Source of the DNA: an uncultured delta proteobacterium
Lineage (GTDB): Bacteria > Desulfobacterota > Syntrophia > Syntrophales > UBA2185
Direction: 5' to 3'
Length of the DNA: 64,000 bases
NCBI GenBank assembly: GCA_963729715.1
Contig: CAVSPA010000004.1
Coordinates: 96,001-160,000, forward strand
The notes under the pieces: model-generated
Told to the model about the DNA's origin: nothing
What the model saw: only the letters and a program-made list of their open reading frames with translations
The model's database searches: none
Part shown: positions 1 to 64,000 of the stretch, piece after piece
Layout: each line of letters starts with the position of its first letter
Numbering within the stretch: position 1 is the stretch's first letter
Position numbers and translations under genes: made by a program

Positions 1-1201
1 CAATTTGTTCGATCATTAATGATTCGTAATGATTTATCATCATCTGAGCGCTGAATTTCTGCTGCACAAAAAGATAGCCATTATCAGCCAGTTTGTGGGA
101 AAGGTCACTGTCGCTAAGCAGGAGGCTTATGCTCGCTTCAAGTTTAGTCATATCTCCCGGCGGAATTAAGAGGCCATTGAATCCGTTTTTCACGATCGAT
201 GCGTTTCCGCCTATATTAGTTGTGATGACCGGTTTCTTGCAGGCCATTGCTTCGAGGATGGAAAGAGGTAAACCTTCTTTTCTCAATGTGGGCAAGACAA
301 AAACATCGGCTGCATTTATATGGTCAGGCAGCAATTCAATATCCACCATGCCTGTGAATGTTACGCGGTTGTTTATAGCCAGATGAAAGGCCATTTCTTT
401 TGCTCCTTCAAGAAAATCGCCGCCGCCTACAACGAGGAGACTCACGTTATTGTCCTGCGCAGCAAGGGAAGGCAAAACCTTAAGCAAAAGGTGGAGGCCT
501 TTTTGAGGCGTTACGTGACTCATAAACAGAACTATCTTTTGACCTGATAATTGAGGGTATCTCTTGATGAGACGCTGCTTGGCTGTCGGGTCGGGCTCAA
601 AATGGTCTGTGTCAACGCCGTTATAAATGGTCTTGATCCTATCCGGTTTCATGAAAAACCATTTGTGAAAAGAAGATGTAACTTCATCTGCCGGTGTGAT
701 GATTATGTCGCTTAGTCGAAAATTAGGTAGCTCCCACACCAGATAGTGATAAAGGAATGATGTTATACTCCTGATTAAGATTGTCGGGTGATGTTTAAAG
801 TTCAGGAATCTATTTAACTCCGATAGCATCACCCATCCTTCGTGCGCCTGAATCAATGTGATGATGGGAGTATTCGACCTGACTTCCTTCGAGAAAGGGG
901 GGAAAATAGGTTGTTGTGAACAAATGATATCAAATCTAACTGCGTCGTTTAGAGCATTAAACTTCTTCAGGCTTTCCTTTCTCCAACCCTTTCGTACTGA
1001 ACCAAATTCTGTGTTTGGTAGATAATATATCTGAATGTTGCCTTTCTCTTCATAGGCTATTCCTGATGGATGACGGGAAGAGATAACGGTAATTTTATGA
1101 CCACGACCTGCCAGACCTTCAAGGAGCAATTTGCCAAAAATATCCATGCCTCCTCTGAGTCCATGCCAGTATGTGACAGATGAAAAGAAACAGACATTCA
1201 T
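1..1201 (-). CDS. Glycosyltransferase family 4 (GT-B); 3' end runs off the window
   Basis: Not in the ORF track because there is no stop in the window. I translated both ends by hand from ATG 1201: MNVCFFSSVTYWHGLRGGMD...RGHKITVIS, and in the same frame DVFVLPTLRKEGLPLSILEAMACKKPVI, the GT4 Ex7E motif. Confidence 0.85.
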   Translation of the reverse strand, partial: MNVCFFSSVTYWHGLRGGMDIFGKLLLEGLAGRGHKITVISSRHPSGIAYEEKGNIQIYYLPNTEFGSVRKGWRKESLKKFNALNDAVRFDIICSQQPIFPPFSKEVRSNTPIITLIQAHEGWVMLSELNRFLNFKHHPTILIRSITSFLYHYLVWELPNFRLSDIIITPADEVTSSFHKWFFMKPDRIKTIYNGVDTDHFEPDPTAKQRLIKRYPQLSGQKIVLFMSHVTPQKGLHLLLKVLPSLAAQDNNVSLLVVGGGDFLEGAKEMAFHLAINNRVTFTGMVDIELLPDHINAADVFVLPTLRKEGLPLSILEAMACKKPVITTNIGGNASIVKNGFNGLLIPPGDMTKLEASISLLLSDSDLSHKLADNGYLFVQQKFSAQMMINHYESLMIEQI

Positions 1202-1258
1202 TATTTTATAAAGACCTCGCAATGGGAATTGATGTAAGGGGGATGGTGCATATGAAAT

Positions 1259-2224
1259 CTATCTTGTATTGTGCCAATTCCAGGCGGTTTCTATAATTGT
1301 TGATAGATCAGTATAGTTAGGCTTCCAGTTCAAAATCTGTTTTGCCTTATCTGAGCTTCCGATGAGAACCGGCGGATCTCCGGCCCTCCTTTCCGAGGAG
1401 ATCGCTTTGATGCCCTTCCCGGTGACACGTTTTGCAGTTTCGATGACTTCTCTAACGGAAAAGCCTTTTCCATTGCCCAGGTTAAATGAATCGCTTTTTC
1501 CGCCATTCATCAAATATTGCAACCCCCTTAAGTGGGCATCTGCCAGATCTGTGACGTGGATGTAGTCGCGAATGCAGGTCCCATCCGGAGTATTATAATC
1601 TGTACCGAGTATCTTTACGTCTTCCCGTTTGCCTTGGGCCGCATACAAGACCAGGGGAATGAGGTGGGTTTCGGGGTCGTGCTTCTCACCGATTTCACCG
1701 TCGGGATCAGCTCCGGCTGCATTGAAGTATCGGAGGTTTACGTGGCTGAGGCCGTATGCGCTATCAAAGTCTCTCAGGATTTGTTCCACCATGAGTTTGG
1801 TCTTGCCGTACGGGTTTATGGGATGTTGTAGATGGTCCTCCGTAAGGGGAATGGCAAGGGGGACGCCATAGGTGACGCAGGAAGATGAAAAAATGCAGTG
1901 CTTCACGTCAAATTCTCTCATGACGTCGAGGAGATTCAGGGTGTTTGCGACATTGTTGTGATAATATTTGGATGGATCAACCACCGATTCGCCTACATAA
2001 GCATAACCGCTGAAATGCATGACAGCCTCGATGGAATATGTCCTGAAGCAGCTCCGCAACTGTTCTTTGTTAGCCAAATCGCCAAGAAAAAAATTACCCC
2101 ATTTTACGAATTCGTGGTGTCCGTAAATAAGGTTGTCAAACACGATAGTTTTATAACCGTGCTGGCATAAGAGTTTGTTGGTGTGAGAACCAACATAACC
2201 CGCACCACCTGTAATTAGTATCAT
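1259..2224 (-). CDS. galE: UDP-glucose 4-epimerase
   Basis: TGGAGYVGSH Rossmann motif, YGKTK catalytic YxxxK, LRYFNAAGAD, PETHLIP and DGTCIRDYIHV. Confidence 0.93.
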   Translation of the reverse strand: MILITGGAGYVGSHTNKLLCQHGYKTIVFDNLIYGHHEFVKWGNFFLGDLANKEQLRSCFRTYSIEAVMHFSGYAYVGESVVDPSKYYHNNVANTLNLLDVMREFDVKHCIFSSSCVTYGVPLAIPLTEDHLQHPINPYGKTKLMVEQILRDFDSAYGLSHVNLRYFNAAGADPDGEIGEKHDPETHLIPLVLYAAQGKREDVKILGTDYNTPDGTCIRDYIHVTDLADAHLRGLQYLMNGGKSDSFNLGNGKGFSVREVIETAKRVTGKGIKAISSERRAGDPPVLIGSSDKAKQILNWKPNYTDLSTIIETAWNWHNTR

Positions 2225-2353
2225 AACGTCTATAAAGTTTGTATGTCTCTGATCTTAAATTATTGGTCTGTTTGAGGAGGTCTTTTTTTAAGTTTTTAGT
2301 TTCTCAGCGCACGCCGCTATGTAACACATCATAAGAAACAGATATTCAGTATA

Positions 2354-3013
2354 TCATGAATGACATTCAACGAAGATAGTACTGCTGCAAAGTTGAGGAA
2401 AGTTTTCTGCGAGAATTCTAATACGGTTTCCATAGCCCCAATAGCGACTGGTAGATAAACCTGCTTGAGATAATCTTTCCTGCAGGCTGGAAAGAACAAA
2501 GGCGTGGATGTGTTCAGGGTTGAGGACTTCCGGATGGGGTAAGGCTCCCACCAGTAATTGAAGACGAAAACGCCAGTAAGCCAAATTGGGAACAGAGATC
2601 AGCGCCTTGCCGCCAGGCTTAAGAACCCTTTTGATTTCTTTTAGAACATGAGTGACGTCGTAGACGTGTTCAAGGAATTCCATGCATATTACGGCGTCAT
2701 AATATGCGTCCGCAGCGGGGATGTCTTCAATGTCAATATTTAATTGCCATGATTCATCTAAAAAACTTGACGCGTGCTCAATGGCTGTCTTCGAGAAATC
2801 TAAACCGTGAATTTCAATTTGTGGAAGGTCATCCTTGATCTTTGCAGCTAGATACCCGACACCACATCCAATATCTAACAAATTCTGCGGTTGGCGCGCT
2901 GCGACCCAATTCCTCGCAATTTTAATCCTGGGAAGCGCATTAAACTTCTCCATTTCGTTCAATGAACTACGCCAGTTCCGATCATGCAATAATTCAGGTG
3001 CTGATTCTTTCAT
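2354..3013 (-). CDS. Class I SAM-dependent methyltransferase
   Basis: LLDIGCGVG motif I; EFLEHV and LKPGG...ISVPN, typical of glycan-locus methyltransferases. Confidence 0.85.
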   Translation of the reverse strand: MKESAPELLHDRNWRSSLNEMEKFNALPRIKIARNWVAARQPQNLLDIGCGVGYLAAKIKDDLPQIEIHGLDFSKTAIEHASSFLDESWQLNIDIEDIPAADAYYDAVICMEFLEHVYDVTHVLKEIKRVLKPGGKALISVPNLAYWRFRLQLLVGALPHPEVLNPEHIHAFVLSSLQERLSQAGLSTSRYWGYGNRIRILAENFPQLCSSTIFVECHS

Positions 3014-3031
3014 AGTCTCCTGACGATCTCT

Positions 3032-4027
3032 CTATAAATCCTTCATTTTCTTTGCGAGCCACTCTTCATCTTTTGTCTCTTGGATAACGCGTAGAATACG
3101 TGCCGGCATAAAGTGCTTGACGATTCTTCGTACAGACCAATACTTATCCCTTTCCTCGCACCTGTTGCATATAAAATCGGGTGGCAAATTGCGGCCATCG
3201 TAGATTTTTTGCAGAGTCTCGAGGAATCGGTCGCCATTCCATACTTCATCTATGGTTGAGCTGCTTAAGTTGCCTAATATGATCTCTTGCGCCATGTCAT
3301 GGCAGCACAGGAGAACGTCGCCCTTAAAGGATACCACCATTTCATAGAATGGTCTTTCGGTGCGGCATCCTGAAATCCTTCTTCTTGGGACCATATTAAT
3401 CTCGCTGACGAGTCCAGCCCTCGACAAGGCCTTATCTATGATTACGGTTACATTCCTGGATCGCCAGAAAGAACGCATTTTGTTTTCTTCATCAGAATCC
3501 CAACCAAAAGAAACAGCATTTATGCGGATTCTGTTTGTGGGGAATTTCTTTAATAGATAGTCAATATTCTTCATGGTCGTATCATAGTCCAGATGCATAA
3601 TGCTCTCGTAGGTCTTGCGGCTTATTCCATGAAAACTGATATTGAAAAATCCATTAAAACCGATTTCAACGAGAGAATCCACAATGGCAGGAACCAGAAG
3701 CGATGCGTTGGTATTGAAATAGATATGTATATTCCTGTCCATGGCATACTTGGCCCACCTTGCAATGTCTTTTAAAATAAAAGGCTCACCCATTTGGCAA
3801 TATCCCAGGACGCCTGTGAAATCGTGTCGATCCATCAAGCCTTTATAATCATCTATAATTTTTGTATATAAGTCCCATGACATGAAACCCATAGGGTTCA
3901 CTTTGCTCAGTTGGGGGTAAGGGCAGATCCGGCAACGCGCATTACAATAACTGTGAAGATCAAGCAGGAGACTGCTTGGATAGGGGCGACGTTTCGATAA
4001 TTGTCCTTTGAGATGCTGCATCATCAA
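3032..4027 (-). CDS. Radical SAM protein with C-terminal SPASM/twitch domain
   Basis: CNARCRIC (CxxxCxxC), GEP motif, C-terminal GC...GDVLLCC...GNL...VWNG...CNRC. Confidence 0.88.
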   Translation of the reverse strand: MMMQHLKGQLSKRRPYPSSLLLDLHSYCNARCRICPYPQLSKVNPMGFMSWDLYTKIIDDYKGLMDRHDFTGVLGYCQMGEPFILKDIARWAKYAMDRNIHIYFNTNASLLVPAIVDSLVEIGFNGFFNISFHGISRKTYESIMHLDYDTTMKNIDYLLKKFPTNRIRINAVSFGWDSDEENKMRSFWRSRNVTVIIDKALSRAGLVSEINMVPRRRISGCRTERPFYEMVVSFKGDVLLCCHDMAQEIILGNLSSSTIDEVWNGDRFLETLQKIYDGRNLPPDFICNRCEERDKYWSVRRIVKHFMPARILRVIQETKDEEWLAKKMKDL

Positions 4028-4230
4028 TTTAACGATCGGTTTTTTTCGTAAAGGATTGTTGGTTCATCCGACTGCTGCGTGCGTATAGATGATAATATTG
4101 AATCTAACCTTGACTGACCTTCATACTGTTTGACAATAATTGTTTATCAAAAGTGGCGATTACGGATTAAAATAGAGTACGTAAAGCTGAGGAGCGTGGG
4201 CAACAGCGGAGCTGAGCGTCCGCACATTCT

Positions 4231-5091
4231 TCAAAAAAATGGTTGCCACTCTGTTCCGTGCTTGGGCGCCGATAGTTTTGTAGGCTGCACAAGATGCTTC
4301 TCAATTACGACGACGTAGGGATAGAAGTGGATTGAGTGGATCGATGCCTGAAACTGCGATATACTACTCTCGAGGAGGGAGCCTGATATTATGTTCGTGT
4401 CATTTAACTCATGGACAAGGCTTGTTCCAAAAGCAGAAAAGTTGTTAAATTGTCCATGAACATCCTCACACAAATAAACTCCTCCGGGGCGAAGGTACAG
4501 CAACATTTCTTCCAGAGTAATCTGCTGCTGCTCCGGCGTGTGACCACCATCATCAATCAGGATGTCTATACCTTCTACACTTTTCCTGAAAGTGCTCCAA
4601 AAGGCCCTATCCGCTTGGTCGCCAATAAAGACAGAAACGTGGTCATTTTCATATGCTTTGCATGCTTCCTCAATATCTACTCCGTATATGTAACTTTTTC
4701 CTCCAAAATAGGATCGCCACATTTCAAGGCTTCCACCACTACAGATACCAATTTCCAGGACATTCACCTTCTGACCAATAAACCGCGCAAAATGCCGGTG
4801 ATAAATGTCGAAGTAGTGCTCCCATTTCCAGATACCATGGCCTTCCTTATGCTTCTGAAAATACTCCCAAAGTGGATTTATCGACGAAAAGGCAGGGGCG
4901 TCTGCTTTTGTGGTATTATCTGTATATGCGCGTGAAAATCTATGGCCACTACAGCCGAAAGGTACTGTATTGACTACTTGGTAAAACACTCGTGGATCCG
5001 TCGCTATGGCCTTCAATAAACGATGAACACTTCTGAGATATCTTTTCACTTGTCCTAATCCTTCTGGTGTTTTTTGCCGCCGCCTTGCCAA
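4231..5091 (-). CDS. Class I SAM-dependent methyltransferase (sugar O-methyltransferase-like)
   Basis: VLEIGICSGGSL, GVDI, IGDQ, DILIDDGGH and GGVYLCED motifs; start uncertain (TTG). Confidence 0.82.
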   Translation of the reverse strand: MARRRQKTPEGLGQVKRYLRSVHRLLKAIATDPRVFYQVVNTVPFGCSGHRFSRAYTDNTTKADAPAFSSINPLWEYFQKHKEGHGIWKWEHYFDIYHRHFARFIGQKVNVLEIGICSGGSLEMWRSYFGGKSYIYGVDIEEACKAYENDHVSVFIGDQADRAFWSTFRKSVEGIDILIDDGGHTPEQQQITLEEMLLYLRPGGVYLCEDVHGQFNNFSAFGTSLVHELNDTNIISGSLLESSISQFQASIHSIHFYPYVVVIEKHLVQPTKLSAPKHGTEWQPFF

Positions 5092-5112
5092 CGCGCACGG
5101 AAGATTTTCATC

Positions 5113-5946
5113 TTAGACAAGTGCGCATGGGCCTGAGGATCCCGATTTTTTTACTTTGGCTCCCCTTAATGAATATATTACCATCAATAAAATGTTGCTG
5201 AAAAGATAATAGAAGAAAAAAATAACGAGAAACAGATCAATGAACTTCCCTATGAAAGCAATGAGAAGAATTATGTAATGTGTTTCACGAACGCGAAGAT
5301 TGTGATTAATAACGCGGATGACTTTAGCTATGCCATAAGCTGCATCCGGCGTATCCTGCCGGACATTCAAGTGAGGCGCTGATGTATTTTCAGAAACACC
5401 CAGCGCTTCCCATGCGGGCCTTAGTAGGCTGTCAAAGGTCTGCTCGATATATTGCAACCATATATAAAGAAAACCGGTTAAACTGCCTATAATAAGCCAG
5501 GTAAATTCGGGAACTGGCAAAATCTTCTGAATCAAGAGATACTCTGGATTGCGAAAAGCCATTACACCGACTACGGCCCAAAAAATAAAGTCAGTGATGC
5601 AACCACAAATTGAATCCAAAAACCTTCCGTAAGGGTTTTGCGTTTTCATTGTTCTGGCGATGTCACCATCAACACAATCCAGGAGATTAAAAAGCCAAAG
5701 TAGGCCTATTCCAGCTACTAAGAATTTTTGCCCCCCACTCATAAGAAAAAGACAACCTGCAAATCCTACAACACCGGACAGCCAGGATACAGCCTCTGAT
5801 GTTAAACCAATCCTGATTGCCAGCCATGTAATGAAAAAGCTGACTGGTCGGAATATGAACGTGTTTACCGGCAATAATCGCTCATAGTCATGTCTTACTC
5901 TATGAGCTTCACGAATTTCCTGAAGTGTCGGCAGAAATCTTGTCAT
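5113..5946 (-). CDS. CDP-alcohol phosphatidyltransferase family membrane protein
   Basis: DCVDGDIAR...PYGRFLDSI fits the CDP-alcohol phosphotransferase signature; several TM segments. Confidence 0.85.
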   Translation of the reverse strand: MTRFLPTLQEIREAHRVRHDYERLLPVNTFIFRPVSFFITWLAIRIGLTSEAVSWLSGVVGFAGCLFLMSGGQKFLVAGIGLLWLFNLLDCVDGDIARTMKTQNPYGRFLDSICGCITDFIFWAVVGVMAFRNPEYLLIQKILPVPEFTWLIIGSLTGFLYIWLQYIEQTFDSLLRPAWEALGVSENTSAPHLNVRQDTPDAAYGIAKVIRVINHNLRVRETHYIILLIAFIGKFIDLFLVIFFFYYLFSNILLMVIYSLRGAKVKKSGSSGPCALV

Positions 5947-6644
5947 TTTTTAATTGCCTCCAGAGCGATGCCTCCGCAAAAATATTCTCCGAATAGATAT
6001 TTGCCAATGATTGCTCGAATAAAGAGTCGTTTCCATGAACGGGAAAACTGCTTTTCATTAACGTAAAAGTTTATCCGCTTGAATCCAGCCTGATTCAATA
6101 AAAAGGAAAGGTCCTTGCGGGTAAAATAATGCAGGTGCCCGCCGCCCCAGACGAAATCGTCGATTGTCGTGCGGGGAAATGATCCATGGAAAATTAACGT
6201 ATGCAGGTTTCTGAAGTATCTTATATTGGGTGTGGTCAATACTAATCGTCCAGATGGTTTTAGAACTCGCTTGATTTCCGCAAGAATCCGAAGCGGATTT
6301 ATCATGTGTTCCAGAAATTCGAGGGCCGTTACACATTCGAAGGAATCGTCTTTGTAGGGAACGTATCCCTCATTCAGATCGGCACATAGAGACAACATCC
6401 CCATCTCCTTTGCCTCACTCAGGGCATTCAAAGAAATATCGCAACCATGTATTTCTTCGTATCTATCAATTGCTATTTCCATGATGGAGCCATCTCCGCA
6501 TCCGATGTCTAAGAGCCGTTTCCCTTTGCTTAAAAGCGGTTCAATTGATTCGAGTATTTCATTGGGCGACTGATCGGACTTAACGGCTTTCGTCAATAGG
6601 CGATTCTGCCAGTATGTGTCGTACAGACTTTTGAATCGTGCCAT
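5943..6644 (-). CDS. Class I SAM-dependent methyltransferase
   Basis: LLDIGCGDG, EFLEH, LKPSG..VLTTPN; overlaps both neighbours, suggesting translational coupling. Confidence 0.85.
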   Translation of the reverse strand: MARFKSLYDTYWQNRLLTKAVKSDQSPNEILESIEPLLSKGKRLLDIGCGDGSIMEIAIDRYEEIHGCDISLNALSEAKEMGMLSLCADLNEGYVPYKDDSFECVTALEFLEHMINPLRILAEIKRVLKPSGRLVLTTPNIRYFRNLHTLIFHGSFPRTTIDDFVWGGGHLHYFTRKDLSFLLNQAGFKRINFYVNEKQFSRSWKRLFIRAIIGKYLFGEYFCGGIALEAIKK

Positions 6645-7567
6645 TAATTATTCCATAGCCATTCAGGGCCTCTGTCTGTTCTACCTCGGCGATAATCTAT
6701 CATTGCAGTCATATAGGCGCGTGCTTTTCTGATGCGATCACGGTCATTAGACTTAAGAAGGAGCCAGGCAATATCGCGAAAGAAACCGATGTGGAGTTTG
6801 GTCAAGGCATTGGGGGAATGCAGTTTGGCCATCAACAGGTGGCTCCTGGTTTTATGATATGCCCTGAGTGGTGAATCCATGCCGCCCGTCGAAACAGAAA
6901 CTTTGTGCCATATTTGTGACTGGGGTACTACAAGTCTCTTGAGTCCTGCTTTCTTGGCACGCAGCCCCCAATCTACGTCCTCCCAGTATAAAAAAAATCT
7001 CTCATCCAGAAGACCGATTTTTTCAATAACAGCCTTTTTGATCAGCAATGCACAACCCGTAATGTAATCAGAATCAATAAGATCTGAAGAGACTTCATCA
7101 TCACTGCCGGCAGTTTCATGCGATTTAATCATACACGAATCCGGGTCAAAACGAGCCCCCGCAAACCATATTTTTTGCGGTTCAACGAAGTAGTAAATAG
7201 TGGGCCCGACAATTCCTATATCTGTTGATCTTTCTGCCGTTTCCAGAAGAATACTTAAGAAATCCGGTGAAACTACAGTGTCGTCATTCAAGAGAAGAAT
7301 ATATTCTGCTCCCCGCTTTAGAGCATCCCGGATACCTATATTATTTCCGCGGGCGTAACCGAGATTCTCCTGTGTGTTGATTGTTTGTAAAGAGCTTTCA
7401 GTAATTTCATTCCGGGGCGCAATATTGAGGGGTAAACTCGAACCATTGTTGACAACAGTAATGTCATAATCAGGATATGATATCTTTTGAGAAGATTGCA
7501 GACATTCGCTCAATATGGAAAAGTTTCTGAAGTGAAGAATAATTATATTAACTTTAGGATTATGCAT
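6644..7567 (-). CDS. Glycosyltransferase family 2 (WbbL/rhamnosyltransferase-like)
   Basis: NLGYARGNNIG, LLLNDD, ITGCALLI, GLLDERFFLYWEDVDW. Confidence 0.9.
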   Translation of the reverse strand: MHNPKVNIIILHFRNFSILSECLQSSQKISYPDYDITVVNNGSSLPLNIAPRNEITESSLQTINTQENLGYARGNNIGIRDALKRGAEYILLLNDDTVVSPDFLSILLETAERSTDIGIVGPTIYYFVEPQKIWFAGARFDPDSCMIKSHETAGSDDEVSSDLIDSDYITGCALLIKKAVIEKIGLLDERFFLYWEDVDWGLRAKKAGLKRLVVPQSQIWHKVSVSTGGMDSPLRAYHKTRSHLLMAKLHSPNALTKLHIGFFRDIAWLLLKSNDRDRIRKARAYMTAMIDYRRGRTDRGPEWLWNN

Positions 7568-7818
7568 GATGAGATGAAGCTGCCATATAACCCATGATTC
7601 AATCCTTCACTGCAACCCACAATTCAAAACCTTTGTGTAATTTCAATGTTAAATTTTTTGCCTGTCTTGATGCTTACTTTTTCAGGCATTTTATCGGTTT
7701 CTAAGTTTTTGTAGAAGAAAAAAGCTCTCTGACAACTTTTGCTTCTCCCGCGATAGCCCCGGAGAGGGGGGGCTGTTTTCCCCTGTGTTGCAACAATCAT
7801 CTCCCGCGGCAGTTTCTG

Positions 7819-8778
7819 TTATCGATTATTCCAGTATTCCAGCATGTCATCCAGGCTTCTATGCAAATCGTATTTTGCCTCCCAGGCTAGTTCTTTTCTT
7901 ATTTTTTCATTTGACCCAATTATTATCCGATTGTCGTCAGGTCTTATTAATTCTTCATTTACCTTCGCTGTTATTTCTATGTTTAAATTCCTTGCCATGA
8001 GGGCAACTATCTCTTTTAAAGATATCCCGTTCCCACTGCACACATTATATATTGCACCTTTCTTGCCTTTATGAAGCAACAGGTAATACGCAGACACTAC
8101 ATCTCTGACATCCAAAAAGTCTCTAATTATTGATAAGTCCCCTACAATGAGTTCACCCTTATTTGAGCCTCTTTTTTTTATCCCAATTAACTGTTTGGCA
8201 AATGACGGTATAGCAAATGTCTCCCTTTGCCATGGACCGAGATGATTAAAAGAACGGGTTATAACAATGTCCGTTCCATATCCAGACACATAGACTTTTG
8301 ATAGAAGTTCCTGAGCGCATCTCGCCACAGCATAGGGACTAACAGGCTTCAGCTCGCGAGTTTCCTTTAATGGTACATCATTGACATCCACATTTCCGTA
8401 TTCCTCGGATGAACCAACAGACAAAATACGTGTCTCAATATTCAGTTTTCTAATGGCTTCTAACAAATTAAGAAATATGTTGGTATTATTTTGAAAACTC
8501 AAAATAGGTTCTTTCCAACTGAACGCAACACTGCTGTAGGATGCAAGATGTAAAACGTAATCAGGTTGGAATTGGGAAAGAAGATTTTCAATCTTATCCT
8601 TGCACAAAAGGTCGACTCTTTCGAATTTCCACTTAACAAACTTATAATCTTTTTGATCTATTTCCGGATATTTGAAATCTATCCCCAATATTGATGAATG
8701 AATTTCACCTTTTTCGAGGAATTCAATGAAATGTCTTGCAACAAAACCAGAAATGCCGGTTATTAAATACTTTTCCAT
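7819..8778 (-). CDS. NDP-sugar epimerase/dehydratase/reductase (GDP-6-deoxyhexose, Rmd-like)
   Basis: YLITGISGFVA, HLASYSSVAFSW, SSEEYG, PVSPYAVAR, RSFNHLGP, RDFLDVRDVV. Confidence 0.8.
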   Translation of the reverse strand: MEKYLITGISGFVARHFIEFLEKGEIHSSILGIDFKYPEIDQKDYKFVKWKFERVDLLCKDKIENLLSQFQPDYVLHLASYSSVAFSWKEPILSFQNNTNIFLNLLEAIRKLNIETRILSVGSSEEYGNVDVNDVPLKETRELKPVSPYAVARCAQELLSKVYVSGYGTDIVITRSFNHLGPWQRETFAIPSFAKQLIGIKKRGSNKGELIVGDLSIIRDFLDVRDVVSAYYLLLHKGKKGAIYNVCSGNGISLKEIVALMARNLNIEITAKVNEELIRPDDNRIIIGSNEKIRKELAWEAKYDLHRSLDDMLEYWNNR

Positions 8779-8921
8779 TTACTTTTCTCTTCTTGAAATA
8801 TCAGCATGACAATACGGTATTTAATAACAGGAGACAATGCATGAAAATACGCATTCTCACTTTCACAAACAACGCTATTGTTATGATTCTTACAAACATT
8901 TTAGATTTAGAGTTATAGCGG

Positions 8922-9671
8922 TTATCTTTTTAATACCATGCCCTGTCCTGTGGGCAAAGACACGATCTCTTCAGGTTTATCTTGAAAAAAAGAATCCATC
9001 GCAGTCTTAGCACCCGGACATGTGATGAACCCATAGTCATCGCAGAGAATAATCCCTCCTGGGTTCGTTCGCGAGTAGAAAAATGTCAATGCGTCTCGCG
9101 TGGGCTGATAAAGATCAACGTCCAGATGAACGAAACAGAAGCGCTTGGTTTCTACCTCATGGAACTTTTCCGGTATCCAGCCCTTGTGACAAACGACATA
9201 ATCAAATTCCCGCAAATATTCCATGAGAAAAGCCTCATTGACAGCCATGCCACCTTCTGTCCAGTGAGTGCCGTCTTCAGGGCCAGGCATTGATAATCCC
9301 TCAAATGAATCGAATACATGATGCATTTTACCGAGCCCGACTATCCGTCGGCAAATCAAATAGGATGACGCCCCTTTGAAGGCTCCGCATTCCACTGTGT
9401 CACCGGCAACAGTTATAACCAATTTCATCAACTGGTCAAGCGTGTATTTACGGTCGAGGGAATGATAATTGTCCGTACCACAAAAATGTTCATAGTATCG
9501 GACGAAATCATCGTCGTACTCGATCAGTCTGCCAAATTCACTAAACTTGTAACGCGGATATACTTGCCGTGACAGTGCCTCGGCCAGGACGTACCTTGAT
9601 CGTTCATCGCGTTTACGTAAAAAATTTACAAAATATTTAATGCCCGCAAGCGTTTTTACTGCTAATTTCAT
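8922..9671 (-). CDS. TylF/MycF/NovP-like O-methyltransferase
   Basis: GDTVECGAFKGAS, FDSFEGL, KGWIP, FVHLDVDLYQPT, GGIILCDDYG. Start moved to ATG 9671 to avoid overlapping the upstream gene. Confidence 0.85.
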   Translation of the reverse strand: MKLAVKTLAGIKYFVNFLRKRDERSRYVLAEALSRQVYPRYKFSEFGRLIEYDDDFVRYYEHFCGTDNYHSLDRKYTLDQLMKLVITVAGDTVECGAFKGASSYLICRRIVGLGKMHHVFDSFEGLSMPGPEDGTHWTEGGMAVNEAFLMEYLREFDYVVCHKGWIPEKFHEVETKRFCFVHLDVDLYQPTRDALTFFYSRTNPGGIILCDDYGFITCPGAKTAMDSFFQDKPEEIVSLPTGQGMVLKR

Positions 9672-9681
9672 AGTGGTAATT

Positions 9682-10959
9682 TTACATCCTTTCTCTGAAT
9701 GGGTATAGTACTTTATCATAAAGGTTGATGAATCGGTTCGCCACATTTGACCAATCATAGGCTTCTTTTGCTATATTGATATCAAGGATGGGAGGCGTCC
9801 CTCTTTCAAGAATATCGATGATAATTTTCGACCACTCAAGATAGTTGGTGGCAGGAAGAAAGCGCCCTGCACCGTGTTTTTGCAGCAATTCGGTCGTTTC
9901 ACCTACAACTGTCGACAATATTGGCAGTCTGCAAGCCATGGCTTTCATTATGGCTACAGAGCTACCCTCGGTGCTCGATGACGATACATATAAGTCAGAT
10001 ACCCAGTAAAGATCTCTAAGCTCCTCACCCGTCACATAAGGATGAAGGAGGGCTTTACCTTCCTTGGAGAGCTTGTCTATCAGGGTGGTGAGTCTATCCG
10101 TATTTGCTCTGTCTCCGTGCCCTGCTATAATCAAAAAGAAATCGTCACGCGCAATCAACGTGGAAAAGGTTTGTATTAGCCTATCGAATTGTTTTTCAGA
10201 CACAAAATTGCCGGTAGCCAGAAATACCGTTTTTCGTGGGTCTATATTTAATTTATGACGGGCCGATTGTATGGCAGCAAACGAGGGCGCGGGAATCCAA
10301 AAATCGAAATCGCAGCCCATTGTGAGCTTCATCGTGCGGCCATCATATACTTTTCTTAGTTCTCTTAATGAAGATGTGATGGGCGCAGAGATTACATCTA
10401 CGTATCGCATAATATTTCTTAGCCGTATATGTTCCACTGCAAGACACAGGTAAGTCAGAGGTCTATGCAAACCAAGCATTTCGCCTACAGGGGTATTCAA
10501 AGTGCCGTGCCCAATAATGAGTATGGGGAATTTCTTTACAGGTGCAAGTAACTTAATGATTTCATCATAAAACGGTATGCGGAACCCATGAAGCTGCAAA
10601 ATGAAAGAAGAACCTGCCAGATTCCTAAGGCGTGAAATTATCTCTGCAGAGTATATTCCCTTTGCTGTTCTGACCCCGGGACGATAAACTTTATCTGTAG
10701 CAGGGAAAAGGAGATGTCTCATTCCGGTACTCAAGGTCGTGGAATAAATTTTATCGGCGCGATAATCCGGTTGCCACACTTCCCAATCGTATCGCTCGGT
10801 CACTTTTAAAACGGCTTCACCCAATAAATCTGCCCACTCTCTGGGCCAAAATCCAAGCCAACTGCCATCAGATTTCTCCCAGAATATGTCCGGTTTTTCA
10901 TTGGGCGAAAAATGGTAAGCTGGACCATGCGGCATTATGTTAATGATTAGAGGCTTCAT
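9682..10959 (-). CDS. Glycosyltransferase family 4
   Basis: GNFVSEKQF and SDLYVSSSSTEGSSVAIMKAMACRLPI (GT-B C-terminal motif); ends YDWSNVA. Confidence 0.82.
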   Translation of the reverse strand: MKPLIINIMPHGPAYHFSPNEKPDIFWEKSDGSWLGFWPREWADLLGEAVLKVTERYDWEVWQPDYRADKIYSTTLSTGMRHLLFPATDKVYRPGVRTAKGIYSAEIISRLRNLAGSSFILQLHGFRIPFYDEIIKLLAPVKKFPILIIGHGTLNTPVGEMLGLHRPLTYLCLAVEHIRLRNIMRYVDVISAPITSSLRELRKVYDGRTMKLTMGCDFDFWIPAPSFAAIQSARHKLNIDPRKTVFLATGNFVSEKQFDRLIQTFSTLIARDDFFLIIAGHGDRANTDRLTTLIDKLSKEGKALLHPYVTGEELRDLYWVSDLYVSSSSTEGSSVAIMKAMACRLPILSTVVGETTELLQKHGAGRFLPATNYLEWSKIIIDILERGTPPILDINIAKEAYDWSNVANRFINLYDKVLYPFRERM

Positions 10960-11051
10960 TTACATCGTCTGGTTATTATCTGCCATTCCAACAGTGATGC
11001 AGCTCAAGTTTAAGTCGGTTTTGATCACGCTTCATCGCCTTCGAATTTTTT

Positions 11052-11738
11052 TCATTTAATTTTCAATAAATATTTTATCATTTTAGAAGTGAACGACGTT
11101 ACCCGCAGGAAGTTATTTCTCAACATCATACGCATTGAATATTTTCTATCAAAAGACCTAATGATTTTTTCATCTATATCCTTCACGCGACTTTCTGTGA
11201 TAATCGAATACAACGCAATGGGAGAAAGGTCATTCTCGATGAAATCAACTGGCTTCCTGGCTTTTAGAAATATCCCCGGACTGAATTTATCATATTCCAG
11301 TTTTTCGATGTTGAAATCTGAAAATATTTTTGTCATATCTTCAATATCATATCTCCAGAAATCATAAGGCCAAGCATGATATTCAGCTTCCTTTGTCCTT
11401 GTAGTTACTAATATTATGCCGTTCCTTTTACAGACATTCTTAAAGTTTGAAACTACCTTTCTCCAATCCTTCACGTGCTCAAGCATTTCTGTAGATATTA
11501 TGATATCGAAACTCACCTTGCCATATTTGTCCAATATCTCATCGGCGCTACAAATTTCGTCAACGCCTATTCCCTGCACAATATCTACACCCACATATTT
11601 AGCCGGACCCCAGGATTCAATAAGCGGGCGTAAACTGCCGTTAACGTTGCACGCTCCAACTTCCAATACATCCTTTCCTTCAACTTCTTCTTTAGTTAAA
11701 TTCATTGCCCCAAATAAAATGCAGAATGCATTACACAT
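11052..11738 (-). CDS. Class I SAM-dependent methyltransferase
   Basis: VLEVGACNVNGS, GVDI, STEMLEHV, YHAWPYDFWR. Confidence 0.82.
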   Translation of the reverse strand: MCNAFCILFGAMNLTKEEVEGKDVLEVGACNVNGSLRPLIESWGPAKYVGVDIVQGIGVDEICSADEILDKYGKVSFDIIISTEMLEHVKDWRKVVSNFKNVCKRNGIILVTTRTKEAEYHAWPYDFWRYDIEDMTKIFSDFNIEKLEYDKFSPGIFLKARKPVDFIENDLSPIALYSIITESRVKDIDEKIIRSFDRKYSMRMMLRNNFLRVTSFTSKMIKYLLKIK

Positions 11739-11866
11739 AAGTCAACTCTCTTATTAATTCAATCCTCAAGTATCATTCCCGCACTCGCATCGACGACACT
11801 GCCGGTGTAGAGCAGTTAGGGCACTATATGAATAAGCACCCGTGTGGATCGCTTGCGGGCATTCCT

Positions 11867-13072
11867 TCATTGAAAATACCATCGGCACTGGGGGAAAACT
11901 GGGCCGACTTTTTCTATAGGGAGCTGTCTCTTCGTTACCATATTCAGTACGTCAAAGATCATACAATCCTTATCGCCAAAGAAATTTTCTATCCCGTCAC
12001 CGAACCAGAGTGACAATCTATATGTGCCATTCAGCAATTGTGGATGTTCGACAATCACCTTCACTACGCCCTTGTAGCTGGGATTAACTACCTGGTCTTG
12101 AGGATGGTCGATCAGATTTGAGCCACAAATTGGATTGCCGAAGTAATCGCTTATGATGAAACCAAGAACGGGTATCTTAATTTCCTTCTCAAGCTGATAT
12201 TCAAAGACGATTTCTATAATATTACCTTTCTGTTGGACTTTTGCCCTGTTCAGAGGTTCGGCTTTAAACACTATTTCGTTCAAGCTGGATTGACCAAGAT
12301 AGAGATTGATTCCTTCCACCACACTGAGTGGACCTCTTGCATTTCCTTCCGAAAGAAAGATTGCCTTATTGCACAAGGAGGCAATCGCGTTCATGTTGTG
12401 ACTAACAAATAGCACCGTTCTTCCTTCTCTTGCTACATCGCCCATTTTCCCCAAACATTTTTTTTGAAATGATGTATCTCCCACCGCCAACACCTCATCG
12501 ACGAGGAGGATTTCCGGTTCAAGGTGTGCTGCTACTGCAAACGCAAGACGCATGTACATGCCAGAAGAATAATATTTGACAGGCGTATTAATGAATCTTT
12601 CTACTTCTGCAAAAGTTACAATTTCACTAAATTTGCGACTGATTTCATTACTGCTCATGCCGAGCACTGTCCCACTTAGATAGATATTCTCTTCTCCGGT
12701 GAGTTCGGAATGGAATCCGGTGCCAACTTCCAAAAGAGAACCGATTCTACCGCGAATTCGCGCACGCCCTTCCGTCGGTTCGGTAATACGGGAAAGAATT
12801 TTAAGAAGAGTACTTTTGCCCGCGCCGTTCCTCCCTATGATGCCAATTATCTCGCCGCGTTTGACTTCAAAGTTTACACCTCTTAACGCCCAGATGAATT
12901 CCGACGGGTTTACATCGTTTGAAACGGGTGGCGAGAAAGCGTTTCTGATTTGGCGAAAGGGCGCTGCAGCCAGATCTAAAAGAGCTTCCCGGAAGGTCTT
13001 GTCGCGGTCCTCGGGAGATCCGATACGGTACAGTTTTCCGAGATTTTCAACCTGAATAACGATGTCGTTCAT
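11867..13072 (-). CDS. wzt: Polysaccharide ABC exporter ATPase with C-terminal Wzt_C-like domain
   Basis: GRNGAGKST Walker A, YSSGMYMRLAF signature, LLVDEVLAVGD Walker B, plus a beta-rich C-terminal extension. Confidence 0.93.
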   Translation of the reverse strand: MNDIVIQVENLGKLYRIGSPEDRDKTFREALLDLAAAPFRQIRNAFSPPVSNDVNPSEFIWALRGVNFEVKRGEIIGIIGRNGAGKSTLLKILSRITEPTEGRARIRGRIGSLLEVGTGFHSELTGEENIYLSGTVLGMSSNEISRKFSEIVTFAEVERFINTPVKYYSSGMYMRLAFAVAAHLEPEILLVDEVLAVGDTSFQKKCLGKMGDVAREGRTVLFVSHNMNAIASLCNKAIFLSEGNARGPLSVVEGINLYLGQSSLNEIVFKAEPLNRAKVQQKGNIIEIVFEYQLEKEIKIPVLGFIISDYFGNPICGSNLIDHPQDQVVNPSYKGVVKVIVEHPQLLNGTYRLSLWFGDGIENFFGDKDCMIFDVLNMVTKRQLPIEKVGPVFPQCRWYFQ

Positions 13073-13144
13073 ATTCTTACTGTGGGCATATTACGTGTTG
13101 CATCTCGTTCCTGGAATCTTAGTACATCATTTCATTATTAAGGT

Positions 13145-13244
13145 GTCATATCGACCGAAGGGAGATGTCTTTTAGTTTTACCTTCATATTAAGATTTCTC
13201 GCTGCCCCTTCGCGATGCTCAGGGCTTCGGCTCACCGAAATGAC
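13145..13244. repeat. Short palindromic (REP/RPE-like) element
   Basis: Ends are GTCATATCGACCGAAGGGAGA and CGAAATGAC; same family as 15789-15812 and 20607-20632. Confidence 0.75.
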
Positions 13245-13261
13245 AATGATAGTATTGTGGG

Positions 13262-14098
13262 TTAGATGATATCGGCGAATCGCCGTTCCATTCGTGTGAA
13301 ATAAACAATCCCCATGATAAACAACGCAATGCTCACCGCTACTGAAATAACGAGGTCGCTCCAGAGGATGGGCGTGTTGAGAAGTGAAGATCGAAAGGCT
13401 GTGATCAGCCCGGCCATGGGGTTAAGGTTAATCAGCCATCGCCAACGCTCAGGAACGATGCTTGAAGGATAAATTACCGGTGTTGCGAAGAGCCAGAACT
13501 GGACAAGAAATGGAATGACGTATCGGAAATCCCGGTAGGCAACATTCAGTGCGGAAAGAATCATTCCAATTCCAAGGGTTGCTATAATGACTCCGAGCAT
13601 CAAAAGTGGAAGTAAGAAAAGACTCCACCCTGGATATATTCCGTAATAAAACATCATCACAATAAGAATAATAAAGGCGACAAAAAAATCGAGTAATCCG
13701 GATCCGAGGGATGCTGCCGGTATAATTATTCTCGGGAAATATACTTTTGATATTAAGTTGCTGCTTGCCAACACACTATTTCCCGCATTGCTGATCCCGT
13801 TACTGAAGAACTGCCAGGGTAGAAGAGCCGTGTAAACAAATATGGGGTAGGGAATATTATCCGATGGAATCTTTGCCAGCATGCCGAAGAAGATAGTAAA
13901 TACCACCATGCTCATGAACGGCTGCAGAATTGCCCATAACCCACCTAACACAGTCTGTTTGTAACGGACCTTTATATCGCGGATTGTTAAAAAATGTAAC
14001 AACTCGCGGTATCGCCACAGTTCCTTCCATTGCAGGGAAGACCAGAATTTTCTGGGTTCTATAATTGTGATGTCGGATTGATTATTTCCCATAGTCAT
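13262..14098 (-). CDS. wzm: Polysaccharide ABC exporter permease
   Basis: RDIKVRYKQTVLG, LISKVYFPR, LNPMAGLITAFR; about six TM segments; adjacent to wzt. Confidence 0.93.
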   Translation of the reverse strand: MTMGNNQSDITIIEPRKFWSSLQWKELWRYRELLHFLTIRDIKVRYKQTVLGGLWAILQPFMSMVVFTIFFGMLAKIPSDNIPYPIFVYTALLPWQFFSNGISNAGNSVLASSNLISKVYFPRIIIPAASLGSGLLDFFVAFIILIVMMFYYGIYPGWSLFLLPLLMLGVIIATLGIGMILSALNVAYRDFRYVIPFLVQFWLFATPVIYPSSIVPERWRWLINLNPMAGLITAFRSSLLNTPILWSDLVISVAVSIALFIMGIVYFTRMERRFADII

Positions 14099-14119
14099 TT
14101 CCCCGAATTAAAATCTCTT

Positions 14120-15526
14120 CTAACTGAGGGATTCATTTGCGACAACATTGTCTGCGGCAACCTCTATTGATGGAATCATGATAATCATGGCCGTCAAGAA
14201 CCAGAAAGGTTCCATGATACGGACGATAATGAAAGTATTAGTGCCGATGCCGTGGGTGACCATGGCAACAAATCCTGCAAGATAACCGAGCGAAAGACCG
14301 CTAAAAAGCGGGTCTGCGGTCCCCCTGTAGGTATGCAATGCATTCATATAGATGGAAAGAAGAAGAATGAAGAAAGTGAGAAATCCCAGGAGTCCTGTCT
14401 CGGCGAGCACCCGTGGATATTGCGCATCCAGAAAACGGTATCCCGTAATGCCATAGCCAAGTATCGGCTGACTGATAAAATCTTTTTCAAGAGCATCTTT
14501 CCAAGACTTAAGCCTGGCGGAAGTTGAGGTGTCAAGCCTTGTATTGCCGACGGTGATCTGTCCGGCTTCTCGCGGCTGAGTAAAAGTAAAAGATACCCTT
14601 TCTATAACACTTTTTGGCAAGATAAATGAGGATGCGAGAAAAATAATGATTAATGCGACAATAATGGGCCACTTTCTCTTACTAAAATAAAGCAGTGTCA
14701 TGACCATGGGAATAAGTGAAACCCAGGAGGCTCTGGAAAGTGTTGCGGCAAGGGAAATAAGGATTAAAAAGAAGAGGGTGCCCAAAAATATTTTTTGTTT
14801 TTTGGAGCGGCCATAGCCTAGTAAAAGACCCAGGACGATGGAGAGCATAAGAACAAGATAGCCCCCAAGCGTATTTGGTTCGCCTTCCGGGCCTTCAAAT
14901 GGTGCAGAGACGCGTCCACCGGCCGGTATTTGATAGATAGCAACTATGCAAATGACAAAGCAAACAAGGAGGATGGTAAACAGGAACCGCTCAATTTGTT
15001 TTTTCTCCTTGAGATGGTTTACGGCAATGAAGTATATGATAAAGTATTCAAAGTATTTCAAAAGAAAGAAGAATCCCGTGAGTCCTTTTACTCTTCCCAT
15101 CATATATCCAATGAGTGTTGAAATCAGGCAGACTATGAAATAGTATGTAATAGGTCCGTTTAGGGGCGTTCTGAGAAAGAGCCCTAATTCTTTCCTAATA
15201 GCTGTTCTCAGAAACCAGCTCAGTCCGATTATGACCAGGAGAAAGTCGTCCATGCGTAAGGTTAGCCCGCGTCCGCGGCCGGGCAATTCTGTCGGTTCTC
15301 CGATTATAAACTGCGGTCCGAGGAGCATGGAAACGATCAGGATATAGAGGGCGATTTCTGTATTGATAAAACTCACGATACCGATGATAACAGCGGCGAT
15401 TACCGCAAAGGCAAGGCCGGTTGACGCCTTCGCAATTAACAGCCCTCCCGCCATCGTTATTAGGAAGATCGTTATGAGGAATAATACGGTCTTTGGATCG
15501 ATAGCTGCTTGTGTGAGTCTATTCAT
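14120..15526 (-). CDS. O-antigen ligase/polymerase (Wzy_C) family protein
   Basis: About 12 TM segments; RVSAPF..EPNTLGGYL, TLSRASW, periplasmic loop SARLKSW...PILGYG...LAETGLLG. Confidence 0.82.
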   Translation of the reverse strand: MNRLTQAAIDPKTVLFLITIFLITMAGGLLIAKASTGLAFAVIAAVIIGIVSFINTEIALYILIVSMLLGPQFIIGEPTELPGRGRGLTLRMDDFLLVIIGLSWFLRTAIRKELGLFLRTPLNGPITYYFIVCLISTLIGYMMGRVKGLTGFFFLLKYFEYFIIYFIAVNHLKEKKQIERFLFTILLVCFVICIVAIYQIPAGGRVSAPFEGPEGEPNTLGGYLVLMLSIVLGLLLGYGRSKKQKIFLGTLFFLILISLAATLSRASWVSLIPMVMTLLYFSKRKWPIIVALIIIFLASSFILPKSVIERVSFTFTQPREAGQITVGNTRLDTSTSARLKSWKDALEKDFISQPILGYGITGYRFLDAQYPRVLAETGLLGFLTFFILLLSIYMNALHTYRGTADPLFSGLSLGYLAGFVAMVTHGIGTNTFIIVRIMEPFWFLTAMIIMIPSIEVAADNVVANESLS

Positions 15527-15569
15527 GTCGGTGGAATCTGATTGTTTGGTGTTTGATAGTCAAAGAACT

Positions 15570-15997
15570 GGATTCCCGCGTGCGCGGGAATGACACGGGT
15601 GGATGGATTCCCGCCGGAGCCTGCCCTCGAATGTATCAGTCGGGGGCGGGAATGACATTGGCGGATGTATTCGCGCTTACGACTGTGTGTAGTGAGCCTT
15701 CTTTGTCATTCCGGTGAACCGAAGGCCTGAACATGGTGAAGGGGCATGTGAGGAATCTTAAAGATCCCTCTCTTCGCTCTGGACAAAAATTTCTCCCTTC
15801 GGTCGAAATGACAGAAGGGGGGACGGCATGACAGACTTTTCTTTCTTGTCATTTCGAGTGCAGCGAGAAATCTTTTTCTCCTTCTCACCCCCTGGATGAA
15901 AGGGGGTCGGGTGGATTTTTACCCACTATCAGAAATCCCCTGTAGCCCCCTTTGTCAAAGGGGGCAGGAAGTAATGACAGAAGGGGGTCGAAATGAC
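15570..15997. repeat. Cluster of tandem palindromic REP-like elements, at least three families
   Basis: ATTCCC-N8-GGGAAT at 15572-15591; 52-nt GGATTCCCGC...GGGAATGAC unit at 15605-15656; GTCATTTCGA-family units at 15789-15812, 15848-15873 and 15987-15997; CCCCCT..AGGGGG hairpins at 15888-15906 and 15946-15964. Confidence 0.85.
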
Positions 15998-16014
15998 ATA
16001 GTCGAAACCGGTCT

Positions 16015-16203
16015 TTATTTCTTTCCCTCAGTGGCTCCTTTTTCTTGTTCATATACGCCTCTATCCGCGGAGTTATAGAATGTTTCAATAATAACAGAAA
16101 TGCTGCCGGTAAATGCGCTGAGTACAAGAGAAACGACTGCTATTACGAGCAGCCAGAAGAAAGTCCTTCTTCTTGTGAGGAAATCTCTCGCACGTCGCTT
16201 CAT
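16015..16203 (-). CDS. Small single-pass membrane protein (hypothetical, 62 aa)
   Basis: Basic N-terminus, one hydrophobic helix, charged tail; same orientation as the operon; weak purine-rich RBS. Confidence 0.5.
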   Translation of the reverse strand: MKRRARDFLTRRRTFFWLLVIAVVSLVLSAFTGSISVIIETFYNSADRGVYEQEKGATEGKK

Positions 16204-16303
16204 TAGTTTCTCTTCTCGATCGGCGCGTCACTCACGGTGGTCGTTTGTTTCTGTGGGTATCGGGTGCGTATTTGTTCCGCGGCGTGAAAACTGAGAAGTG
16301 GAA

Positions 16304-19303
16304 TTAATTCTTCATTGTTCCATCAACAGGGAATAGCCGGGGCGCGTATACATAACCAAGCGTTCTCTTCAAATCGCGCTTTTTCTCTTTAACGTTGAAT
16401 ACCGCGTACCAGTCATCATCAAGGAAGTCCGCCTTGACCCTCTGTCCCGGTTGAAGCTGACTTCTTATCCGGGAGTCGATTGAACGGTCTGCCCTGACGT
16501 TGGTCTTGTCTTTCGCATACAGGATAACGCCCCAGTCCTTGTTATCGGCCGTCTTGGGAAGCGCCGCCTGCATGGGTATCGACTCCTTGGGAGGCGCTAA
16601 TTGTAAGGGTGTTGCCGGTGGCTGGCTGCTCTCAGCTACAGGTTTCTTTTCTTCTATGGATATTGGCTTTTCTTGAGGTTTTGTTTGCGTCGCACTTGCC
16701 GGCTGCTGCGTGTTCTCTTGAGAAGTTTTCTTTTCCTCACTGACAGGTTTTGGGGATTCACCCCAGGGCAAAATATTTTTTACATCGTATTGAATAACGC
16801 GGGTCTGAAACAGGATGCCGAGAATCAGGAATAAAAGAGCAAATAAGAAAATTACGATTTTCAATCCTGAAATTTTCGCTTCAGTTCTTTCTGGCGCTGG
16901 CTTCTGTGCCTCATCATGCTGCGTCGGTTTCGTTTCAACTTCGACCGCGGGCGCAGGTACAGCCATGGGTTCAGGTACGGGCGCAGCTACCGGTGCGGGT
17001 GCAGCTACAGAGGCAGGAGCGGGGGCAGCGGTAGGAGCAGGCTCTTCCTGCTTGACAGCCACTTTGGATACAATTGATTTGAGATAATCCGTTATCGTTT
17101 GAGGCAGCGCAGCGATCTTTTCTGCGAGCGATGGCTTTCGCAGTGTCTTATCACCGTAGTAGTAATAATACTTCTTGTCACGGTAAGCAAAATCAGGGCT
17201 GATATCCGCTTTTAAACCGTTGAGGACAACACCAAAAATTTTCGCACCCACATGGTCAAGCTGTGCCTTGGCCCGCTTGAGGGCGCCTCTGGCAATTTTT
17301 CCCACCTGATATACAATGATTGCGCCGTCTGCGACGGAACTCCATATCGATGCCTCGGTAGCGGCCAATACGGGAGGTGCATCTATCAGTATAATGTCAT
17401 ATTCCGAAGAGGCCTGCTTGATAAGTTCAGGCACGAGCTTTGAGTTGACGAGCTCGGCGGGATTGGGGGCCGCCGAGCCGCCGGTGATTATGTGGAGATT
17501 GTCCATACCGGGGGTCAGCATAATCTCATCCATGCTCATCTTGCCCGTTATAAAATCTGTGATTGTCCTGACAACACTCCTCCATTCATAGTTGCCTAAA
17601 ATTACATCGGCCAGTCCGGGCACAGGTTCGATGCCAAACAGCTTAGCTATGACGGCCCTCCTGAGGTCTCCTTCAATGAGGAGCACCTTGCTGCCGCCCT
17701 GAGCCATGGTTATGGCAAGATTGACGGCTACGGTAGTCTTGCCTTCCTCGGGTGAAGAACTCGTGAAAACTACCGACTTTATGCTCTTATCGAGATTCAG
17801 AAAATTAAGGTTTGTCCTGAGGGCCCTGTAATTTTCCGCCGAGGTTGATGAAGGCAGGAAGTGCGATATGAGCCTATTCGTTTTCTTTATAGTATCGTCA
17901 TCTGGTGTTTTAGAGTATTTGTCCTGAAGAGTCGCCTTGAGTTCATCATGGTTGACCTGCGGTATAATCCCCAGGACTCTTACGCCCAGAAAGTCTTCCA
18001 CTTCTTCGATGGCCTCGAATGATGTATCGAAGGTTTCCATGATGAACGCGAAGACAATGCCCATAATCAGTCCGATAATCAATCCGATAATTGTATGGGA
18101 AGTAACCTTGGGCGGATTGACAGGTGTTGTGGGTTCAAGGGCCGGCCTTACGACCTTTACCTCTTCTATCTTTTCCGCCTCTTGAATCAATGCCTCCTGA
18201 TACTTCTTTTGCAGCAGGGAATACACTTCCCTGTTAACGCCCGCCTCCCTCTCCAGTCTGACCAGTTCCAGACCTTTTTCCGGAAGCTTCCGGAGCTGCT
18301 CGTCCGTAGCGCCGATCTGCTGCTTTAAACTCCTGATGTTTGATTCCAGATACCTTTTCTGCGAGGACAATTGCGACCGCATGCTCGTGATTATTTCATG
18401 GGACTGATTCTTGATTTCGTGAATCTGAGGGAAGGCTTCTGTATATGTAAGAAGAAGGGTGTCCCTCTCGAGCATGAGCTGAACTAATTTGTCATTGAGG
18501 TTCTTATAGATCGGCGTTGCTTCCTCAAAATAGAAAGAGCTTTTTGATGTGAGAGGTTTCTCTTCGGCTGTCGCAAGGGCTTGTTCCACCGCACTGACCT
18601 TCTGAAGTGTTGACGTGTCAAGATCGTATTGGGCCTGGAGTTTGGATGATTGGGCGAGTGAGGCCGTGGACTGCGCGTCAATGGATATCAGTTTGCTGTT
18701 CTCTCTGTAATCCCGCACCTGATCTTCTGATTTGGCGACTTTCTCCCTCACGATGTTGAGCTGATTTTCTATAAATGTCTTGGCCTCGAATGTCCTCTTG
18801 TTGATATCGACCAGATGCTCTTCTTTATAGACCTGAGCGATCGTGTTGGCGAAACGTTGCGCAAACTTGGGGTCTTCAGATGTCACGTTTATGGTGATAA
18901 TATCGGTATTGCCTTCTTGTTCCGTTGTGACGTTAGCCTTAAGATCCAATATAACCCTGAGATATTCGCTATTGCTGCGTATCTGTTCGGAAGTAAGATT
19001 GGCCGGTATCAAATTGAGCTTTTTGGCAACTGACTCCAAGATAATGTAGCTCCTTATCACGGAAGCCTGCGTCTCCAGGTAATTGGTGGAAGACCACGGA
19101 AAAGTTTGTGAGTAGAGGCCGGTGAGTGAGCCGGTCTTTTCAATCTTGATGCTGGCGCTTGTTTTATATATGGGGAGAGGCTGTCCCAATAGGGCCCAGA
19201 CAAGACTGAAAAATGCCATCGACGCCGCTGTAAAGAGGACAATGAACTTCCGCTTTCTGACGGTGCGCCAGTAATCTCTCAGATTAAGATCATATTGGGC
19301 CAT
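16304..19303 (-). CDS. wzc: Polysaccharide co-polymerase/BY-kinase with extra C-terminal TM and SH3b-like domain
   Basis: Wzz-type N-terminus DLNLRDYW, coiled coil, AENYRALRTNL, SSSPEEGKTT, LLIEGDLRR, ILIDAPP, tyrosine cluster KKYYYYYG. Start taken as ATG 19303. Confidence 0.9.
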   Translation of the reverse strand: MAQYDLNLRDYWRTVRKRKFIVLFTAASMAFFSLVWALLGQPLPIYKTSASIKIEKTGSLTGLYSQTFPWSSTNYLETQASVIRSYIILESVAKKLNLIPANLTSEQIRSNSEYLRVILDLKANVTTEQEGNTDIITINVTSEDPKFAQRFANTIAQVYKEEHLVDINKRTFEAKTFIENQLNIVREKVAKSEDQVRDYRENSKLISIDAQSTASLAQSSKLQAQYDLDTSTLQKVSAVEQALATAEEKPLTSKSSFYFEEATPIYKNLNDKLVQLMLERDTLLLTYTEAFPQIHEIKNQSHEIITSMRSQLSSQKRYLESNIRSLKQQIGATDEQLRKLPEKGLELVRLEREAGVNREVYSLLQKKYQEALIQEAEKIEEVKVVRPALEPTTPVNPPKVTSHTIIGLIIGLIMGIVFAFIMETFDTSFEAIEEVEDFLGVRVLGIIPQVNHDELKATLQDKYSKTPDDDTIKKTNRLISHFLPSSTSAENYRALRTNLNFLNLDKSIKSVVFTSSSPEEGKTTVAVNLAITMAQGGSKVLLIEGDLRRAVIAKLFGIEPVPGLADVILGNYEWRSVVRTITDFITGKMSMDEIMLTPGMDNLHIITGGSAAPNPAELVNSKLVPELIKQASSEYDIILIDAPPVLAATEASIWSSVADGAIIVYQVGKIARGALKRAKAQLDHVGAKIFGVVLNGLKADISPDFAYRDKKYYYYYGDKTLRKPSLAEKIAALPQTITDYLKSIVSKVAVKQEEPAPTAAPAPASVAAPAPVAAPVPEPMAVPAPAVEVETKPTQHDEAQKPAPERTEAKISGLKIVIFLFALLFLILGILFQTRVIQYDVKNILPWGESPKPVSEEKKTSQENTQQPASATQTKPQEKPISIEEKKPVAESSQPPATPLQLAPPKESIPMQAALPKTADNKDWGVILYAKDKTNVRADRSIDSRIRSQLQPGQRVKADFLDDDWYAVFNVKEKKRDLKRTLGYVYAPRLFPVDGTMKN

Positions 19304-19317
19304 TGCGCGTGATTCTC

Positions 19318-20508
19318 CTAAAACTGCAGAGCGGAAGGGTTTCTTAACCACTGATCCCTGAGGGGGGCAGGATATTGATACAAGTACTGCAAAAGAGGTG
19401 TCGTGTTGATGATGAATTCATTGATATCGCCTATAACCCTTCTCGGCACGTAAACAAGATCACCGTCTTTAAGCTTTATATTCTGGGACAGGTCCCCTTG
19501 CTTCAGAATTTGATCCAGGTTGGCGGATAGGATAATCGGCTTCCCTCCGCGCTCCTTGTATTCCCTTATTATCTTTATATCTGAATTTATTGCTATCAGG
19601 GTGTAACTCCCGGCATCAGCCATAGCTGCCAGGAGGTCAGGCGCATCCTTCAGCCTGTATATACCCGGCCTGTTGACCTCGCCGAAGACATACACCCTTT
19701 CACCGTAAAAGGGCAGTTCCGGAACGGTGACTATGTCGCCATCGTCTATGATTACATTTTGGGAAACGTCCCCTTTGAACATGGCATTATAAAGATTGAC
19801 CACGTACCTCTTACCCTTTCGGAGTATTTCCACATTTCTGAGATCAGCATTTCCCGGGCTAACGCCGGTGATACCAATGTCCTTGCCTGTTATCGGGCCG
19901 CCGGCAGACACGATGAGATCAAGAATCGTGGTCTTTCCAGTAAGAGGGTACTTTCCGGGACCGGATGTCCCCGTCGAAAGGACGTTGATCTGGCCGAAGA
20001 GCAGGGCTGTCTTACTTTTGTAATCTTTTACGATAACTTCAATTCGAGGATTCCTGATGTATTGTTTTAGTTGATTCGTCAGTATTTCTCTGACCTCGTT
20101 GACGGTGTGACCTGCAACGGGGATGTCATCACCGAACAAATAGGAGATCTTGCCCTCCTGTCTGACCACGACCGTGTAAGTATTCTGTTTGAAGCCTTCT
20201 TCGGTGCGGGCCGTTGTAATTGTGTATGGGATCCAGTAGTTGATCGTGAGGATATCACCCGGCCCTATAAGATATTCAGGCACGCCATGCCTTAGTGTAA
20301 AGACGCTGTTTTCCGTGACCTGGCTCATCTTCACGATTTCTTCCATTTCCTTCTGTTCAGCTAGGCGCTGCGCAGGCGTCACAACCCCGGATGTTTCAGA
20401 AAAAGTCTTGACAGGTATGCCGCGGGCCTCAAATGTGCAGGCAGATAAAAGCAGAGTTGCGAAGCACGAAATATATGCGAGGAGTTTGATTTTACCTATG
20501 TATAACAT
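19318..20508 (-). CDS. wza: Polysaccharide export lipoprotein (Poly_export + SLBB domains)
   Basis: Lipobox LLSAC, EYLIGPGDILTI, YIRNPRIEV, VYVFGEVNRPG, LKDGDLVYVP. Confidence 0.88.
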   Translation of the reverse strand: MLYIGKIKLLAYISCFATLLLSACTFEARGIPVKTFSETSGVVTPAQRLAEQKEMEEIVKMSQVTENSVFTLRHGVPEYLIGPGDILTINYWIPYTITTARTEEGFKQNTYTVVVRQEGKISYLFGDDIPVAGHTVNEVREILTNQLKQYIRNPRIEVIVKDYKSKTALLFGQINVLSTGTSGPGKYPLTGKTTILDLIVSAGGPITGKDIGITGVSPGNADLRNVEILRKGKRYVVNLYNAMFKGDVSQNVIIDDGDIVTVPELPFYGERVYVFGEVNRPGIYRLKDAPDLLAAMADAGSYTLIAINSDIKIIREYKERGGKPIILSANLDQILKQGDLSQNIKLKDGDLVYVPRRVIGDINEFIINTTPLLQYLYQYPAPLRDQWLRNPSALQF

Positions 20509-20539
20509 TTTGCTTTACTCCTGATTGGACATTAGCTCT

Positions 20540-20632
20540 GGATTCCTGCTGGAGCCTGACCTCGAATTTATTAATCGGGGGCGGGAATGGCAGACCTTCC
20601 TTTCTTGTCATTTCGACCGAAGGGAGAAATCT
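20540..20632. repeat. Two adjacent palindromic REP-like units
   Basis: 52-nt unit at 20540-20591 resembles 15605-15656. GTCATTTCGACCGAAGGGAGAAATCT at 20607-20632; its first 24 nt are the exact reverse complement of 15789-15812. Confidence 0.85.
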
Positions 20633-20687
20633 TAGGGATTCCTCATCATAATCTAATTTTTTAAATTCATAAAAATAATGGCTTAAG

Positions 20688-22130
20688 TCAAGGCCTTTTT
20701 AATTTTTTTTCAGGTGACGGTAAAAAGCTGAAAATATGGGAAACGATCTCCCGTACACGGGCTGTATAGTATGATTTCAGGGTTACACCGTCCCTGACAC
20801 AAAGTCTTTGAAGAAGTATTTGGCGAGGCGGGAACAAAGTCCTGAATAAGAATTTGATCTTATCGGAGAGTGTTCTATTCATGGCCAGGTAAATAAAATA
20901 GCTGCTGCCCCGGATGCGGCGGTTGGTAGTCTGGAGTCTCAGGAAGAATCTTTCACCGAGAGATAAATCCGGCGGCGTCAGTTTCCTCGGGCTTTCTTCA
21001 GGTATAAACGCTCTTGCATAGGCCTTAACGATGGAGAGGCTGAGATAGACCAATCGGTCCAGATTAAAACGGCGGCTTTCTTCGACAAGTAAATCCCAAT
21101 CAATATTTTTTTCATAGGCTTTAAGGGCGTAGGATATATCCGTTATGAGTATGAGGCGATCGAAGGAGTGGCCTATCCTGAGGGCGTGTTCGCAGAGATA
21201 GATGATAAGGTGTTCGGGGCATAACATATATACGTCGGCATCTGCCACCCTCGCGGGAACCGCCTTTTCCCATATGCGCCCGATATCGACATGTTTGGCA
21301 AACATCGTTGCTGGCACTGAACTGTTTACTATGTGCCAGTGAACATGAAGATTTAAGGGGGAGCCATTTTCTTTTCGGTATTCGAGGCTGGCAAGATAGC
21401 CTTCCGGATTGTTTATGGCCCTCGCAACGGAACTGTCTCTTGCGATATATCCCTGAGAGGACAAGAGCTCATCGACATCATAGAGGTCAGTTTTCTTGAC
21501 CAGAATATCGATGTCTGACATTCCCCTCATCGCGATGGCGGGATAGATGTGTTCCGCAAGGGCTATGCCTTTAAGAACAATGCAGAGGATCCCGGATTCC
21601 TTAAGAAGGGTGAGGATACTTTTCAACTCACCGATGATGGAAAGGTTTCTTCTTAGATTGTTGTAATACTGTTCGGATAGCGCAGCTCTGACTGCCGGGG
21701 GCACGAGATGTTCCGCTTTGTTATTTTTTAAATTGTGAAATATTGTTTCGACAACGCCCTCCTGCCTCATCTTCACAACAATATAGTCCCAGTCGTACTC
21801 CGTGCTATCCTTTGCATACAAAGAGAGAGATTGATTTTTGGAATCCAACTTCTGTAACCTTTGCACAACTCCTCTATTTGTCATTCCGGGCTTGACTCGG
21901 AAATTGGAGCATACTTCTTGATAATACTGGATTCCCGCTGGAGCCGGTCCTCGAATGTCCTTATCGGGGACGGGAATGACAAAATTGCTGGTCTTAAGCA
22001 GTTCTGAAAAGGTCTCCTTCTGTGAGTCCTTATTAGGTAAGTCAAAAAGGAGACTTAGGATTAATTTGTCGCAATCTTGGCAGTTGATGGCAAAGCTCCG
22101 CTCTCTAAAGTCACGGCTTCTCGTAAACAT
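20688..22130 (-). CDS. Nucleotidyltransferase family protein (NTP_transf_5-like) with in-frame palindromic insertion
   Basis: IVLKGIALA..IYP...RGMSDIDILV, NLHVHW, EHLIIYLCEH, RLILITDI. Confidence 0.85.
   Translation of the reverse strand: MFTRSRDFRERSFAINCQDCDKLILSLLFDLPNKDSQKETFSELLKTSNFVIPVPDKDIRGPAPAGIQYYQEVCSNFRVKPGMTNRGVVQRLQKLDSKNQSLSLYAKDSTEYDWDYIVVKMRQEGVVETIFHNLKNNKAEHLVPPAVRAALSEQYYNNLRRNLSIIGELKSILTLLKESGILCIVLKGIALAEHIYPAIAMRGMSDIDILVKKTDLYDVDELLSSQGYIARDSSVARAINNPEGYLASLEYRKENGSPLNLHVHWHIVNSSVPATMFAKHVDIGRIWEKAVPARVADADVYMLCPEHLIIYLCEHALRIGHSFDRLILITDISYALKAYEKNIDWDLLVEESRRFNLDRLVYLSLSIVKAYARAFIPEESPRKLTPPDLSLGERFFLRLQTTNRRIRGSSYFIYLAMNRTLSDKIKFLFRTLFPPRQILLQRLCVRDGVTLKSYYTARVREIVSHIFSFLPSPEKKLKRP
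21855..22016. mobile_element. 162-bp RPE-like palindromic element inserted in frame in a CDS
   Basis: Outer imperfect inverted repeats (12/16), inner TTTGTCATTCC/GGAATGACAAA, and the same 52-nt unit (21929-21980) found in two intergenic regions. Confidence 0.78.
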
Positions 22131-22263
22131 AGATACTCCCTCTCACGCATATGAGAAGGAGTACCTGTAAAAAGTAGTGTCTATCAAAATAGGTTTCAAT
22201 TTAAAATACAATATATTATAATAGATTAGATGCAAGAAGTAAATAGGTTCTGAGGATGGTGGG

Positions 22264-22572
22264 ATGGAAGAGTTTTTGAAGGATATCGAACTTTTGTCAA
22301 GGAATACGGATTGTATTTTCAGGGAAGAGGAAGACGGGGCCTTTCTGTTCGATCCGGAAAGCGGGAATCTTAAATTTATCAATAGCATGGGCGTTAATAT
22401 CTATCAGCTCTGCGACGGTAAAATGACTGTGGGAGACATCACATCATTGGTAAGCGAAAATTATAAAGACATTTCGAGCAAGAAGATCGAGGACGATATA
22501 AAGGTTTTTTTGCAAGAGCTTGTAAAAATGGAGTTTTTAAAAAGAGAAGAAACCGGTCATGACGGGAAATAA
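22264..22572 (+). CDS. PqqD-family RiPP recognition element (ScmD-like)
   Basis: FREEEDGAFLFDP...FINSMGVNIYQLCDG..TVGDI...DDIKVFLQELVKMEFL, the typical PqqD winged-helix pattern; overlaps the downstream rSAM gene. Confidence 0.88.
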   Translation: MEEFLKDIELLSRNTDCIFREEEDGAFLFDPESGNLKFINSMGVNIYQLCDGKMTVGDITSLVSENYKDISSKKIEDDIKVFLQELVKMEFLKREETGHDGK

Positions 22573-23641
22573 TGCAGCGTATTCGTTAAACTCCATTTAT
22601 CTTTATCTTACGGACAGATGTAATCTGAGGTGCAGGCACTGCTGGATTGAACCTCTATATTATGAAGGCCGCAAAGACGACAGCACTGAATTTGACCTGA
22701 AATTTCTCAAAAAGGCGATTGAAGATGCGAAAGAGATTGGCCTTAACCGTGTTAAGCTGACAGGCGGCGAGCCTTTTTTGAGAAGAGACATACTTGATAT
22801 CATCGCGTATCTTCATGCTCAAAACATTACAGTGGATATAGAGACAAACGGCACCCTCATAGACAAGGAGATTTGCGCAGTTCTAAAAGCTAATGGCGTT
22901 AATCAGGTATCCGTCAGCCTTGACAGCATGACGGCAGAGCAGCATGAAACATTCCGCGGGGTCAAAGGTTGTTACCATGATGCCTTGAAAGGGCTTTCAC
23001 TGCTCACAGAAAGTGGCATAAACACTCAGCTCATAATGACCCTCTATAAGGAAAATATATCGGAGATTGAAAGGCTGGTTGATCTTTCTTCCCGGATGGG
23101 TGTCGGTTCTGTTAAGATAAACCCTGTCATGCCCACGGGGCGAGGCAAGAAATTTTTTGAAAAAGAAGAAAATGTTGAGTTCGGCGATCTAATAAAGATT
23201 GACAGATGGATTGAAGAAGAATTAGTGTCAAAATACAAAATTGATATACACTTTGATATCCCCATAGGTCTTAAGTCGCTTAAATGCATAAGAACGAGAC
23301 AATTGTTCGAGTGCAATATTGTAAATATAATCGGCATACTCTCCGACGGCACAATTTCCCTGTGCGGCATCGGCCAGACGGAGACTGCTCTTAATATGGG
23401 CAACATTGCGGTAGACGATATACGTGAAGTGTGGGCAAGTAATCCCATCCTGCAGAAATTGAGAAAGGACATACCGCGCAATTTAGAGGGCATATGCGGC
23501 CGCTGCATATTCAAGTTCAGATGCCGGGGGGCGTGCAGGGCCTGTGCATACGGCTTAACAGGAAGTCTTAATAGTCCCTTCTTTGTCTGCCGTGAGGCAT
23601 ATGAAAAGGGACTGTTTCTGGAATCCAGGATGATCAATTAA
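22559..23641 (+). CDS. scmF: Radical SAM/SPASM peptide maturase (SynChlorMet ScmF-like)
   Basis: IYLYLTDRCNLRCRHCWIEP, TGGEP, ETNGT; SPASM cysteines EC...DGTISLC...CGRCIFKFRCRGACRAC...C. The subfamily name is recalled from memory, not from an HMM search. Confidence 0.85.
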   Translation: MTGNNAAYSLNSIYLYLTDRCNLRCRHCWIEPLYYEGRKDDSTEFDLKFLKKAIEDAKEIGLNRVKLTGGEPFLRRDILDIIAYLHAQNITVDIETNGTLIDKEICAVLKANGVNQVSVSLDSMTAEQHETFRGVKGCYHDALKGLSLLTESGINTQLIMTLYKENISEIERLVDLSSRMGVGSVKINPVMPTGRGKKFFEKEENVEFGDLIKIDRWIEEELVSKYKIDIHFDIPIGLKSLKCIRTRQLFECNIVNIIGILSDGTISLCGIGQTETALNMGNIAVDDIREVWASNPILQKLRKDIPRNLEGICGRCIFKFRCRGACRACAYGLTGSLNSPFFVCREAYEKGLFLESRMIN

Positions 23642-23660
23642 GGATTGAGTGAGGTAACAA

Positions 23661-24698
23661 ATGACTCGCAGCTATGACTTGATTAAAGATAATAATAAGG
23701 GAGAGGGAGACGGGCCTCTTCGCCTGAGTGACATTGAAAACCTTAAGTCCCAGGAAGGCAAATCATACGAGACTCCGGAAGAGCGTTCAGCGCAGGATGA
23801 AAAAGAGGTTGATAATGCCGAGAGACTCTATGCGGGCTTCCAGAAATACATGCGCGATGTCAGGGAGGAGGTTAAGACCAATCAACCCATTGAGCTTGAG
23901 GCGGCATTCTCGCTGATTGAGCAGCTCACGAAATCAAGAAGTATGATGGAAAGAGTTTATCAGTTAACCAATACCTTTTACCATGGTAAGGACTACTATA
24001 TCTCTCATCCCGTAAATACAATGATATATGCCGTAAAGGTCGGGCTGCGGATGGGATATTCCCGTGACAAACTCAAAGAACTCGCTATGGCAGCACTTCT
24101 TCACGATGTAGGAATGTTTATGATTCCTGAAAATATCATAACCAAGGAAGGGGCATTGACCGAATCTGAATTGGCTCTGATAAAGAGACATCCTGAGCTC
24201 GGGAAAAATCTCCTGTTCAAGTTTAAGGATCAGTTACCCTGGCTTGCCCGCGCCGTTCATGAACATCAGGAAAGAGAAAATGGCAAGGGATATCCGAGGG
24301 GAATTAAAGGAGATGACATTGCGGAGTACGCGAAGATTATAGGCATATGTGATTCGTATGAGGCGATGACGCACAACCGTCCCCACAAGAAGGCTATCAT
24401 GCAATTTACCTCAGTGAGGGAATTGATAGAAACAAAGGACCTTCTGTTTCCCACAAAGATACTTAGAGCATTTCTTGAGGAGTTATCCCTGTATCCGATA
24501 GGAAGTTGCGTAAAATTGAATAACAATGCAATTGGAAGGGTCATTGACACCAATAAAGACCAGCCCATGAAACCGATAATCAAACTCCTTTTTGACGGCC
24601 ACGGGAATGCAGTGACTGACGAAAGGATCATAGACTTGAAAGAGAATACTGTATTGAATATTCTCGGCGGCGTGTCAGATGACGAATTGCCAGGCTAA
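23661..24698 (+). CDS. HD-GYP domain phosphohydrolase (c-di-GMP phosphodiesterase-like)
   Basis: LLHDVGM, IKRHP, HEHQERENGKGYPRG, ICDSYEAMTHNRPH; C-terminal YPIGSCVKLN. Confidence 0.88.
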   Translation: MTRSYDLIKDNNKGEGDGPLRLSDIENLKSQEGKSYETPEERSAQDEKEVDNAERLYAGFQKYMRDVREEVKTNQPIELEAAFSLIEQLTKSRSMMERVYQLTNTFYHGKDYYISHPVNTMIYAVKVGLRMGYSRDKLKELAMAALLHDVGMFMIPENIITKEGALTESELALIKRHPELGKNLLFKFKDQLPWLARAVHEHQERENGKGYPRGIKGDDIAEYAKIIGICDSYEAMTHNRPHKKAIMQFTSVRELIETKDLLFPTKILRAFLEELSLYPIGSCVKLNNNAIGRVIDTNKDQPMKPIIKLLFDGHGNAVTDERIIDLKENTVLNILGGVSDDELPG

Positions 24699-25598
24699 AT
24701 GGAAGAACTGATTCTCTCCATAGCGGACCTTGCCATTGCCGTTCGTGCGGAGAAACACATAAAAGTTTTATTAGAACCTTTAACTAAACTCTTCAGCGGA
24801 TTTCTAAATGATGCCGGTAAACCAGCCGCGTTCCTGAATTTAACTTACGATCGTCTCCGTACATATCCGAACTTTAAAGACATGACTGTCAATGTGCTTG
24901 CGGGAAACTGCGGGGAAAGCAACGAATTGATTAATCAGGTGGGGAAAGTTTACCCGATATCAAGAGATTCTATAGTCGTCGGGTATTTAAATGGATGCCT
25001 CGCGTATAATCCGTCATCCAGTGAGGCCTGTCTGCTTCTCTTCAGGTCGCATGATCAGAACAATTTCACGGCAACTCTTCATAAGATGCTGTTCATCTTT
25101 ATTTCTTTCGTCCTGGGTGAAAGAAACAGATTCATGGTGCACGGTGCAGGAATAGGGGAGAAACAGGGTGGGGGAGGCTTTCTCTTCCTCGGCGATTCAG
25201 GTGCGGGAAAAACAACCGTTGCGGGTTTTGCCGGTGTGGATGCAGTGCTTTCGGATGACGCTCCCGTTATCGGCAAAGAAGACGGCGTTTACAACATATA
25301 TTCATCACCCTTCAGCCAAGTAAATTTGTTTGACGAAAGATCAAGCGATTACTTCCGGAAGAAGGTTCAATTAAGGAAGCTTTTGTTCTTAAATAAGGCA
25401 GATGAGATTGCGGTAACGGCGCGGCAACGACATTCCGCCCTGACGGAAATATTAACATCGCACGTGCATTCGTTTGATCTGATGGACCGGGACTTGAGAA
25501 TAGGTGCTTTTAACTTTTGCCATGACCTATGTTACAGCATACCTGCGTATGACCTCTATTTTCAGGAGAATAATAAATTCTGGGATGCTTTGAACTAA
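24699..25598 (+). CDS. HPr kinase-like P-loop protein (ScmC-like)
   Basis: MVHGAGI, FLFLGDSGAGKTT Walker A and VLSDD, the HprK-type motif order; SSPF. Confidence 0.8.
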   Translation: MEELILSIADLAIAVRAEKHIKVLLEPLTKLFSGFLNDAGKPAAFLNLTYDRLRTYPNFKDMTVNVLAGNCGESNELINQVGKVYPISRDSIVVGYLNGCLAYNPSSSEACLLLFRSHDQNNFTATLHKMLFIFISFVLGERNRFMVHGAGIGEKQGGGGFLFLGDSGAGKTTVAGFAGVDAVLSDDAPVIGKEDGVYNIYSSPFSQVNLFDERSSDYFRKKVQLRKLLFLNKADEIAVTARQRHSALTEILTSHVHSFDLMDRDLRIGAFNFCHDLCYSIPAYDLYFQENNKFWDALN

Positions 25599-25625
25599 AA
25601 AGCTGTGATTCTGCCATGCCGTCGC

Positions 25626-25994
25626 TTAGCCGGCGCCTCCCGCCTGACATCCTCCCGCAGCGGCGCTGCCAGCCGTACACGTGCCTCCGGCGACACTGCC
25701 AGAGTTGCAACCACTGTTTCCGGCGGCGCTGCCGGATTGACATTGACCACCGGCAGCAGTACTGCCGGCATTACATTTGCTTGACGTAGGAGCGCTGCCT
25801 GTATTGCAATTGCTTGATGCGACACTGCCGGCTTGACATTGCCCGCCGGAGGCAGTGGCTCCCGAGTTGCACTGCTGTTGAGGAGATCCTCCTGCCTGGC
25901 ATTGGCTTGGCCCTTGAGCGTGAGCGACCCCGCCGCCAAGATCAAGAATTTGAGGAGGTTCATAAGGGAGCTTGAATTTGGATTTCACGTGCAT
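25626..25994 (-). CDS. Cys/Gly/Ser-rich RiPP precursor peptide with lasso-type leader and nine CxxG repeats
   Basis: Leader YEPPQILDLG; Cys at 32, 42, 53, 63, 74, 85, 96, 106 and 116, each in C-[QNT]-[AST]-G. AGGAGG RBS; its spacing favours a GTG start at 25988. Directly downstream of an rSAM/SPASM gene. Confidence 0.88.
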   Translation of the reverse strand: MHVKSKFKLPYEPPQILDLGGGVAHAQGPSQCQAGGSPQQQCNSGATASGGQCQAGSVASSNCNTGSAPTSSKCNAGSTAAGGQCQSGSAAGNSGCNSGSVAGGTCTAGSAAAGGCQAGGAG

Positions 25995-27114
25995 ATCCCT
26001 CCTGTTTCTTTTGTGACTTCATTACATCTAAGCTGTATGGGTATCCATTGCCTTTGTAGATCCTGTAGCAGGACATGGGATCAACCGTAAAAACAGAGCC
26101 AGAGAGCTCATAAGACACAGCAGGACATCCGCCGATACAGAGTGATTTGTATCCGCAGCCGCTGCATTCCTCAATATCGTCCAGGGAAACGGATGCCCTT
26201 CTTCTCATTTTGGAAAAAATGGGCGACGAAGCCCATATTTCCTGAAAATCCGTTTCCCCGATGTGGCCGGCCTTGAAATCCCACAACCTGTCACATGGAA
26301 CAACCCAGCCGTCGGGCCTGACGGTACACTTCTGGATTCCCCCTCCGCAGCCAAACAGCCCGTTCGTACATCCCGGATTGTCCCGGTCCCCTATCTTCTG
26401 AAGCTTCTCGAAGCCTTTAAAAAAGTTTCCCATGTCGAGGATCGTCCCGATTACAAAATTACCGTACGTATTTCTCAAGCGCTCTAATTTGTGCGTTAAC
26501 GCCCTTCTCTGAGAATTGGAAAGAGTGAGGTTGGGAAGATGACATACCGCGTTGCCGAGCGGCAGTAGTTCATTAAATTTCACGGCCGTCAAACCGAGGC
26601 TCTTCCCGAGAATAATAATATCTTCTATGTCCTGATAATTGTTCTTCGTGACCGTGGTGTAAGTGGAGACGTGTCTGTTATGCTTTAAAAGATTTTCGAT
26701 GCCGCGAATCGTTCGATCAAAACTGCCATTTCCCCTTTGCTTGTCATGCACGGCGGGTGATGACCCGTCGAGACTGACGACGACGCTGAACAGTTTCTTT
26801 AGCTCGGAAATCCGCCGCGATGCTTGTTCGTCGATAAGGGTGGCGTTTGTATTCAGGCCGTAATGGAAGTGGTGTTTTTCTATTTCATACAAAATGGAAA
26901 AGACATCTTCCCTCATGAAGGGCTCGCCGCCGCTGATCCAGAGTGTAAAAACCTTCAACTCGGCAAGTCTCCTGATAAACTTTATCCATTCGTCTGTCGT
27001 CAGGTCGCTCGTTGCATTGCGCGTCGGATAGACGTTGCAATGCTTGCATGCCAGATTACACTTATTGGTAATGGCGATGAAAACATCTAATGGAGCCGAA
27101 AAACAGTTCTTCAT
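25960..27114 (-). CDS. scmE: Radical SAM/SPASM peptide maturase (SynChlorMet ScmE-like)
   Basis: APLDVFIAITNKCNLACKHC, SGGEP, NTNAT, VSLDG; SPASM GCGGG..C..RPDGWVVPC...CSGCGYKSLCIGGCP...C. The subfamily name is recalled from memory. Confidence 0.85.
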   Translation of the reverse strand: MKNCFSAPLDVFIAITNKCNLACKHCNVYPTRNATSDLTTDEWIKFIRRLAELKVFTLWISGGEPFMREDVFSILYEIEKHHFHYGLNTNATLIDEQASRRISELKKLFSVVVSLDGSSPAVHDKQRGNGSFDRTIRGIENLLKHNRHVSTYTTVTKNNYQDIEDIIILGKSLGLTAVKFNELLPLGNAVCHLPNLTLSNSQRRALTHKLERLRNTYGNFVIGTILDMGNFFKGFEKLQKIGDRDNPGCTNGLFGCGGGIQKCTVRPDGWVVPCDRLWDFKAGHIGETDFQEIWASSPIFSKMRRRASVSLDDIEECSGCGYKSLCIGGCPAVSYELSGSVFTVDPMSCYRIYKGNGYPYSLDVMKSQKKQEGYAREIQIQAPL

Positions 27115-27518
27115 GACGAAATGATCAGCCCCTTTCGCTTAAAGGCCATGAGGGTGAGTACGATGTCCCTTTTCGCGGCATCCTGCCCCACATCAAAACG
27201 ACCGGTAATTTCCTCTACCATATTATCGACACCGTTGGCACCGTTGCACAGGTTCCAGATATCAGCAGCAACAGCGTTTAACTTCAGCGTATCTGAGTTT
27301 TTCCTCGTATCCGTAAGGATCGTGTAGCTATCTTCTTTTCTCAGCGAGACGTCAGGATGTCTGGCAGGACTGGCGCTCAGGATTTCCTTCACTTCCATTG
27401 AATTCCAGGTGTATCGCAGATAGTCGACCATGCCAAATGACCGCACGGAGCCAGTAGCCGGCAGGAGAATACCTGCGCCAAATAATACGGACATAAAATT
27501 TCTTCTCGATGTATCCAC
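27111..27518 (-). CDS. PqqD-family RRE protein with N-terminal twin-arginine signal-like peptide
   Basis: AAGGAGG 8 nt before GTG; SRRNFM followed by a hydrophobic stretch; C-terminal LNAVAADIWNLCNG...VEEITGRFDV...RDIVLTLMAFKRKGLI PqqD pattern. Confidence 0.82.
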   Translation of the reverse strand: MDTSRRNFMSVLFGAGILLPATGSVRSFGMVDYLRYTWNSMEVKEILSASPARHPDVSLRKEDSYTILTDTRKNSDTLKLNAVAADIWNLCNGANGVDNMVEEITGRFDVGQDAAKRDIVLTLMAFKRKGLIISS

Positions 27519-27564
27519 GACAGATTCCTCCTTTAAAGATGCGCCCGGACGGCGGCTATTCCGA

Positions 27565-28359
27565 TTATAATGAATCCTTTACCACCTTTTTTACCAAGTC
27601 CGCACTAATGGTCTTTTGTTTTGTGCTGGAGGCAATCAAAAGTGCCAGATCACAGACATTGTTTATCTTCCTCGGCACGCCTTGGGAATACAGGTATATT
27701 TCTTCTATAGAGTCGGGAGGAAATATCCCGTTGGTCAGTCCCGCTCTCTCCATTCTGTAAACTATGTATTTTGCCGTCTCGTCGGCATTGAGTGGATTCA
27801 GATGGAATCTTATGGCGATCCTCTGATCGAGTTGTTTAAATTGCCTTATCAGGTCCTTCAGCTCCGGTTGTCCGATGAGAACGAATGTCATCAGGAACTT
27901 ATCGTTCAACTGAAAGTTCAGGAGCAAGCGAATCTCTTCGAAGGTATCGGTGTGTATGAGCTGTGCCTCATCGATGATGAGCAGAGTGGTCCTGTTTTTC
28001 CTGACATTTTCGAGCAGCCGCGTATTTAATATGGCGAGAAGCTCCGTCTTTGAATTAGTCCTGACATTCAGGCCAATCTGATAGAGCACCTCCTTCAGGA
28101 AGTCCAGCGGCTCGAGCGACGGGTTTGTTATCAATCCGATCTCAAAATCCTTTTCGGGAAGCTGCTGGATGAAAACCCTGCTGAGGAGAGTCTTTCCGCT
28201 TCCTATTTCGCCCGTAAGCAGGGCTGCCCCTTTTCTCCTCTTCACGGCATAGACTAGCCTGGCGAGGGCCTCGACGTGCTCATGTGAGTAGTACATGAAC
28301 TCCGGATCAGGTACATTTTCAAACGGGAATTTCTTGAAGCCCCAGTATTCTAAATACAT
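27565..28359 (-). CDS. ExeA/GspA-like AAA ATPase (EPS/PEP-CTERM-associated type)
   Basis: MYLEYWGFKKFPF..PDP, GEIGSGKT, IIDEAQ, LIGQPEL, QLDQRI, GVPRKINNVCD. Confidence 0.88.
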   Translation of the reverse strand: MYLEYWGFKKFPFENVPDPEFMYYSHEHVEALARLVYAVKRRKGAALLTGEIGSGKTLLSRVFIQQLPEKDFEIGLITNPSLEPLDFLKEVLYQIGLNVRTNSKTELLAILNTRLLENVRKNRTTLLIIDEAQLIHTDTFEEIRLLLNFQLNDKFLMTFVLIGQPELKDLIRQFKQLDQRIAIRFHLNPLNADETAKYIVYRMERAGLTNGIFPPDSIEEIYLYSQGVPRKINNVCDLALLIASSTKQKTISADLVKKVVKDSL

Positions 28360-28802
28360 TTCATCAACCCATCAATTGCCATATAGATCTCTGAAAAACA
28401 GAGCCTGTACTGAAATATTGAAAGTTTGTAGGGATCCTTAATGTCCCCGTATTCTTCATTATAATCCGGAGAAAATGATTTGAGACGATGAATCTTAGCC
28501 TCCGCTTCCGGGTACTTCTCGACGATTATTTTCTTGTGGATACCCTCCATGACGATGATCATATCTGCCTGGGAGACCATGTCTTCCGTCAATAGCTTTG
28601 AATGGTGACCGGCGCCATCGAGACCGTGCTCATCCAGTATTTCAACGGCTTTCGGATCGGCAGGCATGCCATTCATGTCGGTGACGGCGGCAGAGTAAAC
28701 CTCGATACCGGGTTTTTTGTCCTTTTTCAGCCTTTCTATGAGAATCCTTTCCGCCATGAAGCTTCTGACTATATTGGCAGTGCAGACAAATAAAATTTTC
28801 AT
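28350..28802 (-). CDS. wzb: Low-molecular-weight protein-tyrosine phosphatase (Wzb-like)
   Basis: FVCTANIVRS (Cx5R P-loop) and DIKDPY. Confidence 0.85.
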   Translation of the reverse strand: MKILFVCTANIVRSFMAERILIERLKKDKKPGIEVYSAAVTDMNGMPADPKAVEILDEHGLDGAGHHSKLLTEDMVSQADMIIVMEGIHKKIIVEKYPEAEAKIHRLKSFSPDYNEEYGDIKDPYKLSIFQYRLCFSEIYMAIDGLMKCI

Positions 28803-28927
28803 GAGAACGTGAGCGTCATTTATGAGATATCGTACTGCCCGGCAAATAGTGCAATATGTATTTCTAAGTCAGCTAAATATGGACGAAATGCTATCATAAT
28901 AGATCATACAAATCAACGGCAGATGAA

Positions 28928-29173
28928 CTATCCAAAATAAATCAGCTTCCCCACTACAGAAGGCCTGTCCAGGGGAACTGTTATAGGCTGAATTCTCTTC
29001 AATTCTTCGATATCCCATTTATCATCCCCGCGCAATATATCCAGGGCTTCCTCTTGGGAATTGGCGAGGACGAGAACCTCCGCCTGCATGTAATTGTCCC
29101 TGTAGATATGCGGCTCATCGAACATCGACCAGCTCGAGAATTTCTTGCTGTGCCGCCAGATGAAGATCTTCAT
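28928..29173 (-). CDS. Hypothetical protein (81 aa)
   Basis: GAGG RBS, protein-like composition, fits between neighbours on the same strand. Confidence 0.6.
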   Translation of the reverse strand: MKIFIWRHSKKFSSWSMFDEPHIYRDNYMQAEVLVLANSQEEALDILRGDDKWDIEELKRIQPITVPLDRPSVVGKLIYFG

Positions 29174-29194
29174 GGGTATTTACCTCTGAATGGT

Positions 29195-29545
29195 TTAATT
29201 TGGCACTTTGAACTGCGAACACAGTTCGGAAGATCCCGGCTTAAAATTTCTGCACGCCCTGGGCCTGTCTTCGTAGATCGTGCAGGTCGAGTATTTGCCC
29301 TCATATCTGAGGAAGGGACAGTTGAACAGTATCCGGCCGTCTTCTGACGATACGACAATGTCTCCTGCCCATGCGGCTTTTGAATGTTCCATGACACGGA
29401 GTATTTTCTTCTTTTCTTCACGCCTCCATCTTTCCATGTCTTCATGAGTTGCAGGAGCGTAAGCAGCCATACAGCACTTCCCGCAGCGCTTGCAGGTCAC
29501 AGACGATGTCTCGTTGTCTTGCGGCTTTTCCATTTTTACATGCAT
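29195..29545 (-). CDS. YkgJ-family CxxCxxCC cysteine-cluster protein
   Basis: CKRCGKCC...CPFL...CTIYEDRPRACRNF. Confidence 0.85.
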   Translation of the reverse strand: MHVKMEKPQDNETSSVTCKRCGKCCMAAYAPATHEDMERWRREEKKKILRVMEHSKAAWAGDIVVSSEDGRILFNCPFLRYEGKYSTCTIYEDRPRACRNFKPGSSELCSQFKVPN

Positions 29546-29739
29546 TCAAATGGCTAGTGAAGCATCTGCAAAATTGATACGCAAATGGCAAAACCAAACC
29601 GAAGGATCGTGGATGAAAGATAATGGCACTGCTGTGCCCACCGGGGCACAAGTAAAACGGAGAATGATGTGTTAGAAGCTACGGCCGAGTTTCTTCGCCT
29701 CTGTAATCCTGACAATGTTACAACTTCGCGAAGAGTGTT

Positions 29740-30804
29740 CTATTTCATTAACCCTCTCTCCTGGGCGATAGACCTGAGGGTCTCAATCACATTATCCGGA
29801 GGCGTGTAACAATCCTTCTCATCCTTGCGGATAAGCTCGATGGCATCGGCGCTGCACGTCGGAATGCAGAGGCCGCAGCCAATGCAGCGGTCCGAGTCGA
29901 CTCTCGCAATGTCGTCCTTCATGCTGATTGCCGCCATCTGGCACCTGTCGAGGCAGATTTCACAGCCGATACAGTCCTCTTCATTGACCTTCGCGTAGTA
30001 ATTGGTATGGACGAGGGTCGCCGGTTTGGGCAGTCTCTTAAGGCTCTTCAGTATCTGACAGCAATCGCCGCAGCAAAGGCACATGGCCATTATCTTCTGC
30101 GCGTTTGTAGGTTGGAGAACGAGGGCGTCTTCTTCCGCCCTTTTCAGGATTTGCAGGGCCTCTTCGCGGCTGATCGGGCGTCCCAAGCCGTTCTTTTCAT
30201 AGAAATGAGCGGCGCCGGAAAAGATGAGGCAGGCCTCCGCCAACTTGCCGCATCCTTTCCCGATCATGGAATGCTCCCTTCTACATATGCAGGGCGCAAC
30301 AACAATCTTGCTCTGCTGTTCAATCAACCGCCGGGCCTCCTCGTAAGGCATCACGCTTCCCTGCCCGTCGAGGCTGGCGCCGATTGGTATGGTTCTCAGT
30401 TGCTTGGTTTTGAGCTTCAGGAATGGATCGATTAGATGAGGGATATATTCATTCATATCCTTTATAAGCTCTTCATCCAGGTCATTAACGTGGTACTCCC
30501 AGATGCCGACGACATACTGGGCTGCCATGTAGCGTGGCCCGTCGGGCGTGTCGGCGCGGAAGATCAATCCATTTAGTGACATCTGATAAAGCTTATCCGC
30601 AAGTTCTTCCGCAGGCAGTCCCGCGCGCTTCGCAATTCGCTCGACGGGCTCCGGCATCACACGCAGATGGCAGGCGAGAGTGGCTTCATCTTCGGTAAAC
30701 AGCCGTTTGAGGATGCGCATCTCCACGCCCGATTCCGTGCGGGGGAAACCGCCGGGGAGGCCGTCCAGGTGAACAGCCAAGGTTTCATAGATATCCTGCG
30801 TCAT
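29740..30804 (-). CDS. 4Fe-4S ferredoxin-domain protein
   Basis: CICR, C..C, CLCCGDCC and two CxxCxxCxxxC motifs (CIGCEICLDRC, CIGCGLCIPTC). Confidence 0.85.
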   Translation of the reverse strand: MTQDIYETLAVHLDGLPGGFPRTESGVEMRILKRLFTEDEATLACHLRVMPEPVERIAKRAGLPAEELADKLYQMSLNGLIFRADTPDGPRYMAAQYVVGIWEYHVNDLDEELIKDMNEYIPHLIDPFLKLKTKQLRTIPIGASLDGQGSVMPYEEARRLIEQQSKIVVAPCICRREHSMIGKGCGKLAEACLIFSGAAHFYEKNGLGRPISREEALQILKRAEEDALVLQPTNAQKIMAMCLCCGDCCQILKSLKRLPKPATLVHTNYYAKVNEEDCIGCEICLDRCQMAAISMKDDIARVDSDRCIGCGLCIPTCSADAIELIRKDEKDCYTPPDNVIETLRSIAQERGLMK

Positions 30805-30979
30805 ATGTTCTGTACCTCATGAGATATTAAGGCAATCCCATTGCCTCTTCTTTCTGGTAGAAGTAGCGATTTTACTTATCAGCGTCAAGGATTATTTGTG
30901 AGTTTCGACAGCAGAACCATGGAATGTTGCAGCGGCAAGAGCGAGTCTAAGAGAGAGAGGGGCCTTCCCGGGATTGTGT

Positions 30980-31693
30980 TTATTTGCTGATGATATCCAC
31001 GAAGCGACCCAGTATAGCTCCGGCATCGCCGAGCGGAGGCGTATAGCGCCAGTTATTGGAATCCTCGCCGTCATGGTTGACAATCAGATGGGCATAATTC
31101 TCACCCATCTTCATTTCATCGTAAGCCATGGACGCACGCGTTTGCAGGTCCTCCAATACTTCCGGGGTGAGGAGCTTTCCCTGCTGCTGCGTGCGGCTGA
31201 TAAGTTTGGGCAGCATGATGGCGGCTGCGGTTTCCCCGAGTGAATGAAATCCCATGTTCACCTGGAGGGCATGAATTTCGTCATCGAAAGCAGGACTGAT
31301 AAAGACGGTGTAAACCTCAAAATCAGCAGTCAACTTTCGTATCAGTGGATGATCTCGGAACAGTTTGCCGAAGGTGGGATATATTTCAAGGATAATCAGG
31401 CTGCCGTCGGTAAAGAGCGCCTGCATTTCCATGAGGTCTATGGCCTGCCAGATTTTTCGTATCTGACCAATGATGTAACGCTCGGGGGGGTATGACCTTA
31501 TATCCTCTTCGGAGCGAAAATAATAATCGACGCCTTCCGTTTCTATGGACCGGGGCGGCCTGCTCGTATAAAGGATGGGCATCCGGAAAGATATTTCCGG
31601 GTGCACCCTCTTGAGCGCTTTGAGCAGGGGTGATTTCCCGACGCACGATGGACCCGACAGAATGATGAGACGTTTTTTTATGTTCATTCCCAT
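30980..31693 (-). CDS. Guanylate kinase-like protein (divergent)
   Basis: IILSGPSCVGKS, YTSRPPRSIETEGVDYYF, VFISP, LIVNHD. Confidence 0.75.
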   Translation of the reverse strand: MGMNIKKRLIILSGPSCVGKSPLLKALKRVHPEISFRMPILYTSRPPRSIETEGVDYYFRSEEDIRSYPPERYIIGQIRKIWQAIDLMEMQALFTDGSLIILEIYPTFGKLFRDHPLIRKLTADFEVYTVFISPAFDDEIHALQVNMGFHSLGETAAAIMLPKLISRTQQQGKLLTPEVLEDLQTRASMAYDEMKMGENYAHLIVNHDGEDSNNWRYTPPLGDAGAILGRFVDIISK

Positions 31694-31864
31694 GTGTTCA
31701 TAAATTGCTGCAATTGCAAGCTATATAAATTACCGTCAAAAGGGGAAAAATGCGTTGTCATCATGCATTTTATATATTAAGGTTGCGTTAAATTATCGTC
31801 TCAAAGTCTTATGCGCTTTAGCATTAAAATAAATCTGTGTAAATGCAAAAAGGATGAATACGCC

Positions 31865-31893
31865 TTGACCCTAAGGAGAGTCTTTTCGATACT
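31865..31893 (+). promoter_or_regulatory. Putative sigma70 promoter
   Basis: TTGACC-N17-GATACT upstream of ORF 31925. Confidence 0.35.
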
Positions 31894-31924
31894 ATAGACG
31901 GGACTTGCAGGGAAGAAAATAATT

Positions 31925-33127
31925 ATGATCACCATTAACAGTTTTCTGCATCGCAATGATTTGAAGGATTTGATACGAAGATGGATGTACTGCGAGGTGA
32001 ATCCGTCCGATGCGGACCTGATTACCCGCCTGGTTCATTTCAACAATATTTATCTTTCCAGATATCTGAATATTTTTTCGCGCAAAATATTTCAGGGCCT
32101 GCACAAATGTGAACTCCATGCAAGGCCTGGCTTCGTAAAGAGTGACCTCAAGGACATAATTGTCGCCAATCCGCCTTATAGCAACCCCAGGATAGACGGG
32201 CTAATCGCCGACTACCAGGCTGAGCCGGGCCGTTTTTACAGGGAGACCCCTTTCCATGCCACTTTATTTTTTAAGAAGAGCGGCCTTGCAGACGAATATC
32301 TCGGATCAAGCAGAAAGAAGCGCGTGCACAGGATGGCGGAGAAATCCGCCCGCAGAATTATCGACTGGATGTTCGAAGCTATCAGGAAACGCGCGGATCT
32401 GCTTGCTGATGAGCGCGCCAGAATCCTCGGCGTTCCGAGGGATCAGCTTGCGACGTCGCAGGAAGAGATGATTGAAGAATTCCTCAAGGCGGAAAACCGG
32501 CTGGTCGAGGATTTCAGGCAGAAGCGGGAGATTCACGATGTTCACGACATGATAATCAATGACGTGGCGGGCATGAAGGTGATACTCGAAGATTCACAGC
32601 AGGGAGAGTTGTTGAACGTCCTTCGGGATATGGAGGGATGTGAAATCGTTGAGGAGGAGCGGCATGCGGGGAAATACAATGCGACTAATGTGATCGTTCG
32701 TTATGCTCCGCCGCGTGAAGAGATACTCAGTCACGACCTGAGCGAGAAGATCATCGACGTCATGCGCCTTCGAGGCTCAAGACCGGTTGATTCCAATCGC
32801 GAGTTTGCAGAATTCGTCAGATCCGGTGAGGATCATATATACATGGAAATAATAGTTTCCGATTACGAAGAAATGCTGGAGAGTGAAATCGGCCGGTGCA
32901 TGCACGAAGACCGGATCATCGAGCAGCGCTTGCGGCAGCCGTATAACGGGCACCTCGCAAAGAATATAGAGTACCTCATGGAGTATCTGTTTGTCTTTCC
33001 TTATTCAGCGCAGTATGAACTCGGGGAACTGCCGATCAAGCTGTGGAACCGTTACCTGCCCGATTACTTTGATGAGGTGCTGAGAAAGCTTTACCACATT
33101 CCGCGGGGCAACACGGTCGAGGAATGA
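31925..33127 (+). CDS. Hypothetical protein with RelA/SpoT-synthetase-like nucleotidyltransferase motifs
   Basis: Long ORF; SRKKRVHRMAEK, NDVAGMKVI, GKYNATNVIV and MEIIV..ESEIG...H occur in the order of the RSH synthetase motifs. Confidence 0.6.
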   Translation: MITINSFLHRNDLKDLIRRWMYCEVNPSDADLITRLVHFNNIYLSRYLNIFSRKIFQGLHKCELHARPGFVKSDLKDIIVANPPYSNPRIDGLIADYQAEPGRFYRETPFHATLFFKKSGLADEYLGSSRKKRVHRMAEKSARRIIDWMFEAIRKRADLLADERARILGVPRDQLATSQEEMIEEFLKAENRLVEDFRQKREIHDVHDMIINDVAGMKVILEDSQQGELLNVLRDMEGCEIVEEERHAGKYNATNVIVRYAPPREEILSHDLSEKIIDVMRLRGSRPVDSNREFAEFVRSGEDHIYMEIIVSDYEEMLESEIGRCMHEDRIIEQRLRQPYNGHLAKNIEYLMEYLFVFPYSAQYELGELPIKLWNRYLPDYFDEVLRKLYHIPRGNTVEE

Positions 33128-33173
33128 AGTCCCCCGGGTGCAAGAAATACCCTTAAGGCAAAGAATATTCTTC

Positions 33174-33710
33174 TTAGGAAGGAAAGAGTTTTAATATCTC
33201 CGGAAGCAGCGAATTTCTGTTAGTCTCTATCATCACGAAAAGCTCAACATCATCGCGTTTCTTAATCTCTTCGATAATGCCTTCGCCCTTGCGGGCGATG
33301 GTGGCAATGACGGGCCTCTCCTCTGCGAGTATTGTTTTCAATAATTTTTTGAATCTATCGGAAATGCATTCCATCTTGCCTATTTCGTCGATTATGATCA
33401 GGCCGGTTTCGGGACCGAAAAACGTGATATGTTCGAGAAAATCGTCAAAGGCGGCAATATCTACGCCGTACTTTCCCACTCTGTGACGCCCGGTGATGTC
33501 CGTGTGGGAAAGCATTCCCCTCCTGCCGTCAAGGCTAACCAAAGAAAATCCCTTGCGGATGCCTTTTATGCGCATCTCCTCCGTGTAGAAACCGGCAGGA
33601 TTAAGATTCCGCAAGTCATGTGAGATTCTTCTGATAAGCGTCGTCTTACCTATGCCCGGGGAGCCTGTTATGAGGATGTTTTTTTTTCGCATGGTAAAAC
33701 TCATTGACAC
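33174..33710 (-). CDS. NTPase (THEP1/NTPase_1 family)
   Basis: ITGSPGIGKTT, GFYTEE, VGKYGVD, IIDEIGKME. Confidence 0.9.
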   Translation of the reverse strand: MSMSFTMRKKNILITGSPGIGKTTLIRRISHDLRNLNPAGFYTEEMRIKGIRKGFSLVSLDGRRGMLSHTDITGRHRVGKYGVDIAAFDDFLEHITFFGPETGLIIIDEIGKMECISDRFKKLLKTILAEERPVIATIARKGEGIIEEIKKRDDVELFVMIETNRNSLLPEILKLFPS

Positions 33711-33878
33711 TCGGGAGCGCTTTTCCTATACTTTAGACCATCAAAGAATGTCATCAAAAAGTCTATCAAAGTCAAACGGGTTTTTCATTGAAAAAGATTT
33801 CTCGAGTACCTCCCGGATATGGCCGGATATGGATTGAACTATATTCGAAAACACGCACAGAGGTAAACGGGGCAGGAC

Positions 33879-36800
33879 ATGGGTCTGAAAATATTCACCA
33901 GCAACAGATTGGAAACCCTGGCAGAGAAACTCAGTGAGGTCCTCAGGGCGCCCCTTTCTTCGCCTCTGGAGAAAGAGGTGATTATTGTGCAGAGCCGGGG
34001 CATGGAACGCTGGGTCTCCATGCGGCTGGCGCATCATCTCGGCGTGTCGGCAAATATCTCCTTTGCCTTCCCCAAAGCATTTGTGTCGCGCGTAATGTCT
34101 GCGGTAATGCCGGAGTGTCTGCAGAATCAGGCCACCGATCCGGACGCAATGACTTGGAAGGTCATGGGATTGCTTCCTTCATTTTTAAAAAGCCCCGGCT
34201 TCGAAACTATCGATGTCTATCTCTCTGGCAACAATGCCGCTTTCGAGGAGAAGGGACTGCGCTTTGACCTGAAGCTCTTCCAGCTTGCGGAACGGATAGC
34301 GCATGTTTTTGATCAGTATCTGATCTTCCGGCCCGAGATGGTGATGTCCTGGGAGGAGGGAGCAGCGGGCGGGAAAGAGGAGAATTGGCAGGCGGAAGTA
34401 TGGCGTGCATTGATGAAGGGAGACCGTTCTTACCACCCTGCGAGGCTCCGGGATGAGTTTCTTAAAAAAATTAAATACGAGAGCATTGACGCAGATCTTC
34501 TGCCGGAGAGGATTTCAGTCTTCGGCATCTCATCGCTACCGCGTTTTCATCTGGACATCATTCATGCACTTGCCGGCTCAATAGACGTCAATTTTTTCCT
34601 CATGAGCCCGTCGCAGGAATTCTGGCTTGATATCCGCTCCGACAGGGAGATGAGGCGGGAGCTGTCAAGAGTGAGGGAGAAGAGGGGGCGGCAGAGCCCT
34701 ACCGAAGAGTCATTATACCTGGAAAGGGGCAACAGCTTGCTCTCATCGTTGGGTTCACTCGGAAGGGAATTTTTTGGCAGCATGTCTGATTTCCAGGCGG
34801 AATATTGTGATTCCTTCGCGGACGGCGGCGAGAAAAACATGCTTCCCGCGATACAGTCGGACATGCTCAATTTGCGGGACAGGGGCAGGAAGGATGATGA
34901 CGCGCCGCTCGTTATCTCTGATGATGACTCGTCGATACAGATCCATTCGTGTCACAGTAAGATGCGGGAGGTTGAGGTTCTCTACGACAATGTTCTGGCC
35001 ATGTTCGAAGAAAACCCTTCACTGATGCCCAAGGATATCCTGGTTATGACACCGGATATTGAAGCGTATGCACCCTTCATAGAGGCCGTCTTTGATATTC
35101 CCGAAAGCAGGGAATCGACTGAGAGGCAGCGCATCCCCTTCAGCATAGCCGATATCAGTGTGAAGACAGAGGTTGAGATCACCGACACCTTCTTTGAGAT
35201 ATTAGACCTTTACGGGAGCAGGTTTGAAGTCTCGCGCATCATTTCCATCCTCGAATCGACCCATGTGGGCAGGAAGTTCGACCTCTCCGAGAAGGATGTT
35301 GCCACAATCAGATGGTGGGTTGGGGACACGCGTATCTACTGGGGGATCGATGAAGAAAATCGCCGGCACGTCGGATTTTCGGGTATTTCGGAAAATACCT
35401 GGAAAGCGGGGCTGGAGCGTCTGCTCCTCGGTTATGCGATGCCCGGGAAGGATGATCGGCTTTTTGAAGATATTCTGCCTTACGATGATATTGAAGGCGG
35501 AGAAGCAGCGGTTCTGGGGCGTTTCGCAACTTTTGTTAGTGAGCTCTTCATGGAAGCAGGCAACCTCGGCCACTTGATGACTATCGATGCCTGGTCGCGG
35601 ACACTCGTTGGCATTCTCGATAAATTTTTTCAGATTGATGATGATATCGAATCGGGAAGGGGCCTCTATGTTTTCAGACAGAAGCTCAGGGGACTGGAGG
35701 GCATGCGGGTCGATTCAGGATTCTCTGAGACTTTAGGGCTCGACGTAATAAAATATTATTTGAGGCATGTCCTTGGGGAAGAAACTCTCGGCGCCGGTTT
35801 CCTCACGGGCGGAATGACGTTCTGTGCGATGCTGCCTATGCGGAGTATTCCCTTTAAGGTCATATGCCTTCTCGGCATGAATAACAACAGTTTTCCCCGC
35901 CAGTCGAGGTCCTTGGGCTTTGACCTGATGTTAAAATCGCCGCGGCCGGGTGATCCGTCGCGGCGAAACGATGACCGTTATCTTTTCCTTGAGGCTATTC
36001 TATCGGCAAGGGAACGGTTATACATCAGCTATGTCGGCCAGAGCATAGAGGACAATAGCCTTATCCCGCCTTCTGTGCTTGTCAGTGAACTTCTCGATTA
36101 TCTGAAGCAGGGCTTCACAATATGCGGGAGAGATATTTCCGAGCACGTCATAACAAGGCATCGGCTGCAGGCATTCAATCCCGCATACTTCCGCGGCAAT
36201 CGGGGGTTGTTCAGCTATTCCGAGGAGGATTGCAGAGCCGCGCGCAGCCTGCTCAGTCCCGGTGCATCTCCTCTTGCATTCATAGACACTGTGCTTTCCG
36301 AACCGGGAGACGAATGGAAGACCGTTGATTTGAGCGACCTCATGAGCTTCTTCAGGAATCCGGGGAGATTCATCCTGCAGAGGCGCCTTGGCGTGATCCT
36401 CGGAGATGAGGCAGAGATTCTGCGTGAGGAAGAATTATTCGATCTTGCGGGTCTCGAGAAATACAGCCTTGAACAGACTCTTGTGGAGAAGGTCCTTGCA
36501 GGATGGAACCTCGACGACTACTTTTCCGTGGCCAAGGCGTCCGGGCAGCTTCCCTACGGCACGGTCGGGTCTTACCGCTATAGAAGTCTCGCTCAAGGTG
36601 CTGCGGAATTTGCCGCGCGGATTCGTCCCTATCTCGTGAGTGATAGACTGGCGCCGCTAAATATCAATATGGCGATTTCCGGATTCACCCTCACCGGCCG
36701 CATCGATTCCATTCATGCGGGCGGTCTGACACAGTTCCGGTATGCAAGGCTTAGGGCAATAGACTTCCTGCAGGCGTGGCTGCGACAGCTCGTCTTGAAT

Positions 36801-37193
36801 GCCGCAGGGAATGGTGACTATCCGCGCCGGGGCTTTCTCTTTGGCAGTACGGCATCGTGCGAATATACGCGGGTCGATGAGCCTGAGGAGATACTTCAGA
36901 AATTGCTAAAAGCATACGCGACAGGCCTCTCCCAGCCGCTCAAATTTTTTCCCGACAGTTCATGGGCATATGCAGAGACGGTGCTTATCAAGGGAAGGTC
37001 GAAAGACGCAGGGATAGAGGAGGCAAAGAAGGTTTGGGAGGGGAGCGATTTCGCTGAAAGACCGGGGGAACGTGATGACCCATATTTCAGCCTGTGCTTC
37101 CGTAATGCAGATCCCATCGATGCTGAGTTTCAGGGGATTGCGGAGGATATCTTTGCGCCGCTTATCGCGCATCAGAAAAATCTTGAGCCATAA
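33879..37193 (+). CDS. recC: Exodeoxyribonuclease V gamma subunit
   Basis: SNRLETLA, IVQSRGMERW, FDQYLIFRP, HSCHSKMREVEVL, PMRSIPFKV, DDRYLFLEAILSAR. Confidence 0.95.
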   Translation: MGLKIFTSNRLETLAEKLSEVLRAPLSSPLEKEVIIVQSRGMERWVSMRLAHHLGVSANISFAFPKAFVSRVMSAVMPECLQNQATDPDAMTWKVMGLLPSFLKSPGFETIDVYLSGNNAAFEEKGLRFDLKLFQLAERIAHVFDQYLIFRPEMVMSWEEGAAGGKEENWQAEVWRALMKGDRSYHPARLRDEFLKKIKYESIDADLLPERISVFGISSLPRFHLDIIHALAGSIDVNFFLMSPSQEFWLDIRSDREMRRELSRVREKRGRQSPTEESLYLERGNSLLSSLGSLGREFFGSMSDFQAEYCDSFADGGEKNMLPAIQSDMLNLRDRGRKDDDAPLVISDDDSSIQIHSCHSKMREVEVLYDNVLAMFEENPSLMPKDILVMTPDIEAYAPFIEAVFDIPESRESTERQRIPFSIADISVKTEVEITDTFFEILDLYGSRFEVSRIISILESTHVGRKFDLSEKDVATIRWWVGDTRIYWGIDEENRRHVGFSGISENTWKAGLERLLLGYAMPGKDDRLFEDILPYDDIEGGEAAVLGRFATFVSELFMEAGNLGHLMTIDAWSRTLVGILDKFFQIDDDIESGRGLYVFRQKLRGLEGMRVDSGFSETLGLDVIKYYLRHVLGEETLGAGFLTGGMTFCAMLPMRSIPFKVICLLGMNNNSFPRQSRSLGFDLMLKSPRPGDPSRRNDDRYLFLEAILSARERLYISYVGQSIEDNSLIPPSVLVSELLDYLKQGFTICGRDISEHVITRHRLQAFNPAYFRGNRGLFSYSEEDCRAARSLLSPGASPLAFIDTVLSEPGDEWKTVDLSDLMSFFRNPGRFILQRRLGVILGDEAEILREEELFDLAGLEKYSLEQTLVEKVLAGWNLDDYFSVAKASGQLPYGTVGSYRYRSLAQGAAEFAARIRPYLVSDRLAPLNINMAISGFTLTGRIDSIHAGGLTQFRYARLRAIDFLQAWLRQLVLNAAGNGDYPRRGFLFGSTASCEYTRVDEPEEILQKLLKAYATGLSQPLKFFPDSSWAYAETVLIKGRSKDAGIEEAKKVWEGSDFAERPGERDDPYFSLCFRNADPIDAEFQGIAEDIFAPLIAHQKNLEP

Positions 37194-37225
37194 GGGATTG
37201 ATGTAAACGGGATGATTGGAGACAC

Positions 37226-40200
37226 ATGAAAAAATTTGATCCGCTTAACAGTCCCCTTGACGGGAAAAATCTTATTGAGGCCGCAGCGGGCACGGGAAAG
37301 ACCTATGCTGTAACGTGCCTTTTTGTCCGCCTCATCATCGAGAAGAGGCTGCCTGTCAGAGACATACTCGTGGTCACCTTTACCGTCGCGGCTACCGAAG
37401 AGCTGAAGGACAGGGTCCGGAAAATACTCAAAGATGCCCTGGATTCATTTACCTGGGGGCGAAGTGACGAAGTTTTCTTAAGAGGGCTTTTGGAAAAATA
37501 TCCTGATGAAGCTGACCGGAAGATAGCAGTAGAGACGCTCACAGCTGCCGTCAGGGATTTCGATGAGGCGGCAATTTTTACCATTCACGGCTTCTGCCAG
37601 AGGATGCTTTATGAGAACGCCTTTGAGAGCGGCGCCCTCTTTGATGTGGAACTGGTGACAAATCAGGAAGACCTGCGAAAGGAGATAGTGGAGGATTTCT
37701 GGAGACGACATTTTTACGACGCCCTTCCGGAGTTGGTGGAGTACGCCATGAATCGGGACTTCAATCCCAGATATTTCCTCAAATTGTTGGACAATAACGC
37801 CATGAACCCCGATGTCATAATAGTTCCGGAAGTGGATCCTCCGGAGACCGGCGCAATTGCCGGGGCGCTGACGGTCTTCGAAGGGGAAGTCAGCAGTCTT
37901 CGCGAGATGTGGAAGAGTTCGAAGGGAGAAATCGTGGCAATGCTGAAAAGCCCGGGTCTCAAGGCTAATATCTACGGCAGCAGGGTGCCTGCCATGGTAG
38001 AGGCCATGCAAGGTTTTCTTGCATCAGACGGGCAACACTTGATGCTGTTTAGAGATTTTGAAAAATTCACACAGGTAAAAATCAGCGCATCATTAAAGAA
38101 GGGTGCCGAACCTACGTGCCATGAGTTTTTCGCTTTGTGCCAGGACGCCGCTGTCACGGCGCGTGCAGTGAGAGATCTCATGGAAAGACATCTTCTATTT
38201 CTCAAGACCGAGATGATCAGAACTGCCCGGAGGGAGATCGCCGCCCGGAAGGGCCTGCGGAACATCATGTTTTATGATGATCTGCTGTTGAAAATGCGGT
38301 CAGCGTTGGAAGGAGCGGGGGGTGACGTCCTTGCGGCAGCAATCAGGCGCAAATACAAGTCTGCGATAATCGACGAATTTCAGGATACGGACACAATTCA
38401 GTACGCTATTTTCCACACCATTTTTGGAAGGGAAGGTGGAGACCTTTTTCTCATCGGCGATCCTAAACAGACTATATTCGACTTCCGGGGTGCGGATGTG
38501 TTTGCCTACATGAAGGCGGCATCCGTCGTGGAAACGAAATATGCCCTCCGCGAGAACTGGCGGTCCGAACCAGGATTGGTGAAGGCTGTCAATACTCTCT
38601 TCTCGCACAGAGATAACGCTTTCGTTCATGAGAGGATTCATTTTCAACCGGCTGAGGCGGCCTGCGGTAAAGTTCACAGATATCTGAAAGTGAAAGGCAA
38701 GCTCGAAGCGCCGTTACACCTGTGGATCGTTCCTACAGAGAGACACGCGGCCGCCGCAAAAGGCCTGGCGAAGGGCAGGGCGAGGTCTCTGATTTGCCGT
38801 GCCGTGGCATCTGAGATAGCGAGATTGCTGGAATTGGGCAGGGAAGGGAAAGCGCAGATCGGAGAGGAACCCATACACGAGGGAGATATCGCCGTTCTGG
38901 TAAGGACCAATAGGGAGGCAATGCTTATTCAAGACTCTCTCTCTGAAATAGGCATTCCGAGTGTCCTCCATATGAAGGAAAATATCTTTGATTCCCGCGA
39001 AGCAATGGAAGTGGAAAGGGTATTGACGGGGATTGTCTATCCGGATCGTGGAGGACTCGTAAGGGGAGCCTTGACTTCCGATATGATGGGCGTATGCGGC
39101 GAGGATCTGGATAGATTCACGAAGGACGAAAACGAATGGAAGATATGGATCGAGCGTTTCTGGAATTACCATGAAATCTGGCTTGCACATGGGTTTATCA
39201 GGATGTTCAGGCAATTCGTGGCTGCAGAACATGTCAAAGAGCGTCTTCTCGGGTATCCTGACGGCGAGCGACGGCTGACCAATGTTCTGCATCTCTCTGA
39301 ACTACTGCAGCGCGAGTCTGCAGGAAAGAGGCTGGGACCGATGTCACTCCTCAGGTGGCTTATGAAGCAAAGGGGGTCCCAAACCGTGCGATCCGATGAA
39401 GATCAGATCCGGCTGGAAAGCGACGAAAAGGCAGTGAAGGTCGTTACCGTCCATAAGAGCAAGGGCCTCGAGTATCCCGTTGTCTTTTGTCCTTTTGTGT
39501 GGGGAGATTCGAATGTCAAGGGCGATGTGTTGTCTTTTCATGATGAACACAATGATTGGAGATTGACCTGCGACATCGGATCATCCGACCGGGAATGCAG
39601 TAAAGAGAGTGCGCGAAAGGAGCTTCTCGCTGAAAATGTCCGTCTTCTCTATGTAGCTCTTACCAGGGCAAGGCATCGATGTTATTTGGTTTGGGGAAAA
39701 TTCAATGAGGCAGGAACTTCAGCTCCTGCATATCTGTTCCACAGGTGCGCGGCGGAGTCCTCCGGCGATGTCATCGATGCGACTGATGAGCGGTTCTGTA
39801 ATTTGGGCGATAAGGAACTTTTCGACGACATTGCACATGTTGTACAAAAGTCCGAAGGCACCATAGATGCCCACGAGATGCCCGTCTCTGCAACGAGTCA
39901 ATACCGCGCGCGCAACGATAAGGGCGAGAGCATAGAGTGCCGCCGTTTTTCTCGGACCATTGACAGATCCTGGAAGATAACGAGCTTCTCTTACCTCACT
40001 TCCGATAGACCCCACGTTGCGGATCTCCCGGACAGGGATACCGGTCCTCACATGGATATTTCCGATGAAGATGCGACCGGCTCTCAGGCGTCGGGTATCT
40101 TCGCATTCCCTAAAGGCGCGAGGGCGGGGAGTTTTCTGCATGACATCATGGAGCATATGGATTATGCGCAAAAAGATATGGACGCGGCAAGAGCCCTCGT

Positions 40201-40846
40201 TTCGCAGAAACTGCCTGAATACGGCTTCGAGGATAAGTGGGTTGATACAGTCGTCTCCATGCTGAAGAATGTCGTCGACATGCCTCTTGATTCCGAGGAC
40301 GGCAGGTTGAAGCTCGCGGCTGTAAACGTCCGCGACCGCATCAATGAAGTTGAATTCTATTTTCCACTGAGGCGCATTTCTCCGGAAGTGCTCAGGTCAA
40401 TTTATAATGTTGCCGGATCGAGGCGTAAAACGGAAGGCGTGCGGGCAATTCCTGAGATTATGGAGAAGCTCCGGTTCAGCCCCGCGCGGGGATACATGAA
40501 AGGCTACATGGACATGGTGTTCAGCCACGCGAACAGGTTTTACTTGGTTGACTGGAAATCAAACTTCTTAGGCGGCCAGGCGACTGATTACAACAGAGAT
40601 GCACTTTCCCGCGTGATGGCGGAGTCCTTTTACTTTCTCCAATATCATATCTATACAGTGGCTCTGAATAAGTTTCTGCAACTGCGGATCTCCGATTATA
40701 AATATGAGACACATTTCGGGGGAGTGTATTATCTATTCCTCCGCGGAATGGATCCTGCCTGCGGCCCGGGTTGCGGAATTTATTATGACCGCCCGGAGGA
40801 GCGACTCATCAGGAACTTGACCGAGACCTTGATTGGCGAAGCTTAA
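37226..40846 (+). CDS. recB: Exodeoxyribonuclease V beta subunit
   Basis: IEAAAGTGKT, TIHGFC, IDEFQDTD, GDPKQ, HKSKGLEY, LYVALTRA; nuclease motif DMVF...VDWKSN. Confidence 0.95.
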   Translation: MKKFDPLNSPLDGKNLIEAAAGTGKTYAVTCLFVRLIIEKRLPVRDILVVTFTVAATEELKDRVRKILKDALDSFTWGRSDEVFLRGLLEKYPDEADRKIAVETLTAAVRDFDEAAIFTIHGFCQRMLYENAFESGALFDVELVTNQEDLRKEIVEDFWRRHFYDALPELVEYAMNRDFNPRYFLKLLDNNAMNPDVIIVPEVDPPETGAIAGALTVFEGEVSSLREMWKSSKGEIVAMLKSPGLKANIYGSRVPAMVEAMQGFLASDGQHLMLFRDFEKFTQVKISASLKKGAEPTCHEFFALCQDAAVTARAVRDLMERHLLFLKTEMIRTARREIAARKGLRNIMFYDDLLLKMRSALEGAGGDVLAAAIRRKYKSAIIDEFQDTDTIQYAIFHTIFGREGGDLFLIGDPKQTIFDFRGADVFAYMKAASVVETKYALRENWRSEPGLVKAVNTLFSHRDNAFVHERIHFQPAEAACGKVHRYLKVKGKLEAPLHLWIVPTERHAAAAKGLAKGRARSLICRAVASEIARLLELGREGKAQIGEEPIHEGDIAVLVRTNREAMLIQDSLSEIGIPSVLHMKENIFDSREAMEVERVLTGIVYPDRGGLVRGALTSDMMGVCGEDLDRFTKDENEWKIWIERFWNYHEIWLAHGFIRMFRQFVAAEHVKERLLGYPDGERRLTNVLHLSELLQRESAGKRLGPMSLLRWLMKQRGSQTVRSDEDQIRLESDEKAVKVVTVHKSKGLEYPVVFCPFVWGDSNVKGDVLSFHDEHNDWRLTCDIGSSDRECSKESARKELLAENVRLLYVALTRARHRCYLVWGKFNEAGTSAPAYLFHRCAAESSGDVIDATDERFCNLGDKELFDDIAHVVQKSEGTIDAHEMPVSATSQYRARNDKGESIECRRFSRTIDRSWKITSFSYLTSDRPHVADLPDRDTGPHMDISDEDATGSQASGIFAFPKGARAGSFLHDIMEHMDYAQKDMDAARALVSQKLPEYGFEDKWVDTVVSMLKNVVDMPLDSEDGRLKLAAVNVRDRINEVEFYFPLRRISPEVLRSIYNVAGSRRKTEGVRAIPEIMEKLRFSPARGYMKGYMDMVFSHANRFYLVDWKSNFLGGQATDYNRDALSRVMAESFYFLQYHIYTVALNKFLQLRISDYKYETHFGGVYYLFLRGMDPACGPGCGIYYDRPEERLIRNLTETLIGEA

Positions 40847-40857
40847 GAGCGTCGCAG

Positions 40858-42738
40858 GTGTTAATCATGAATGGAACACAGCCTAGCCTCGATAAGAAGT
40901 ACTTTTCCGACCTGGATATTCACTTTGCCAGCTTCATGGGACGACTTTCGGAAAGCCATGCACCTGAGATTCTGCTTGCCGCGGCACTGGTCAGCCGTTT
41001 CACGAGAGAGGGGAACATATGCCTTGACCTCCGATCCGTAGAAGGCACGCTCTTAAACAGTGACAATGATGGTGCGGATGCGATGGTACTGCCGGCGTTG
41101 GCAGAATGGTCTCTCACCCTTGAAGAATGTAAAGTTGTGGGAAGGCCCGGTGACTTTAAACCCCTCATCCTCGACAGTCGGTCGCGCCTATATCTCTATC
41201 GCTATTGGGATTATGAAAGGACGCTTGCCGATTTCATCAAAGGTCGGATCGGAATCGCAGAGAATAATAGTAGGCCTGGTCTTGGAGAAGCAGATACGGC
41301 GCTATTCAGGGGGAGTCTGTTCAGGTTGTTTCCTGCGACACCGGATGATGGAGATACGGACTGGGCGAGGATTGCCGCGGTCACGGCGTTCCTGAAGAGA
41401 TTTTGCGTGATATCCGGCAGTCCCGGCACGGGCAAGACAACTGTCGTGGCAAAGGTATTGGCACTTCTCTTAGAGCAGTCAAACGGTAAAGAGCTGAAGA
41501 TCGCACTGGCTGCTCCAACGGGTAAGGCTGCATTTCGTCTCCAAGAGTCGATCAGGAAGAACAGGGAGGGATTGGCGTCGCCGGACGCCGTCAAGGCGGC
41601 CATTCCCGACAATGCAACGACCATCCACCGCCTTCTCGGTAATTTAAGAAATTCGCCCTACTTCCGGCACAATGAAAAGAACCCTCTCGCATTTAATCTG
41701 GTCGTTATAGACGAGGCGTCCATGGTTGACCTGCCGCTCATGTCCAAACTTGTCCGGGCAATGCCGCCGGAGGCGAGATTAATTCTTCTCGGAGACAGGG
41801 ATCAGCTCTCTTCTGTGGAGGCTGGTGCTGTCCTCGGCGATATCTGCGGGATCGGAGAGACGAGACCGTATTCATCTGATTTTGCCGGCGCCCTGAAAAC
41901 ACTCACGGGGCGGGTTCCTGCGGGTACCGATGCCGTCAGCACACCCGGCATCCAGGACTGCATCGCGGGGCTCAAGAAGAACTACCGCTTTGAAAAAGAT
42001 TCGGGAATAAGCAGGGCGTGTAATGAAGTAAATGCAGGGAACAGCCAGGGCGCCATGGAGGTCTTGAGGTCGGAAGCATACGGAGATATCTCCTGGTCGG
42101 ATATAAGGAGGCCGGATGCTGTGATTTCGGCGGTAAGAAAAGTTATAAACAAAAGGTTTAGTAATTATTCGCAAGTCATTGATTTACATGATAATGTGGA
42201 GCATGCCCTAGATTTCTTCGAAGAGTTTCGTATTCTCTGCGCCGTAAGGCAAGGGCCTCTCGGCGTGGCGGCTGTCAACCGGATTGTTGAGAGCATTCTC
42301 AAGGAGGCCGGCCTTATAAGACAGGAAGGACGGTGGTACAGCGGGAGGCCGGTGATGGTTACGCGAAATGACTATAACCTCAGGCTCTTCAACGGAGATG
42401 TCGGCATTATCCTGCCTGACAATGGCGAGGATAATGAATTGCGGGCCTTCTTCAGGGATGTCGGGGGCAATATTAGGAAGTTCCCGCCTGTGATGTTACC
42501 AGAGCATGAAACTGTTTTCGCCATGACGGTTCATAAGAGCCAGGGCTCCGAGTTCGAAAATGTTCTGTTCATTCTCCCTGATTATGATTCTCCCGTGCTG
42601 ACCCGCGAGCTTGTCTATACAGGAATTACAAGGGCGAAAAAGCATGTGGAGATATGGGGAAGTGAGGGGATCTTTCGCGCCGCCGTATCAAGACGCATCA
42701 TACGCACGTCAGGGCTATATGACGCACTCTATACTTAA
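40858..42738 (+). CDS. recD: Exodeoxyribonuclease V alpha subunit
   Basis: GSPGTGKTT, APTGKAA, TIHRLLG, DEASM, TVHKSQGSEF, YTGITRA. Confidence 0.95.
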   Translation: MLIMNGTQPSLDKKYFSDLDIHFASFMGRLSESHAPEILLAAALVSRFTREGNICLDLRSVEGTLLNSDNDGADAMVLPALAEWSLTLEECKVVGRPGDFKPLILDSRSRLYLYRYWDYERTLADFIKGRIGIAENNSRPGLGEADTALFRGSLFRLFPATPDDGDTDWARIAAVTAFLKRFCVISGSPGTGKTTVVAKVLALLLEQSNGKELKIALAAPTGKAAFRLQESIRKNREGLASPDAVKAAIPDNATTIHRLLGNLRNSPYFRHNEKNPLAFNLVVIDEASMVDLPLMSKLVRAMPPEARLILLGDRDQLSSVEAGAVLGDICGIGETRPYSSDFAGALKTLTGRVPAGTDAVSTPGIQDCIAGLKKNYRFEKDSGISRACNEVNAGNSQGAMEVLRSEAYGDISWSDIRRPDAVISAVRKVINKRFSNYSQVIDLHDNVEHALDFFEEFRILCAVRQGPLGVAAVNRIVESILKEAGLIRQEGRWYSGRPVMVTRNDYNLRLFNGDVGIILPDNGEDNELRAFFRDVGGNIRKFPPVMLPEHETVFAMTVHKSQGSEFENVLFILPDYDSPVLTRELVYTGITRAKKHVEIWGSEGIFRAAVSRRIIRTSGLYDALYT

Positions 42739-42777
42739 TGATACGGCGAAACTTATCTGATCAGGTTTGTGGTTGAA

Positions 42778-43245
42778 TCAGAAGTCATCATCCCTGAAGC
42801 CGAAGTAATCCTCCAGTATTTCTCCATGGTCAAATGCGATAGGTTCGGGCAGCGTATCTCTCGTAAATATGCCCACCTCTTTGGCGTCATCGGCGGCGCG
42901 CGGGGCGCCGCTCGCCTTTGCGATATAGACGGTGGATATCGAGTGGTGGCGGGGGTCTCTGTCCGGCCTCGAGTATGTATGAAACTGTCCGATGAGCTTT
43001 ATGTCGAGCCCGGTTTCTTCTTTGGCTTCTCTCACTGCGGCATCTTCAAGTGATTCTCCATAGTCGACAAAGCCGCCTGGGAGTGCCCATCCGAAGGGAT
43101 AATTCTTACGGGAAATGAGAATAACGCCCCGGTCATCGAGCTCGATGATGATATCCACTGTCGGAAAGGGATTCCGGTAGTGCTTTTCTTCTCCGCCACA
43201 GTTGGTGCTACGCACTTTTCTCTTGGCGCCCATGACCTTCCACAC
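42778..43245 (-). CDS. NUDIX hydrolase (ADP-ribose pyrophosphatase-like)
   Basis: Nudix box [32 protein letters not shown]. Confidence 0.9.
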
Positions 43246-43304
43246 TACGATTAGAATACCGTGCCTTGCCGGCCCCGCATTTGCTTGCGATAATCTGCAA
43301 CAAT

Positions 43305-43925
43305 CTATCCATTCTTGAGGTAGGCCTCCACTCTTTTTAAGAAATCACCGATCTCCGGGAAGAGCCCGTCTGCAAGATTGAAGCACCCTGTAAATACCGC
43401 AAGTGTGGGCGGGAGGGAATAGGTGTAAGCAGAAGTCCATTCAGGGAGACCGAATTTGGAGCTCGCAATCAGGGCGACGAAGCCCGTAAGAGGAAGGCCG
43501 CAGATTGCGATTCTGCCGAACATGCCGCGGTTCAGGTAAAGGAATCTTGAGATATGGAGTACTTTACACGTCACCCCGGTACCTATACACACGAGGAAGG
43601 CCAGAATGTTCATCTTCAGGGAGAATTCGAGAAGATTCCTGCCGAGAATGTTGAAGGTCCTTTGGGCGTGAAGCGGAAATTCCGCGAGATAATACTGGCC
43701 CACGTATGTCGCTATATAAACATGCCACAGCATCTTTAAAAAATAAAGAAGAACGGCATATCCGGCTGTGGCAGCTGCCACCAGGAGGCCTGCCTCAATC
43801 AACGCGCCGCACAGAGTTTTTAGGCAGGCGAAGAATCTCAATATCATGGATTCCGTATTACTGCGTTTGTGTATAACAGGCGGCATGGTGTTCGCCCCGA
43901 TGAAAGAGGAACTAACACTGAACAC
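43305..43925 (-). CDS. Hypothetical membrane protein
   Basis: About four hydrophobic segments; no motif recognised; start uncertain. Confidence 0.6.
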
Positions 43926-44029
43926 AGACCCGCTTCAATCCGATATCAAGTCACTGCGCGCTAAATTGGACCTGCCCCGCTACAAAGCTTCTGCAACGGA
44001 GGGAAAAAGTTCCGTTCGATTAACAGACG

Positions 44030-45820
44030 CTATTTCTTTAGCAGCCTATTTTCAAGAGCGTTTAATTCGTCTCTGAGACCCTGAGGGAGCTTGTCTCCGA
44101 ATTGGCTGTAATGTTTCTTTATGCCCTCCACCTCCTGGAGCCAGGCGTTAACATCAACTCTAAGAAGTTCCGCCATGTCCTGGTCTGACACGTTAAGACC
44201 CGAAAGATCAATTGCACCGGGAGCAGGCACATAACCGATGGGTGTTTCCACGGCCTTGCCGGTTCCGTCGATCCTTTCGCAGATCCATTTGAGGACGCGG
44301 CTGTTCTCACCGTAGCCCGGCCATAACCACTTACCGTCTGACGTTTTGCGGAACCAGTTTACATAGAAGATCTTGGGTAGATTCTTCGCGTCCGTCTTCT
44401 TTCCTATGTCGAGCCAGTGCTTGAAATAGTCGCCCATGTGGTAGCCGCAGAAAGGCAGCATTGCGAAAGGGTCTCTCCGCACATCACCGACTGTTCCGGC
44501 CGCTGCGGCGGTTTTTTCGGAGCTGGCGATTGATCCCATAAAGGTGCCGTGCTGCCAGCTGAAGGCCTCGCATACGAGAGGTATCACAGTGGCCCGCCGG
44601 CCGCCGAATAGAAATGCGGAGACAGGAACGCCTTTGGGGTCCACCCACGCGGGATCAATGACAGGACATTGGCCTGCCGGGGATGTGAAGCGCGCGTTGG
44701 GATGTGATGAATCACGGCCGGACGCGCGCGTCCAGGGCTGCCCTTTCCAGTCAATGAGTTTCTCGGGCTTCTCCTTTGTCATTCCTTCCCACCAGACATC
44801 GCCGTCAGGCGTTAATGCGACATTGGTAAAAATAGAATTCTTGGTCATGCTGAGCATGGCGTTTGGATTGGACTCCATCGATGTCCCCGGAGCAACGCCG
44901 AAGAAACCGTATTCAGGATTGATGGCGTGGAGTTTTTCGTCAGCGTCGAACTTCATCCATGCAATATCGTCTCCCACGGTCTCTACTTTCCATCCGGGAA
45001 TTGTCGGTATCAGCATGGCAAGATTGGTCTTGCCACAGGCGCTGGGGAAGGCGCCTGTAATATAGCGTTTCACACCTTTCGGGGATGTAATCCCTAATAT
45101 CAGCATGTGTTCGGCCATCCAGACCTGGTCACGTGCCATAACCGAAGCAATGCGAAGCGAAAAGCATTTCTTGCCCAGGAGGGCATTTCCGCCATAACCG
45201 CTTCCGAAGGACCAGATTTCTCTCGTCTCGGGAAAGTGGACTATGTATTTGTGCTCGTTATTGCAGGGCCACAGCACGTCCTTCTCGCCGGGCTTAAGCG
45301 GCTTGCCGACAGAGTGCAGGCAGGGGACGAAGTTTCCGTCCTTTCCGAGGATGTCAAGAACGGCTTTGCCCATGCGCGTCATGATCTTCATGTTGCAGAC
45401 TACATACGGCGAATCGGTTATCTCAATGCCGATATGGGCGATCTTGGAGCCGAGCGGCCCCATGCTGAATGGGATGACATACATGGTTCTTCCCCTCATG
45501 GAGCCGCTGAATAACCCGATGAGGGTTTTCTTCATTTCTTCGGGGTCGGACCAGTTATTTGTCGGCCCGGCGTCCTCTTTCTTTTTCGAACAGATAAACG
45601 TGCGTTCTTCGACCCGTGCCACATCTGCGGGATCAGACCTGGAGAGATAACAGTTCGGCCTCTTCTGCTCATTCAGTTTAATGAAAGTGCCGGACTTGAC
45701 AAGGGCGCCACACATTTCATCATATTCCTTTTCTGATCCATCGCACCAATGCACGCGCTCGGGCTTGCAAAGATGTGCCATTTCCTCTACCCATTTAACA
45801 AGTTTCTGATTCGATGTCAT
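44030..45820 (-). CDS. pckG: Phosphoenolpyruvate carboxykinase (GTP)
   Basis: [50 protein letters not shown]. Confidence 0.96.
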
Positions 45821-46155
45821 CGCTATCCTTCTTTCTAAAAATGTTATCTTCTACGAATTCGTAAAAATATCTTTCTTACGAAGACGTTCATTCATAACTC
45901 CGTGTGCGAGATTTAGTCAAACCATTTTTGTCAATTGCGTTCTACGAGAATCGTTTCCGGGACCTGCATCCACATGTTTAGGTTGAATTTAGGGAAGATG
46001 TGAAGATGACTTAAATCTCGCTGACTCTAATTTCCGCATAACGCCCCATTCTAAGTTTTGAAAGTATAGACAAGAGGGCTTTATGTGTCAAGAGAAAACG
46101 CGTGCATGTATGGTGGAACAAGTATCCCTTTTCCGGCAGAAATAAGAAATGAGCC

Positions 46156-46184
46156 TTGACAATTGCAGGGCAATAAATTAGTTT
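46156..46184 (+). promoter_or_regulatory. Putative sigma70 promoter of the EIIA-rimI-pyrKD unit
   Basis: TTGACA-N17-TAGTTT, 33 nt upstream of the ATG. Confidence 0.5.
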
Positions 46185-46217
46185 ACGCATCGGTGAAGGA
46201 CTTTCAGGAGACAGACG

Positions 46218-46625
46218 ATGATCGGCGTTCTCATAACAACCCATGGCAATCTCGGCAGTGAACTGATAAAGGCAGCTGAGCTGATAAAAGGGAAATTCGA
46301 AGGGGTGAGCTGCGTCTCCGTGGATCAGAAGAAGGGGATGGAAGACATAAAGAAGGAAATGAGCCAGTTGATCAAGAAACTGGACCATGGCCAGGGTGTC
46401 TTGATACTGACGGATCTCTTCGGCGGCACACCTTCAAACATCTCCCTGTCTTTCCTGAAAGAAGGAAAACTGGAGGTCGTAACCGGCGTAAATCTGCCGA
46501 TGCTTCTGAAACTTGATGAAAAGAGGCAGGAAATGAAGCTGAAGGATTTTGCCTCCTATATAAAGGAGTACGGCAAGAAGAATATTTACTTAGCGAGCGA
46601 GGTATTGAGCAAAAAGGTGGAATAG
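46218..46625 (+). CDS. PTS EIIA component, mannose/fructose family
   Basis: MIGVLITTHG, LTDLFGGTPSN, TGVNLPML. Confidence 0.92.
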   Translation: MIGVLITTHGNLGSELIKAAELIKGKFEGVSCVSVDQKKGMEDIKKEMSQLIKKLDHGQGVLILTDLFGGTPSNISLSFLKEGKLEVVTGVNLPMLLKLDEKRQEMKLKDFASYIKEYGKKNIYLASEVLSKKVE

Positions 46626-46685
46626 AGAATTGATGCACATATATCATGCACACGCGCGGCATGATTAAGACAATGAAATAACCCC

Positions 46686-47228
46686 ATGGCGTTTCCCTCC
46701 CAACAGCATCCGTCAGGATGTACACATCCGGGCCAGATGGATCAACAATCGATTGAAATCATAAGTATGGCATTAGAAGATCTCGACGATATTTTAGCCA
46801 TTGAGATTTCATCGTTTTCCAGGCCGTGGTCGAAAGATGTGTTTATGCGGGAACTTCAAATACCCATCTCTCGCAACCTCATGGCGCGGATTCATAAAGA
46901 TCAACATAACCAAATTGCAGGATACGTGACCTACTGGATAATTGCCGGAGAACTTCAGGTTCATAAAATTTGTGTCAGGGAGGACTTGAGAAAATCAGGG
47001 ATCGCCTCGAGGCTCATGGCGGAAATGATCAGGCTCTCCCAGTGTGAAGGCGTCACCCTTTGCAGCCTGGAAGTCGGCCGATCAAATGAAGGCGCGAAAC
47101 GGTTGTATGAAAAATTCGGCTTTGAGGTTACGGATATAAGACCGCATTATTATACAGAATCGGGAGACGATGCACTGATCTTATGTGCGGAGCTGAAAAA
47201 ATGTTTGCAATTTATCGGTAAAGAATAA
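46686..47228 (+). CDS. rimI: Ribosomal protein S18 alanine N-acetyltransferase
   Basis: IEISSFSRPWS, RKSGIA, LEV..SN..AKRLYEKFGF...RPHYY...GDDA; true start may be 46737. Confidence 0.85.
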   Translation: MAFPSQQHPSGCTHPGQMDQQSIEIISMALEDLDDILAIEISSFSRPWSKDVFMRELQIPISRNLMARIHKDQHNQIAGYVTYWIIAGELQVHKICVREDLRKSGIASRLMAEMIRLSQCEGVTLCSLEVGRSNEGAKRLYEKFGFEVTDIRPHYYTESGDDALILCAELKKCLQFIGKE

Positions 47229-47243
47229 ATTATAGACTTCATA

Positions 47244-48047
47244 ATGAATGGTAAAATCCTTAAAAACGAGGAAATATGCACGGGGCATTTTTTACTGAAG
47301 GTGAGGCTGCCTCTCACATTTAAGGCGCCCATGCCCGGACAGTTTATCATGGCGCGGGAGCCGGGTCGCATTGATCCGCTCCTGGGAAGACCGTTCGGTG
47401 TTTATGGTTTTGAAGGGTCCCAGGATGAAGTAACAGTCGAGATACTCTATAAGGTTGTAGGAAAAGGCACGCTGCTGCTGTCGAGGCTTACGGAGGGCGA
47501 TTTCATAGAGGTCTTGGGTCCACATGGCCGGGCGTTTGATATTGACCCGGATGCTGGAAAGGTTGTCTTTGTATGCGGGGGAATAGGCGTTGCTCCGATC
47601 ACATATCTTGCGTCGCATTACAGAAGACTCACCAAGGCGAAGGATGTCGAGCTGATCTGCTATTATGGTGCAAGTAAGGCGGCAAACCTTGTCGGCATCG
47701 AAAAGTTAAAAAAAATATGCAGCCACGTATTCATAAGCACGGACGACGGTTCTCATGGTTTTCAGGGACTGATAACGGAAAGATTCTCAGCAGATATTTC
47801 ATCCTATGATCCCGGAAGTGCGAAGATATACGCATGCGGCCCGCGATCCATGTTAAAGGAATTAGCAGAGCTCCTGGTAGAGAATTCGGTGTTCTGTCAG
47901 ATATTGATCGAGGAACGCATGGCGTGCGGTCTGGGAGCATGCCTCGGCTGTACGGTCTTGTTGAAAGAGGGCGAAGGAAGAGGGGAGCACGCGCGCGCCT
48001 GCATGGAGGGACCCGTGTTCAACATTGGGGACATCCACTGGGATTAA
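47244..48047 (+). CDS. pyrK: Dihydroorotate dehydrogenase electron transfer subunit
   Basis: PGQF, RPF, GGIGVAP, ACGP, EERMACGLGACLGC...CMEGPVF. Confidence 0.93.
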   Translation: MNGKILKNEEICTGHFLLKVRLPLTFKAPMPGQFIMAREPGRIDPLLGRPFGVYGFEGSQDEVTVEILYKVVGKGTLLLSRLTEGDFIEVLGPHGRAFDIDPDAGKVVFVCGGIGVAPITYLASHYRRLTKAKDVELICYYGASKAANLVGIEKLKKICSHVFISTDDGSHGFQGLITERFSADISSYDPGSAKIYACGPRSMLKELAELLVENSVFCQILIEERMACGLGACLGCTVLLKEGEGRGEHARACMEGPVFNIGDIHWD

Positions 48048-48092
48048 CTCTACACCTGCAGTTAATGAGAATCAGAAGCGAGACGGGAAACT

Positions 48093-49031
48093 ATGAAAAA
48101 TGCCGGGCCGGAAATGCAGGTTGATATAGGCGGCTTGATTATCAAGAATCCGGTGCTGACTGCTTCCGGCACTTTTGGCTATGGCAAAGAGTATGCCCCG
48201 TATCTTGATATAAGTCGTTTGGGAGCCATAATTGCCAAAGGCGTATCATTAGAGCCGAGGGCCGGAAATAAGCCTCCCAGGATTATGGAGACCCCCTGCG
48301 GCATGCTCAATGCCATAGGATTGGAAAATCCGGGCGTGCATGCATTCATTAAGGAGAAGCTGCCTTTCCTCAGGCAGTTCACGGTGCCGGTCATCGCCAA
48401 TGTCTTTGGTGAAACGATCGATGATTTCAAGAAGATTACGGAGCTGCTCTCCGAGTCGAAAGGTGTAGAAGCTCTGGAAATCAATATATCCTGCCCCAAT
48501 GTAAAGAAGGGCGGAATTATTTTCGGTTCGGACCCCGATATGGCCCACGCCGTGACCAGAGAGGTGAAGCGCCTAACAGACCTTCCCGTAATAATCAAAC
48601 TCACGCCTAACGTGACAGACATCTGTTTGATTGCAGAAAGCGTAGAGGAGGGTGGGGCGGATGCAGTGTCTCTCATTAATACACTGACGGGCATGTCTGT
48701 GGACATTGAGCGCAGGATACCCCGTCTTGCAAATATCACCGGGGGCCTCTCCGGTCCCGCCATAAGACCGATTGCCCTGAGAATGGTGTGGCAGGTGGCA
48801 AAGAGGGTCAAAATACCGGTGATCGGGATCGGAGGTATCTTAAATGCCGCTGACGCCCTGGAGTTCCTCATAGTAGGTGCGCGGGCCGTTCAGATTGGAA
48901 CCGCTAATTTTATCAATCCCTGTGCCACGACGGATGTCATCGATGGCATTGAAGATTATCTCAAGCGACATAATATAACCGATGTCAATGATCTGATTGG
49001 GACATTCGATGAGGAGGGCAATACATGTTAA
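48093..49031 (+). CDS. pyrD: Dihydroorotate dehydrogenase (class 1B) catalytic subunit
   Basis: ASGTFGYG, NAIGLENPG, EINISCPN, KLTPNVTD, GGLSGPAI. Confidence 0.95.
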   Translation: MKNAGPEMQVDIGGLIIKNPVLTASGTFGYGKEYAPYLDISRLGAIIAKGVSLEPRAGNKPPRIMETPCGMLNAIGLENPGVHAFIKEKLPFLRQFTVPVIANVFGETIDDFKKITELLSESKGVEALEINISCPNVKKGGIIFGSDPDMAHAVTREVKRLTDLPVIIKLTPNVTDICLIAESVEEGGADAVSLINTLTGMSVDIERRIPRLANITGGLSGPAIRPIALRMVWQVAKRVKIPVIGIGGILNAADALEFLIVGARAVQIGTANFINPCATTDVIDGIEDYLKRHNITDVNDLIGTFDEEGNTC

Positions 49032-49882
49032 AATCAATCCTATCCATATTAATCTGTGTATTTGCAGTTGGGAATGCCTATGCGATTCAATCCACGATCA
49101 TGGATGCGGGGGGCTATGCCTGCATGGGAGAAGACAAGTCTCGGAAACAGACCGAACAGACCGCCATGGCGGATGCGAAGAGAAACGCCGTCGAGTATGC
49201 CATCACATATGTGAAGAGTGAAACAAAGGTCAAAGACCTGCAGATCGAGGAAGACATGATCAAGGCGTATTCCAATGCCGCTGTAAAGATCCTCGAGGTT
49301 AAGGAAAACCGCTGGTACAAGGACGAGCGGATGGGCGATTGTTACAAGACAAAAATCAAAGCGGAGGTAATTCCGGATGAAAAAGCGGTGAAAGAAATAA
49401 TTGCTGGCCGACTTTCCAATGATAATCCCGGATTGCCGTTGAATGTTCGCATCTGGACGGACAAAGAGAAATATCAAAAGGGCGAAAAGATCAAGATCTA
49501 TATAAAAGGAAACAAGCCGTTTTACGCCCGTGTACATTACAAAGATGCTAAGGGCGAAATGCTGCAGATTCTTCCCAATCCTTACAGAAGCGAGAACTAC
49601 TTCAACGGTGGTGTGATATATGAAATACCGTCGGGCAATGACAGGTTTGAGCTTGAAGTCAGTCCCCCCTTCGGTGAAGAACGTATCATTCTTTACACGA
49701 GCACAACCCCCCTCGGAGATATCAGTCTGGCAAAGGAGGGAGGCGTTTATCAGGTTAAGACGGGAGAAAAGGATATAGGGATTAAGACCAGAGGCGTCAA
49801 GTTGAAGGCAATGGTTGAGGACGGCAAATCGCAGGCGTCCGAGTTCTTCGAAGAGCGCATGACAATCAGGACTGGAAAGTGA
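49025..49882 (+). CDS. Secreted protein, DUF4384-like C-terminal domain
   Basis: Signal peptide ending AYA; VRIWTDKEKYQKGEKI...QILPN...VSPPFGEE. Confidence 0.65.
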   Translation: MLKSILSILICVFAVGNAYAIQSTIMDAGGYACMGEDKSRKQTEQTAMADAKRNAVEYAITYVKSETKVKDLQIEEDMIKAYSNAAVKILEVKENRWYKDERMGDCYKTKIKAEVIPDEKAVKEIIAGRLSNDNPGLPLNVRIWTDKEKYQKGEKIKIYIKGNKPFYARVHYKDAKGEMLQILPNPYRSENYFNGGVIYEIPSGNDRFELEVSPPFGEERIILYTSTTPLGDISLAKEGGVYQVKTGEKDIGIKTRGVKLKAMVEDGKSQASEFFEERMTIRTGK

Positions 49883-50016
49883 AAGGGAATGCATGCTTTC
49901 CTTGCATGATGACGTGGCGAGACGAAAATATCTTACTTTACAGCTGTCATGACGACGGGAGGCCCTTCCATTTCACGAGATGCGGCCAGATGGAAAGGAT
50001 AAGCGGGTGAATTGCA

Positions 50017-50700
50017 ATGGGGAAGGCGAGGACCATTATAGATGGTGTTTATCTCATCGGCGGTCCGGATGTCTCGCGCGGCGATGATGCAACATCGTTC
50101 ATCGTCGACTTTGGCGGCGAGTTGGTGATGATTGATGCCGGCGCCGGCGGGAGCTCCCGGATACTGCAAAAGAACATAGAAGACGCCGGACTCGATCCGA
50201 AGACAATCTCAACCCTTATTCTCACCCATAACCATATTGACCATATAGGTTCGGCCCCGTATTTCAGAACACAGTTCGGATGCAAGATCGTGATGCATGA
50301 CTTGGACGCGGGCGCCGTTGAGGAAGGCGACAGTGTCCGGACGGCTGCCAGTTGTTACGGGACCCTTTTTCCCCCGACTTCGATCGACCGCAAGATCACT
50401 GGAGATCACGAAGTCCTCCGTTTTGGCGGGAGCGCACTCCACTGCCTGCATACGCCTGGGCATACGCCTGGGTCTCTGTCCATATATCTTGACAGGGCAG
50501 GGAAGCGCGTATTATTCGGCCAGGACATCCACGGGCCGTTTTTGGACATCTTTGGATCCGATATAGGGAAGTGGAAAAAATCGATGAACAAACTCCTCGC
50601 CCTGGAGGCTGACATACTCTGTGAAGGCCATTTTGGAATTTTCGAGCCTAAGGAAAATGTCAAACGGTACATCAACGGTTACCTAAAGAATCACTCGTAA
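50017..50700 (+). CDS. MBL-fold metallo-hydrolase
   Basis: THNHIDHIG (HxHxDH), TPGHTPG, CEGH. Confidence 0.9.
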   Translation: MGKARTIIDGVYLIGGPDVSRGDDATSFIVDFGGELVMIDAGAGGSSRILQKNIEDAGLDPKTISTLILTHNHIDHIGSAPYFRTQFGCKIVMHDLDAGAVEEGDSVRTAASCYGTLFPPTSIDRKITGDHEVLRFGGSALHCLHTPGHTPGSLSIYLDRAGKRVLFGQDIHGPFLDIFGSDIGKWKKSMNKLLALEADILCEGHFGIFEPKENVKRYINGYLKNHS

Positions 50701-50771
50701 GAAAGATATCCGAAAGGGCGGAGCAATAGGATTGCACAAATTGGGGATTCCCCCAGTCCGTCATTTTGTCA

Positions 50772-50800
50772 TTGACGAAATGGTTTCAGTCTCCTACATT
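50772..50800 (+). promoter_or_regulatory. Putative sigma70 promoter
   Basis: TTGACG-N17-TACATT upstream of 50903. Confidence 0.5.
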
Positions 50801-50902
50801 CACAATATGTGAATTGAACGGGAAATATCGGCTGCGTGCTTATAAGAAATGCTGGCCGTAGAATCGTTGCAGTTTTTCTCCGTGTAAAGGGACGCTGCTT
50901 GT

Positions 50903-51278
50903 ATGAAAGCAATATCGTTGGAAGTGGTAAGCAATTTTCTTACGACCTACAGTCACTGCACCAGATGTGAGGTCGTCTTCCGTGAGTCGGGGCTTGGGAA
51001 GGAGGCGAATAAGGGGGATATTGAAGAATATCCTGCGGAGTTAAAAGAAGAAATTATGAAGCTCTCCGATCGGCTTGGTGAGCTTAAGCAATTGTACAAA
51101 CCGAATTGATATCCGCCTGACTGACGCTCAGTCACCACGCGGCATATACAAATCCCTTATACACCGTCTGCGCCAATATCCTGCGTTCATCATTGGAGAA
51201 AAAGATGTTTATGTCGGATGGGATCGTGAAAGGCTCGAGGAGCTTGTCGATAAATATTTAAGAGCAGGCGGCTCCTAA
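50903..51278 (+). pseudogene. Frameshifted small CxxC/thioredoxin-like hypothetical gene
   Basis: ORFs 50903-51109 and 51075-51278 join as ...ELKQLYK / RIDIRLTDAQSP...YPAFII; the frame changes at TACAAACCGA near 51100. Confidence 0.6.
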
Positions 51279-51283
51279 AACAG

Positions 51284-53524
51284 TCAGCTCTTGCTCATGA
51301 TCCTGCCCATAGCCTTCGCTGCAGCGGCTCTCACTGTAGGATGGTAAGATGTCAGGGTGAGAAAGGTTCTGTGTTTGCGGACTCCCCTTAGAAAGGGCAA
51401 GGCCTGTTTGTCGCCTATGTTCCCCAGGGCGAGACAGATCTTTTCCTGCAAGTCGATTTTTATGTCTTCAGGCAGTGTGAGCTTGGATTTAAACAGTTCA
51501 ATGAGAGGCTTTACGGCATTTCGGTATTTCAAGGAACCCAACGCGGTTACCACGCCTGCCTTGACGCGATCATCACATTCAGGCAGGATATTCAGGAGAA
51601 GCTCAGCCTTGGGCCTTCCTCCTATTTGACTGATACTTCTTACGGCTTCTCTTTGGACGCGGTGATCACTATGGAGGAGATGCGATGCGATGATTTTTGA
51701 ATGCTCATCGCTTCCAATCCTCCCTAAGAGACGCACCAGATTTCTCATATAATACCAGGGAGGGTCTTGATTAATCCTCTCCAATACGGGTGGCGCGGCC
51801 GCAGGGCCCATCTCAGGTATAAGGTTTAAAATCAGGATGCGCTCGGAACTGTCTTCACTTTTCTTCAGGATATCGAGAAGGCGGTTTATAGATGAGTCAA
51901 CCATTAAAACGAGAACCTGTCCTGCCTCATTTCTTTTGTCGTTCCTGTCAGTCAGGAAGTCTTGTATGAGAGAATTTAATATTTTATCGGAAGCGATTTC
52001 CTTCATCGTGTCAGAAGCGGCGGAGGTTATCTCCTCGTTTTTGTCGAGTTCCTTGGAAACGATGAGCCGGAAGGTCTCTATGATGGGATGACTTTCCATG
52101 AACTGCTGATCCTGAATGTGGCTTTGAGCAAGGTCACTCAGATGGGCGGAGACGGATCTGTATGCATCAGTGTACTTGGTTTCAAATTTTATCCAGTTTA
52201 TAAGCTTGGCGGAAAGCCTGTTCAATATTTCTCTCCGCTTCTTTAGGGAGAGGCTATCGAGGGCTTTAACCAGGGCCTCAGATACCTCTATCCGGATATC
52301 GACATCATAGTTGAAGAGCTCATTGCTCAAGCGATCAATGAGCTCTTCAGCTATTTCGTTTTCACCCACGGCGAAGAGGTCTTGGATTATATCATCGAAC
52401 GACGTCGCGATTCTCTCGTCAAGTATCCCCTGTTCGAGATTGTTTAGGATACTGCTTCCTGTTTCTCTGAGATCAGCGATTTTCCTGTTGTGCTCTGCTT
52501 CTTCGCGCGCTTTTATTTCTTCAATCCGCTTTTGGAGTTCAATGCCCCTTTCTGAACTCATCATACTGTCATAGGCTTGCTGCATGTAGGCAATTCTCGG
52601 GTCGGCGCTCGTATCGCCCTTTTTGCCGACGCGATCCAATATCTGGCCGATCATGCCTACTACTCTCTCAAACTTCTCGGAGTCCATCCGGGTGACGATG
52701 TCGCCGAAAAGCTGGCTGCCGAGGAGGCTTTCGATATTTTGAGCCAAAGTCATGGCAATAAGCTCAGCATCCATGTCCGATATGTATCCGGCAATGAGGT
52801 GGGAGATTTTTCCCTTATCTGCGTTGACGGAAATGTCATCCACGGCGAATAGCATATTGAACATGCTCTTGGATAACTTGGCGCTGGAGGCTGTGCCCGC
52901 TCTTGAAAAAATATTATTCATTCCCGATTGAAAAATTCGTGAGACCCATTCAGGATCCTGCGCCATGTCCTTCACTTTTTGAGGATCTAAAATGGCATTC
53001 GGATCTTCGGCCGTGATATACTTAACGATTTCCTCATCTTTTATATCAATGCTCGCCATGAGTTGATGCTCTTCATCCTTGGCGATGTAAATTTTTTGAT
53101 TAAGCAGAATGTGGGGCATTCTCCCTTCAGATATGATCTGATCCCATACTTTCTTTATTTGCAAATCATCTGGTTTCTTTCCTATTATTTCGAGAAGGGG
53201 CACAAGCTCGATCTTATCGAGACCCCTCATAAACGTGATACTTTTGATTCCCCAATTCATAATCAATACCAGAAATATTGCCACATGAGCCTTTCCTTTA
53301 TGCTTTGGGCCGAGTGGCTCACCCTCTACGAGCAGATTTTTTTCCGATTCGGAAAAGATCACCGATTCCACATCTTCAAGAATGTCTCGCAAACTCTCAT
53401 ACAGCCTGTCAATGCTCCTTGTAACCATTGCATTTGTGGGTGGATAAAGACGCAAATTGATGATTGCCGTATTCATCATGACCAAAGCATTCACTGACTT
53501 GTCTTGCAGAACCAGAGGCGTCAT
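51284..53524 (-). CDS. HEAT-repeat domain protein
   Basis: N-terminal LRLYPPTN; C-terminal WYYMRNLVRLLG, DHRVQREAV, ALGSL, ALGNIGD and VRAAA helical repeats. Confidence 0.8.
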   Translation of the reverse strand: MTPLVLQDKSVNALVMMNTAIINLRLYPPTNAMVTRSIDRLYESLRDILEDVESVIFSESEKNLLVEGEPLGPKHKGKAHVAIFLVLIMNWGIKSITFMRGLDKIELVPLLEIIGKKPDDLQIKKVWDQIISEGRMPHILLNQKIYIAKDEEHQLMASIDIKDEEIVKYITAEDPNAILDPQKVKDMAQDPEWVSRIFQSGMNNIFSRAGTASSAKLSKSMFNMLFAVDDISVNADKGKISHLIAGYISDMDAELIAMTLAQNIESLLGSQLFGDIVTRMDSEKFERVVGMIGQILDRVGKKGDTSADPRIAYMQQAYDSMMSSERGIELQKRIEEIKAREEAEHNRKIADLRETGSSILNNLEQGILDERIATSFDDIIQDLFAVGENEIAEELIDRLSNELFNYDVDIRIEVSEALVKALDSLSLKKRREILNRLSAKLINWIKFETKYTDAYRSVSAHLSDLAQSHIQDQQFMESHPIIETFRLIVSKELDKNEEITSAASDTMKEIASDKILNSLIQDFLTDRNDKRNEAGQVLVLMVDSSINRLLDILKKSEDSSERILILNLIPEMGPAAAPPVLERINQDPPWYYMRNLVRLLGRIGSDEHSKIIASHLLHSDHRVQREAVRSISQIGGRPKAELLLNILPECDDRVKAGVVTALGSLKYRNAVKPLIELFKSKLTLPEDIKIDLQEKICLALGNIGDKQALPFLRGVRKHRTFLTLTSYHPTVRAAAAKAMGRIMSKS

Positions 53525-53659
53525 TCCTTCTCCCGATGCACCAGCCGCTTGTCACACCCTTTGCAGCAATATTCTTGGCATATTATAACGCAAATTCAAT
53601 TAAATGTGTAAAATCTTTTCGAGTTTGCTCTAAAATTGGCACTTTTTTAGCAAAGGAAT

Positions 53660-54280
53660 TCACGTTTCTTTCAGATGACTGGTGTCGTTCAATAGAACGA
53701 TTGCGCCTTTTCCGAATTTGAACTCCACAAACGTCTTGGATGCGAGATCGACGTGCATCCCCCTTATGTGCAACATATCCGTGTTTTGAATCTTGCAGAT
53801 AATGGTTCTGATGGTCATGTTATGCGTAACCACGACGGTGTTTATTGCGGTCTCCGTAATTCCCGAGATAGCGCGCCATGCGCGTCTCTGAAGGTCATGA
53901 AGCGATTCTCCATTGGGCATGACGACGGACGCAGGATCATGTTCCCACTGCCTGAGAACGGATACATGCTTCTCCTTAAGTTCCTGTATCGTCAAATTCT
54001 CAAAATCACCATGGTTCATTTCCTGAAGGTCGCGGTCGGCTTCAATCACCGCACCATGAAACTTAGAGATAGCCTTTGCGGTTTCATAAGCGCGTCTTAA
54101 TGGGCTTGACACAATCCTTTCGATCGGCTCACCCTTCAGTGACTCTGCAAGTCTATGTGCCTGCATGCGGCCATAGTCGCTAAGCTCCGTATCGGTTATC
54201 CCCTGGACCCTGTTTTCCCTGTTCAACAGCGTCTCTCCATGCCTGACCAGAATCAGCTTCAAAGATGCGTCTCCGTGCAA
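53660..54280 (-). CDS. Histidine phosphatase (phosphoglycerate mutase/CobC/PspA family)
   Basis: LVRHGET, SSPLRRA, EMNHGDFE, PNGES, VVTH; likely start is TTG 54262. Confidence 0.9.
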   Translation of the reverse strand: MHGDASLKLILVRHGETLLNRENRVQGITDTELSDYGRMQAHRLAESLKGEPIERIVSSPLRRAYETAKAISKFHGAVIEADRDLQEMNHGDFENLTIQELKEKHVSVLRQWEHDPASVVMPNGESLHDLQRRAWRAISGITETAINTVVVTHNMTIRTIICKIQNTDMLHIRGMHVDLASKTFVEFKFGKGAIVLLNDTSHLKET

Positions 54281-54283
54281 TCA

Positions 54284-57200
54284 TCAGATGATGCGTTCAA
54301 TTTCCTGCCTTTTGGCTTCGAGACGTTTTCTCGAAACGGGAAAGGCCGTCTTCAGCTCCTGGGCGAACAGCGATACCTTGTATTCCTCGATCATCCACCG
54401 GTATTCTTCAATCAGTTCCAATCGTTCATTTGACACACAGGCGCTCCCGCTACTTATCATATATTGAAGATTATCGGAAAAAATATTTACCTCTTTAACC
54501 TTTCCCATTGCTTTTTCCAGATGGGCAATTCCTCTTTCGGCGCGAATGCCGATCGCCTTAAGATACCTCATGACGTGGGTCAGTTTCTCGCCGTCATAGT
54601 GTATCAAAAAATCGCTCGGCAAGAGCTGATTCATCTCTCCCCTGAGGTATTCAAGATAGTCCAGTGCCGGTTTGTTTGCGCGGTTGGCGTGTCTGAGCTT
54701 TTGAAGAAATGTGGAAGTCTCGTAATAGGACTTTATGGCAGGTCCGCACCCAATCATTATATCCTGGCCGTGAGGCAGTATGCGGCTCCTGATGTCCTCT
54801 GCATGCCGGATAAATGCATCCCGTGATCTTATGTTTTTTGAAAAGAGATCATGTACCAGCTTATCAAGCATGGCTGTTTCTACCGATCTTGCACCGCCAA
54901 ATGAATCAGCCCACTTCTTCATGTCTCCGCTGAGACAGACAGACTTTTTCAGATGCTTAAGCTCGTTCTTGAAATAAATTTTGTAAAGTGCTGCTACGCC
55001 CTTCTTGTGCAATACCTCTGCCTCATGCTTGTTTTTGTATAGACGAACGTTGACACACCCGTCTGCCGCTTCGAGACCGGGGTATGCGTAGCCCTCCAAT
55101 TGGCCTCCGCTCTTAAGGGCGATGGCATCGGGGATATCCCCGAGGTCCCAGGTAGTGACGTCCGACTTTTCCCAGGATTTGCGCGCCTTCTCGAAGGCGT
55201 TTGACCGAGTTTCGGAGATAACGTCTTGCTGGAGGCGGCTGATGTCGCGGCTCGCAGTAAGTTCCAATCCACTGTCATCTATAACGGCAAAGCGCGGCAG
55301 CAAACGGTCGTCGACGGCATCTGTATTCCATGATGACGCAGGTATATCCACGCCGAACCTTTGATGGATAAATTTACCCAAAGCGGAGATGAGGGGGTCT
55401 CCGTCGTCCTTCATTTCGTCCATGATGATATCGCAGGTTTGTGAGAGAGGCTGAAGTTTTTTCCTGTACTCCTTCGGGAGCCCTTTCAAGAGGGCTGCAA
55501 TTCTTTCCCGCATGAGACCGGGAACGATCCAATCGGTGGAGGCTGTGGGAACGCTTGAGATCATATGAAGTGGAACCTTCACTGTTACCCCGTCTTTGGG
55601 ATGACCAGGTTCATAGTGGTAGTCGCATGTGAACCGATGACCGGCAAGAGTGACGTCATCCGGGTACTGGGCGAATTCATCCTCCTCCGGAATGCGCGCC
55701 AGGATATCTTCTTCCCTCATCCGGAGAAATCTGTCGCTGCCCCTGTCCCTGATCAGTTTCTGAAGGGATCTGGTGTCATACATTCCGGAAAGCCTTTGCT
55801 GATAGAAGCCTGCGAGCTCGTCTTCACCGGCAAGGAGGTTGCGCCTCCTGATTTTGTCCTCCATATGGGAAATTTGCTCGATCACTCCCTGATTGTGAAG
55901 CAGGAATGGGAAAGGCCTTCTCAAGTCCCCTTCGATGAGGGCGCTGCGGATAAAGATGTCAGACGCTTCATCCGGATTGATCGGCCCGTAAGAGACGGGC
56001 CTTCCCGTTACGATCACGAGCCCGAACAAGCTGACCTGCTCATAGGCGACCACTTCGCCGCGATCCCGGCTCCAGTGCGGCTCGGAATAGGTTCTTCGAC
56101 ACAGACTGTCCCCCAGTTCCTCGAGCCATTCCACCTTGATATTGGCGGCCGTGCGTGCAAACAGCCGGGAGGTTTCGATCATCTCCGCGGCGACAATCCA
56201 GCTTCCTCCTTTGCCGAATAGCCCGGAGCCGGGGAAGATCATCACGTCCTTTCCTCTTGCCGCCGCATAGATATTCTTTTCCTTCTTCATCGCTATATTC
56301 GAGAGATAGCCGCTCAGGATCGATTTATGTATGCCGTCGTAGAGTGGTTTATCATCTGCTTCCTTTCCCTTTCTTATTTTCCATCCCTGCTCTTCCAGTA
56401 TCGCCTTGAGCTGGTCGTAGACATCAGTCCACTCCCTCATCCTCCTTATGGAAAGATAATTTTCCCGGCAGAATTTTCTCATCCGGCCCTTGCTTTTTAC
56501 GGTTTGCTCCGTGCTGTGGTATTGATTCCAGATGCGAAGCAGGGTCGCGAAATCCGAGGAAGGGTCGGCAAAGCGGGCATGGACCTTATCCGCCTCCTTC
56601 TCACTTTCGAGAGGCCGTTCCCTCGGATCCTGGACGCTGAGCGCGGAAGAGATAATCAGGATTTCGTTCACACATCCTTCCCGCTCCGCTTCGATGATCA
56701 TCCGCGATATCCGCGGATCAATGGGCAGCCGCGCCATCATCTTCCCTCTTTCCGTCAGGGAATAGCGCCTGCCATCGCCCGAGTCTCGATCCTTTGTTTC
56801 TATTGCGATTGCCCCGAGTTCCCCGAGAATATCTGCGCCATCCCTGATGTTCTTCTGGTGCGGAGGATCGATAAAAGGGTACGTCGATATATCCCCAAGA
56901 TTGAGGGAAAGCATTCTCAGTATGACCTCGGCCAGGTTTGATCTGAGAATCTCCGGTTCCGTAAACAGCGGTCGGCTTTCAAAGTCGGCCCGATCGAAAA
57001 GACGGACACAAATCCCGTTCTCTACACGGCCGCATCTTCCCTTCCTCTGATCGGCACTGCTTCGCGAAATCGCTCTCACGGGCAGGCTTGTCGTGCGGGA
57101 ACGGGGGCTGTACTCGGAGATACGCGCCAGGCCCGTATCGATCACGTATCTGATTCCGGGAATGGTAATGGATGTTTCTGCAACATTAGTCGCCACCACG

Positions 57201-58147
57201 ATCTTTCTTCTTGATGCAGGTTGAAAGATGCGGCGCTGTTCCCTCCAGGGCAGGCGGGCAAACAGGGGAAGAACGGCGGCTCTTTGATCGAGCTTTGCCT
57301 CAATGAGCTGACAGGTTTCCCGTATGTCCCGCTCCGTGGGCATAAATATAAGAACATCGCCTTCCGACCTGCCGTCCATGATTTCTCCGAGCGCCGTCAC
57401 GGCGCAATCAACATAAGTTATCTCGCCGGATTCCTCAAGTTCATGGTCGAGAGGCTGGTAGCGAACGTCAACAGGGTACATGCGTCCGGAGACTTCAATT
57501 ATCGGGGCATGGAAGGCGCGCGAGAATTTTTCCGTATCGATGGTCGCCGACGTGATGATTACCTTGATATCCTTTCTTTTCCGGAGGAGCGTCAGGAGAA
57601 TGCCCAGCACAAAATCTATATTCAGACTTCTTTCATGTGCCTCATCCACGATGACGGTGTCGTATCTGCGGAGGTAAGGATCGTTCTGTGCTTCGTTCAG
57701 GAGAATCCCGTCCGTCATGATCTTTATGTAATTGTTTCTGCTTGAGCGGTCTTCAAAGCGGATTTGATAGCCAACGGAGCGGCCGATCTCCTCGCCGAGC
57801 TCTTCTGCTATGCGGTGGGCCACGGTCACGGCTGCCACCCTTCTGGGCTGGGTGCATCCTATGATACCGAAACGCCCTCGTCCGGCCTCAAGGCACATCT
57901 TCGGTATCTGCGTCGTCTTTCCTGATCCGGTTTCTCCGGTTATGACGACGACGCGGTGCTGCCTTATGGCCTTGACGATGTCATCCCGTCTTCCCGTAAT
58001 CGGCAGGGCTCCGGGGTAGGTGATCCGGGGCATATTGCGGAGACGCAGGGCTCTCTTCCCACAGGGAGTTTCAAGTTTATTCTGCTTCAAAATGCGCTTA
58101 TCAATCATGTGTGCGGCATTATTCCATGAAGTTCGCCTATATGTCAA
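54284..58147 (-). CDS. hrpA: ATP-dependent RNA helicase HrpA
   Basis: GETGSGKTTQ, TQPRR, DEAHERS, SAT, TNVAETS, QRKGRCGR, C-terminal SLFAQEL; start may be 58108. Confidence 0.95.
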   Translation of the reverse strand: MTYRRTSWNNAAHMIDKRILKQNKLETPCGKRALRLRNMPRITYPGALPITGRRDDIVKAIRQHRVVVITGETGSGKTTQIPKMCLEAGRGRFGIIGCTQPRRVAAVTVAHRIAEELGEEIGRSVGYQIRFEDRSSRNNYIKIMTDGILLNEAQNDPYLRRYDTVIVDEAHERSLNIDFVLGILLTLLRKRKDIKVIITSATIDTEKFSRAFHAPIIEVSGRMYPVDVRYQPLDHELEESGEITYVDCAVTALGEIMDGRSEGDVLIFMPTERDIRETCQLIEAKLDQRAAVLPLFARLPWREQRRIFQPASRRKIVVATNVAETSITIPGIRYVIDTGLARISEYSPRSRTTSLPVRAISRSSADQRKGRCGRVENGICVRLFDRADFESRPLFTEPEILRSNLAEVILRMLSLNLGDISTYPFIDPPHQKNIRDGADILGELGAIAIETKDRDSGDGRRYSLTERGKMMARLPIDPRISRMIIEAEREGCVNEILIISSALSVQDPRERPLESEKEADKVHARFADPSSDFATLLRIWNQYHSTEQTVKSKGRMRKFCRENYLSIRRMREWTDVYDQLKAILEEQGWKIRKGKEADDKPLYDGIHKSILSGYLSNIAMKKEKNIYAAARGKDVMIFPGSGLFGKGGSWIVAAEMIETSRLFARTAANIKVEWLEELGDSLCRRTYSEPHWSRDRGEVVAYEQVSLFGLVIVTGRPVSYGPINPDEASDIFIRSALIEGDLRRPFPFLLHNQGVIEQISHMEDKIRRRNLLAGEDELAGFYQQRLSGMYDTRSLQKLIRDRGSDRFLRMREEDILARIPEEDEFAQYPDDVTLAGHRFTCDYHYEPGHPKDGVTVKVPLHMISSVPTASTDWIVPGLMRERIAALLKGLPKEYRKKLQPLSQTCDIIMDEMKDDGDPLISALGKFIHQRFGVDIPASSWNTDAVDDRLLPRFAVIDDSGLELTASRDISRLQQDVISETRSNAFEKARKSWEKSDVTTWDLGDIPDAIALKSGGQLEGYAYPGLEAADGCVNVRLYKNKHEAEVLHKKGVAALYKIYFKNELKHLKKSVCLSGDMKKWADSFGGARSVETAMLDKLVHDLFSKNIRSRDAFIRHAEDIRSRILPHGQDIMIGCGPAIKSYYETSTFLQKLRHANRANKPALDYLEYLRGEMNQLLPSDFLIHYDGEKLTHVMRYLKAIGIRAERGIAHLEKAMGKVKEVNIFSDNLQYMISSGSACVSNERLELIEEYRWMIEEYKVSLFAQELKTAFPVSRKRLEAKRQEIERII

Positions 58148-58531
58148 TAATCTGACGCGTTATGAGTTATTCTGCAAGCGCGGCAGGCGTGAATATTCAG
58201 TATTAACGACTGGTGCAGCGACTCTGGCATTGCGCTACAAGTGCCTCCGATTTTTATTCCCCGAGCGTCGAAAGCCGGCTGGGTATGTGTTTTTCCGCCT
58301 GTGGCAGCCTGTCTGCTGCTCAGCCTTTGTTTCTTAAGCCGTAATACTTCAGTTTACAGCTATCTCAAAAAGTTATATAGTAATCATGACCAGGCAGGAA
58401 TATTGCAGGAAAAAACGGATATCTAAGAACTCGATTCGCGCATGTCGGCCGGAAAAGAGTTGGGAATGATTCCCATCCCCGGAGCGGACGGGAAGACGGG
58501 CAATGCCGATGAGACAGAGAAGGGTTTTGAA

Positions 58532-61234
58532 ATGCCGCTGACCACATTTTGTTTTCACCTCCATCAGCCTTTCCGTCTCCATCCGGAAAGAAATGAATTT
58601 TTGTGGGAGGAAAAGAACAGGGATGTTTTCATCAAGGTCTCGGAAGAGTGTTACCTCCCCGCCATATCTATGTTTACGGAGCTTATCTCGCGCTACAGTG
58701 GGTTCAAGATTGCCTTCAGCATGTCAGGTACATTTCTCGAGCAGGCCGAACTTTACGAGCCCGACGTAATCAAGAGCTTACAGGGATTGGTTGATGCGGG
58801 AAGGGAAGGACGCCAGGTAGAATTGCTCGATGAAACCTATTATCATTCTCTCACGAGCCTGTTCGCTGATCCCCAAAAGCAGGAGTTCCGGGACCAGGTG
58901 ACGCTTCACAGGGAACAGATCCATAAACTGTTTGGCGTTCTCCCGACGGCATTCAAGAATACGGAACTCATGTACAACAACAGTATTGCAGAAGCCGTTT
59001 CCGATATGGGGTATCTTGCGATTCTCTGCGAAAAGAGAGACGACATGTTCGTTGAGAAGAGCGGCCCCATTTCTTCCAATGCGGTCTTTAGGGCCAAAGG
59101 AAGTAATCTGATTGTTATTCCGAGGAACAGGGAATTGAGCGATGAAATCGCTTTCAGGTTCCCTTATGTCTATGTTTCTCCGGATGAGTATGCATCGCGT
59201 ATAGCGAAAGTCGAAGGCGAAACTGTCTTGTTAGGATATGAGCTGGAGCACATAGGCGAATACATACGGGAGGACAAGGGCATATTCGAGTTCTGGAGGG
59301 GATTGCCGGAAGCTCTCTTACAATTTCCGGATATTATTATGAGCAATCCATCGGAGACAGCCGGACGTTTCTCGGATGCTGATTGTCCGGTCATATCCAT
59401 TCACGATTTATCTCCATCATCATGGGATGATAAAAGGAGAGATACTTTCGGATGGCTGACCAATCCCACACAGGAGGATCTATTCAGAGACATTGAAAGT
59501 ATGGAGAAGGATGTGAGAAGAGCCGGCGGAGAGCTTCTGACCAAATGGCGGCAGTTAACCGCCTCGGAGCATCTCTATTTCCTCCATGAAAAGATTGGTG
59601 AAGATCATGCGGTTCATTTGTATTTTAATCCGTATGATGGATCGATGGGCCAGCCCGCTCATATATTGACGAGGAAGATAGATGACATCCAGATGCTCAT
59701 AAAGAGATTCCATATCTTAAAACATGGCGGTAAGACGGCTCTCTTGATGATAACGCCGGAAACCGCAAGACTGCCGCAAGACATGGGAGCTCTGGCAAGA
59801 TATATTACCGGGAAAAGCGGGGGGCAGGGAGAGGTAATTTCCGCGTTGTGCGAAGGTCTTACAGAGAGGGGCATTGACGTCCATTTGGTGACCTTAAATC
59901 TGAAAAAAAGGTTTCAGAGAGAAATGCATTTGGATGAGCAGCAGTGGCGGGAAATAAGGTACAAAATCGATCCCGAAAAGATTCACCTTATCAGCTCCGC
60001 CATTTTTGCTGACAATTTCAGCGCCTATTCCGGCGATCCGCTGATGACCGCAGCGGAATTTCAAAAAGAGATCGTCAATAATCTGATCAAGGACGTCAGG
60101 GCAAAGCACGGAGGCAGGATTATCATCCATAGTCACGACTGGATGGCGGGAGGCGCCATAACTGCCTATGCCAAGGCCACCGGAATACCCGTTCTGCATA
60201 CAGTCCATAATGTGTTTACGGAAAACGTGCCTATAGATCTGCTCAGGGGGATCAGTCTTGCAAACATTGCCGACTACGTCTTTTTTTCGGAGCACGAAGG
60301 CAAAAAGGCAATAGACTGCCAGGCGACGGCCATAAAGAATGCGACCATTGTCAATTTTGTGGGGAAGAGATTTTTGGAAGAAGTCGTAGACGATTACTTC
60401 ATGGACAGGGTCCTTGTGCCTCCAAGTGTCCGCCAGGAAGTGAAGGCAAAATATTACCAGGACTCTGCCAAGGCCATTATCAATGCTCCTTCCCGCGCGA
60501 TGTATCCGGAGCATTGTGAATACTGTGTGAGGACGTACGGTCCTGAGGGTCCGTTTATGGAAGCAAAAAAAGAAAATCTCCTTGAATTTCAGAAGAGGAC
60601 GGGGCTCCAGATAAATCCGGATGCGATTTTATTTTTCTGGCCTTCGAGGCTCGATCCTTTCCAAAAGGGAGTGGATCTCTTGGAGCACATTGCGCAGCAT
60701 TTCGTGACCGTGAACGGTGATGCGCAAATTGCGATTGTCGCTGATGGTGTGGGAAATGATCGTACGCATGCGGATATTTTGGGGAGAATAGCCTGTGCAT
60801 CAAACGGCAGAATTTCCTACCAGCCCTTCAGTGAAAGTCTTTCCATGCTGGGGTACGCCGCTGCGAATGATGTATTCGGCGCCTCACTTTATGAGCCTTG
60901 CGGGCAGATCGATCAGATAGGAAACCTCTTCGGGGCCACGGCCACCAACCGCGATACAGGCGGGTATCATGACAAGATAAGAGAGCTCAGGCTCAAGAGG
61001 GACGGCTCTCCCCATGATGTAGGCAATGGTTTTCTTTTCAGAGATTATGACCCGGCAGGCTTGTGGTACGGTTTGACTAGGAGCATTGCCTTTCACAGAA
61101 GAACTTTAAAGATCAGGGAAACGCAGATTAAGCGCATCATGAATGAGTCACGTGAAAGATACGACCTCGGCAGCATGATTGCGGAGTACGTCAGAATCTA
61201 TGAGAGACTGAACAGTGGGCGTCCCCTCGCGTAG
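58532..61234 (+). CDS. Fusion of GH57 glycoside hydrolase and glycogen/starch synthase (GT5)
   Basis: N-terminal FHLHQP, ETYYHSL, FKNTEL; C-terminal KSGGQGEV, HSHDW, HTVHN, SRLDPFQKG, SLYEPCG, DTGG. Start taken as ATG 58532. Confidence 0.85.
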   Translation: MPLTTFCFHLHQPFRLHPERNEFLWEEKNRDVFIKVSEECYLPAISMFTELISRYSGFKIAFSMSGTFLEQAELYEPDVIKSLQGLVDAGREGRQVELLDETYYHSLTSLFADPQKQEFRDQVTLHREQIHKLFGVLPTAFKNTELMYNNSIAEAVSDMGYLAILCEKRDDMFVEKSGPISSNAVFRAKGSNLIVIPRNRELSDEIAFRFPYVYVSPDEYASRIAKVEGETVLLGYELEHIGEYIREDKGIFEFWRGLPEALLQFPDIIMSNPSETAGRFSDADCPVISIHDLSPSSWDDKRRDTFGWLTNPTQEDLFRDIESMEKDVRRAGGELLTKWRQLTASEHLYFLHEKIGEDHAVHLYFNPYDGSMGQPAHILTRKIDDIQMLIKRFHILKHGGKTALLMITPETARLPQDMGALARYITGKSGGQGEVISALCEGLTERGIDVHLVTLNLKKRFQREMHLDEQQWREIRYKIDPEKIHLISSAIFADNFSAYSGDPLMTAAEFQKEIVNNLIKDVRAKHGGRIIIHSHDWMAGGAITAYAKATGIPVLHTVHNVFTENVPIDLLRGISLANIADYVFFSEHEGKKAIDCQATAIKNATIVNFVGKRFLEEVVDDYFMDRVLVPPSVRQEVKAKYYQDSAKAIINAPSRAMYPEHCEYCVRTYGPEGPFMEAKKENLLEFQKRTGLQINPDAILFFWPSRLDPFQKGVDLLEHIAQHFVTVNGDAQIAIVADGVGNDRTHADILGRIACASNGRISYQPFSESLSMLGYAAANDVFGASLYEPCGQIDQIGNLFGATATNRDTGGYHDKIRELRLKRDGSPHDVGNGFLFRDYDPAGLWYGLTRSIAFHRRTLKIRETQIKRIMNESRERYDLGSMIAEYVRIYERLNSGRPLA

Positions 61235-61307
61235 CATCAAGGATCACTTCATATACATTATATTTCAACGAATCACATCTATGACATCCTGAAAAGCGGC
61301 TTTTCTC

Positions 61308-61337
61308 TTGACTCACAGCCATCTTTTTCTTTACACT
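61308..61337 (+). promoter_or_regulatory. Putative sigma70 promoter
   Basis: TTGACT-N18-TACACT upstream of 61420. Confidence 0.35.
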
Positions 61338-61419
61338 TATCGGGTAAGGAGCGATTCCACTCAGATGTTAAACGCTCTATCACGCTTGCGAACTATCAAA
61401 GTGGAAGGCTGATTTAGAA

Positions 61420-61995
61420 ATGACAAGGTACGTAGTTTGCATCGTCTTTTTTCTCATGGCATTGATCCACCCGCCCCAATCGTTTGCCGATATCTACAGG
61501 TGGACAGACGCAAGCGGGACAATACACATTGCGGATGACCCCACAGACGTACCTGCCCAATACCGCAAGAATTTGAAAATCACGGAAGGAATGGAGGAAG
61601 CAGGGAAGGGCGAGGACATCCCTTTTGAGAGGACGTCGTCGGGGCTGATCCTGGTTGAAGCCGTGCTTAACGGCGGCGTAAAGGCCAGGATGGTATTTGA
61701 CACGGGTGCAGATATCGTCGTGATAACCGAGGAGCTGTCTAAGAAGTTGAGGCAGAATATTTCCCGAGGCGGCGAGACGATCAAACTTCATACAAACTGT
61801 GGGGAAGTGAGAGGCATATCTTTCGCAGTTAATAAAATCGAGCTCGGCAATGCAGTAAAAGAGAATGTGAGGTCGGTTATAACACCGGATGATTTTGCGC
61901 TGAGCGGCTTTGAGGGTCTCCTGGGTCTCAGTTTTCTCGGAGATTTTAAGATTACTGTGGATTATCAAAAAGGGAAAATCAGGATAGTCAAATAG
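61420..61995 (+). CDS. Secreted DUF4124-like + retropepsin-like (clan AA) aspartic protease
   Basis: Signal peptide, ADIYRWTDASGTIH, VFDTGA catalytic motif, GLLGLSFL. Confidence 0.85.
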   Translation: MTRYVVCIVFFLMALIHPPQSFADIYRWTDASGTIHIADDPTDVPAQYRKNLKITEGMEEAGKGEDIPFERTSSGLILVEAVLNGGVKARMVFDTGADIVVITEELSKKLRQNISRGGETIKLHTNCGEVRGISFAVNKIELGNAVKENVRSVITPDDFALSGFEGLLGLSFLGDFKITVDYQKGKIRIVK

Positions 61996-62102
61996 AGAGA
62001 ATCTGGCTCGTGCGCCGTATGAAGAATGATCTCTCCACGTTTCATGAAGGGAGCGCCGTCCGAGGAAAGGAAATGTTTAATAACCGCGGATAAGTAGATT
62101 AT

Positions 62103-64000
62103 TCAGGGTGTCCGACGGAGGACCAGCGCTGTACGGGTCGGGAGATAAACGGTGGCTCGATTGCGCATGGCGCCGTCGGGAAGTGGCATGGGTCGGGTAA
62201 GGTAGGTCTGTAGGGGCTCGATGCGGCCATGTCCGCCGAAAGCCTTCGTATCGCTGTCGAGGATCAGATTATATTGGCCGGGATGAAGATCAACGGGATA
62301 ATCGGGGAACGACTGCGCAGGATTGAAGCTGAAAAGGAAGACAAGGCCGGCACGCTCGAATCCCAACAACTGATTCTCCTGATGCTCCAGGATTAAGGTT
62401 ATCGTCTCCGTATCGAGAAGGGCGTATTCGGACGCGAGACGCATCATGGCCTTGTCGAATTCGGCAAGAAAGCGGTAGAGAAGACTTTCGTCATCGCGCA
62501 GGTTCCACTGGCGGCGCGCATATCTGTGCGACCAGTTGTTGCCCTCACGGGGGAAATCGATCCATTCCGGATGGCCGAATTCGTTGCCCATGAAGTTCAG
62601 GTAGCCGCTGCCGGCGGTAGCCATGGTAACAAGGCGGATCATCTTGTGCAAAGCCACGCCGCGCTCAACCCTTAAATTGGACTTAAGCACGTTCATGTGA
62701 TCATACATGTCCGCATCTATGAGCCGGAAGATAAGTGTCTTGTCGCCAACAAGCGCCTGGTCATGGGACTCAACGTAGCCGATGGTCTTCTCGTCCGCGC
62801 GGCGATTGGTGAGTTCATGATACAGGTTTCCCATAGGCCACTGCTCGTCAGGTATCTCCTTGGCAACCTTAATCCAGTAATCGGGCACACCCATAGAGAG
62901 ACGATAGTCAAAATCGTAGCCGCCTTCTTCGCTGGGTACGGCGAGCCCCGGCATGCCGCTTACGTCTTCGGCAACGGTGACCGCACCAGGATTCACGGTG
63001 TGTATGACTTTGTTGGCCAAGGTGAGGTACACCAGGGCGTCATCATCGACATTCTTTCCGAAATAATCTTGGTAGGATGAGAATATCCTCTCCAAGCCAT
63101 GGTCGAGATAAAGCATGCTTGTCACACCGTCGAAGCGGAATCCATCGAAATGGTACTCATCGAGCCAGAAGCGGCAGTTGGAGAGGAGGAAATGGAGGAC
63201 TTCAGGTTTGCCGTAGTCGAAACAGCGGGAATCCCATGCCCAGTGGAAGCCCCGCGGGCCATTATGAAAATACTGGTAAAACGTGCCGTCGAAACGGCTG
63301 ATCCCTTCTTGCTCATTGCGGGCCGCATGGGAATGCACGATATCCATGAGTATGGAAATGCCCGCTCCGTGCGCGGCATCGACCAGCGCTTTCAGCTCGT
63401 CCGGCGTGCCGAAGCGAGAGGAGGCGGCAAAAAAGCTGGAGACGTGGTAGCCGAAGGAACCGTAATACGGGTGTTCCTGGATGGCCATAAGTTGGAGGGT
63501 GTTGTACCCGGCATCGACCACGCGGGGCAGGATTTTTTCCCGGAACTCGTCAAAGGTTCCAATCTTCTCCTCAGTCTGGGCCATGCCTACGTGCGCTTCG
63601 TAGATCCTCGGCGCTTCCGGAGAAGGAGAGAACGATTTCTTGCGCCACTGATATGCTGTGCCGGGTGCCCACACTTGGGCGGCAAACAGTTTGGTATGCG
63701 GATCCTGGACCGTCCGGCGGACATAGGCGGGAATACGCTCGCCGTGTCCGCCAGGCCAATGGACAGATAGTTTATAAAGCTGGCCGTGGTTGAGTCTGTC
63801 GCCGGGGAGCCTCAGTTCCCAGTTGCCACCTTCACTGATCCGGCAGAGGGCAAATTCCGGTTCCTTGCGCCAGCCATTGAAATCTCCAATCAGAAATATG
63901 GCGGCGGCATAAGGCGCCCACTCGCGGAACACCCATTGGTCACCTGCGCGATGGAGACCGAAGTATTCGTGGCCGGAGGCGAAATCCGTGAGTGACATGC
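62103..64000 (-). CDS. glgB: 1,4-alpha-glucan branching enzyme (GH13); 5' end probably outside the window
   Basis: FREWAP, IYEAHVGM, DGFRFDGVTSM, AEDVSG, ESHDQALVGDKT, NFMGNEFGHPEW. Confidence 0.93.
   Translation of the reverse strand, partial: MSLTDFASGHEYFGLHRAGDQWVFREWAPYAAAIFLIGDFNGWRKEPEFALCRISEGGNWELRLPGDRLNHGQLYKLSVHWPGGHGERIPAYVRRTVQDPHTKLFAAQVWAPGTAYQWRKKSFSPSPEAPRIYEAHVGMAQTEEKIGTFDEFREKILPRVVDAGYNTLQLMAIQEHPYYGSFGYHVSSFFAASSRFGTPDELKALVDAAHGAGISILMDIVHSHAARNEQEGISRFDGTFYQYFHNGPRGFHWAWDSRCFDYGKPEVLHFLLSNCRFWLDEYHFDGFRFDGVTSMLYLDHGLERIFSSYQDYFGKNVDDDALVYLTLANKVIHTVNPGAVTVAEDVSGMPGLAVPSEEGGYDFDYRLSMGVPDYWIKVAKEIPDEQWPMGNLYHELTNRRADEKTIGYVESHDQALVGDKTLIFRLIDADMYDHMNVLKSNLRVERGVALHKMIRLVTMATAGSGYLNFMGNEFGHPEWIDFPREGNNWSHRYARRQWNLRDDESLLYRFLAEFDKAMMRLASEYALLDTETITLILEHQENQLLGFERAGLVFLFSFNPAQSFPDYPVDLHPGQYNLILDSDTKAFGGHGRIEPLQTYLTRPMPLPDGAMRNRATVYLPTRTALVLRRTP

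Follow-up and report, generated by a model that had tools for sequence, protein, structure and literature searches.

The locus described here lies within a window of 64,000 nucleotides from an uncultured delta proteobacterium, and it raises the question of why a peptide-maturation cassette should stand in the middle of a polysaccharide locus, and whether the two work together. A first-pass annotation had listed the genes between wza and wzb as those of a radical SAM (rSAM) RiPP cassette, and all of the genes that it named at 20688-28802 are recovered by ORF calls, Pfam and NCBIfam (Table 1).

Table 1. Features of the cassette and of the polysaccharide genes next to it; positions are counted from the first nucleotide of the window.
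Feature	Position	Strand	Basis
Wzc-like tyrosine autokinase / chain-length protein	16304-19351	(-)	Pfam Wzz/GNVR/AAA_31
Wza	19318-20508	(-)	Pfam Poly_export and SLBB domains
PF14907 (NTP_transf_5) nucleotidyltransferase-fold enzyme	20688-22130	(-)	Pfam E 4e-54
PqqD/RRE protein #1 (PqqD#1)	22264-22572	(+)	Pfam PqqD E 1e-11, over cut-off
rSAM/SPASM#1, ScmF-like	22559-23641	(+)	Radical_SAM E 2e-30, SPASM E 5e-7
HD-GYP-type phosphodiesterase	23661-24698	(+)	HD_5 E 7e-28
P-loop kinase, PEPCK/HPr-kinase fold, ScmC-like	24699-25598	(+)	PEPCK_ATP E 8e-6, under Pfam cut-off
Precursor peptide, 122 codons	25626-25994	(-)	conserved leader and nine Cys-x-x-Gly repeats
rSAM/SPASM#2, ScmE-like	25960-27114	(-)	Radical_SAM E 3e-25, SPASM E 4e-9
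PqqD/RRE protein #2 (PqqD#2)	27111-27518	(-)	Pfam PqqD E 3e-11, over cut-off
ExeA-like AAA_22 ATPase	27565-28359	(-)	Pfam E 1e-23
Low-molecular-weight phosphotyrosine phosphatase (Wzb-like)	28350-28802	(-)	LMWPc E 2e-30

The Wzb, ExeA, PqqD#2, rSAM#2 and precursor genes lie on one strand and overlap or are at most 46 nt apart: the Wzb gene overlaps the start of ExeA by 10 nt, the ExeA gene lies 46 nt upstream of PqqD#2, the PqqD#2 stop overlaps the rSAM#2 start by 4 nt, and the precursor gene overlaps the 3' end of rSAM#2. On the other side, the end of PqqD#1 overlaps the start of rSAM#1 by 14 nt, and the PF14907 gene is found on the same strand as wza, 179 nt upstream of it. The locus encodes Wza, Wzc, Wzb and a Wzy_C-family membrane protein (Pfam, all four), the set by which Wzy-dependent (group-1-like) export is recognized; no Wzx flippase was seen among the scanned ORFs, and Wzm/Wzt ABC transporter genes are present there instead. 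The HD-GYP gene, whose product has legible HD and GYP motifs and about 110 N-terminal residues without a domain assignment, is part of the polysaccharide locus and not of the cassette, as it adjoins wza even where the slot is otherwise empty (L146, L151, and L154). The ExeA-like ATPase is also a component of the polysaccharide locus, and in the same cassette-free slots its gene stands beside that of Wzb. In four loci that lack Wza and Wzc (L047, L056, L125, and L127), Wzb is located between both halves of the cassette. The cassette itself contains neither an exporter of its own nor an immunity gene, the latter in agreement with the first-pass annotation.

Judged by its sequence, the Cys-rich frame is a genuine reading frame, since it is preceded by AGGAGG, is kept in relatives at 45-74% amino-acid identity, and has an invariant Gly spacing, with Gly three residues past Cys in 108 of 108 repeat units from 15 precursors. 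The AGGAGG lies 3 nt ahead of an ATG and 9 nt ahead of an in-frame GTG; the GTG, at 25988, is the likely start. The leader, (M)KSKFKLPYEPPQILDLGGGVAHAQ, is followed by a core of about 95 residues that consists of nine repeats of 10-11 residues each (C-x-[STA]-G-[SG]-x-[AP]-x3-4). In an alignment of the 15 homologues, seven leader positions (Y11, E12, P14, D18, L19, A24, and A26) are invariant, and the number of repeats ranges from 4 to 10. A PqqD-type RRE together with a conserved leader and a variable core, the combination that denotes an RRE-dependent RiPP, is thus found here, and the precursor is present as a single copy in the genome.

Both rSAM enzymes contain the CX3CX2C motif and the complete seven-Cys SPASM pattern (CX9-15GX4C ... 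CX2CX5CX3C ... C) that identify rSAM/SPASM maturases, and both match the Pfam Radical_SAM and SPASM models over their cut-offs. In rSAM#1, the motifs are CX3CX2C, CX11GX4C, CX2CX5CX3C, and a seventh Cys, and orthologues with 56-92% identity occur in loci L029-L036, L038, and L042; rSAM#2 matches the NCBIfam model WgkB with 191.8 bits. With a real and conserved precursor, two PqqD/RRE proteins and two rSAM/SPASM enzymes, the RiPP maturation architecture claimed for this stretch is borne out. RREs are domains that bind leaders in RiPP pathways, and the leader (KLPYEPPxIxDLG..A-[HY]-A-Q) would be bound by both PqqD/RRE proteins. Each of the two RREs would deliver the C-x-x-G repeats, nine in number, to its partner rSAM/SPASM enzyme, and these enzymes could then introduce a cross-link into every repeat, with Cys thioethers as the most likely type. 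For the first of these steps, the predicted complex of PqqD#2 (residues 30-135) with the precursor (residues 1-55) scores 0.45, versus 0.00 for the best of three controls; 82% or more of the contacts agree between runs, and the pLDDT of the partner is at least 50. Of 157 solved complexes, 116 pass the mark applied to such predictions, as do 2 of 215 mismatched pairs; at scores of 0.60 or lower, no more than 18 of these solved complexes pass, alongside the two mismatches, so that the prediction hints weakly at RRE-leader binding.

Multi-thioether peptides with repeated Cys motifs are known among the rSAM/SPASM products, such as the sactipeptides and ranthipeptides (e.g., freyrasin/PapB). The cassette resembles these systems in its SPASM maturases with RRE-guided recognition and in having one Cys per short repeat, and the PapB, StsB, and AlbA models are among its lower NCBIfam matches. 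In contrast to those peptides, the C-x-x-G-[SG]-x-[AP] repeat has no conserved Asp, Asn, or Thr acceptor, and two different maturases are encoded.

The first-pass annotation had also matched the cassette to SynChlorMet (Scm), an uncharacterized cassette. ScmA, ScmC, ScmD, ScmE, and ScmF (NCBIfam TIGR04248-TIGR04252, for ScmD, ScmC, ScmE, ScmF, and ScmA in this order) are indeed the best NCBIfam models, which makes Scm the nearest described relative, but all five score under their curated cut-offs: ScmF reaches 347 bits with rSAM#1 (cut-off 400), ScmE 240.9 with rSAM#2 (400), ScmD 49.8 with PqqD#1 (100), ScmC 23.7 with the P-loop kinase (125), and ScmA 13.4 with the precursor (E 0.068; 35). Nowhere in the genome does any protein match ScmF (TIGR04251) over its cut-off. 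Both cassettes have two PqqE-like rSAM/SPASM enzymes, a PqqD, a ScmC-like P-loop protein, and a Cys-repeat precursor, and canonical ScmA-type peptides (L049, L067, L073, L098, and L102) also contain C-x-x-G-type repeats and a K-Y-E-x-P leader. On the other hand, rSAM#1 belongs to a clade of its own (16 rows versus 63 canonical rows), the cassette consists of two divergent units that have a PqqD each, the precursor is expanded in this family (4-10 repeats), a Tat-like PqqD takes the place of the fused ABC exporter of canonical cassettes, and the whole is nested in a polysaccharide locus. Canonical Scm loci have Wza or Wzc within 10 kb in only 4 of 64 cases (3 of 25 if full-length loci alone are counted). 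Sequence comparison indicates that the cassette is a sister of Scm and not a member. A full-text search for "SynChlorMet" returned no paper on the Scm cassette, and whole-word searches for ScmA, ScmE, ScmF, and TIGR04250-04252 returned, among the matches listed, only off-topic uses of the acronyms.

The polysaccharide genes have a distant counterpart of their own. Models from XrtA/PEP-CTERM EPS loci (TIGR03015 ATPase, TIGR03027 exporter, TIGR03007/03018 chain-length/kinase, TIGR03097 ligase-like, and TIGR03088 glycosyltransferase) are the best NCBIfam matches of the ExeA, Wza, Wzy_C, and GT4 enzymes, and two are also among the matches of Wzc. Every one of these scores is under its cut-off (e.g., 244.7 bits for ExeA with TIGR03015, cut-off 324.5), and a search of the entire genome (100% complete as judged by marker genes) at E <= 0.001 gives no match to the exosortase (PF09721) that an XrtA/PEP-CTERM system would contain. 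Both kinds of locus pair a polysaccharide with dedicated polypeptides, but here the partner would be a small modified peptide and not PEP-CTERM proteins.

How the product could leave the cytoplasm is suggested by PqqD#2, whose N-terminus, MDTSRRNFMSVLFGAGILLPA, reads as a Tat-like signal on the evidence of its conserved motif; PqqD#1 has no signal sequence. The GTG start of PqqD#2 is preceded by AGGAGG at 8 nt, all 12 homologues compared retain R5 and R6, and among 25 PqqD2-type ORFs sampled from the order, RR is found in 21 and KR in 4. Pfam TAT_signal (E 0.28; 11.7 bits, cut-off 22.7) and TM_PetC (E 0.068) match far under their cut-offs, a signal-peptidase site is not conserved after the motif in the PqqD2 homologues, and a TatC gene is present in the genome. 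Among 79 Scm-type loci, 12 encode a Tat-like PqqD and 32 a fused ABC exporter, and none encodes both (hypergeometric P 0.001, with relatedness ignored). In Tat "hitchhiker" export, a partner that lacks a signal is carried by the subunit that bears one, as with hydrogenase-2 and DMSO reductase subunits. PqqD#2 is similar in that it has an S-R-R-x-F-L-type N-terminus and in that PqqD-type proteins bind another, signal-less polypeptide. The product would exit the cytoplasm on PqqD#2, in place of the canonical Scm ABC exporter. To our knowledge, no RRE with a Tat signal has been described, and a full-text search combining "twin-arginine" with "RiPP recognition element" found no related paper.

The two remaining enzymes could decorate the peptide. 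The AF2 model of the P-loop kinase (pLDDT 89.8) confirms a predicted fold of the PEPCK/HPr-kinase type that is nearer to ATP-PEPCK (Foldseek E 5.6e-8) than to HPr kinase (1knx, E 1.5e-4), and H148, G165-x-S-G-x-G-K171, and S185-D-D187 are invariant in 14 homologues. The PF14907 enzyme (mean pLDDT 79.1, residues 1-110 predicted to be disordered) has invariant G188, D206, and D208 in 17 homologues and Foldseek matches to MenT1 (E 6e-4), ANT(2'')-Ia (including 4xje and 5cfs), LnuA, and FKRP; an iterated profile seeded by this protein, and not the Pfam model, has matches in 41 of the 79 Scm-type loci. A kinase of the HPr-kinase superfamily, a nucleotidyltransferase, and a PqqD-type RRE are also shared by the module that phosphorylates or phospho-glycosylates lasso peptides (PadeK/PsmK and PsmN; paeninodin and pseudomycoidin), as far as it is described in PMC6993621 and PMC8498205. 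The passages of PMC6993621 on this module report that PsmK and PsmN place hexoses on the phosphoserine of a lasso peptide, and that PsmN, a member of the "uncharacterized nucleotidyltransferases," is required for the +162/+324 Da on phosphoserine. Phyre2 likened PsmN to the ANT(2'') entries 5cfs and 4xje, which the predicted structure of the PF14907 enzyme also matches, a likeness at the level of fold neighbors (PMC6993621). The invariant D206-x-D208 may have a counterpart in D134/D136 of PsmN, whose D134A/D136A form is inactive according to the same account (PMC6993621).

Unlike the lasso module, the cassette has no lasso cyclase or protease, and its kinase is nearer to ATP-PEPCK by fold. Nor does it have the conserved C-terminal Ser on which an HPr-kinase homologue acts in lasso-type systems, as only 2 of the 15 precursors end in Ser. 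The kinase would phosphorylate a hydroxyl residue, probably the Ser directly behind C-x-x-G, although it counts against this that Ser fills the position in only 58 of the 108 repeat units; the PF14907 enzyme could then add a sugar or another group to the phosphate, by analogy with PsmK/PsmN. The glycosylated, surface-displayed scaffold that the first-pass annotation envisaged may be the product, a reading suggested only by the resemblance of this enzyme pair to PsmK/PsmN.

Across the order Syntrophales, to which the bacterium of the window belongs, the precursor profile has matches in 39 of 301 genomes and in 9 of 24 families, 6 of which show adjacency to Wza/Wzc. Besides the genome of the window, 38 genomes have the precursor; 16 of them have Wza or Wzc within 10 kb of it, 8 have no such neighbors other than ExeA and/or Wzb, and 14 have none of these genes beside it, of which five are orphan precursor-like matches and several are on short contigs. 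In the Wza/Wzc-adjacent loci, the internal order varies between families and even the rSAM pair may be of another type, but without exception the cassette is flanked by Wza on one side and ExeA/Wzb on the other. The statement that the cassette is interwoven with polysaccharide genes thus holds physically, and the nesting is kept in six families; as a rule of synteny it stands for the 16 and 8 genomes above, but not for the other 14, nor for canonical Scm, which is mostly unlinked. Wza orthologues are found in 69 of the 301 genomes, namely in 32 of the 39 with the precursor and in 37 of the 262 without (genome lists compared by hand). Within the genus, G001, G004, G005, and G008 have orthologues of neither this Wza nor this ExeA. 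The recurrence of the pairing across Syntrophales argues that peptide and polysaccharide probably cooperate at the cell surface, and a functional link between them is likely. The full reading that we favor, in which we place about even confidence, is that the cassette is a Syntrophales-specific Scm derivative that has become integrated in a polysaccharide locus of the Wza/Wzc/Wzy_C type and works with it, such that the product, once outside the cytoplasm, would act with the exported polysaccharide as an attached or matrix component.

Alternatively, the product could be a conventional secreted peptide, with an antimicrobial or signaling role, whose genes just happen to occupy the same variable island of surface genes as the polysaccharide genes, one that is exchanged horizontally; the wza slot would then be an integration hot spot, and there would be no functional coupling. 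We consider this rather unlikely, though it accounts for several observations. Complete cassettes are found amid housekeeping genes in L033, L036, and L047, so polysaccharide adjacency is not required; the 14 genomes without a polysaccharide neighbor and the canonical Scm loci, which have their own ABC exporter and are seldom linked to Wza/Wzc, agree with this; and the module as a whole is patchy within the genus. Relatives without the precursor often house a different radical-SAM peptide cassette in the same slot: among 12 hand-picked Wza-orthologue loci with no window-type precursor nearby, 7 contain an rSAM cassette of another kind, accompanied by genes for PqqD, S24 peptidase, or PF14907, 1 has PF14907 and ABC exporters, and 4 are empty. 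The slot, which accommodates various unrelated cassettes or stays vacant, could be a hot spot of recombination; however, the cargo of these loci, where there is any, is restricted to rSAM, PqqD, S24-peptidase, PF14907, or ABC-exporter genes, and most of the 12 loci have an rSAM cassette. Also against mere co-residence, the nesting outlasts internal rearrangement in six families, the genes from Wzb to the precursor form one co-directional unit with overlapping reading frames, and cassette and Wza orthologue share genomes even if unlinked. In G034, the PF14907 orthologue even remains beside Wza (L155) with the remaining cassette elsewhere.

It is improbable, in our estimate, that the modified peptide instead regulates polysaccharide production, by acting from the periplasm or from outside the cell on the phosphorylation cycle of Wzc and Wzb or on the c-di-GMP phosphodiesterase of the HD-GYP type. 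The closest neighbors of the cassette (HD-GYP, Wzb, and Wzc) are regulatory enzymes, Wzb alone accompanies it in the four loci with no Wza/Wzc near, and an HDOD-domain protein is encoded by the stand-alone cassette L033. However, HD-GYP, ExeA, and Wzb also occur in cassette-free slots and are thus independent of the peptide, no gene stands out as that of a receptor, and a core of nine repeats is unlike known small signaling peptides. We regard as very improbable a further alternative, that the precursor is a substrate with many cores and that every repeat releases a small molecule akin to a cofactor, as with PQQ or mycofactocin. In its favor are the PqqD and PqqE-like rSAM architecture, the mycofactocin and PQQ maturases among the lower NCBIfam matches, and the strict periodicity of a repeat in which conservation is limited to C, G, and a few further positions. 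Against it are a cassette with no peptidase, oxidase, or flavoenzyme (Pfam/NCBIfam), a varying repeat number, and a Tat-like RRE and kinase/PF14907 pair that would have no role in such pathways.

A point against the favored reading is that the EPS-linked rows of the rSAM#1 tree fall essentially into one clade of 11 (97% SH-aLRT, quick search), so that the linkage may go back to a single event in an ancestor, or to a few, and may since have been inherited.

Between Wza and Wzb, the first-pass annotation had listed a nucleotidyltransferase (the PF14907 enzyme), two PqqD/RRE proteins, two radical SAM (rSAM)/SPASM enzymes, an HPr-kinase-like protein, an HD-GYP protein, an ExeA-like ATPase and a Cys-rich precursor, and exactly those genes are present. 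The window is part of contig C4 in a genome of 3.76 Mb and 19 contigs. The cassette region consists of three tightly packed gene units (see table), in which the cassette is interwoven with polysaccharide genes, as had been claimed; the proposed peptide-maturation architecture holds as well. A promoter and terminator scan of positions 19000-30000 was uninformative, with 10 promoter-like sites versus a mean of 16.1 in shuffled sequences. An 81-aa open reading frame (ORF) that overlaps PqqD#1 and has no family matches was taken as spurious.

Features of the polysaccharide locus and the embedded peptide cassette
Feature	Position	Strand	Content
Polysaccharide locus	2-20508	minus	GT4 and GT2 glycosyltransferases, two epimerase/dehydratases, five methyltransferases; also CDP-alcohol phosphatidyltransferase-like protein, third rSAM/SPASM enzyme, Wzm/Wzt, Wzy_C-family protein, 1015-residue Wzc-like protein, Wza
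Third rSAM/SPASM enzyme	3032-4027	minus	methyltransferases on its flanks
CDP-alcohol phosphatidyltransferase-like membrane protein	5113-5946	minus	amid glycosyltransferases
Wzm/Wzt	11867-15526	minus	adjoin Wzy_C, Wzc and Wza
Wzc-like protein	16304-19351	minus	
Spurious ORF	22143-22388	minus	
Best promoter-like site	22243-22215	minus	10/12 matches; precedes PF14907 gene
Rejected alternative frame	25595-25963	minus	122 aa
Precursor	25626-25994	minus	Cys-rich frame; AGGAGG directly 5'
PqqD#2	27111-27518	minus	GTG start; AGGAGG 8 nt upstream
ORF of 81 codons and CxxCxxCC (PF03692) protein	28928-29545	minus	upstream of Wzb
Unit 1		minus	Wzb, ExeA, PqqD#2, rSAM#2, precursor; overlaps of 10, 4 and ~30 nt, single gap of 46 nt
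Unit 2		plus	PqqD#1, rSAM#1, HD-GYP, kinase; 14-nt overlap, gaps of 19 and 0 nt
Unit 3		minus	PF14907 gene, Wza, Wzc; gap of 179 nt, then 34-nt overlap
Tat-like PqqD homologues			loci L029-L036, L042, L047, L056, L069, L111-L139

The kinship with the SynChlorMet (Scm) cassette that had been proposed is borne out, in that the NCBIfam families matching the cassette proteins best are ScmF, ScmE, ScmD, ScmC and ScmA, all five with scores below cut-off (347/400, 241/400, 50/100, 24/125 and 13/35 bits, respectively). A quick IQ-TREE phylogeny of rSAM#1 (the window and 78 of 79 gathered loci, one locus with a split gene being omitted) places the window in a clade of 16 rows (SH-aLRT support 97), apart from 63 canonical rows of many phyla. 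The canonical gene order (L067, L043, L070, L046) is PqqD-ScmE-ScmF-ScmA-ScmC-x-PF14907 and then a fused ABC exporter (~610 residues); in contrast, the window's cassette has no exporter of its own. The uncharacterised family of Scm-type cassettes is widespread, with occurrences in records of Thermodesulfobacteriota, Chlorobiota, Chloroflexota, Planctomycetota, Acidobacteriota, Nitrospirota and methanogens. A full-text literature search found no paper on SynChlorMet/Scm cassettes, and none combining radical SAM, RiPP, exopolysaccharide and PqqD. Among the matches listed, Scm gene names and TIGR accessions returned only unrelated acronyms, and NTP_transf_5 did not appear together with PqqD, HprK or SPASM; PMC10288494 mentions neither TIGR04250, TIGR04251 nor polysaccharide.

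Two surveys bear on the nesting of the cassette in a polysaccharide locus. In the first, which covered the 79 loci gathered with rSAM#1, Wza/Wzc lay within 10 kb in 8 of 15 loci of the window's clade (5/7 when full-length loci are counted) versus 4 of 64 in the canonical clade (3/25 full-length). With these queries, canonical Scm loci did not show an overall enrichment of neighbouring polysaccharide genes (4/64); the few canonical cassettes with polysaccharide genes beside them are L043, L070, L085 and L098. In the second, a precursor profile run over 301 Syntrophales genomes matched 39 of them (17/72 genera, 9/24 families), and up to 10 kb per side was fetched for the 38 other than the window's own and scored with the window's proteins. 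Wza/Wzc adjoin the cassette in 16 of the 38, from six families; eight have ExeA and/or Wzb only (three of these cut by contig ends); and 14 have neither pair beside the precursor, including five with lone precursor-like ORFs and several on short contigs. Two of these 14 are clearly stand-alone cassettes (G030 and G111), and in these and a third genome, G085 (loci L033, L036 and L047, respectively), the cassette lies among FtsQ/FtsA, UvrA, CobW or AFOR genes. Since the G030 locus (L033) is nested among polysaccharide-linked rows in the rSAM#1 tree, its cassette appears to have been relocated from an intact locus. A Wza orthologue (at least 54% identity) is encoded by 69 of the 301 genomes, namely 32/39 with the precursor versus 37/262 others, a tally that was compared by hand and in which related genomes are non-independent observations. 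The nested loci differ in gene order and even in the type of rSAM pair, the pair from families f14 and f24 being collinear and canonical-like; despite this rearrangement, nested cassettes stay between Wza-Wzc-Wzy_C and ExeA/Wzb. Because the nesting is both repeated and rearrangement-tolerant, a functional link of the peptide cassette to the polysaccharide is likely. The product may be a 'glycosylated surface scaffold', as was first suggested.

The slot between Wza and ExeA/Wzb was also inspected in 12 hand-picked Wza-orthologue loci, none with such a precursor nearby. Seven (L144, L145, L148, L149, L150, L152 and L153) hold another rSAM cassette (confirmed by Pfam in 5/7), with genes that include PqqD, two or three rSAM enzymes, an S24/S26-like peptidase and PF14907, and sometimes an ABC exporter. 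L155 holds PF14907 and ABC exporters. The slot is empty in four, of which L146, L151 and L154 keep Wzb-ExeA-HD-GYP-Wza and L147 keeps only Wzb, directly beside Wza-Wzc-Wzy_C. ExeA and HD-GYP were rejected as cassette parts, as both persist in empty slots. Wzb accompanies the cassette in four loci without Wza/Wzc. The survey assigns ExeA and HD-GYP, and probably Wzb, to the polysaccharide locus, and shows a slot that draws in several kinds of radical-SAM peptide module. In a comparison of L155 (G034, contig C8) with L027/L047, the PF14907 orthologue of L155 (355 bits) is directly upstream of Wza-Wzc-Wzy_C, and the remainder of the G034 cassette is on another contig, with a Wzb-like gene in its middle.

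The precursor is present in one copy in the window's genome, and an in-frame GTG at 25988 is the counterpart of the start used in relatives. The alternative frame, which has no Cys and no family match, was rejected for the Cys frame. Fifteen homologues share the leader K-L-P-Y-E-P-P-x-I-x-D-L ... A-[HY]-A-[QAD], of which Y, E, P, D, L, A and A are invariant, and their cores contain 4-10 Cys at a spacing of 10 or 11 residues. In 108 repeat units, position +3 is always Gly (108/108), position +4 has Ser in 58 units and Gly in 28, and position +6 has Ala in 65 units and Pro in 32. The ScmA model matches the precursor weakly (E 0.068), and a C-x-x-G-type repeat likewise occurs in peptides adjoining canonical ScmF genes. 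A search of 5.8 billion proteins returned only 13 relatives, from Syntrophus/Syntrophales and all unnamed or 'hypothetical'; gene callers seem to have missed this gene. Complex prediction for PqqD#2 and the leader (0.45 versus 0.00 for the best of 3 controls) weakly suggests that PqqD#2 binds the leader. The cassette looked absent from the sister species G002 in a whole-genome protein search because its assembly breaks (L108/L109; end of C78, start of C5) inside the precursor repeat region and inside the PF14907 gene; true absence was therefore rejected.

Ahead of its PqqD domain, PqqD#2 begins with MDTSRRNFMSVLFGAGILLPA, and its family has a conserved Tat-like signal comprising S-R-R-x-F-L and a hydrophobic stretch. 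Twelve homologues all have R5 and R6, and PqqD2-type ORFs of the order sample have RR in 21/25 and KR in 4/25. All curated signal models score below cut-off on PqqD#2. TatC is encoded in the window's genome. Across 79 Scm-type loci, 12 have a Tat-like PqqD, 32 a fused ABC exporter and none both (hypergeometric P 0.001, uncorrected for relatedness), and the sole fused exporter found in the order sample is in a canonical cassette (L143). This exclusivity is read as an exchange of export routes, and we infer that PqqD#2 may take the modified peptide, bound to it, through the Tat pathway. The leader ends in a conserved A-x-A, which would be compatible with cleavage by an extracytoplasmic S26-type peptidase; S24/S26-like peptidases are encoded in sister cassettes and none in the window's.

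Two further cassette proteins resemble enzymes that decorate lasso peptides. The structural model of the kinase (pLDDT 89.8) is nearest to ATP-PEPCK (E 5.6e-8, TM on query 0.45-0.51) and also matches HPr kinase 1knx (E 1.5e-4); its invariant features are a P-loop, a His and an S-D-D motif. Sequence searches of solved structures gave only P-loop-level matches for the kinase profile (PEPCK E 0.003, HPr kinase E 0.6) and nothing for the PF14907 protein, whose model (pLDDT 79.1) matches MenT1, ANT(2'')-Ia, LnuA and FKRP. HPr-kinase homologues are described as the enzymes that phosphorylate lasso precursors on the C-terminal Ser (PMC8498205; PMC6993621), and PsmN, which is called an 'uncharacterized nucleotidyltransferase' and compared with ANT(2'') entries 5cfs and 4xje, is required for the addition of one or two hexoses to that Ser phosphate (PMC6993621). 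The parallel with the kinase and PF14907 enzyme, in which PsmN is likened by description only, is suggestive. Unlike lasso precursors, the window's precursor family has no conserved terminal Ser.

A possible pathway would begin with phosphorylation of the repeat serines of a nine-repeat cross-linked peptide, which the PF14907 enzyme would prime with a sugar. The peptide would then cross the membrane piggy-backed on the Tat-signal-bearing RRE protein and finally be joined covalently to the polysaccharide of the locus. That all of these steps operate together, giving a 'phosphoglycopeptide' core of the capsule or matrix polymer, we consider unlikely. If true, the RRE would gain a second job as an export adaptor, and polysaccharide loci of anaerobes would routinely carry interchangeable radical-SAM peptide modules supplying such cores. 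Real coupling would join two usually separate fields, ribosomal peptide natural products and capsule/EPS assembly, and the export idea, if it holds, would provide modified peptides with an additional export route. In this Syntrophales branch, function can be approached through the long, strictly periodic substrate, which should yield clear mass shifts, the conserved association with a single type of polysaccharide export locus, and the RRE protein whose Tat-like signal stands where an ABC exporter is usual. Members of Syntrophales form tight aggregates with partner organisms, and their surface polymers are therefore ecologically interesting.

The best NCBIfam matches of ExeA, Wza, Wzy_C and GT4 are XrtA/PEP-CTERM-system models, two of which are also among the Wzc matches, all below cut-off; no exosortase (PF09721) was found in the whole genome, which is 100% complete by marker genes. 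Wzm/Wzt of the ABC-transporter pathway (Wzt with a C-terminal glycan-binding domain) adjoin Wzy-pathway genes, and none of the ORFs scanned was a Wzx flippase. Upstream of Wzb, the 81-codon ORF, which lacks a family match, and the PF03692 protein were not seen in more distant loci and are kept at 75-93% identity in the genus members G006, G003 and G002 (L021, L023 and L108, respectively). The Wzc-like protein has ~270 extra residues C-terminal to its kinase domain, which match SH3_3 weakly (E 0.003). The third rSAM/SPASM enzyme best matches spiro-SPASM in NCBIfam (78 bits, cut-off 250) and might act on a sugar instead of a peptide, and the CDP-alcohol phosphatidyltransferase-like gene hints at a phospho-alcohol decoration (inositol- or glycerol-phosphate type) of the polymer.

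Follow-up and report, generated by a model that had tools for sequence, protein, structure and literature searches.

Why does a gene of 122 codons, most of which encode nine C-x-x-G units, overlap the gene for a radical SAM (rSAM)/SPASM enzyme inside an exopolysaccharide locus, and what could its product be? This question was raised by a 64,000-nucleotide stretch of DNA from an uncultured member of the Syntrophales, hereafter called the window. We consider it very probable that the open reading frame (ORF) encodes the RiPP-type precursor of the SynChlorMet-type cassette next to it. The fuller reading, in which the ORF encodes an ScmA-like precursor of an rSAM cassette of the SynChlorMet type that is built into an exopolysaccharide locus and operates by the mechanism proposed below, is given a probability of roughly 0.7.

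The repeat peptide gene and its family

The gene and its parts are as follows.

25626..25994 (-): precursor peptide gene, 122 aa plus stop, based on translation, dN/dS, homologues and alignment
25917..25994 (-): leader, residues 1-26
25629..25916 (-): core, residues 27-122, nine C-x-x-G units
25998..26003 (-): Shine-Dalgarno sequence AGGAGG, read directly from the sequence

A first-pass annotation, made from the sequence alone, had described a 122-residue peptide with nine cysteines 10-11 residues apart, and the translation of the minus strand agrees with this exactly. The cysteines occupy positions 32, 42, 53, 63, 74, 85, 96, 106 and 116, with spacings of 10, 11, 10, 11, 11, 11, 10 and 10 residues. 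As had been claimed, all nine belong to C-[QNT]-[AST]-G, six are followed by Ser after the Gly, and a count of the 95 residues from G28 to G122 (23 Gly, 18 Ala, 17 Ser, 10 Gln, 9 Cys, 6 Asn, 6 Thr, 3 Pro, 2 Val and 1 Lys) confirmed that Asp, Glu and aromatic residues are absent. Among 100,000 shuffles of the core, none placed all nine cysteines in C-x-x-G and none matched the observed regularity of their spacing. No fold was predicted for the precursor (mean pLDDT of 46.8), the core being predicted to be disordered.

An equally long ORF overlaps the gene in another frame (25595-25963, (-)), as might be expected if the precursor ORF had arisen by chance, or had been read in the wrong frame, within a G+C-rich repeat. 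However, dN/dS values for orthologue pairs were 0.18-0.31 in the precursor frame, and the two alternative frames contained 1-7 stops in all six genes examined. The overlapping ORF therefore simply results from the G+C-rich repeat, and the precursor ORF is a real gene under purifying selection. This view is supported by hundreds of homologues that share the leader and by the Shine-Dalgarno sequence, which precedes the ATG by 3 nt and an in-frame GTG (codon 3) by 9 nt, and which lies within the 3' end of the adjacent rSAM gene. The chance that the ORF is spurious is thus negligible. A scan of positions 22000-29000 gave no excess of promoter-like sites (8, versus 10.9 in shuffled sequences); for terminator-like sites (11, versus 6.8±2.9 in shuffles) no excess is claimed either. 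The expectation that gene callers would miss the gene was not borne out: relatives have been called as hypothetical proteins, one near-identical entry being frameshifted.

The peptide belongs to a sizeable family. A set of 5.8 billion proteins contained 13 homologues, and a search among 1.84 billion proteins yielded 313 cluster representatives (at 50% identity) with E-values of 1e-3 or less, of which 51 had E-values of 1e-10 or less. When the 339 genomes of the class were searched with the precursor profile, 55 of them, and 22 of 72 genera, gave a match. Relatives in public data come mostly from metagenome-assembled genomes of Syntrophales, and a protein atlas returned only unnamed Thermodesulfobacteriota clusters at 0.82-0.85, which is below the level of 0.9.

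The family leader, K-x-P-Y-E-P-P-x-I-x-D-L...A-x-A, is nearly invariant; P10, Y11, E12, P13, P14, L19, A24 and A26 are identical in 25 of 25 aligned members, and position 16 is I, L or V in all 25. Family cores consist of 4-12 units of C-x-x-G-[SG]-x-[AP], with 203 of 207 cysteines in C-x-x-G and 168 of 182 inter-cysteine spacings of 10 or 11 residues. The invariant core positions are Cys and Gly(+3). Position +4 is variable, with Ser the commonest residue (114 of 204 units) and Gly, Ala or Asn in 75. It should be noted that the complete lack of acidic and aromatic core residues is a trait of the window peptide and not of the family, as the 25 aligned cores contain 1.8% Asp, 1.5% Glu, 0.9% Tyr and 0.8% Phe. 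Likewise, the peptide is long, as had been stated, but not the longest, since the family reaches 161 aa and 12 units. The precursor itself has no signal peptide.

The surrounding cassette and its relation to SynChlorMet

The genes around the precursor gene are listed below.

16304..20508 (-): Wzc-like tyrosine kinase/co-polymerase and Wza-like exporter, flanking exopolysaccharide export
20688..22130 (-): nucleotidyltransferase PF14907 (NTP_transf_5), Pfam 184.2 bits
22264..22572 (+): PqqD1, ScmD-like, no signal; Pfam PqqD; ScmD TIGR04248, 49.8 bits (cut-off 100)
22559..23641 (+): rSAM_F, second rSAM/SPASM enzyme, 360 aa; ScmF TIGR04251 best, 347 bits (cut-off 400)
23661..24698 (+): HD-GYP-type (HD_5) protein; Pfam HD_5 97.9 bits, HD and GYP motifs in translation
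24699..25598 (+): ScmC-like P-loop phosphotransferase-like protein (HPr-kinase/PEPCK fold), convergent with the precursor gene
25960..27114 (-): rSAM_E, rSAM/SPASM enzyme, 384 aa, no fused RRE
27111..27518 (-): PqqD2, predicted PqqD-family leader-binding protein, 135 aa
27565..28802 (-): XrtA/PEP-CTERM-associated ATPase and low-molecular-weight phosphotyrosine phosphatase, flanking

PqqD2, rSAM_E and the precursor form one operon of overlapping genes: the PqqD2 stop and the rSAM_E start share 4 nt, and the 3' end of rSAM_E overlaps the precursor start by 35 nt. The precursor is translationally coupled to the genes for both proteins. The PqqD1 gene in turn overlaps the start of rSAM_F, so that each rSAM enzyme is paired with its own PqqD, and the whole cassette sits inside the exopolysaccharide locus. 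The HD_5 protein is a probable c-di-GMP phosphodiesterase. Apart from these genes, a third rSAM/SPASM enzyme is encoded amid sugar genes at 3032-4027. The scan of 32 window ORFs brought up neither a leader peptidase nor a peptide exporter dedicated to the cassette, and the sole S26 peptidase of the genome is encoded on another contig.

As the first-pass annotation implied, ScmE-like and also ScmF-like rSAM/SPASM genes lie alongside the ORF. The best NCBIfam match of rSAM_E was ScmE (TIGR04250; 240.9 bits versus a cut-off of 400), while Pfam recognised its Radical_SAM and SPASM domains. The protein contains CxxxCxxC at residues 19-26 and nine C-terminal cysteines, which amount to the full SPASM set. 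Among proteins of solved structure, it is closest to PqqE and to two thioether synthases, SkfB and CteB. Mapped onto CteB, the six 'catalytic proximity' positions read N S N S D R and, except for one Ser, are unlike those of CteB (F F T S H Q) and StsB (Y T I S K L); in rSAM_F the alignment is unreliable at positions 5 and 6.

PqqD2 matched Pfam PqqD with 44.1 bits and, within NCBIfam, the GeoRSP PqqD model ahead of ScmD. The best PDB matches of its profile were the lasso RREs TfuB1 (3.9e-8), 9x90 and TbiB1. All 16 PqqD2 homologues show [RK]R-x-[FLS]-[FLMI] followed by a hydrophobic stretch, which makes the N-terminus appear twin-arginine-like in terms of motif and hydrophobicity; the Pfam TAT_signal model matched 1 of the 16, with an E-value of 0.55. 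The ScmC-like protein matched ScmC (TIGR04249) only weakly (E-value of 2.7e-5, 23.7 bits versus a cut-off of 125). Its structure model (pLDDT 89.5) gave PEPCK (4.7e-8) and HPr kinase 1knx (1.7e-4) as best Foldseek matches, with TM-scores of about 0.3-0.5, and HGAG...G-x-SGAGK-[ST]...LSDD is conserved in the alignment. Sequence and profile searches of the PDB returned only marginal matches to PEPCK/HPrK P-loops (E-values of 0.0046 to 0.33), and the likeness to HPr kinase exists at the fold level only, sequence E-values being 0.3 or worse.

The four Scm-type neighbours, whose best NCBIfam matches are ScmC, ScmD, ScmE and ScmF, all score below the equivalog cut-offs, whereas other family members adjoin ScmF genes that score above theirs. 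The window peptide reached 13.4 bits (E-value of 0.068) against ScmA (TIGR04252), for which the cut-off is 35, and can therefore be regarded as an unrecognised, expanded ScmA relative; a relative beside a canonical cassette reached 27.9 bits. Among the 339 genomes of the class, no ScmA match exceeded the cut-off, as compared to 46 for ScmF. From the partial matches of relatives (model positions 1-49), ScmA would resemble the window peptide in a short leader with K-Y-x-x-P that is followed by C-x-x-G units. The neighbours likewise appear to correspond, in that both cassettes combine a pair of PqqE-like rSAM/SPASM enzymes with a PqqD homologue and a ScmC-type protein. However, the ScmA model has 49 positions as compared to the 122 residues and nine units of the window peptide, which also has the specific leader P-Y-E-P-P...A-x-A. 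Furthermore, the window differs from the SynChlorMet cassette in an extra PqqD that is putatively signal-bearing, the PF14907 nucleotidyltransferase, the HD-GYP protein and the exopolysaccharide setting.

Conserved counterparts beside homologous rSAM genes were sought and found. In 28 of 33 public loci, PqqD2, ScmC-like or rSAM genes lie within 6 kb of the peptide gene, the counts being 25 for ScmC-like, 23 for rSAM, 22 for PqqD2, 20 for PqqD1, 19 for NTP_transf_5 and 18 for HD-GYP genes. The XrtA/PEP-CTERM-associated ATPase and the phosphotyrosine phosphatase are syntenic in 14 and 16 of these loci, respectively. A ScmF-like gene (E-value of 1e-80 or less) is present in 48 of the 55 peptide-positive genomes and 265 of the 339 genomes have neither, although related genomes are not independent. 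The 19 ScmF-positive genomes that did not match the precursor profile probably carry more divergent precursors, such precursors having been observed. In the remaining 5 of the 33 loci, the peptide gene has no maturase gene within 6 kb; four genomes with such orphan copies carry a PqqD-ScmE-ScmF cassette elsewhere, with ScmF above the curated cut-off in three of them.

Outside supplements, a literature search found no published mention of, or experiment on, SynChlorMet or TIGR04248-04252; among the matches listed, ScmA, ScmE and ScmF were unrelated acronyms only, and none of the papers listed in a search for twin-arginine signals with RRE or PqqD proteins mentioned twin-arginine. The SynChlorMet cassette is thus known so far from database models, and the window peptide is, as far as its sequence can tell, a long and divergent member of this database-only precursor family. 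The curated model TIGR04252 overlooks a whole Syntrophales branch, and the cassette gains a large substrate family of about 313 clusters at 50% identity, in which a sharply conserved leader and a modular repeat core are convenient for mass spectrometry.

Leader recognition and related peptide systems

The precursor had been proposed to carry a lasso-type leader motif. This is supported by the invariance of its Y, E, P and P and by the finding that PqqD2 is nearest to TfuB1 and TbiB1. Y11, P14, I16, G20 and A26 are placed as stated, and Y-x-x-P-x-[ILV] matches the motif bound by lasso-type PqqD/RRE proteins. The lasso register did not hold at G20, a position that varies in the family (G/S/A/T/F/W/V/L/D). 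The proposed core start at G28 gives the correct count of 95 residues; however, because A24 and A26 form an invariant A-x-A site, cleavage after A26 is at least as likely as cleavage after Q27.

When complexes were predicted for PqqD2 (residues 34-135) with peptide residues 1-44, a score of 0.46 was obtained, as compared to 0.01 for the best control; at least 91% of the contacts agreed between runs, with a partner pLDDT of 53 or more. Of 157 solved complexes, 116 reach the mark that was passed, as do 2 of 215 mismatches; however, scores no higher than 0.60 were seen for only 18 of the 157 solved complexes and for both mismatches that passed. The prediction thus lends weak support to binding of the peptide N-terminus by PqqD2. 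It should be noted that lasso RRE-leader complexes have already been solved, and resemblance to these may account for the pass.

The leader and accessory genes appear to most resemble those of lasso peptides and of the linear polyphosphorylated peptides (LPP) of Bacillota, encoded with LppA/K/B/S/D/N (PMC13381572, Nat Commun 2026). As described for LPP (PMC13381572), the leader has a conserved Y-x-x-P-x-[VI]-L and the C-terminus is variable, and both kinds of gene cluster occur in capsular or exopolysaccharide loci. In both, small or defined residues at -3 and -1 would suit a type I signal-peptidase-like enzyme, and cleavage after A26 would put Tyr at -16, as in LPP leaders. However, of the LPP leader YxxPxVLxHQxIxFETxxS the window peptide shares only Y-x-x-P-x-[VI]-L, the rest being D-L-x-x-x-x-A-x-A. 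The LPP clusters as described there belong to a different phylum, have no rSAM enzymes and no Cys-repeat core, and include a dedicated SipW-like peptidase and an MsbA-like pump (PMC13381572), neither of which was found among the window ORFs scanned. Of the LPP-type gene set, the window contains an RRE, a kinase-like protein whose likeness is limited to the fold level, and the nucleotidyltransferase PF14907. A kinase and nucleotidyltransferase pair is also known as a tailoring set in clusters of the paeninodin and pseudomycoidin type, and in lasso clusters such a pair is reported to phosphoglycosylate Ser (PMC8498205). Since the toolkit occurs in polysaccharide loci of both Bacillota and Syntrophales, it is suggested that modified peptides have a conserved role in the biology of capsules or biofilms.

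The core points to another group of systems. A Cys-containing core and an rSAM/SPASM enzyme that is predicted to work via an RRE are found here as in sactipeptides and ranthipeptides. Cys repeats after a leader together with an rSAM/SPASM maturase are features of the ACGX-repeat peptide system (TIGR04340), and the TIGR04340 rSAM model was among the NCBIfam matches of the window scan. The freyrasin precursor of the PapA/PapB system reportedly contains six C-x3-D units. Many short Cys repeats after a leader are also described for CrpA, in which the rSAM/SPASM maturase CrpC introduces ranthionines in short CAGM, CAVD, PCAGD and CPLV windows, so that a ring may span as few as four residues, as in CAGM (PMC13692751). 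CrpC (TIGR04463) differs from rSAM_E in having a fused RRE. Asp/Glu acceptors, which are used in PapA and, as far as described, partly in CrpA, are not conserved in the window family, and the window has two rSAM enzymes, unlike these repeat-thioether systems. The locus thus joins rSAM thioether-type maturases, the leader-RRE-kinase-nucleotidyltransferase toolkit of lasso peptides and LPP, and polysaccharide loci.

Proposed maturation and alternative readings

In the mechanism that we propose, the leader P-Y-E-P-P-x-I-x-D-L would be bound as a strand by discrete PqqD-family proteins, as in lasso peptides and LPP. These proteins would hand the disordered core to both rSAM/SPASM enzymes, which would act iteratively, unit by unit, on the 10-11-residue repeats C-x-x-G-[SG]-x-[AP], and the leader would be removed later, at the invariant A-x-A site after A26. 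Each unit may acquire one small Cys thioether ring whose acceptor would be the backbone alpha-carbon or a small side chain near the invariant Gly, rather than Asp/Glu; we give this chemistry, which is proposed by analogy, a nearly even chance. The lack of a conserved acidic acceptor in the family cores counts against the model, as do the six proximity positions of rSAM_E, which are unlike those of CteB and StsB except at the Ser. It is somewhat doubtful, although possible, that the HPr-kinase-like protein and the PF14907 enzyme also phosphorylate or phosphoglycosylate Ser, as in paeninodin, pseudomycoidin and LPP. We suggest tentatively that the product, rather than being an antibiotic, has a role in the envelope or exopolysaccharide matrix or in the regulation of it.

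The locus could alternatively specify an LPP-like linear peptide, in which Ser would be (poly)phosphorylated by the HPr-kinase-like protein and glycosylated via PF14907, with cysteines free or metal-bound and the rSAM enzymes acting on another substrate or in a minor step. The RRE, the HprK-like protein, the nucleotidyltransferase and the polysaccharide locus do match the description of LPP, cleavage after A26 would also put two hydrophobic residues at -11/-10, where LppA has such a pair, Ser occurs at +4 more often than any other residue, and a third rSAM/SPASM enzyme is encoded among the sugar genes. Yet the precursor shares translational coupling with rSAM_E, there is one PqqD for each rSAM, ScmF-like genes accompany the peptide across genomes, the invariant core positions are Cys and Gly(+3) and not Ser, and the cluster yielded neither a SpI-type peptidase nor an MsbA-like pump, which together make this reading improbable. 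Phosphorylation of Ser(+4) might instead lead, by elimination, to dehydroalanine to which Cys adds, with the rSAM enzymes catalysing, for example, epimerisation. For such a lanthionine-like product speak the retention of the kinase-like gene in 25 of 33 loci and the frequent pairing of Cys and Ser in C-x-x-G-S, but the replacement of Ser(+4) by Gly, Ala or Asn, the invariance of Gly(+3) and the absence of a lyase or LanC-like cyclase domain from the scanned window ORFs render it quite improbable.

We consider it very improbable that the gene encodes a Cys-rich repeat peptide that stays unmodified, such as one that binds metal or forms part of a matrix, amid unrelated enzymes. The regular Cys spacing and the orphan copies would fit this view; however, genomes that contain orphan copies retain the cassette, the peptide lacks a signal of its own, its N-terminal motif is invariant and of the RRE-binding type, and synteny and co-occurrence with the cassette are strong. 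A lasso peptide would agree with the leader Y-x-x-P-x-I, the lasso-like RRE and the kinase and nucleotidyltransferase genes, which are known as accessories in lasso clusters. Nevertheless, none of the 32 window ORFs scanned showed an Asn-synthase-like cyclase, a transglutaminase-like domain or a B2 protease, the core offers no acidic ring acceptor, and Ala rather than the Thr at -2 of lasso leaders is invariant near the cleavage site. The peptide therefore cannot be a lasso, as had been concluded at first reading; this candidate is contradicted by the missing cyclase and acceptor, just as the wrong-frame ORF is by dN/dS and leader conservation.

For the ScmA-like precursor of an rSAM cassette, which we prefer, several observations are awkward. 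The peptide and its Scm-type neighbours stay under the curated cut-offs, the likeness of the ScmC-like protein to HPr kinase is confined to the fold, a leader peptidase and an exporter did not turn up in the ORF scan, and both the orphan copies and the ScmF-positive genomes that lack a profile match speak against it. In addition, the export-signal-like N-terminus of PqqD2 fits poorly with a purely cytoplasmic chaperone role, and raises the question of how such peptides exit the cell. An unlikely extension is that the locus makes an envelope or matrix molecule of a new type, by a hybrid pathway whose three delivery modules all read one leader. The first PqqD would work for the rSAM enzymes, and these would furnish each C-x-x-G unit with a thioether ring. 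A second would deliver to the HPr-kinase-like protein and the nucleotidyltransferase, by which the recurring Ser residues would be phosphoglycosylated. A third, with a twin-arginine-type signal, would carry the finished peptide over the membrane as a Tat passenger and present A-x-A to the housekeeping signal peptidase, whereupon a rigid, sugar-decorated poly-macrocyclic peptide would be released into the exopolysaccharide layer. If this is true, a RiPP would be exported and relieved of its leader with neither a pump nor a protease dedicated to it, and the product would be a bacterial, proteoglycan-like molecule.

The precursor gene and its family

Translation of window positions 25626-25994 on the minus strand yields a 122-aa peptide with the N-terminus MHVKSKFKLPYEPPQILDLGGGVAHAQ, followed by 95 residues rich in Gly, Ala and Ser. 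Its nine cysteines (positions 32, 42, 53, 63, 74, 85, 96, 106 and 116) are spaced 10 or 11 residues apart and all conform to C-[QNT]-[AST]-G, with Ser as the next residue in six, while Asp, Glu and aromatic residues are absent from the core. Neither nine C-x-x-G motifs nor an equal regularity of spacing arose in any of 100000 composition-preserving shuffles. Translation and core statistics thus confirm the sequence observation of the first-pass annotation, namely a 122-aa peptide with nine regularly spaced C-x-x-G cysteines.

The open reading frame is a real gene. A Shine-Dalgarno sequence (AGGAGG) is located 3 nt 5' of its ATG, its start overlaps the 3' end of the upstream radical SAM gene by 35 nt, and pairwise dN/dS values in the proposed frame range from 0.18 to 0.31. 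The two alternative frames contain 1-7 stops across six orthologous genes. A rival 122-aa reading frame at 25595-25963 (minus strand), which overlaps the precursor almost fully, is interrupted by stops in the orthologues and is therefore a by-product of the G+C-rich repeat. The window's own genome carries one copy of the precursor gene. One database entry, P0003, is a 161-aa protein encoded on a 50-kb contig from a different assembly; it is identical to the window peptide up to about residue 105 and then continues in another frame. This divergence near codon 105 (window about 25670-25690, minus strand) indicates a 1-nt indel between the assemblies; two additional C-x-x-G units are kept in the window version.

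A search of 5.8 billion proteins by word index returned 13 homologues, two of them annotated as hypothetical protein, from Syntrophus or Syntrophales MAGs. Within the 339-genome set of the class (Syntrophia), a 12-sequence profile matched in 55 genomes and in 22 of the 72 genera. Searching 1.84 billion proteins with a 25-sequence profile gave 313 cluster representatives at E≤1e-3, among them 51 at ≤1e-10 and 2 at ≤1e-30. Of the 33 loci obtained by a pattern search across 185,579 species genomes, nearly all come from MAGs that carry the label Syntrophales, Syntrophaceae, Syntrophus or 'Deltaproteobacteria'. Among 25 aligned members, the leader residues P10, Y11, E12, P13, P14, L19, A24 and A26 are invariant, and K8, I16 and D18 nearly so. 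The core unit has the consensus C-[QKRTN]-[STA]-G-[SG]-[AVST]-[AP]-x3-4. Across the family, cores hold 4 to 12 cysteines, 203 of 207 cysteines lie in C-x-x-G, and the distance from one Cys to the next is 10 or 11 residues in 168 of 182 cases. The block C-x-x-G-G-[ST]-P-x3-C-x-x-G-x-x-A-x4-C-x-x-G is conserved by position, and the core is therefore not merely a recent tandem expansion. The window peptide is long but shorter than the longest member (161 aa, 12 units), and its lack of acidic and aromatic core residues is its own and not a family trait. Given the family alignment, AlphaFold2 predicted no fold for the core (mean pLDDT 46.8), as would be expected for a substrate peptide. The core profile also matched 11-13 separate stretches of three giant proteins (P0039, P0061 and P0070; 1501-2054 aa), which may be big CrpA-type Cys-repeat proteins or low-complexity look-alikes.

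Organization and conservation of the locus

Genes of the cassette, in window coordinates
20688-22130: PF14907 nucleotidyltransferase, beside the plus-strand operon
22264-22572, plus strand: PqqD1, PqqD-family protein, first of the divergent operon
22559-23641, plus strand: rSAM_F, radical SAM/SPASM enzyme, divergent operon
23661-24698, plus strand: HD-GYP protein, divergent operon
24699-25598, plus strand: 299-aa P-loop protein (ScmC-like), ending 27 nt from the precursor stop
25626-25994, minus strand: precursor, third in the PqqD2/rSAM_E operon of overlapping genes
25960-27114, minus strand: rSAM_E, radical SAM/SPASM enzyme, between PqqD2 and the precursor, overlapping genes
27111-27518, minus strand: PqqD2, PqqD-family protein, first in the minus-strand operon of overlapping genes

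The best NCBIfam families belong to the SynChlorMet (SCM) cassette: ScmE and ScmF for the two rSAM enzymes, ScmC for the P-loop protein and ScmD for PqqD1. PqqD2 matched the GeoRSP PqqD model first and ScmD second, and the Scm-family scores of all neighbours are under the equivalog cut-offs. On one side the cassette borders on Wzc/Wza-type export genes, on the other on a PEP-CTERM-associated ATPase and a phosphotyrosine phosphatase; genes for Wzm/Wzt, a Wzy_C protein, glycosyltransferases and methyltransferases follow farther out. One more radical SAM/SPASM gene, the third (3032-4027, minus strand), lies amid methyltransferase and glycosyltransferase genes of this polysaccharide locus. A 400-aa ORF (31925-33127, plus strand) and an 81-aa ORF (28928-29173, minus strand) had no Pfam match at E≤1e-4.

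In most of 30 short and 20 up-to-20-kb loci of the class, the peptide gene directly follows PqqD2 and is convergent with the ScmC-like gene, with rSAM genes, PqqD1, PF14907, HD-GYP, phosphatase, ATPase and Wza/Wzc genes around it. Within 6 kb of the peptide gene in the 33 named public loci we found ScmC-like genes in 25, rSAM genes in 23 (the rSAM_E and rSAM_F queries cross-hit, so that counts for the two are not independent), PqqD2 in 22, PqqD1 in 20, PF14907 in 19, HD-GYP in 18, the phosphatase in 16 and the ATPase in 14. Of the 33 loci, 28 had one or more of PqqD2, ScmC and rSAM within this distance. Several loci have three PqqD genes, located before the ScmC-like gene, before the peptide (PqqD2) and before a canonical ScmE-ScmF pair.

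Proposed leader recognition and maturation

The precursor is conserved, coupled to PqqD and rSAM genes, and carries an RRE-type leader. Its segment Y-x-x-P-x-[ILV] is the motif bound by discrete lasso RREs, and a motif of this type is likewise bound by an RRE in the linear polyphosphorylated peptides (LPP) of Bacillota described in 2026 (PMC13381572). A 16-homologue PqqD2 profile matched the solved lasso B1 structures TfuB1 (3.9e-8), 9x90 (5.8e-6) and TbiB1 (4.1e-5), all ahead of PqqD; for PqqD1 the best solved match was 9x8z (E 0.018). Complex prediction for PqqD2 34-135 with peptide 1-44 scored 0.46 against 0.01 for the best control (contact agreement at least 91%, partner pLDDT at least 53), in a calibration where 116 of 157 solved complexes pass, as do 2 of 215 mismatches, and where scores of 0.60 or less comprise 18 of the 157 and both passing mismatches. 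Because lasso RRE-leader complexes have already been solved, this prediction weakly supports a likeness to such complexes rather than binding.

The lasso-type leader register proposed in the first-pass annotation holds for the Y-x-x-P-x-[ILV] segment and fails for the remainder, as G20 varies and conservation falls on A24 and A26. With these two alanines conserved, cleavage would probably occur after A26, one residue earlier than had been proposed with a core starting at G28. Type I signal peptidases classically cut at A-x-A. A cut after A26 places Tyr at -16 and a hydrophobic pair at -11/-10, matching LppA, whose leader is presented by an RRE to a type I signal-peptidase homologue that cleaves it (PMC13381572). 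No gene of this peptidase type was found among the window ORFs scanned, and the one S26 peptidase of the genome is encoded on a different contig.

In all 16 homologues, the PqqD2 N-terminus (27435-27518, minus strand) reads [RK]-R-x-[FLS]-[FLMI], as in S-R-R-N-F-M and Q-R-R-S-L-F-K, and then runs into a moderately hydrophobic stretch of about 15 residues. By inspection this appears to be a twin-arginine-type signal or anchor; the Pfam TAT_signal model supports this in only one of the 16. The window's genome has tatC, and PqqD1 is without such an extension. The twin-arginine-type N-terminus suggests that this peptide-proximal RRE may be active at or past the membrane, perhaps for export and leader removal.

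Both rSAM enzymes begin directly with CxxxCxxC, so that neither has a fused RRE, and both have the full SPASM cysteine set. The closest solved relatives of rSAM_E are the sactisynthase SkfB (5.1e-14), PqqE and CteB. At the six 'catalytic proximity' positions defined in PMC10288494, rSAM_E has N27, S61, N88, S114, D275 and R276, sharing only Ser with F F T S H Q of CteB and Y T I S K L of StsB; no class call follows from this. The ScmC-like protein has a confidently modelled fold (pLDDT 89.5), whose matches were ATP-PEPCK at 4.7e-8 and HPr kinase/phosphatase at 1.7e-4, the TM-scores being modest. It keeps the signature H-G-A-G...G-x-S-G-A-G-K-[ST]...L-S-D-D, which we judge to be HPr-kinase-like. 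In lasso clusters, HPr-kinase homologues (poly)phosphorylate precursor Ser, and a nucleotidyltransferase then adds hexose to the phosphate (PMC8498205).

We infer that P-Y-E-P-P-x-I-x-D-L is bound by the PqqD proteins and that the disordered core is passed to the rSAM enzymes, which would work along it unit after unit. One small thioether ring per unit, onto a backbone alpha-carbon or a small side chain, is favoured because Cys and Gly(+3) are invariant and flanked by small residues, and by analogy with CrpC, whose rings form within short stretches, for example CAGM and PCAGD, of a protein with a ten-fold repeat (PMC13692751). A PapB- or QhpD-type Cys-Asp/Glu link is unlikely as a general rule, since acidic residues are not conserved in the family. 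Besides the thioether rings, there would be a less certain second layer, in which the kinase-like protein and the PF14907 enzyme phosphorylate or phosphoglycosylate Ser. The earlier reading of the peptide as a RiPP precursor of non-lasso type, matured by rSAM enzymes to a Cys-based poly-cyclic product, is reasonable, with a chemistry that is putative. The system, which sits in a polysaccharide locus, borrows the leader-RRE-kinase-nucleotidyltransferase logic of the lasso and LPP systems.

Relation to ScmA and distant copies

The sole NCBIfam family touched by the peptide at a permissive threshold was TIGR04252 (SynChlorMet cassette protein ScmA, a curated 49-position model for the precursor), with 13.4 bits against a cut-off of 35. 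Distant relatives combine C-x-x-G cores like those of the window family with, for example, K-Y-E-[KTA]-P leaders; one, at a locus with ScmE-, ScmC- and PF14907-like genes (L047), reached 27.9 bits, and others directly adjoin canonical ScmE-ScmF pairs. Of the 339 class genomes, none passed the ScmA cut-off and 46 passed that of ScmF. In view of the partial TIGR04252 match, the relatives beside ScmE-ScmF and the absence of class genomes above the ScmA cut-off, the peptide belongs to a wider ScmA-like superfamily, as a Syntrophales branch (P-Y-E-P-P leader, expanded core) outside the reach of the curated model. The literature searched, with supplements outside the search, contained no mention of SynChlorMet or TIGR04248-04252, and the matches listed for ScmA, ScmE and ScmF were unrelated acronyms. 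The SCM cassette is known from bioinformatics and experimentally untouched, and the present system is a new variant of it.

An ScmF-like gene at E≤1e-80 was present in 48 of the 55 peptide-positive genomes, whereas 19 genomes had ScmF only and 265 neither; as the 339 genomes are related, the Fisher value overstates this association. Four of the seven genomes with the peptide and without an ScmF-like gene have weak or fragmentary matches. In five loci the peptide gene lies amid housekeeping genes. The four such genomes examined all have a PqqD-ScmE-ScmF cassette elsewhere, on a different contig, and in three of them ScmF passes the curated cut-off. These orphan copies (L035, L038, L041, L042 and L051, in genomes G321, G322, G325 and G326) have housekeeping or sensor surroundings far from maturases, and some are tandem pairs. 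Locus L044 (9824-10544, minus strand) has two tandem distant precursor genes with the leader N-Y-E-K-P-L-L-I-D-F and, between them, a 65-aa fragment with 49% identity to the C-terminus of an ScmF-like enzyme, an arrangement that looks like a duplication scar.

What the first reader, a model, noticed from the sequence alone, without database searches (positions are those of the whole stretch)
27111..27518. PqqD/RRE protein with a twin-arginine signal: possible piggy-back export of a RiPP
Seen: a strong RBS, then MDTSRRNFMSVLFGAGILLPATGSVRS. This is S-R-R-x-F-hydrophobic, an h-region and a plausible cleavage site, fused to a PqqD domain. Established: RREs are normally cytoplasmic, and Tat exports folded proteins and can carry signal-less partners. 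No peptide ABC exporter is visible in the cassette. Inference: this RRE may bind the leader and carry the crosslinked precursor to the periplasm, while the signal-less RRE (22264-22572) serves the maturases. I do not know this export route for RiPPs.
Basis: partly seen in the sequence, partly recalled or inferred. Interest (0 to 1): 0.85.

Follow-up and report, generated by a model that had tools for sequence, protein, structure and literature searches.

The report
Peptide chaperone carrying an export signal
A small peptide-binding protein in this bacterium carries its own export tag and most likely ferries an untagged, enzyme-modified peptide across the inner membrane, where the cell's ordinary signal-cutting enzyme trims it, which would be a new way of exporting such peptides.

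Summary
27111-27518 encodes a 135-aa PqqD/RRE with a GTG start, AAGGAGG RBS, SRRNFM motif and 19 uncharged residues. [RK]R-x-[FL] is kept in 34 of 34 family members (36% mean identity). The genome has TatC, four TatA/B-family genes and one LepB. The cassette is SynChlorMet-like.
New evidence for piggy-back export:
(1) The signal-less precursor ends its YEPP leader in A-[YHFQ]-A (27 of 29; controls 1 of 14), a signal-peptidase-I-type site.
(2) Tat-RRE and precursor share a strand in 26 of 26 loci (other RREs 6 of 34).
(3) Comparable cassettes without Tat-RRE carry a dedicated signal-peptidase-like protease (12 of 14); Tat-RRE loci almost never do (1 of 37).
(4) Two related cassettes carry the Tat signal on the precursor itself and have no such protease.
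Best model: Tat-RRE binds the leader, co-exports the peptide, and housekeeping LepB cuts it (about 0.6). Nothing is shown experimentally. The complex prediction gave weak support, one genome has a Tat-RRE without an identifiable cargo, and the loci are related. Ten literature searches found no description.

The parts
27111..27518 (-). Tat-RRE: 135-aa PqqD/RRE protein with N-terminal twin-arginine signal (GTG start). Residues 1-26 signal, 28-48 extra helix, 51-134 RRE fold
27527..27533 (-). Shine-Dalgarno AAGGAGG, 8 nt before the GTG
27492..27509 (-). S-R-R-N-F-M twin-arginine motif (residues 4-9)
27444..27500 (-). Uncharged Gly-rich h-region (residues 7-25), followed by R26 and a possible V-R-S|F site
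25960..27114 (-). ScmE-like radical SAM/SPASM enzyme; start overlaps the Tat-RRE stop by 4 nt
   Evidence: (TIGR04250 240.9 bits, cut-off 400)
25626..25994 (-). Precursor peptide, 122 aa, with GGAGGG RBS, 26-aa leader and 96-aa core holding 9 Cys at 10-11-residue spacing, 17 Ser, 6 Thr; no hydrophobic signal region
   Evidence: TIGR04252 ScmA 13.4 bits, cut-off 35
25953..25964 (-). Y-E-P-P RRE-binding motif of the leader (residues 11-14)
   Evidence: YxxP motif per PMC13381572
25914..25925 (-). A-H-A|Q: predicted signal-peptidase-I-type cleavage site at the leader/core junction (residues 24-27)
   Evidence: inference; cleavage not shown
22264..22572 (+). Signal-less RRE (ScmD-like), presumed cytoplasmic partner of the maturases
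22559..23641 (+). ScmF-like radical SAM/SPASM enzyme
   Evidence: TIGR04251 347 bits, cut-off 400
23661..24698 (+). HD-GYP-type (HD_5) protein, recurrent in these loci
24699..25598 (+). ScmC-like P-loop (HprK-like kinase) protein
   Evidence: TIGR04249 23.7 bits, cut-off 125
20688..22130 (-). NTP_transf_5 nucleotidyltransferase
   Evidence: PF14907, 184 bits
27565..28359 (-). ExeA-like AAA ATPase (best match: PEP-CTERM system-associated ATPase), ends 46 nt before the Tat-RRE start
   Evidence: TIGR03015 244.7 bits, cut-off 324.5
28350..28802 (-). Low-molecular-weight protein tyrosine phosphatase (Wzb-like), first gene of the putative operon
14120..20508 (-). Exopolysaccharide genes next to the cassette: Wza-like (19318-20508), Wzc-like (16304-19351), O-antigen-ligase-like (14120-15526)

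Best explanation
The protein is a dedicated export adaptor that supplies a signal peptide in trans. Step 1 (inferred): in the cytoplasm the radical SAM enzymes, kinase and nucleotidyltransferase modify the Cys-repeat precursor, with the signal-less RRE as their docking partner. Step 2 (inferred from conserved pocket residues and gene linkage): the Tat-RRE binds the YEPP leader. Step 3 (signal motif shown in sequence; transport inferred): the folded complex crosses the inner membrane through TatABC as a hitchhiker pair. Step 4 (site shown in sequence; enzyme inferred): on the periplasmic face housekeeping signal peptidase I cuts the leader at A-H-A|Q, presented by the RRE, and releases the 96-residue core. 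The carrier's own signal often lacks a good cleavage site and may remain as a membrane anchor that holds the leader near LepB. One small gene thus replaces the soluble SpI-like leader peptidase and the ABC exporter of related cassettes. The product's role is unknown; its position among capsule/EPS genes suggests a cell-envelope function.
For: Signal: second Arg in 34 of 34 and F/L at the consensus F position in 34 of 34, against a median majority-residue frequency of 0.26 over residues 10-50. All 43 loci have 13 or more uncharged residues after the motif. TatC is present in the own genome and in 33 of 34 other Tat-RRE genomes, the miss being 78% complete. Binding: best fold matches are lasso B1-leader complexes 6jx3 and 5v1u. 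N81 and D118 are invariant and have the same 37-residue spacing as LppB N33 and D70, which fix the Pro and Tyr of YxxP (PMC13381572 section 8; my mapping). Complex prediction: weak support, score 0.55, best of 3 controls 0.00; this mark was reached by 116 of 157 solved complexes and 2 of 215 mismatches, but at 0.60 or under by only 18 of the 157 and by both mismatches; runs agree in at least 78% of contacts, partner pLDDT at least 52; the pass may reflect likeness to solved lasso complexes. Linkage: same strand as the precursor in 26 of 26 loci holding both, within 350 bp in 17; other RREs share the precursor's strand in 6 of 34 cases. Nine of 32 loci hold three RREs (one of these counts, L104, may include a false RRE). 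Cargo: A-[YHFQ]-A 15-17 residues from the Tyr in 27 of 29 precursors, one V-Y-A, one none, against 1 of 14 control precursors. The same A-H-A-Q occurs after the h-region of an unrelated Tat-type protein of this genome (C6:249752). Replacement: an SpI-like soluble peptidase is found in 12 of 14 control cassettes (RRE + kinase + radical SAM, out of 43 control loci examined), in 1 of 37 Tat-RRE loci and anywhere in 6 of 35 Tat-RRE genomes, none in the own genome. Cis counterparts: L133 and L088 encode precursor-like proteins with their own Tat motif, a YxxP or WxxP motif and S-Y-A or A-H-A, with no peptidase or Tat-RRE in the locus. Precedents: RRE-dependent leader cleavage by an SpI-like enzyme (PMC13381572); Tat hitchhiking (PMC4273604); uncleaved class III Tat anchors (PMC13673990).
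Against: No experiment shows export, binding or cleavage. The Tat HMM TIGR01409 misses this protein. The family set was gathered with profiles that include the RR motif, which favours RR-bearing hits. The loci are kin, possibly from one origin (the RRE tree was unresolved), so the peptidase anti-correlation may be a single event. G466 (98% complete) has a K-R-type Tat-RRE but no precursor of this family and no radical SAM above 33% identity to ScmF; G478 also gave no precursor match. L087 has Tat-RRE and an S26-nucleotidyltransferase fusion plus an MsbA-like exporter, though it also holds a second, signal-less cassette. The residue matching LppB F74 is Thr here. LepB normally needs the substrate's own h-region (recalled), which the precursor lacks (best window 0.71). 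An unlinked exporter or protease cannot be excluded. A carrier that binds too early could export unmodified peptide, and no ordering mechanism is shown.
Confidence: 0.6

Rival explanations
1. Periplasmic receiver, not carrier. The Tat-RRE is exported or anchored alone. The precursor leaves by an unlinked ABC exporter, and the Tat-RRE catches the leader outside and presents it to LepB.
For: It explains the AxA site, the loss of the soluble peptidase and the poor cleavage site on the carrier equally well. It avoids premature export of unmodified peptide. Exporters elsewhere in the genome were not ruled out.
Against: No exporter is linked to Tat-RRE cassettes apart from L087, whereas 6 of the 14 control cassettes show an ABC exporter gene in range (L125, L134, L139, L141, L146, L160). 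Tat substrates fold in the cytoplasm, where a co-transcribed leader would already be available (inference). Cis-signal precursors show that these peptides can themselves be Tat-targeted.
Confidence: 0.15
2. The Tat signal is real but the protein has another periplasmic or membrane job, for example a scaffold or sensor for the capsule/EPS machinery. The precursor's AxA is cut by another protease.
For: The gene often sits behind the ATPase and phosphatase genes of the EPS locus. G466 and G402 keep it beside kinase, HD-GYP and DUF2939 genes without an adjacent precursor. It has an extra helix (residues 28-48) and Cys at position 115 in 47 of 62 members against 5 of 135 signal-less RREs, both unexplained.
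Against: Leader-pocket residues are kept. Strict co-orientation is with the precursor, not with the other RREs. G402 does have an A-Y-A|Q precursor on another contig. In G346 the Tat-RRE stays next to the precursor while the radical SAM genes lie on another contig.
Confidence: 0.13
3. The RR segment is a cytoplasm-side membrane tether or a non-exported relic, for example captured from a cis-signal precursor, and the protein is simply the RRE of the adjacent ScmE-like enzyme.
For: It is translationally coupled to the ScmE-like gene here. This cassette has two RREs for two radical SAM enzymes, like signal-less cassettes L144 and L087-2. There is no TIGR01409 match. Gene callers start the protein at Met9 in several database entries (P0001, P0005, P0007, P0010).
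Against: A relic would not keep the second Arg invariant with R-to-K changes only at the first position across 22-58% identity. Three-RRE cassettes have two signal-less RREs besides this one. L188 shows that a Met9-started entry (P0010 sequence) has the upstream GTG start with the motif. It does not explain the missing peptidase.
Confidence: 0.1

Closest known systems
SynChlorMet (Scm) cassette: NCBIfam TIGR04248 ScmD, TIGR04249 ScmC, TIGR04250 ScmE, TIGR04251 ScmF, TIGR04252 ScmA
   Same: Two radical SAM/SPASM enzymes, a PqqD-type RRE, a kinase-like ScmC and a CxxG-repeat precursor. These are the best NCBIfam matches for the window's enzymes. Three related Tat-RRE cassettes have ScmE above the cut-off (553.6, 611.3, 604.9 bits).
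   Different: All five window proteins score below the curated cut-offs. The canonical type seen here (L179) has an S26 domain fused to ScmF and an MsbA-like exporter, no Tat-RRE, and a leader ending A-K-G. I found no paper on the cassette.
Linear polyphosphorylated peptides (LPP; lppA-K-B-S-D-N), Popov et al. 2026, PMC13381572
   Same: YxxP leader, discrete RRE, HprK-like kinase, NTP transferase, location in capsular polysaccharide loci, and an RRE that presents the leader to a signal-peptidase-I-like enzyme.
   Different: LPP uses a dedicated SpI-like peptidase (LppS) and an MsbA-like pump (LppD), and its core gene set as listed has no radical SAM enzyme. Here both LppS- and LppD-like genes are missing and the RRE bears a Tat signal. 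The paper's main text has no 'twin-arginine' or 'Tat'.
Tat hitchhiker co-translocation (HybO/HybC, PaoABC), PMC4273604
   Same: A signal-less partner is exported in complex with a folded, signal-bearing protein.
   Different: The cases named there are subunits of one enzyme. Here the carrier appears to be a dedicated adaptor and the cargo a modified peptide that is then cut free.
Bufferins (Sec-signal RiPP precursors), PMC11626156
   Same: A Cys-rich RiPP that uses a general export pathway and signal peptidase in place of a dedicated exporter.
   Different: The signal is Sec-type and on the precursor itself, and the enzymes are MNIOs. Here the signal is Tat-type and on a separate RRE.
Lasso peptide B1 proteins (TfuB1 6jx3, TbiB1 5v1u)
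   Same: Closest solved folds; YxxP-type leader recognition.
   Different: Cytoplasmic, no signal peptide, and they present the leader to cysteine peptidase B2.

Membership tests
Tat substrate | Z-R-R-x-hydrophobic-hydrophobic motif near the N-terminus (PMC13673990) | tested here: met
   SRRNFM at residues 4-9; conserved in family
Tat substrate | Hydrophobic, uncharged h-region after the motif | tested here: met
   19 uncharged residues, KD12 2.32; 13 or more in 43 of 43 loci
Tat substrate | AxA-like signal peptidase I site (class I) or uncleaved anchor (class III) | tested here: inconclusive
   V-R-S|F here; strict AxA in 2 of 43, looser site in 36 of 43
Tat substrate | Match to Tat signal HMM TIGR01409 | tested here: not met
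   No match for this protein at E<=1; 3 of 34 members match, best E 0.0083
Tat substrate | TatA/B/C encoded in the genome | tested here: met
Tat substrate | Tat-dependent export in vivo; SignalP6 or TatP call | not testable with these tools
   No such predictor or assay available
PqqD-type RRE | PF05402 above the gathering cut-off | tested here: met
   44.1 bits against 23.4
PqqD-type RRE | Three strands plus three helices, matching solved RREs | tested here: met
   AlphaFold2 model, mean pLDDT 82.9; Foldseek 6jx3_B E 4.5e-5, TMt 0.83
PqqD-type RRE | YxxP pocket residues (LppB N33, D70, F74 equivalents) | tested here: inconclusive
   N81 and D118 invariant; position 122 is Thr, not Phe (mapping by spacing)
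PqqD-type RRE | Binds its leader peptide | tested here: inconclusive
   Complex prediction weak support only, 0.55 against best control 0.00
SynChlorMet cassette | ScmA/C/D/E/F above curated cut-offs | tested here: not met
   13.4/35, 23.7/125, 26.9 and 49.8/100, 240.9/400, 347/400
SynChlorMet cassette | Gene set of two SPASM radical SAM enzymes, PqqD, ScmC-like protein and Cys-repeat peptide | tested here: met
LPP (Popov 2026) | Dedicated SpI-like peptidase in the cluster | tested here: not met
   No match in the locus or the genome
LPP (Popov 2026) | MsbA-like exporter in the cluster | tested here: not met
   None in 14000-40000; the nearest ABC pair is Wzm/Wzt-like
LPP (Popov 2026) | YxxP leader, discrete RRE, HprK-like kinase, NTP transferase | tested here: met
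   (kinase match weak)
LPP (Popov 2026) | Core peptide is polyphosphorylated | not testable with these tools
   Core has 17 Ser and 6 Thr; modification unknown

The most novel reading that the evidence does not exclude
A family of RREs has become a dedicated 'signal peptide in trans'. It recognises a YxxP leader, carries the cross-linked peptide through Tat, stays anchored by its uncleaved signal, and presents the leader to housekeeping LepB. This makes a complete RiPP export and processing route from one 135-aa protein plus host machinery, interchangeable in evolution with the peptidase-plus-ABC route and with precursors bearing their own Tat signal.
Probability: 0.5. Interest if true: 0.9.

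Novelty: new variant of a known kind. Interest (0 to 1): 0.8.

Why it matters
RREs are regarded as cytoplasmic docking domains, and secreted RiPPs usually need a dedicated exporter and leader protease. If the model holds, an RRE can act as an export adaptor, Tat hitchhiking extends from enzyme subunits to a released peptide cargo, and signal peptidase I can cut a substrate whose membrane targeting is supplied by another protein. It also explains why these cassettes look incomplete, and it is hidden in databases because gene callers often start the protein at Met9. Every step can be tested in E. coli K-12 with two small genes. A leader-addressed Tat carrier could be a tool for moving cross-linked peptides to the periplasm. 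The arrangement is not rare in its group: 32 of 301 genomes searched in the class, plus three genomes from two other families of the phylum and proteins named from Latescibacterota and Desulfobacteraceae.

Tried and rejected
Literature: ten searches found no paper describing a Tat-signal RRE or the SynChlorMet cassette. Five returned nothing; one search returned one unrelated paper. The library lacks most subscription journals, two papers asked for by id were not held, and I read no supplements, which may bear on the novelty claim (for example the co-occurrence tables of PMC13381572).
Expression: no RNA holder was listed, so no reads were laid.
Promoter scan: 8 sites against 10.7 in shuffles, uninformative.
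RRE-domain tree (197 sequences): Tat-RREs fell into six pure groups plus six scattered members, so single or multiple origin is unresolved.
C39 peptidase matches in the own genome are 247- and 255-aa stand-alone ORFs, not peptide exporters.
The second phylum-wide search drew nearly the same genomes as and added one locus (G171).
Long-frame RREs in G140, G333, G381 and G401 had no Tat motif; they are ordinary RREs with over-long ORF calls.
I considered a C91-C115 disulfide as a sign of periplasmic location and did not use it: the window protein has Ala115, and position 115 maps to the Tyr pocket.
Genomic context for the K-R clade and the distant database proteins was obtained only for G466; two alignments (A3, A6) were too divergent for a metagenome scan.
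Rows left out: fragments P0011 and P0014 and Met9-started entries were not put in A2 or A3. L179 was excluded from the 12-of-14 count because it was fetched for its peptidase match. Ten of the 12 positive control loci (plus L128) supplied the peptidase profile; L127, L160 and L087 were found by it. Some Tat loci are the same record fetched twice (L001/L119, L003/L095/L186, L004/L118), so 37 and 43 overstate distinct genomes. The script counted 28 of 29 AxA; I removed one false match (L087:4793, true site V-Y-A). A weak PetC-anchor match (E 0.068) was treated as a hint only. The ESM Atlas gave PqqD clusters of 139-147 aa whose architecture I could not check.
Full report
OBSERVATION. The ORF lies on the minus strand at 27111-27518. 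It begins at GTG behind AAGGAGG and encodes 135 aa: SRRNFM at residues 4-9, 19 uncharged residues, and a PqqD domain (PF05402, 44.1 bits). An AlphaFold2 model built on a 34-sequence alignment leaves residues 1-26 disordered, adds a helix at 28-48 and gives the RRE fold at 51-134. Its best solved matches are lasso B1-leader complexes. The genome encodes TatC with a neighbouring TatA/B-family gene, three further TatA/B-family genes and one LepB.

THE CASSETTE. On the minus strand run phosphatase, ExeA-like ATPase, Tat-RRE, ScmE-like radical SAM (4-nt overlap) and the precursor. Converging on the plus strand are a signal-less RRE, ScmF-like radical SAM, an HD-GYP protein and an ScmC-like kinase. 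A nucleotidyltransferase and wza/wzc/ligase-like genes follow. The best family matches are the SynChlorMet models, all below cut-off. Named close relatives are Syntrophales and Syntrophaceae MAGs. The 122-aa precursor has its own RBS, a YEPP leader and a 96-aa core with 9 regularly spaced Cys.

THE SIGNAL IS UNDER SELECTION. A profile search of 1.84 billion representatives and genome searches gave a family of 126-151-aa proteins. In a 34-member alignment (mean column identity 36%) the second Arg is invariant, the first is R (26) or K (8), and the consensus F position is F (26) or L (8), while residues 10-50 have a median majority frequency of 0.26. That K is tolerated at the first position is recalled, not from a call. 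In 43 genomic loci every copy has [RK]R, 13 or more uncharged residues and an in-frame start upstream, 4 codons upstream in 36. Downstream Met residues are not conserved. Several database entries start at Met9 and lose the motif; L188 shows the upstream start for one such sequence. Caveats: the profiles include the motif, TIGR01409 misses this protein, and SignalP6 was not available. The carrier's own cleavage site is poor (strict AxA in 2 of 43), compatible with an uncleaved class III anchor as described in PMC13673990.

THE DOMAIN STILL LOOKS LIKE A LEADER BINDER. In LppB, N33 and D70 fix the Pro and Tyr of YxxP (PMC13381572). N81 and D118 have the same spacing and are invariant in the family; L80, V83, I104, F108 and L131 map to other pocket residues; the F74 equivalent is Thr (my mapping, consistent with the range). 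The complex prediction of Tat-RRE(27-135) with precursor(1-45) gave weak support: 0.55 against a best control of 0.00. The mark was reached by 116 of 157 solved and 2 of 215 mismatched pairs, but at 0.60 or under by only 18 of the 157 and by both mismatches. Contact agreement was at least 78% and partner pLDDT at least 52, and the pass may come from likeness to solved lasso complexes.

THE GENE FOLLOWS THE PRECURSOR. Gene order is heavily shuffled among families. Yet Tat-RRE and precursor share a strand in 26 of 26 loci holding both (of 32 examined) and lie within 350 bp in 17, whereas other RREs share the precursor's strand in 6 of 34 cases. Nine loci hold two signal-less RREs besides the Tat-RRE (L104 uncertain), so it is an extra component there. 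In G346 it stays with the precursor while the radical SAM genes are on another contig.

THE CARGO HAS THE CLEAVAGE SITE. Precursors of Tat-RRE cassettes have no h-region (median best window 0.78), but 27 of 29 end the leader in A-[YHFQ]-A, 15-17 residues from the Tyr, followed by Q, A or D. One has V-Y-A and one (L098) has none; the L098 carrier also has a degenerate R-R-N-S motif. Among 14 signal-less precursors of control cassettes 1 has this motif (L122, where no peptidase was seen and the contig ends 1.6 kb later). AxA is the type I signal peptidase motif.

WHAT IT REPLACES. Clustering unannotated neighbours revealed a family present in 11 control loci. It matches Peptidase_S24 and the archaeal-type signal peptidase I model TIGR02228, the class to which the LPP leader peptidase LppS belongs. 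A profile of it matched 12 of 14 control cassettes with RRE, kinase and radical SAM, 1 of 37 Tat-RRE loci and nothing in the own genome beyond LexA at E 0.04. Genome-wide it matched 6 of 35 Tat-RRE genomes. In G171 and G558 the match belongs with a second, signal-less Scm cassette with an MsbA-like exporter; in G478 with a separate kinase/nucleotidyltransferase/radical SAM cluster. G642 is of unclear context, and the weak matches in G596 and G530 were not examined. ABC exporter genes were seen in 6 of the 14 control cassettes and in no Tat-RRE locus other than L087, within 3.5 kb of the core genes.

A THIRD ARRANGEMENT. The other control cassette without the peptidase, L133, lies in the same kind of EPS locus (ATPase, HD-GYP, RRE, kinase, radical SAM, nucleotidyltransferase, Wzc). 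It encodes a precursor-like protein with its own R-R-E-F-I-K motif, a Y-x-x-P inside the h-region and S-Y-A|E. L088 has a similar protein with W-x-x-P and A-H-A|Q, though its contig ends beside the kinase gene. Three solutions therefore alternate: peptidase plus ABC exporter, Tat signal on the precursor, and Tat signal on an RRE. I saw these two loci before consulting earlier notes; notes e1-7894466, e1-7733828, e1-4451198 and e1-4382229 describe cis-signal leaders elsewhere (unchecked AI notes). Note e1-3552310 reports a Tat-signal RRE in place of an exporter in a related cassette; this repeats the idea and is not independent evidence.

AGAINST. Nothing is measured. The loci are related, and the tree did not resolve origins. 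G466 has a Tat-RRE but no matching precursor and no close ScmF; its nucleotidyltransferase lies in a different cluster. G478 gave no precursor match, on short contigs. Control leaders also end in small residues, and note e1-3999925 reports an AxA junction in a peptidase-bearing cassette (unchecked). LepB cleavage without a substrate h-region has to be assumed. An unlinked exporter remains possible, which leaves the receiver model open.

MECHANISM AND ODDS. My estimates: real Tat targeting about 0.88; leader binding about 0.8; co-export about 0.6; co-export with LepB cleavage about 0.5. Shown in sequence: signal motif, RRE fold, leader motifs, gene linkage and absence of the dedicated peptidase. 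Inferred: binding, transport, cleavage and the chemistry of the core (thioether cross-links, phosphorylation and nucleotidyl or sugar transfer are expectations from the enzyme families).

WHAT I READ. PMC13381572: abstract, sections 6, 8 and 12, and passages of sections 4, 7 and 11. PMC13673990: section 6 and passages. PMC4273604: abstract and opening paragraphs. PMC11626156, PMC12710340, PMC12707348 and PMC11117315: passages only; the last two were irrelevant. No supplements were read. Ten searches found no account of a Tat-signal RRE.

VERDICT. A real, conserved feature. The cassette is a variant of a catalogued but, in the searched literature, unstudied type, and the parts of the mechanism each have precedent. 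Their combination, an RRE acting as a signal peptide in trans, was not found in print. Novelty: new variant of a known kind. Interest 0.8.

Noticed in passing
L133:7896-8225 (-): Precursor-like protein with its own Tat motif, YxxP inside the h-region, S-Y-A|E and an Arg/Gly/Glu/Lys-rich core, in an EPS locus with RRE, kinase, radical SAM and nucleotidyltransferase; three database relatives.
   Followed up: partly
L088:2530-3078 (-): 182-aa protein with Tat motif, WxxP and A-H-A|Q upstream of nucleotidyltransferase, RRE and HprK-like genes; no Pfam or NCBIfam match.
   Followed up: partly
L087:2666-17500: One contig holds a Tat-RRE cassette with two A-Y-A/V-Y-A precursors and a second signal-less Scm cassette, separated by an S26-nucleotidyltransferase fusion and an MsbA-like exporter: a natural test of leader discrimination.
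   Followed up: partly
L179:8507-10297 (-): ScmF-like radical SAM ORF running into an S26-like domain in a canonical Scm cassette; the ORF contains an ambiguous stretch nearby, so the fusion needs checking.
   Followed up: no
L098:9014-10850 (+): Tat-RRE with degenerate R-R-N-S-I motif and a precursor lacking the AxA segment: possibly a decaying or re-routed cassette.
   Followed up: no
L094:37-3094 and L114:3714-6976: Tat-RRE converging on HD-GYP, ScmC-like and DUF2939 genes with no adjacent precursor; G402 has an orphan A-Y-A|Q precursor on another contig, G466 none found.
   Followed up: partly
window 27111-27518, position 115: Cys at this position in 47 of 62 Tat-RREs against 5 of 135 signal-less RREs; the window protein has Ala. 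Unexplained.
   Followed up: partly
window 23661-24698 and 27565-28802: HD-GYP protein, ExeA-like ATPase and LMW phosphatase travel with both Tat-RRE and peptidase-type cassettes in EPS loci, suggesting a link to c-di-GMP and capsule control.
   Followed up: no
G000 C7:288859-289602 and C7:369272-370039: Two stand-alone 247- and 255-aa proteins with a hydrophobic N-terminus and a C39-like domain; not linked to the cassette.
   Followed up: no
L124, L126, L129, L132, L136, L138: Further RRE plus S26-like peptidase loci without an ScmC-like kinase, several beside 1060-1120-aa ORFs: other peptide systems using the same peptidase class.
   Followed up: no
L175:8931-19362: Separate EPS-linked cluster in G466 with nucleotidyltransferase, several unannotated enzymes and a 58-aa WxxP-leader peptide at 17623-17799.
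   Followed up: no
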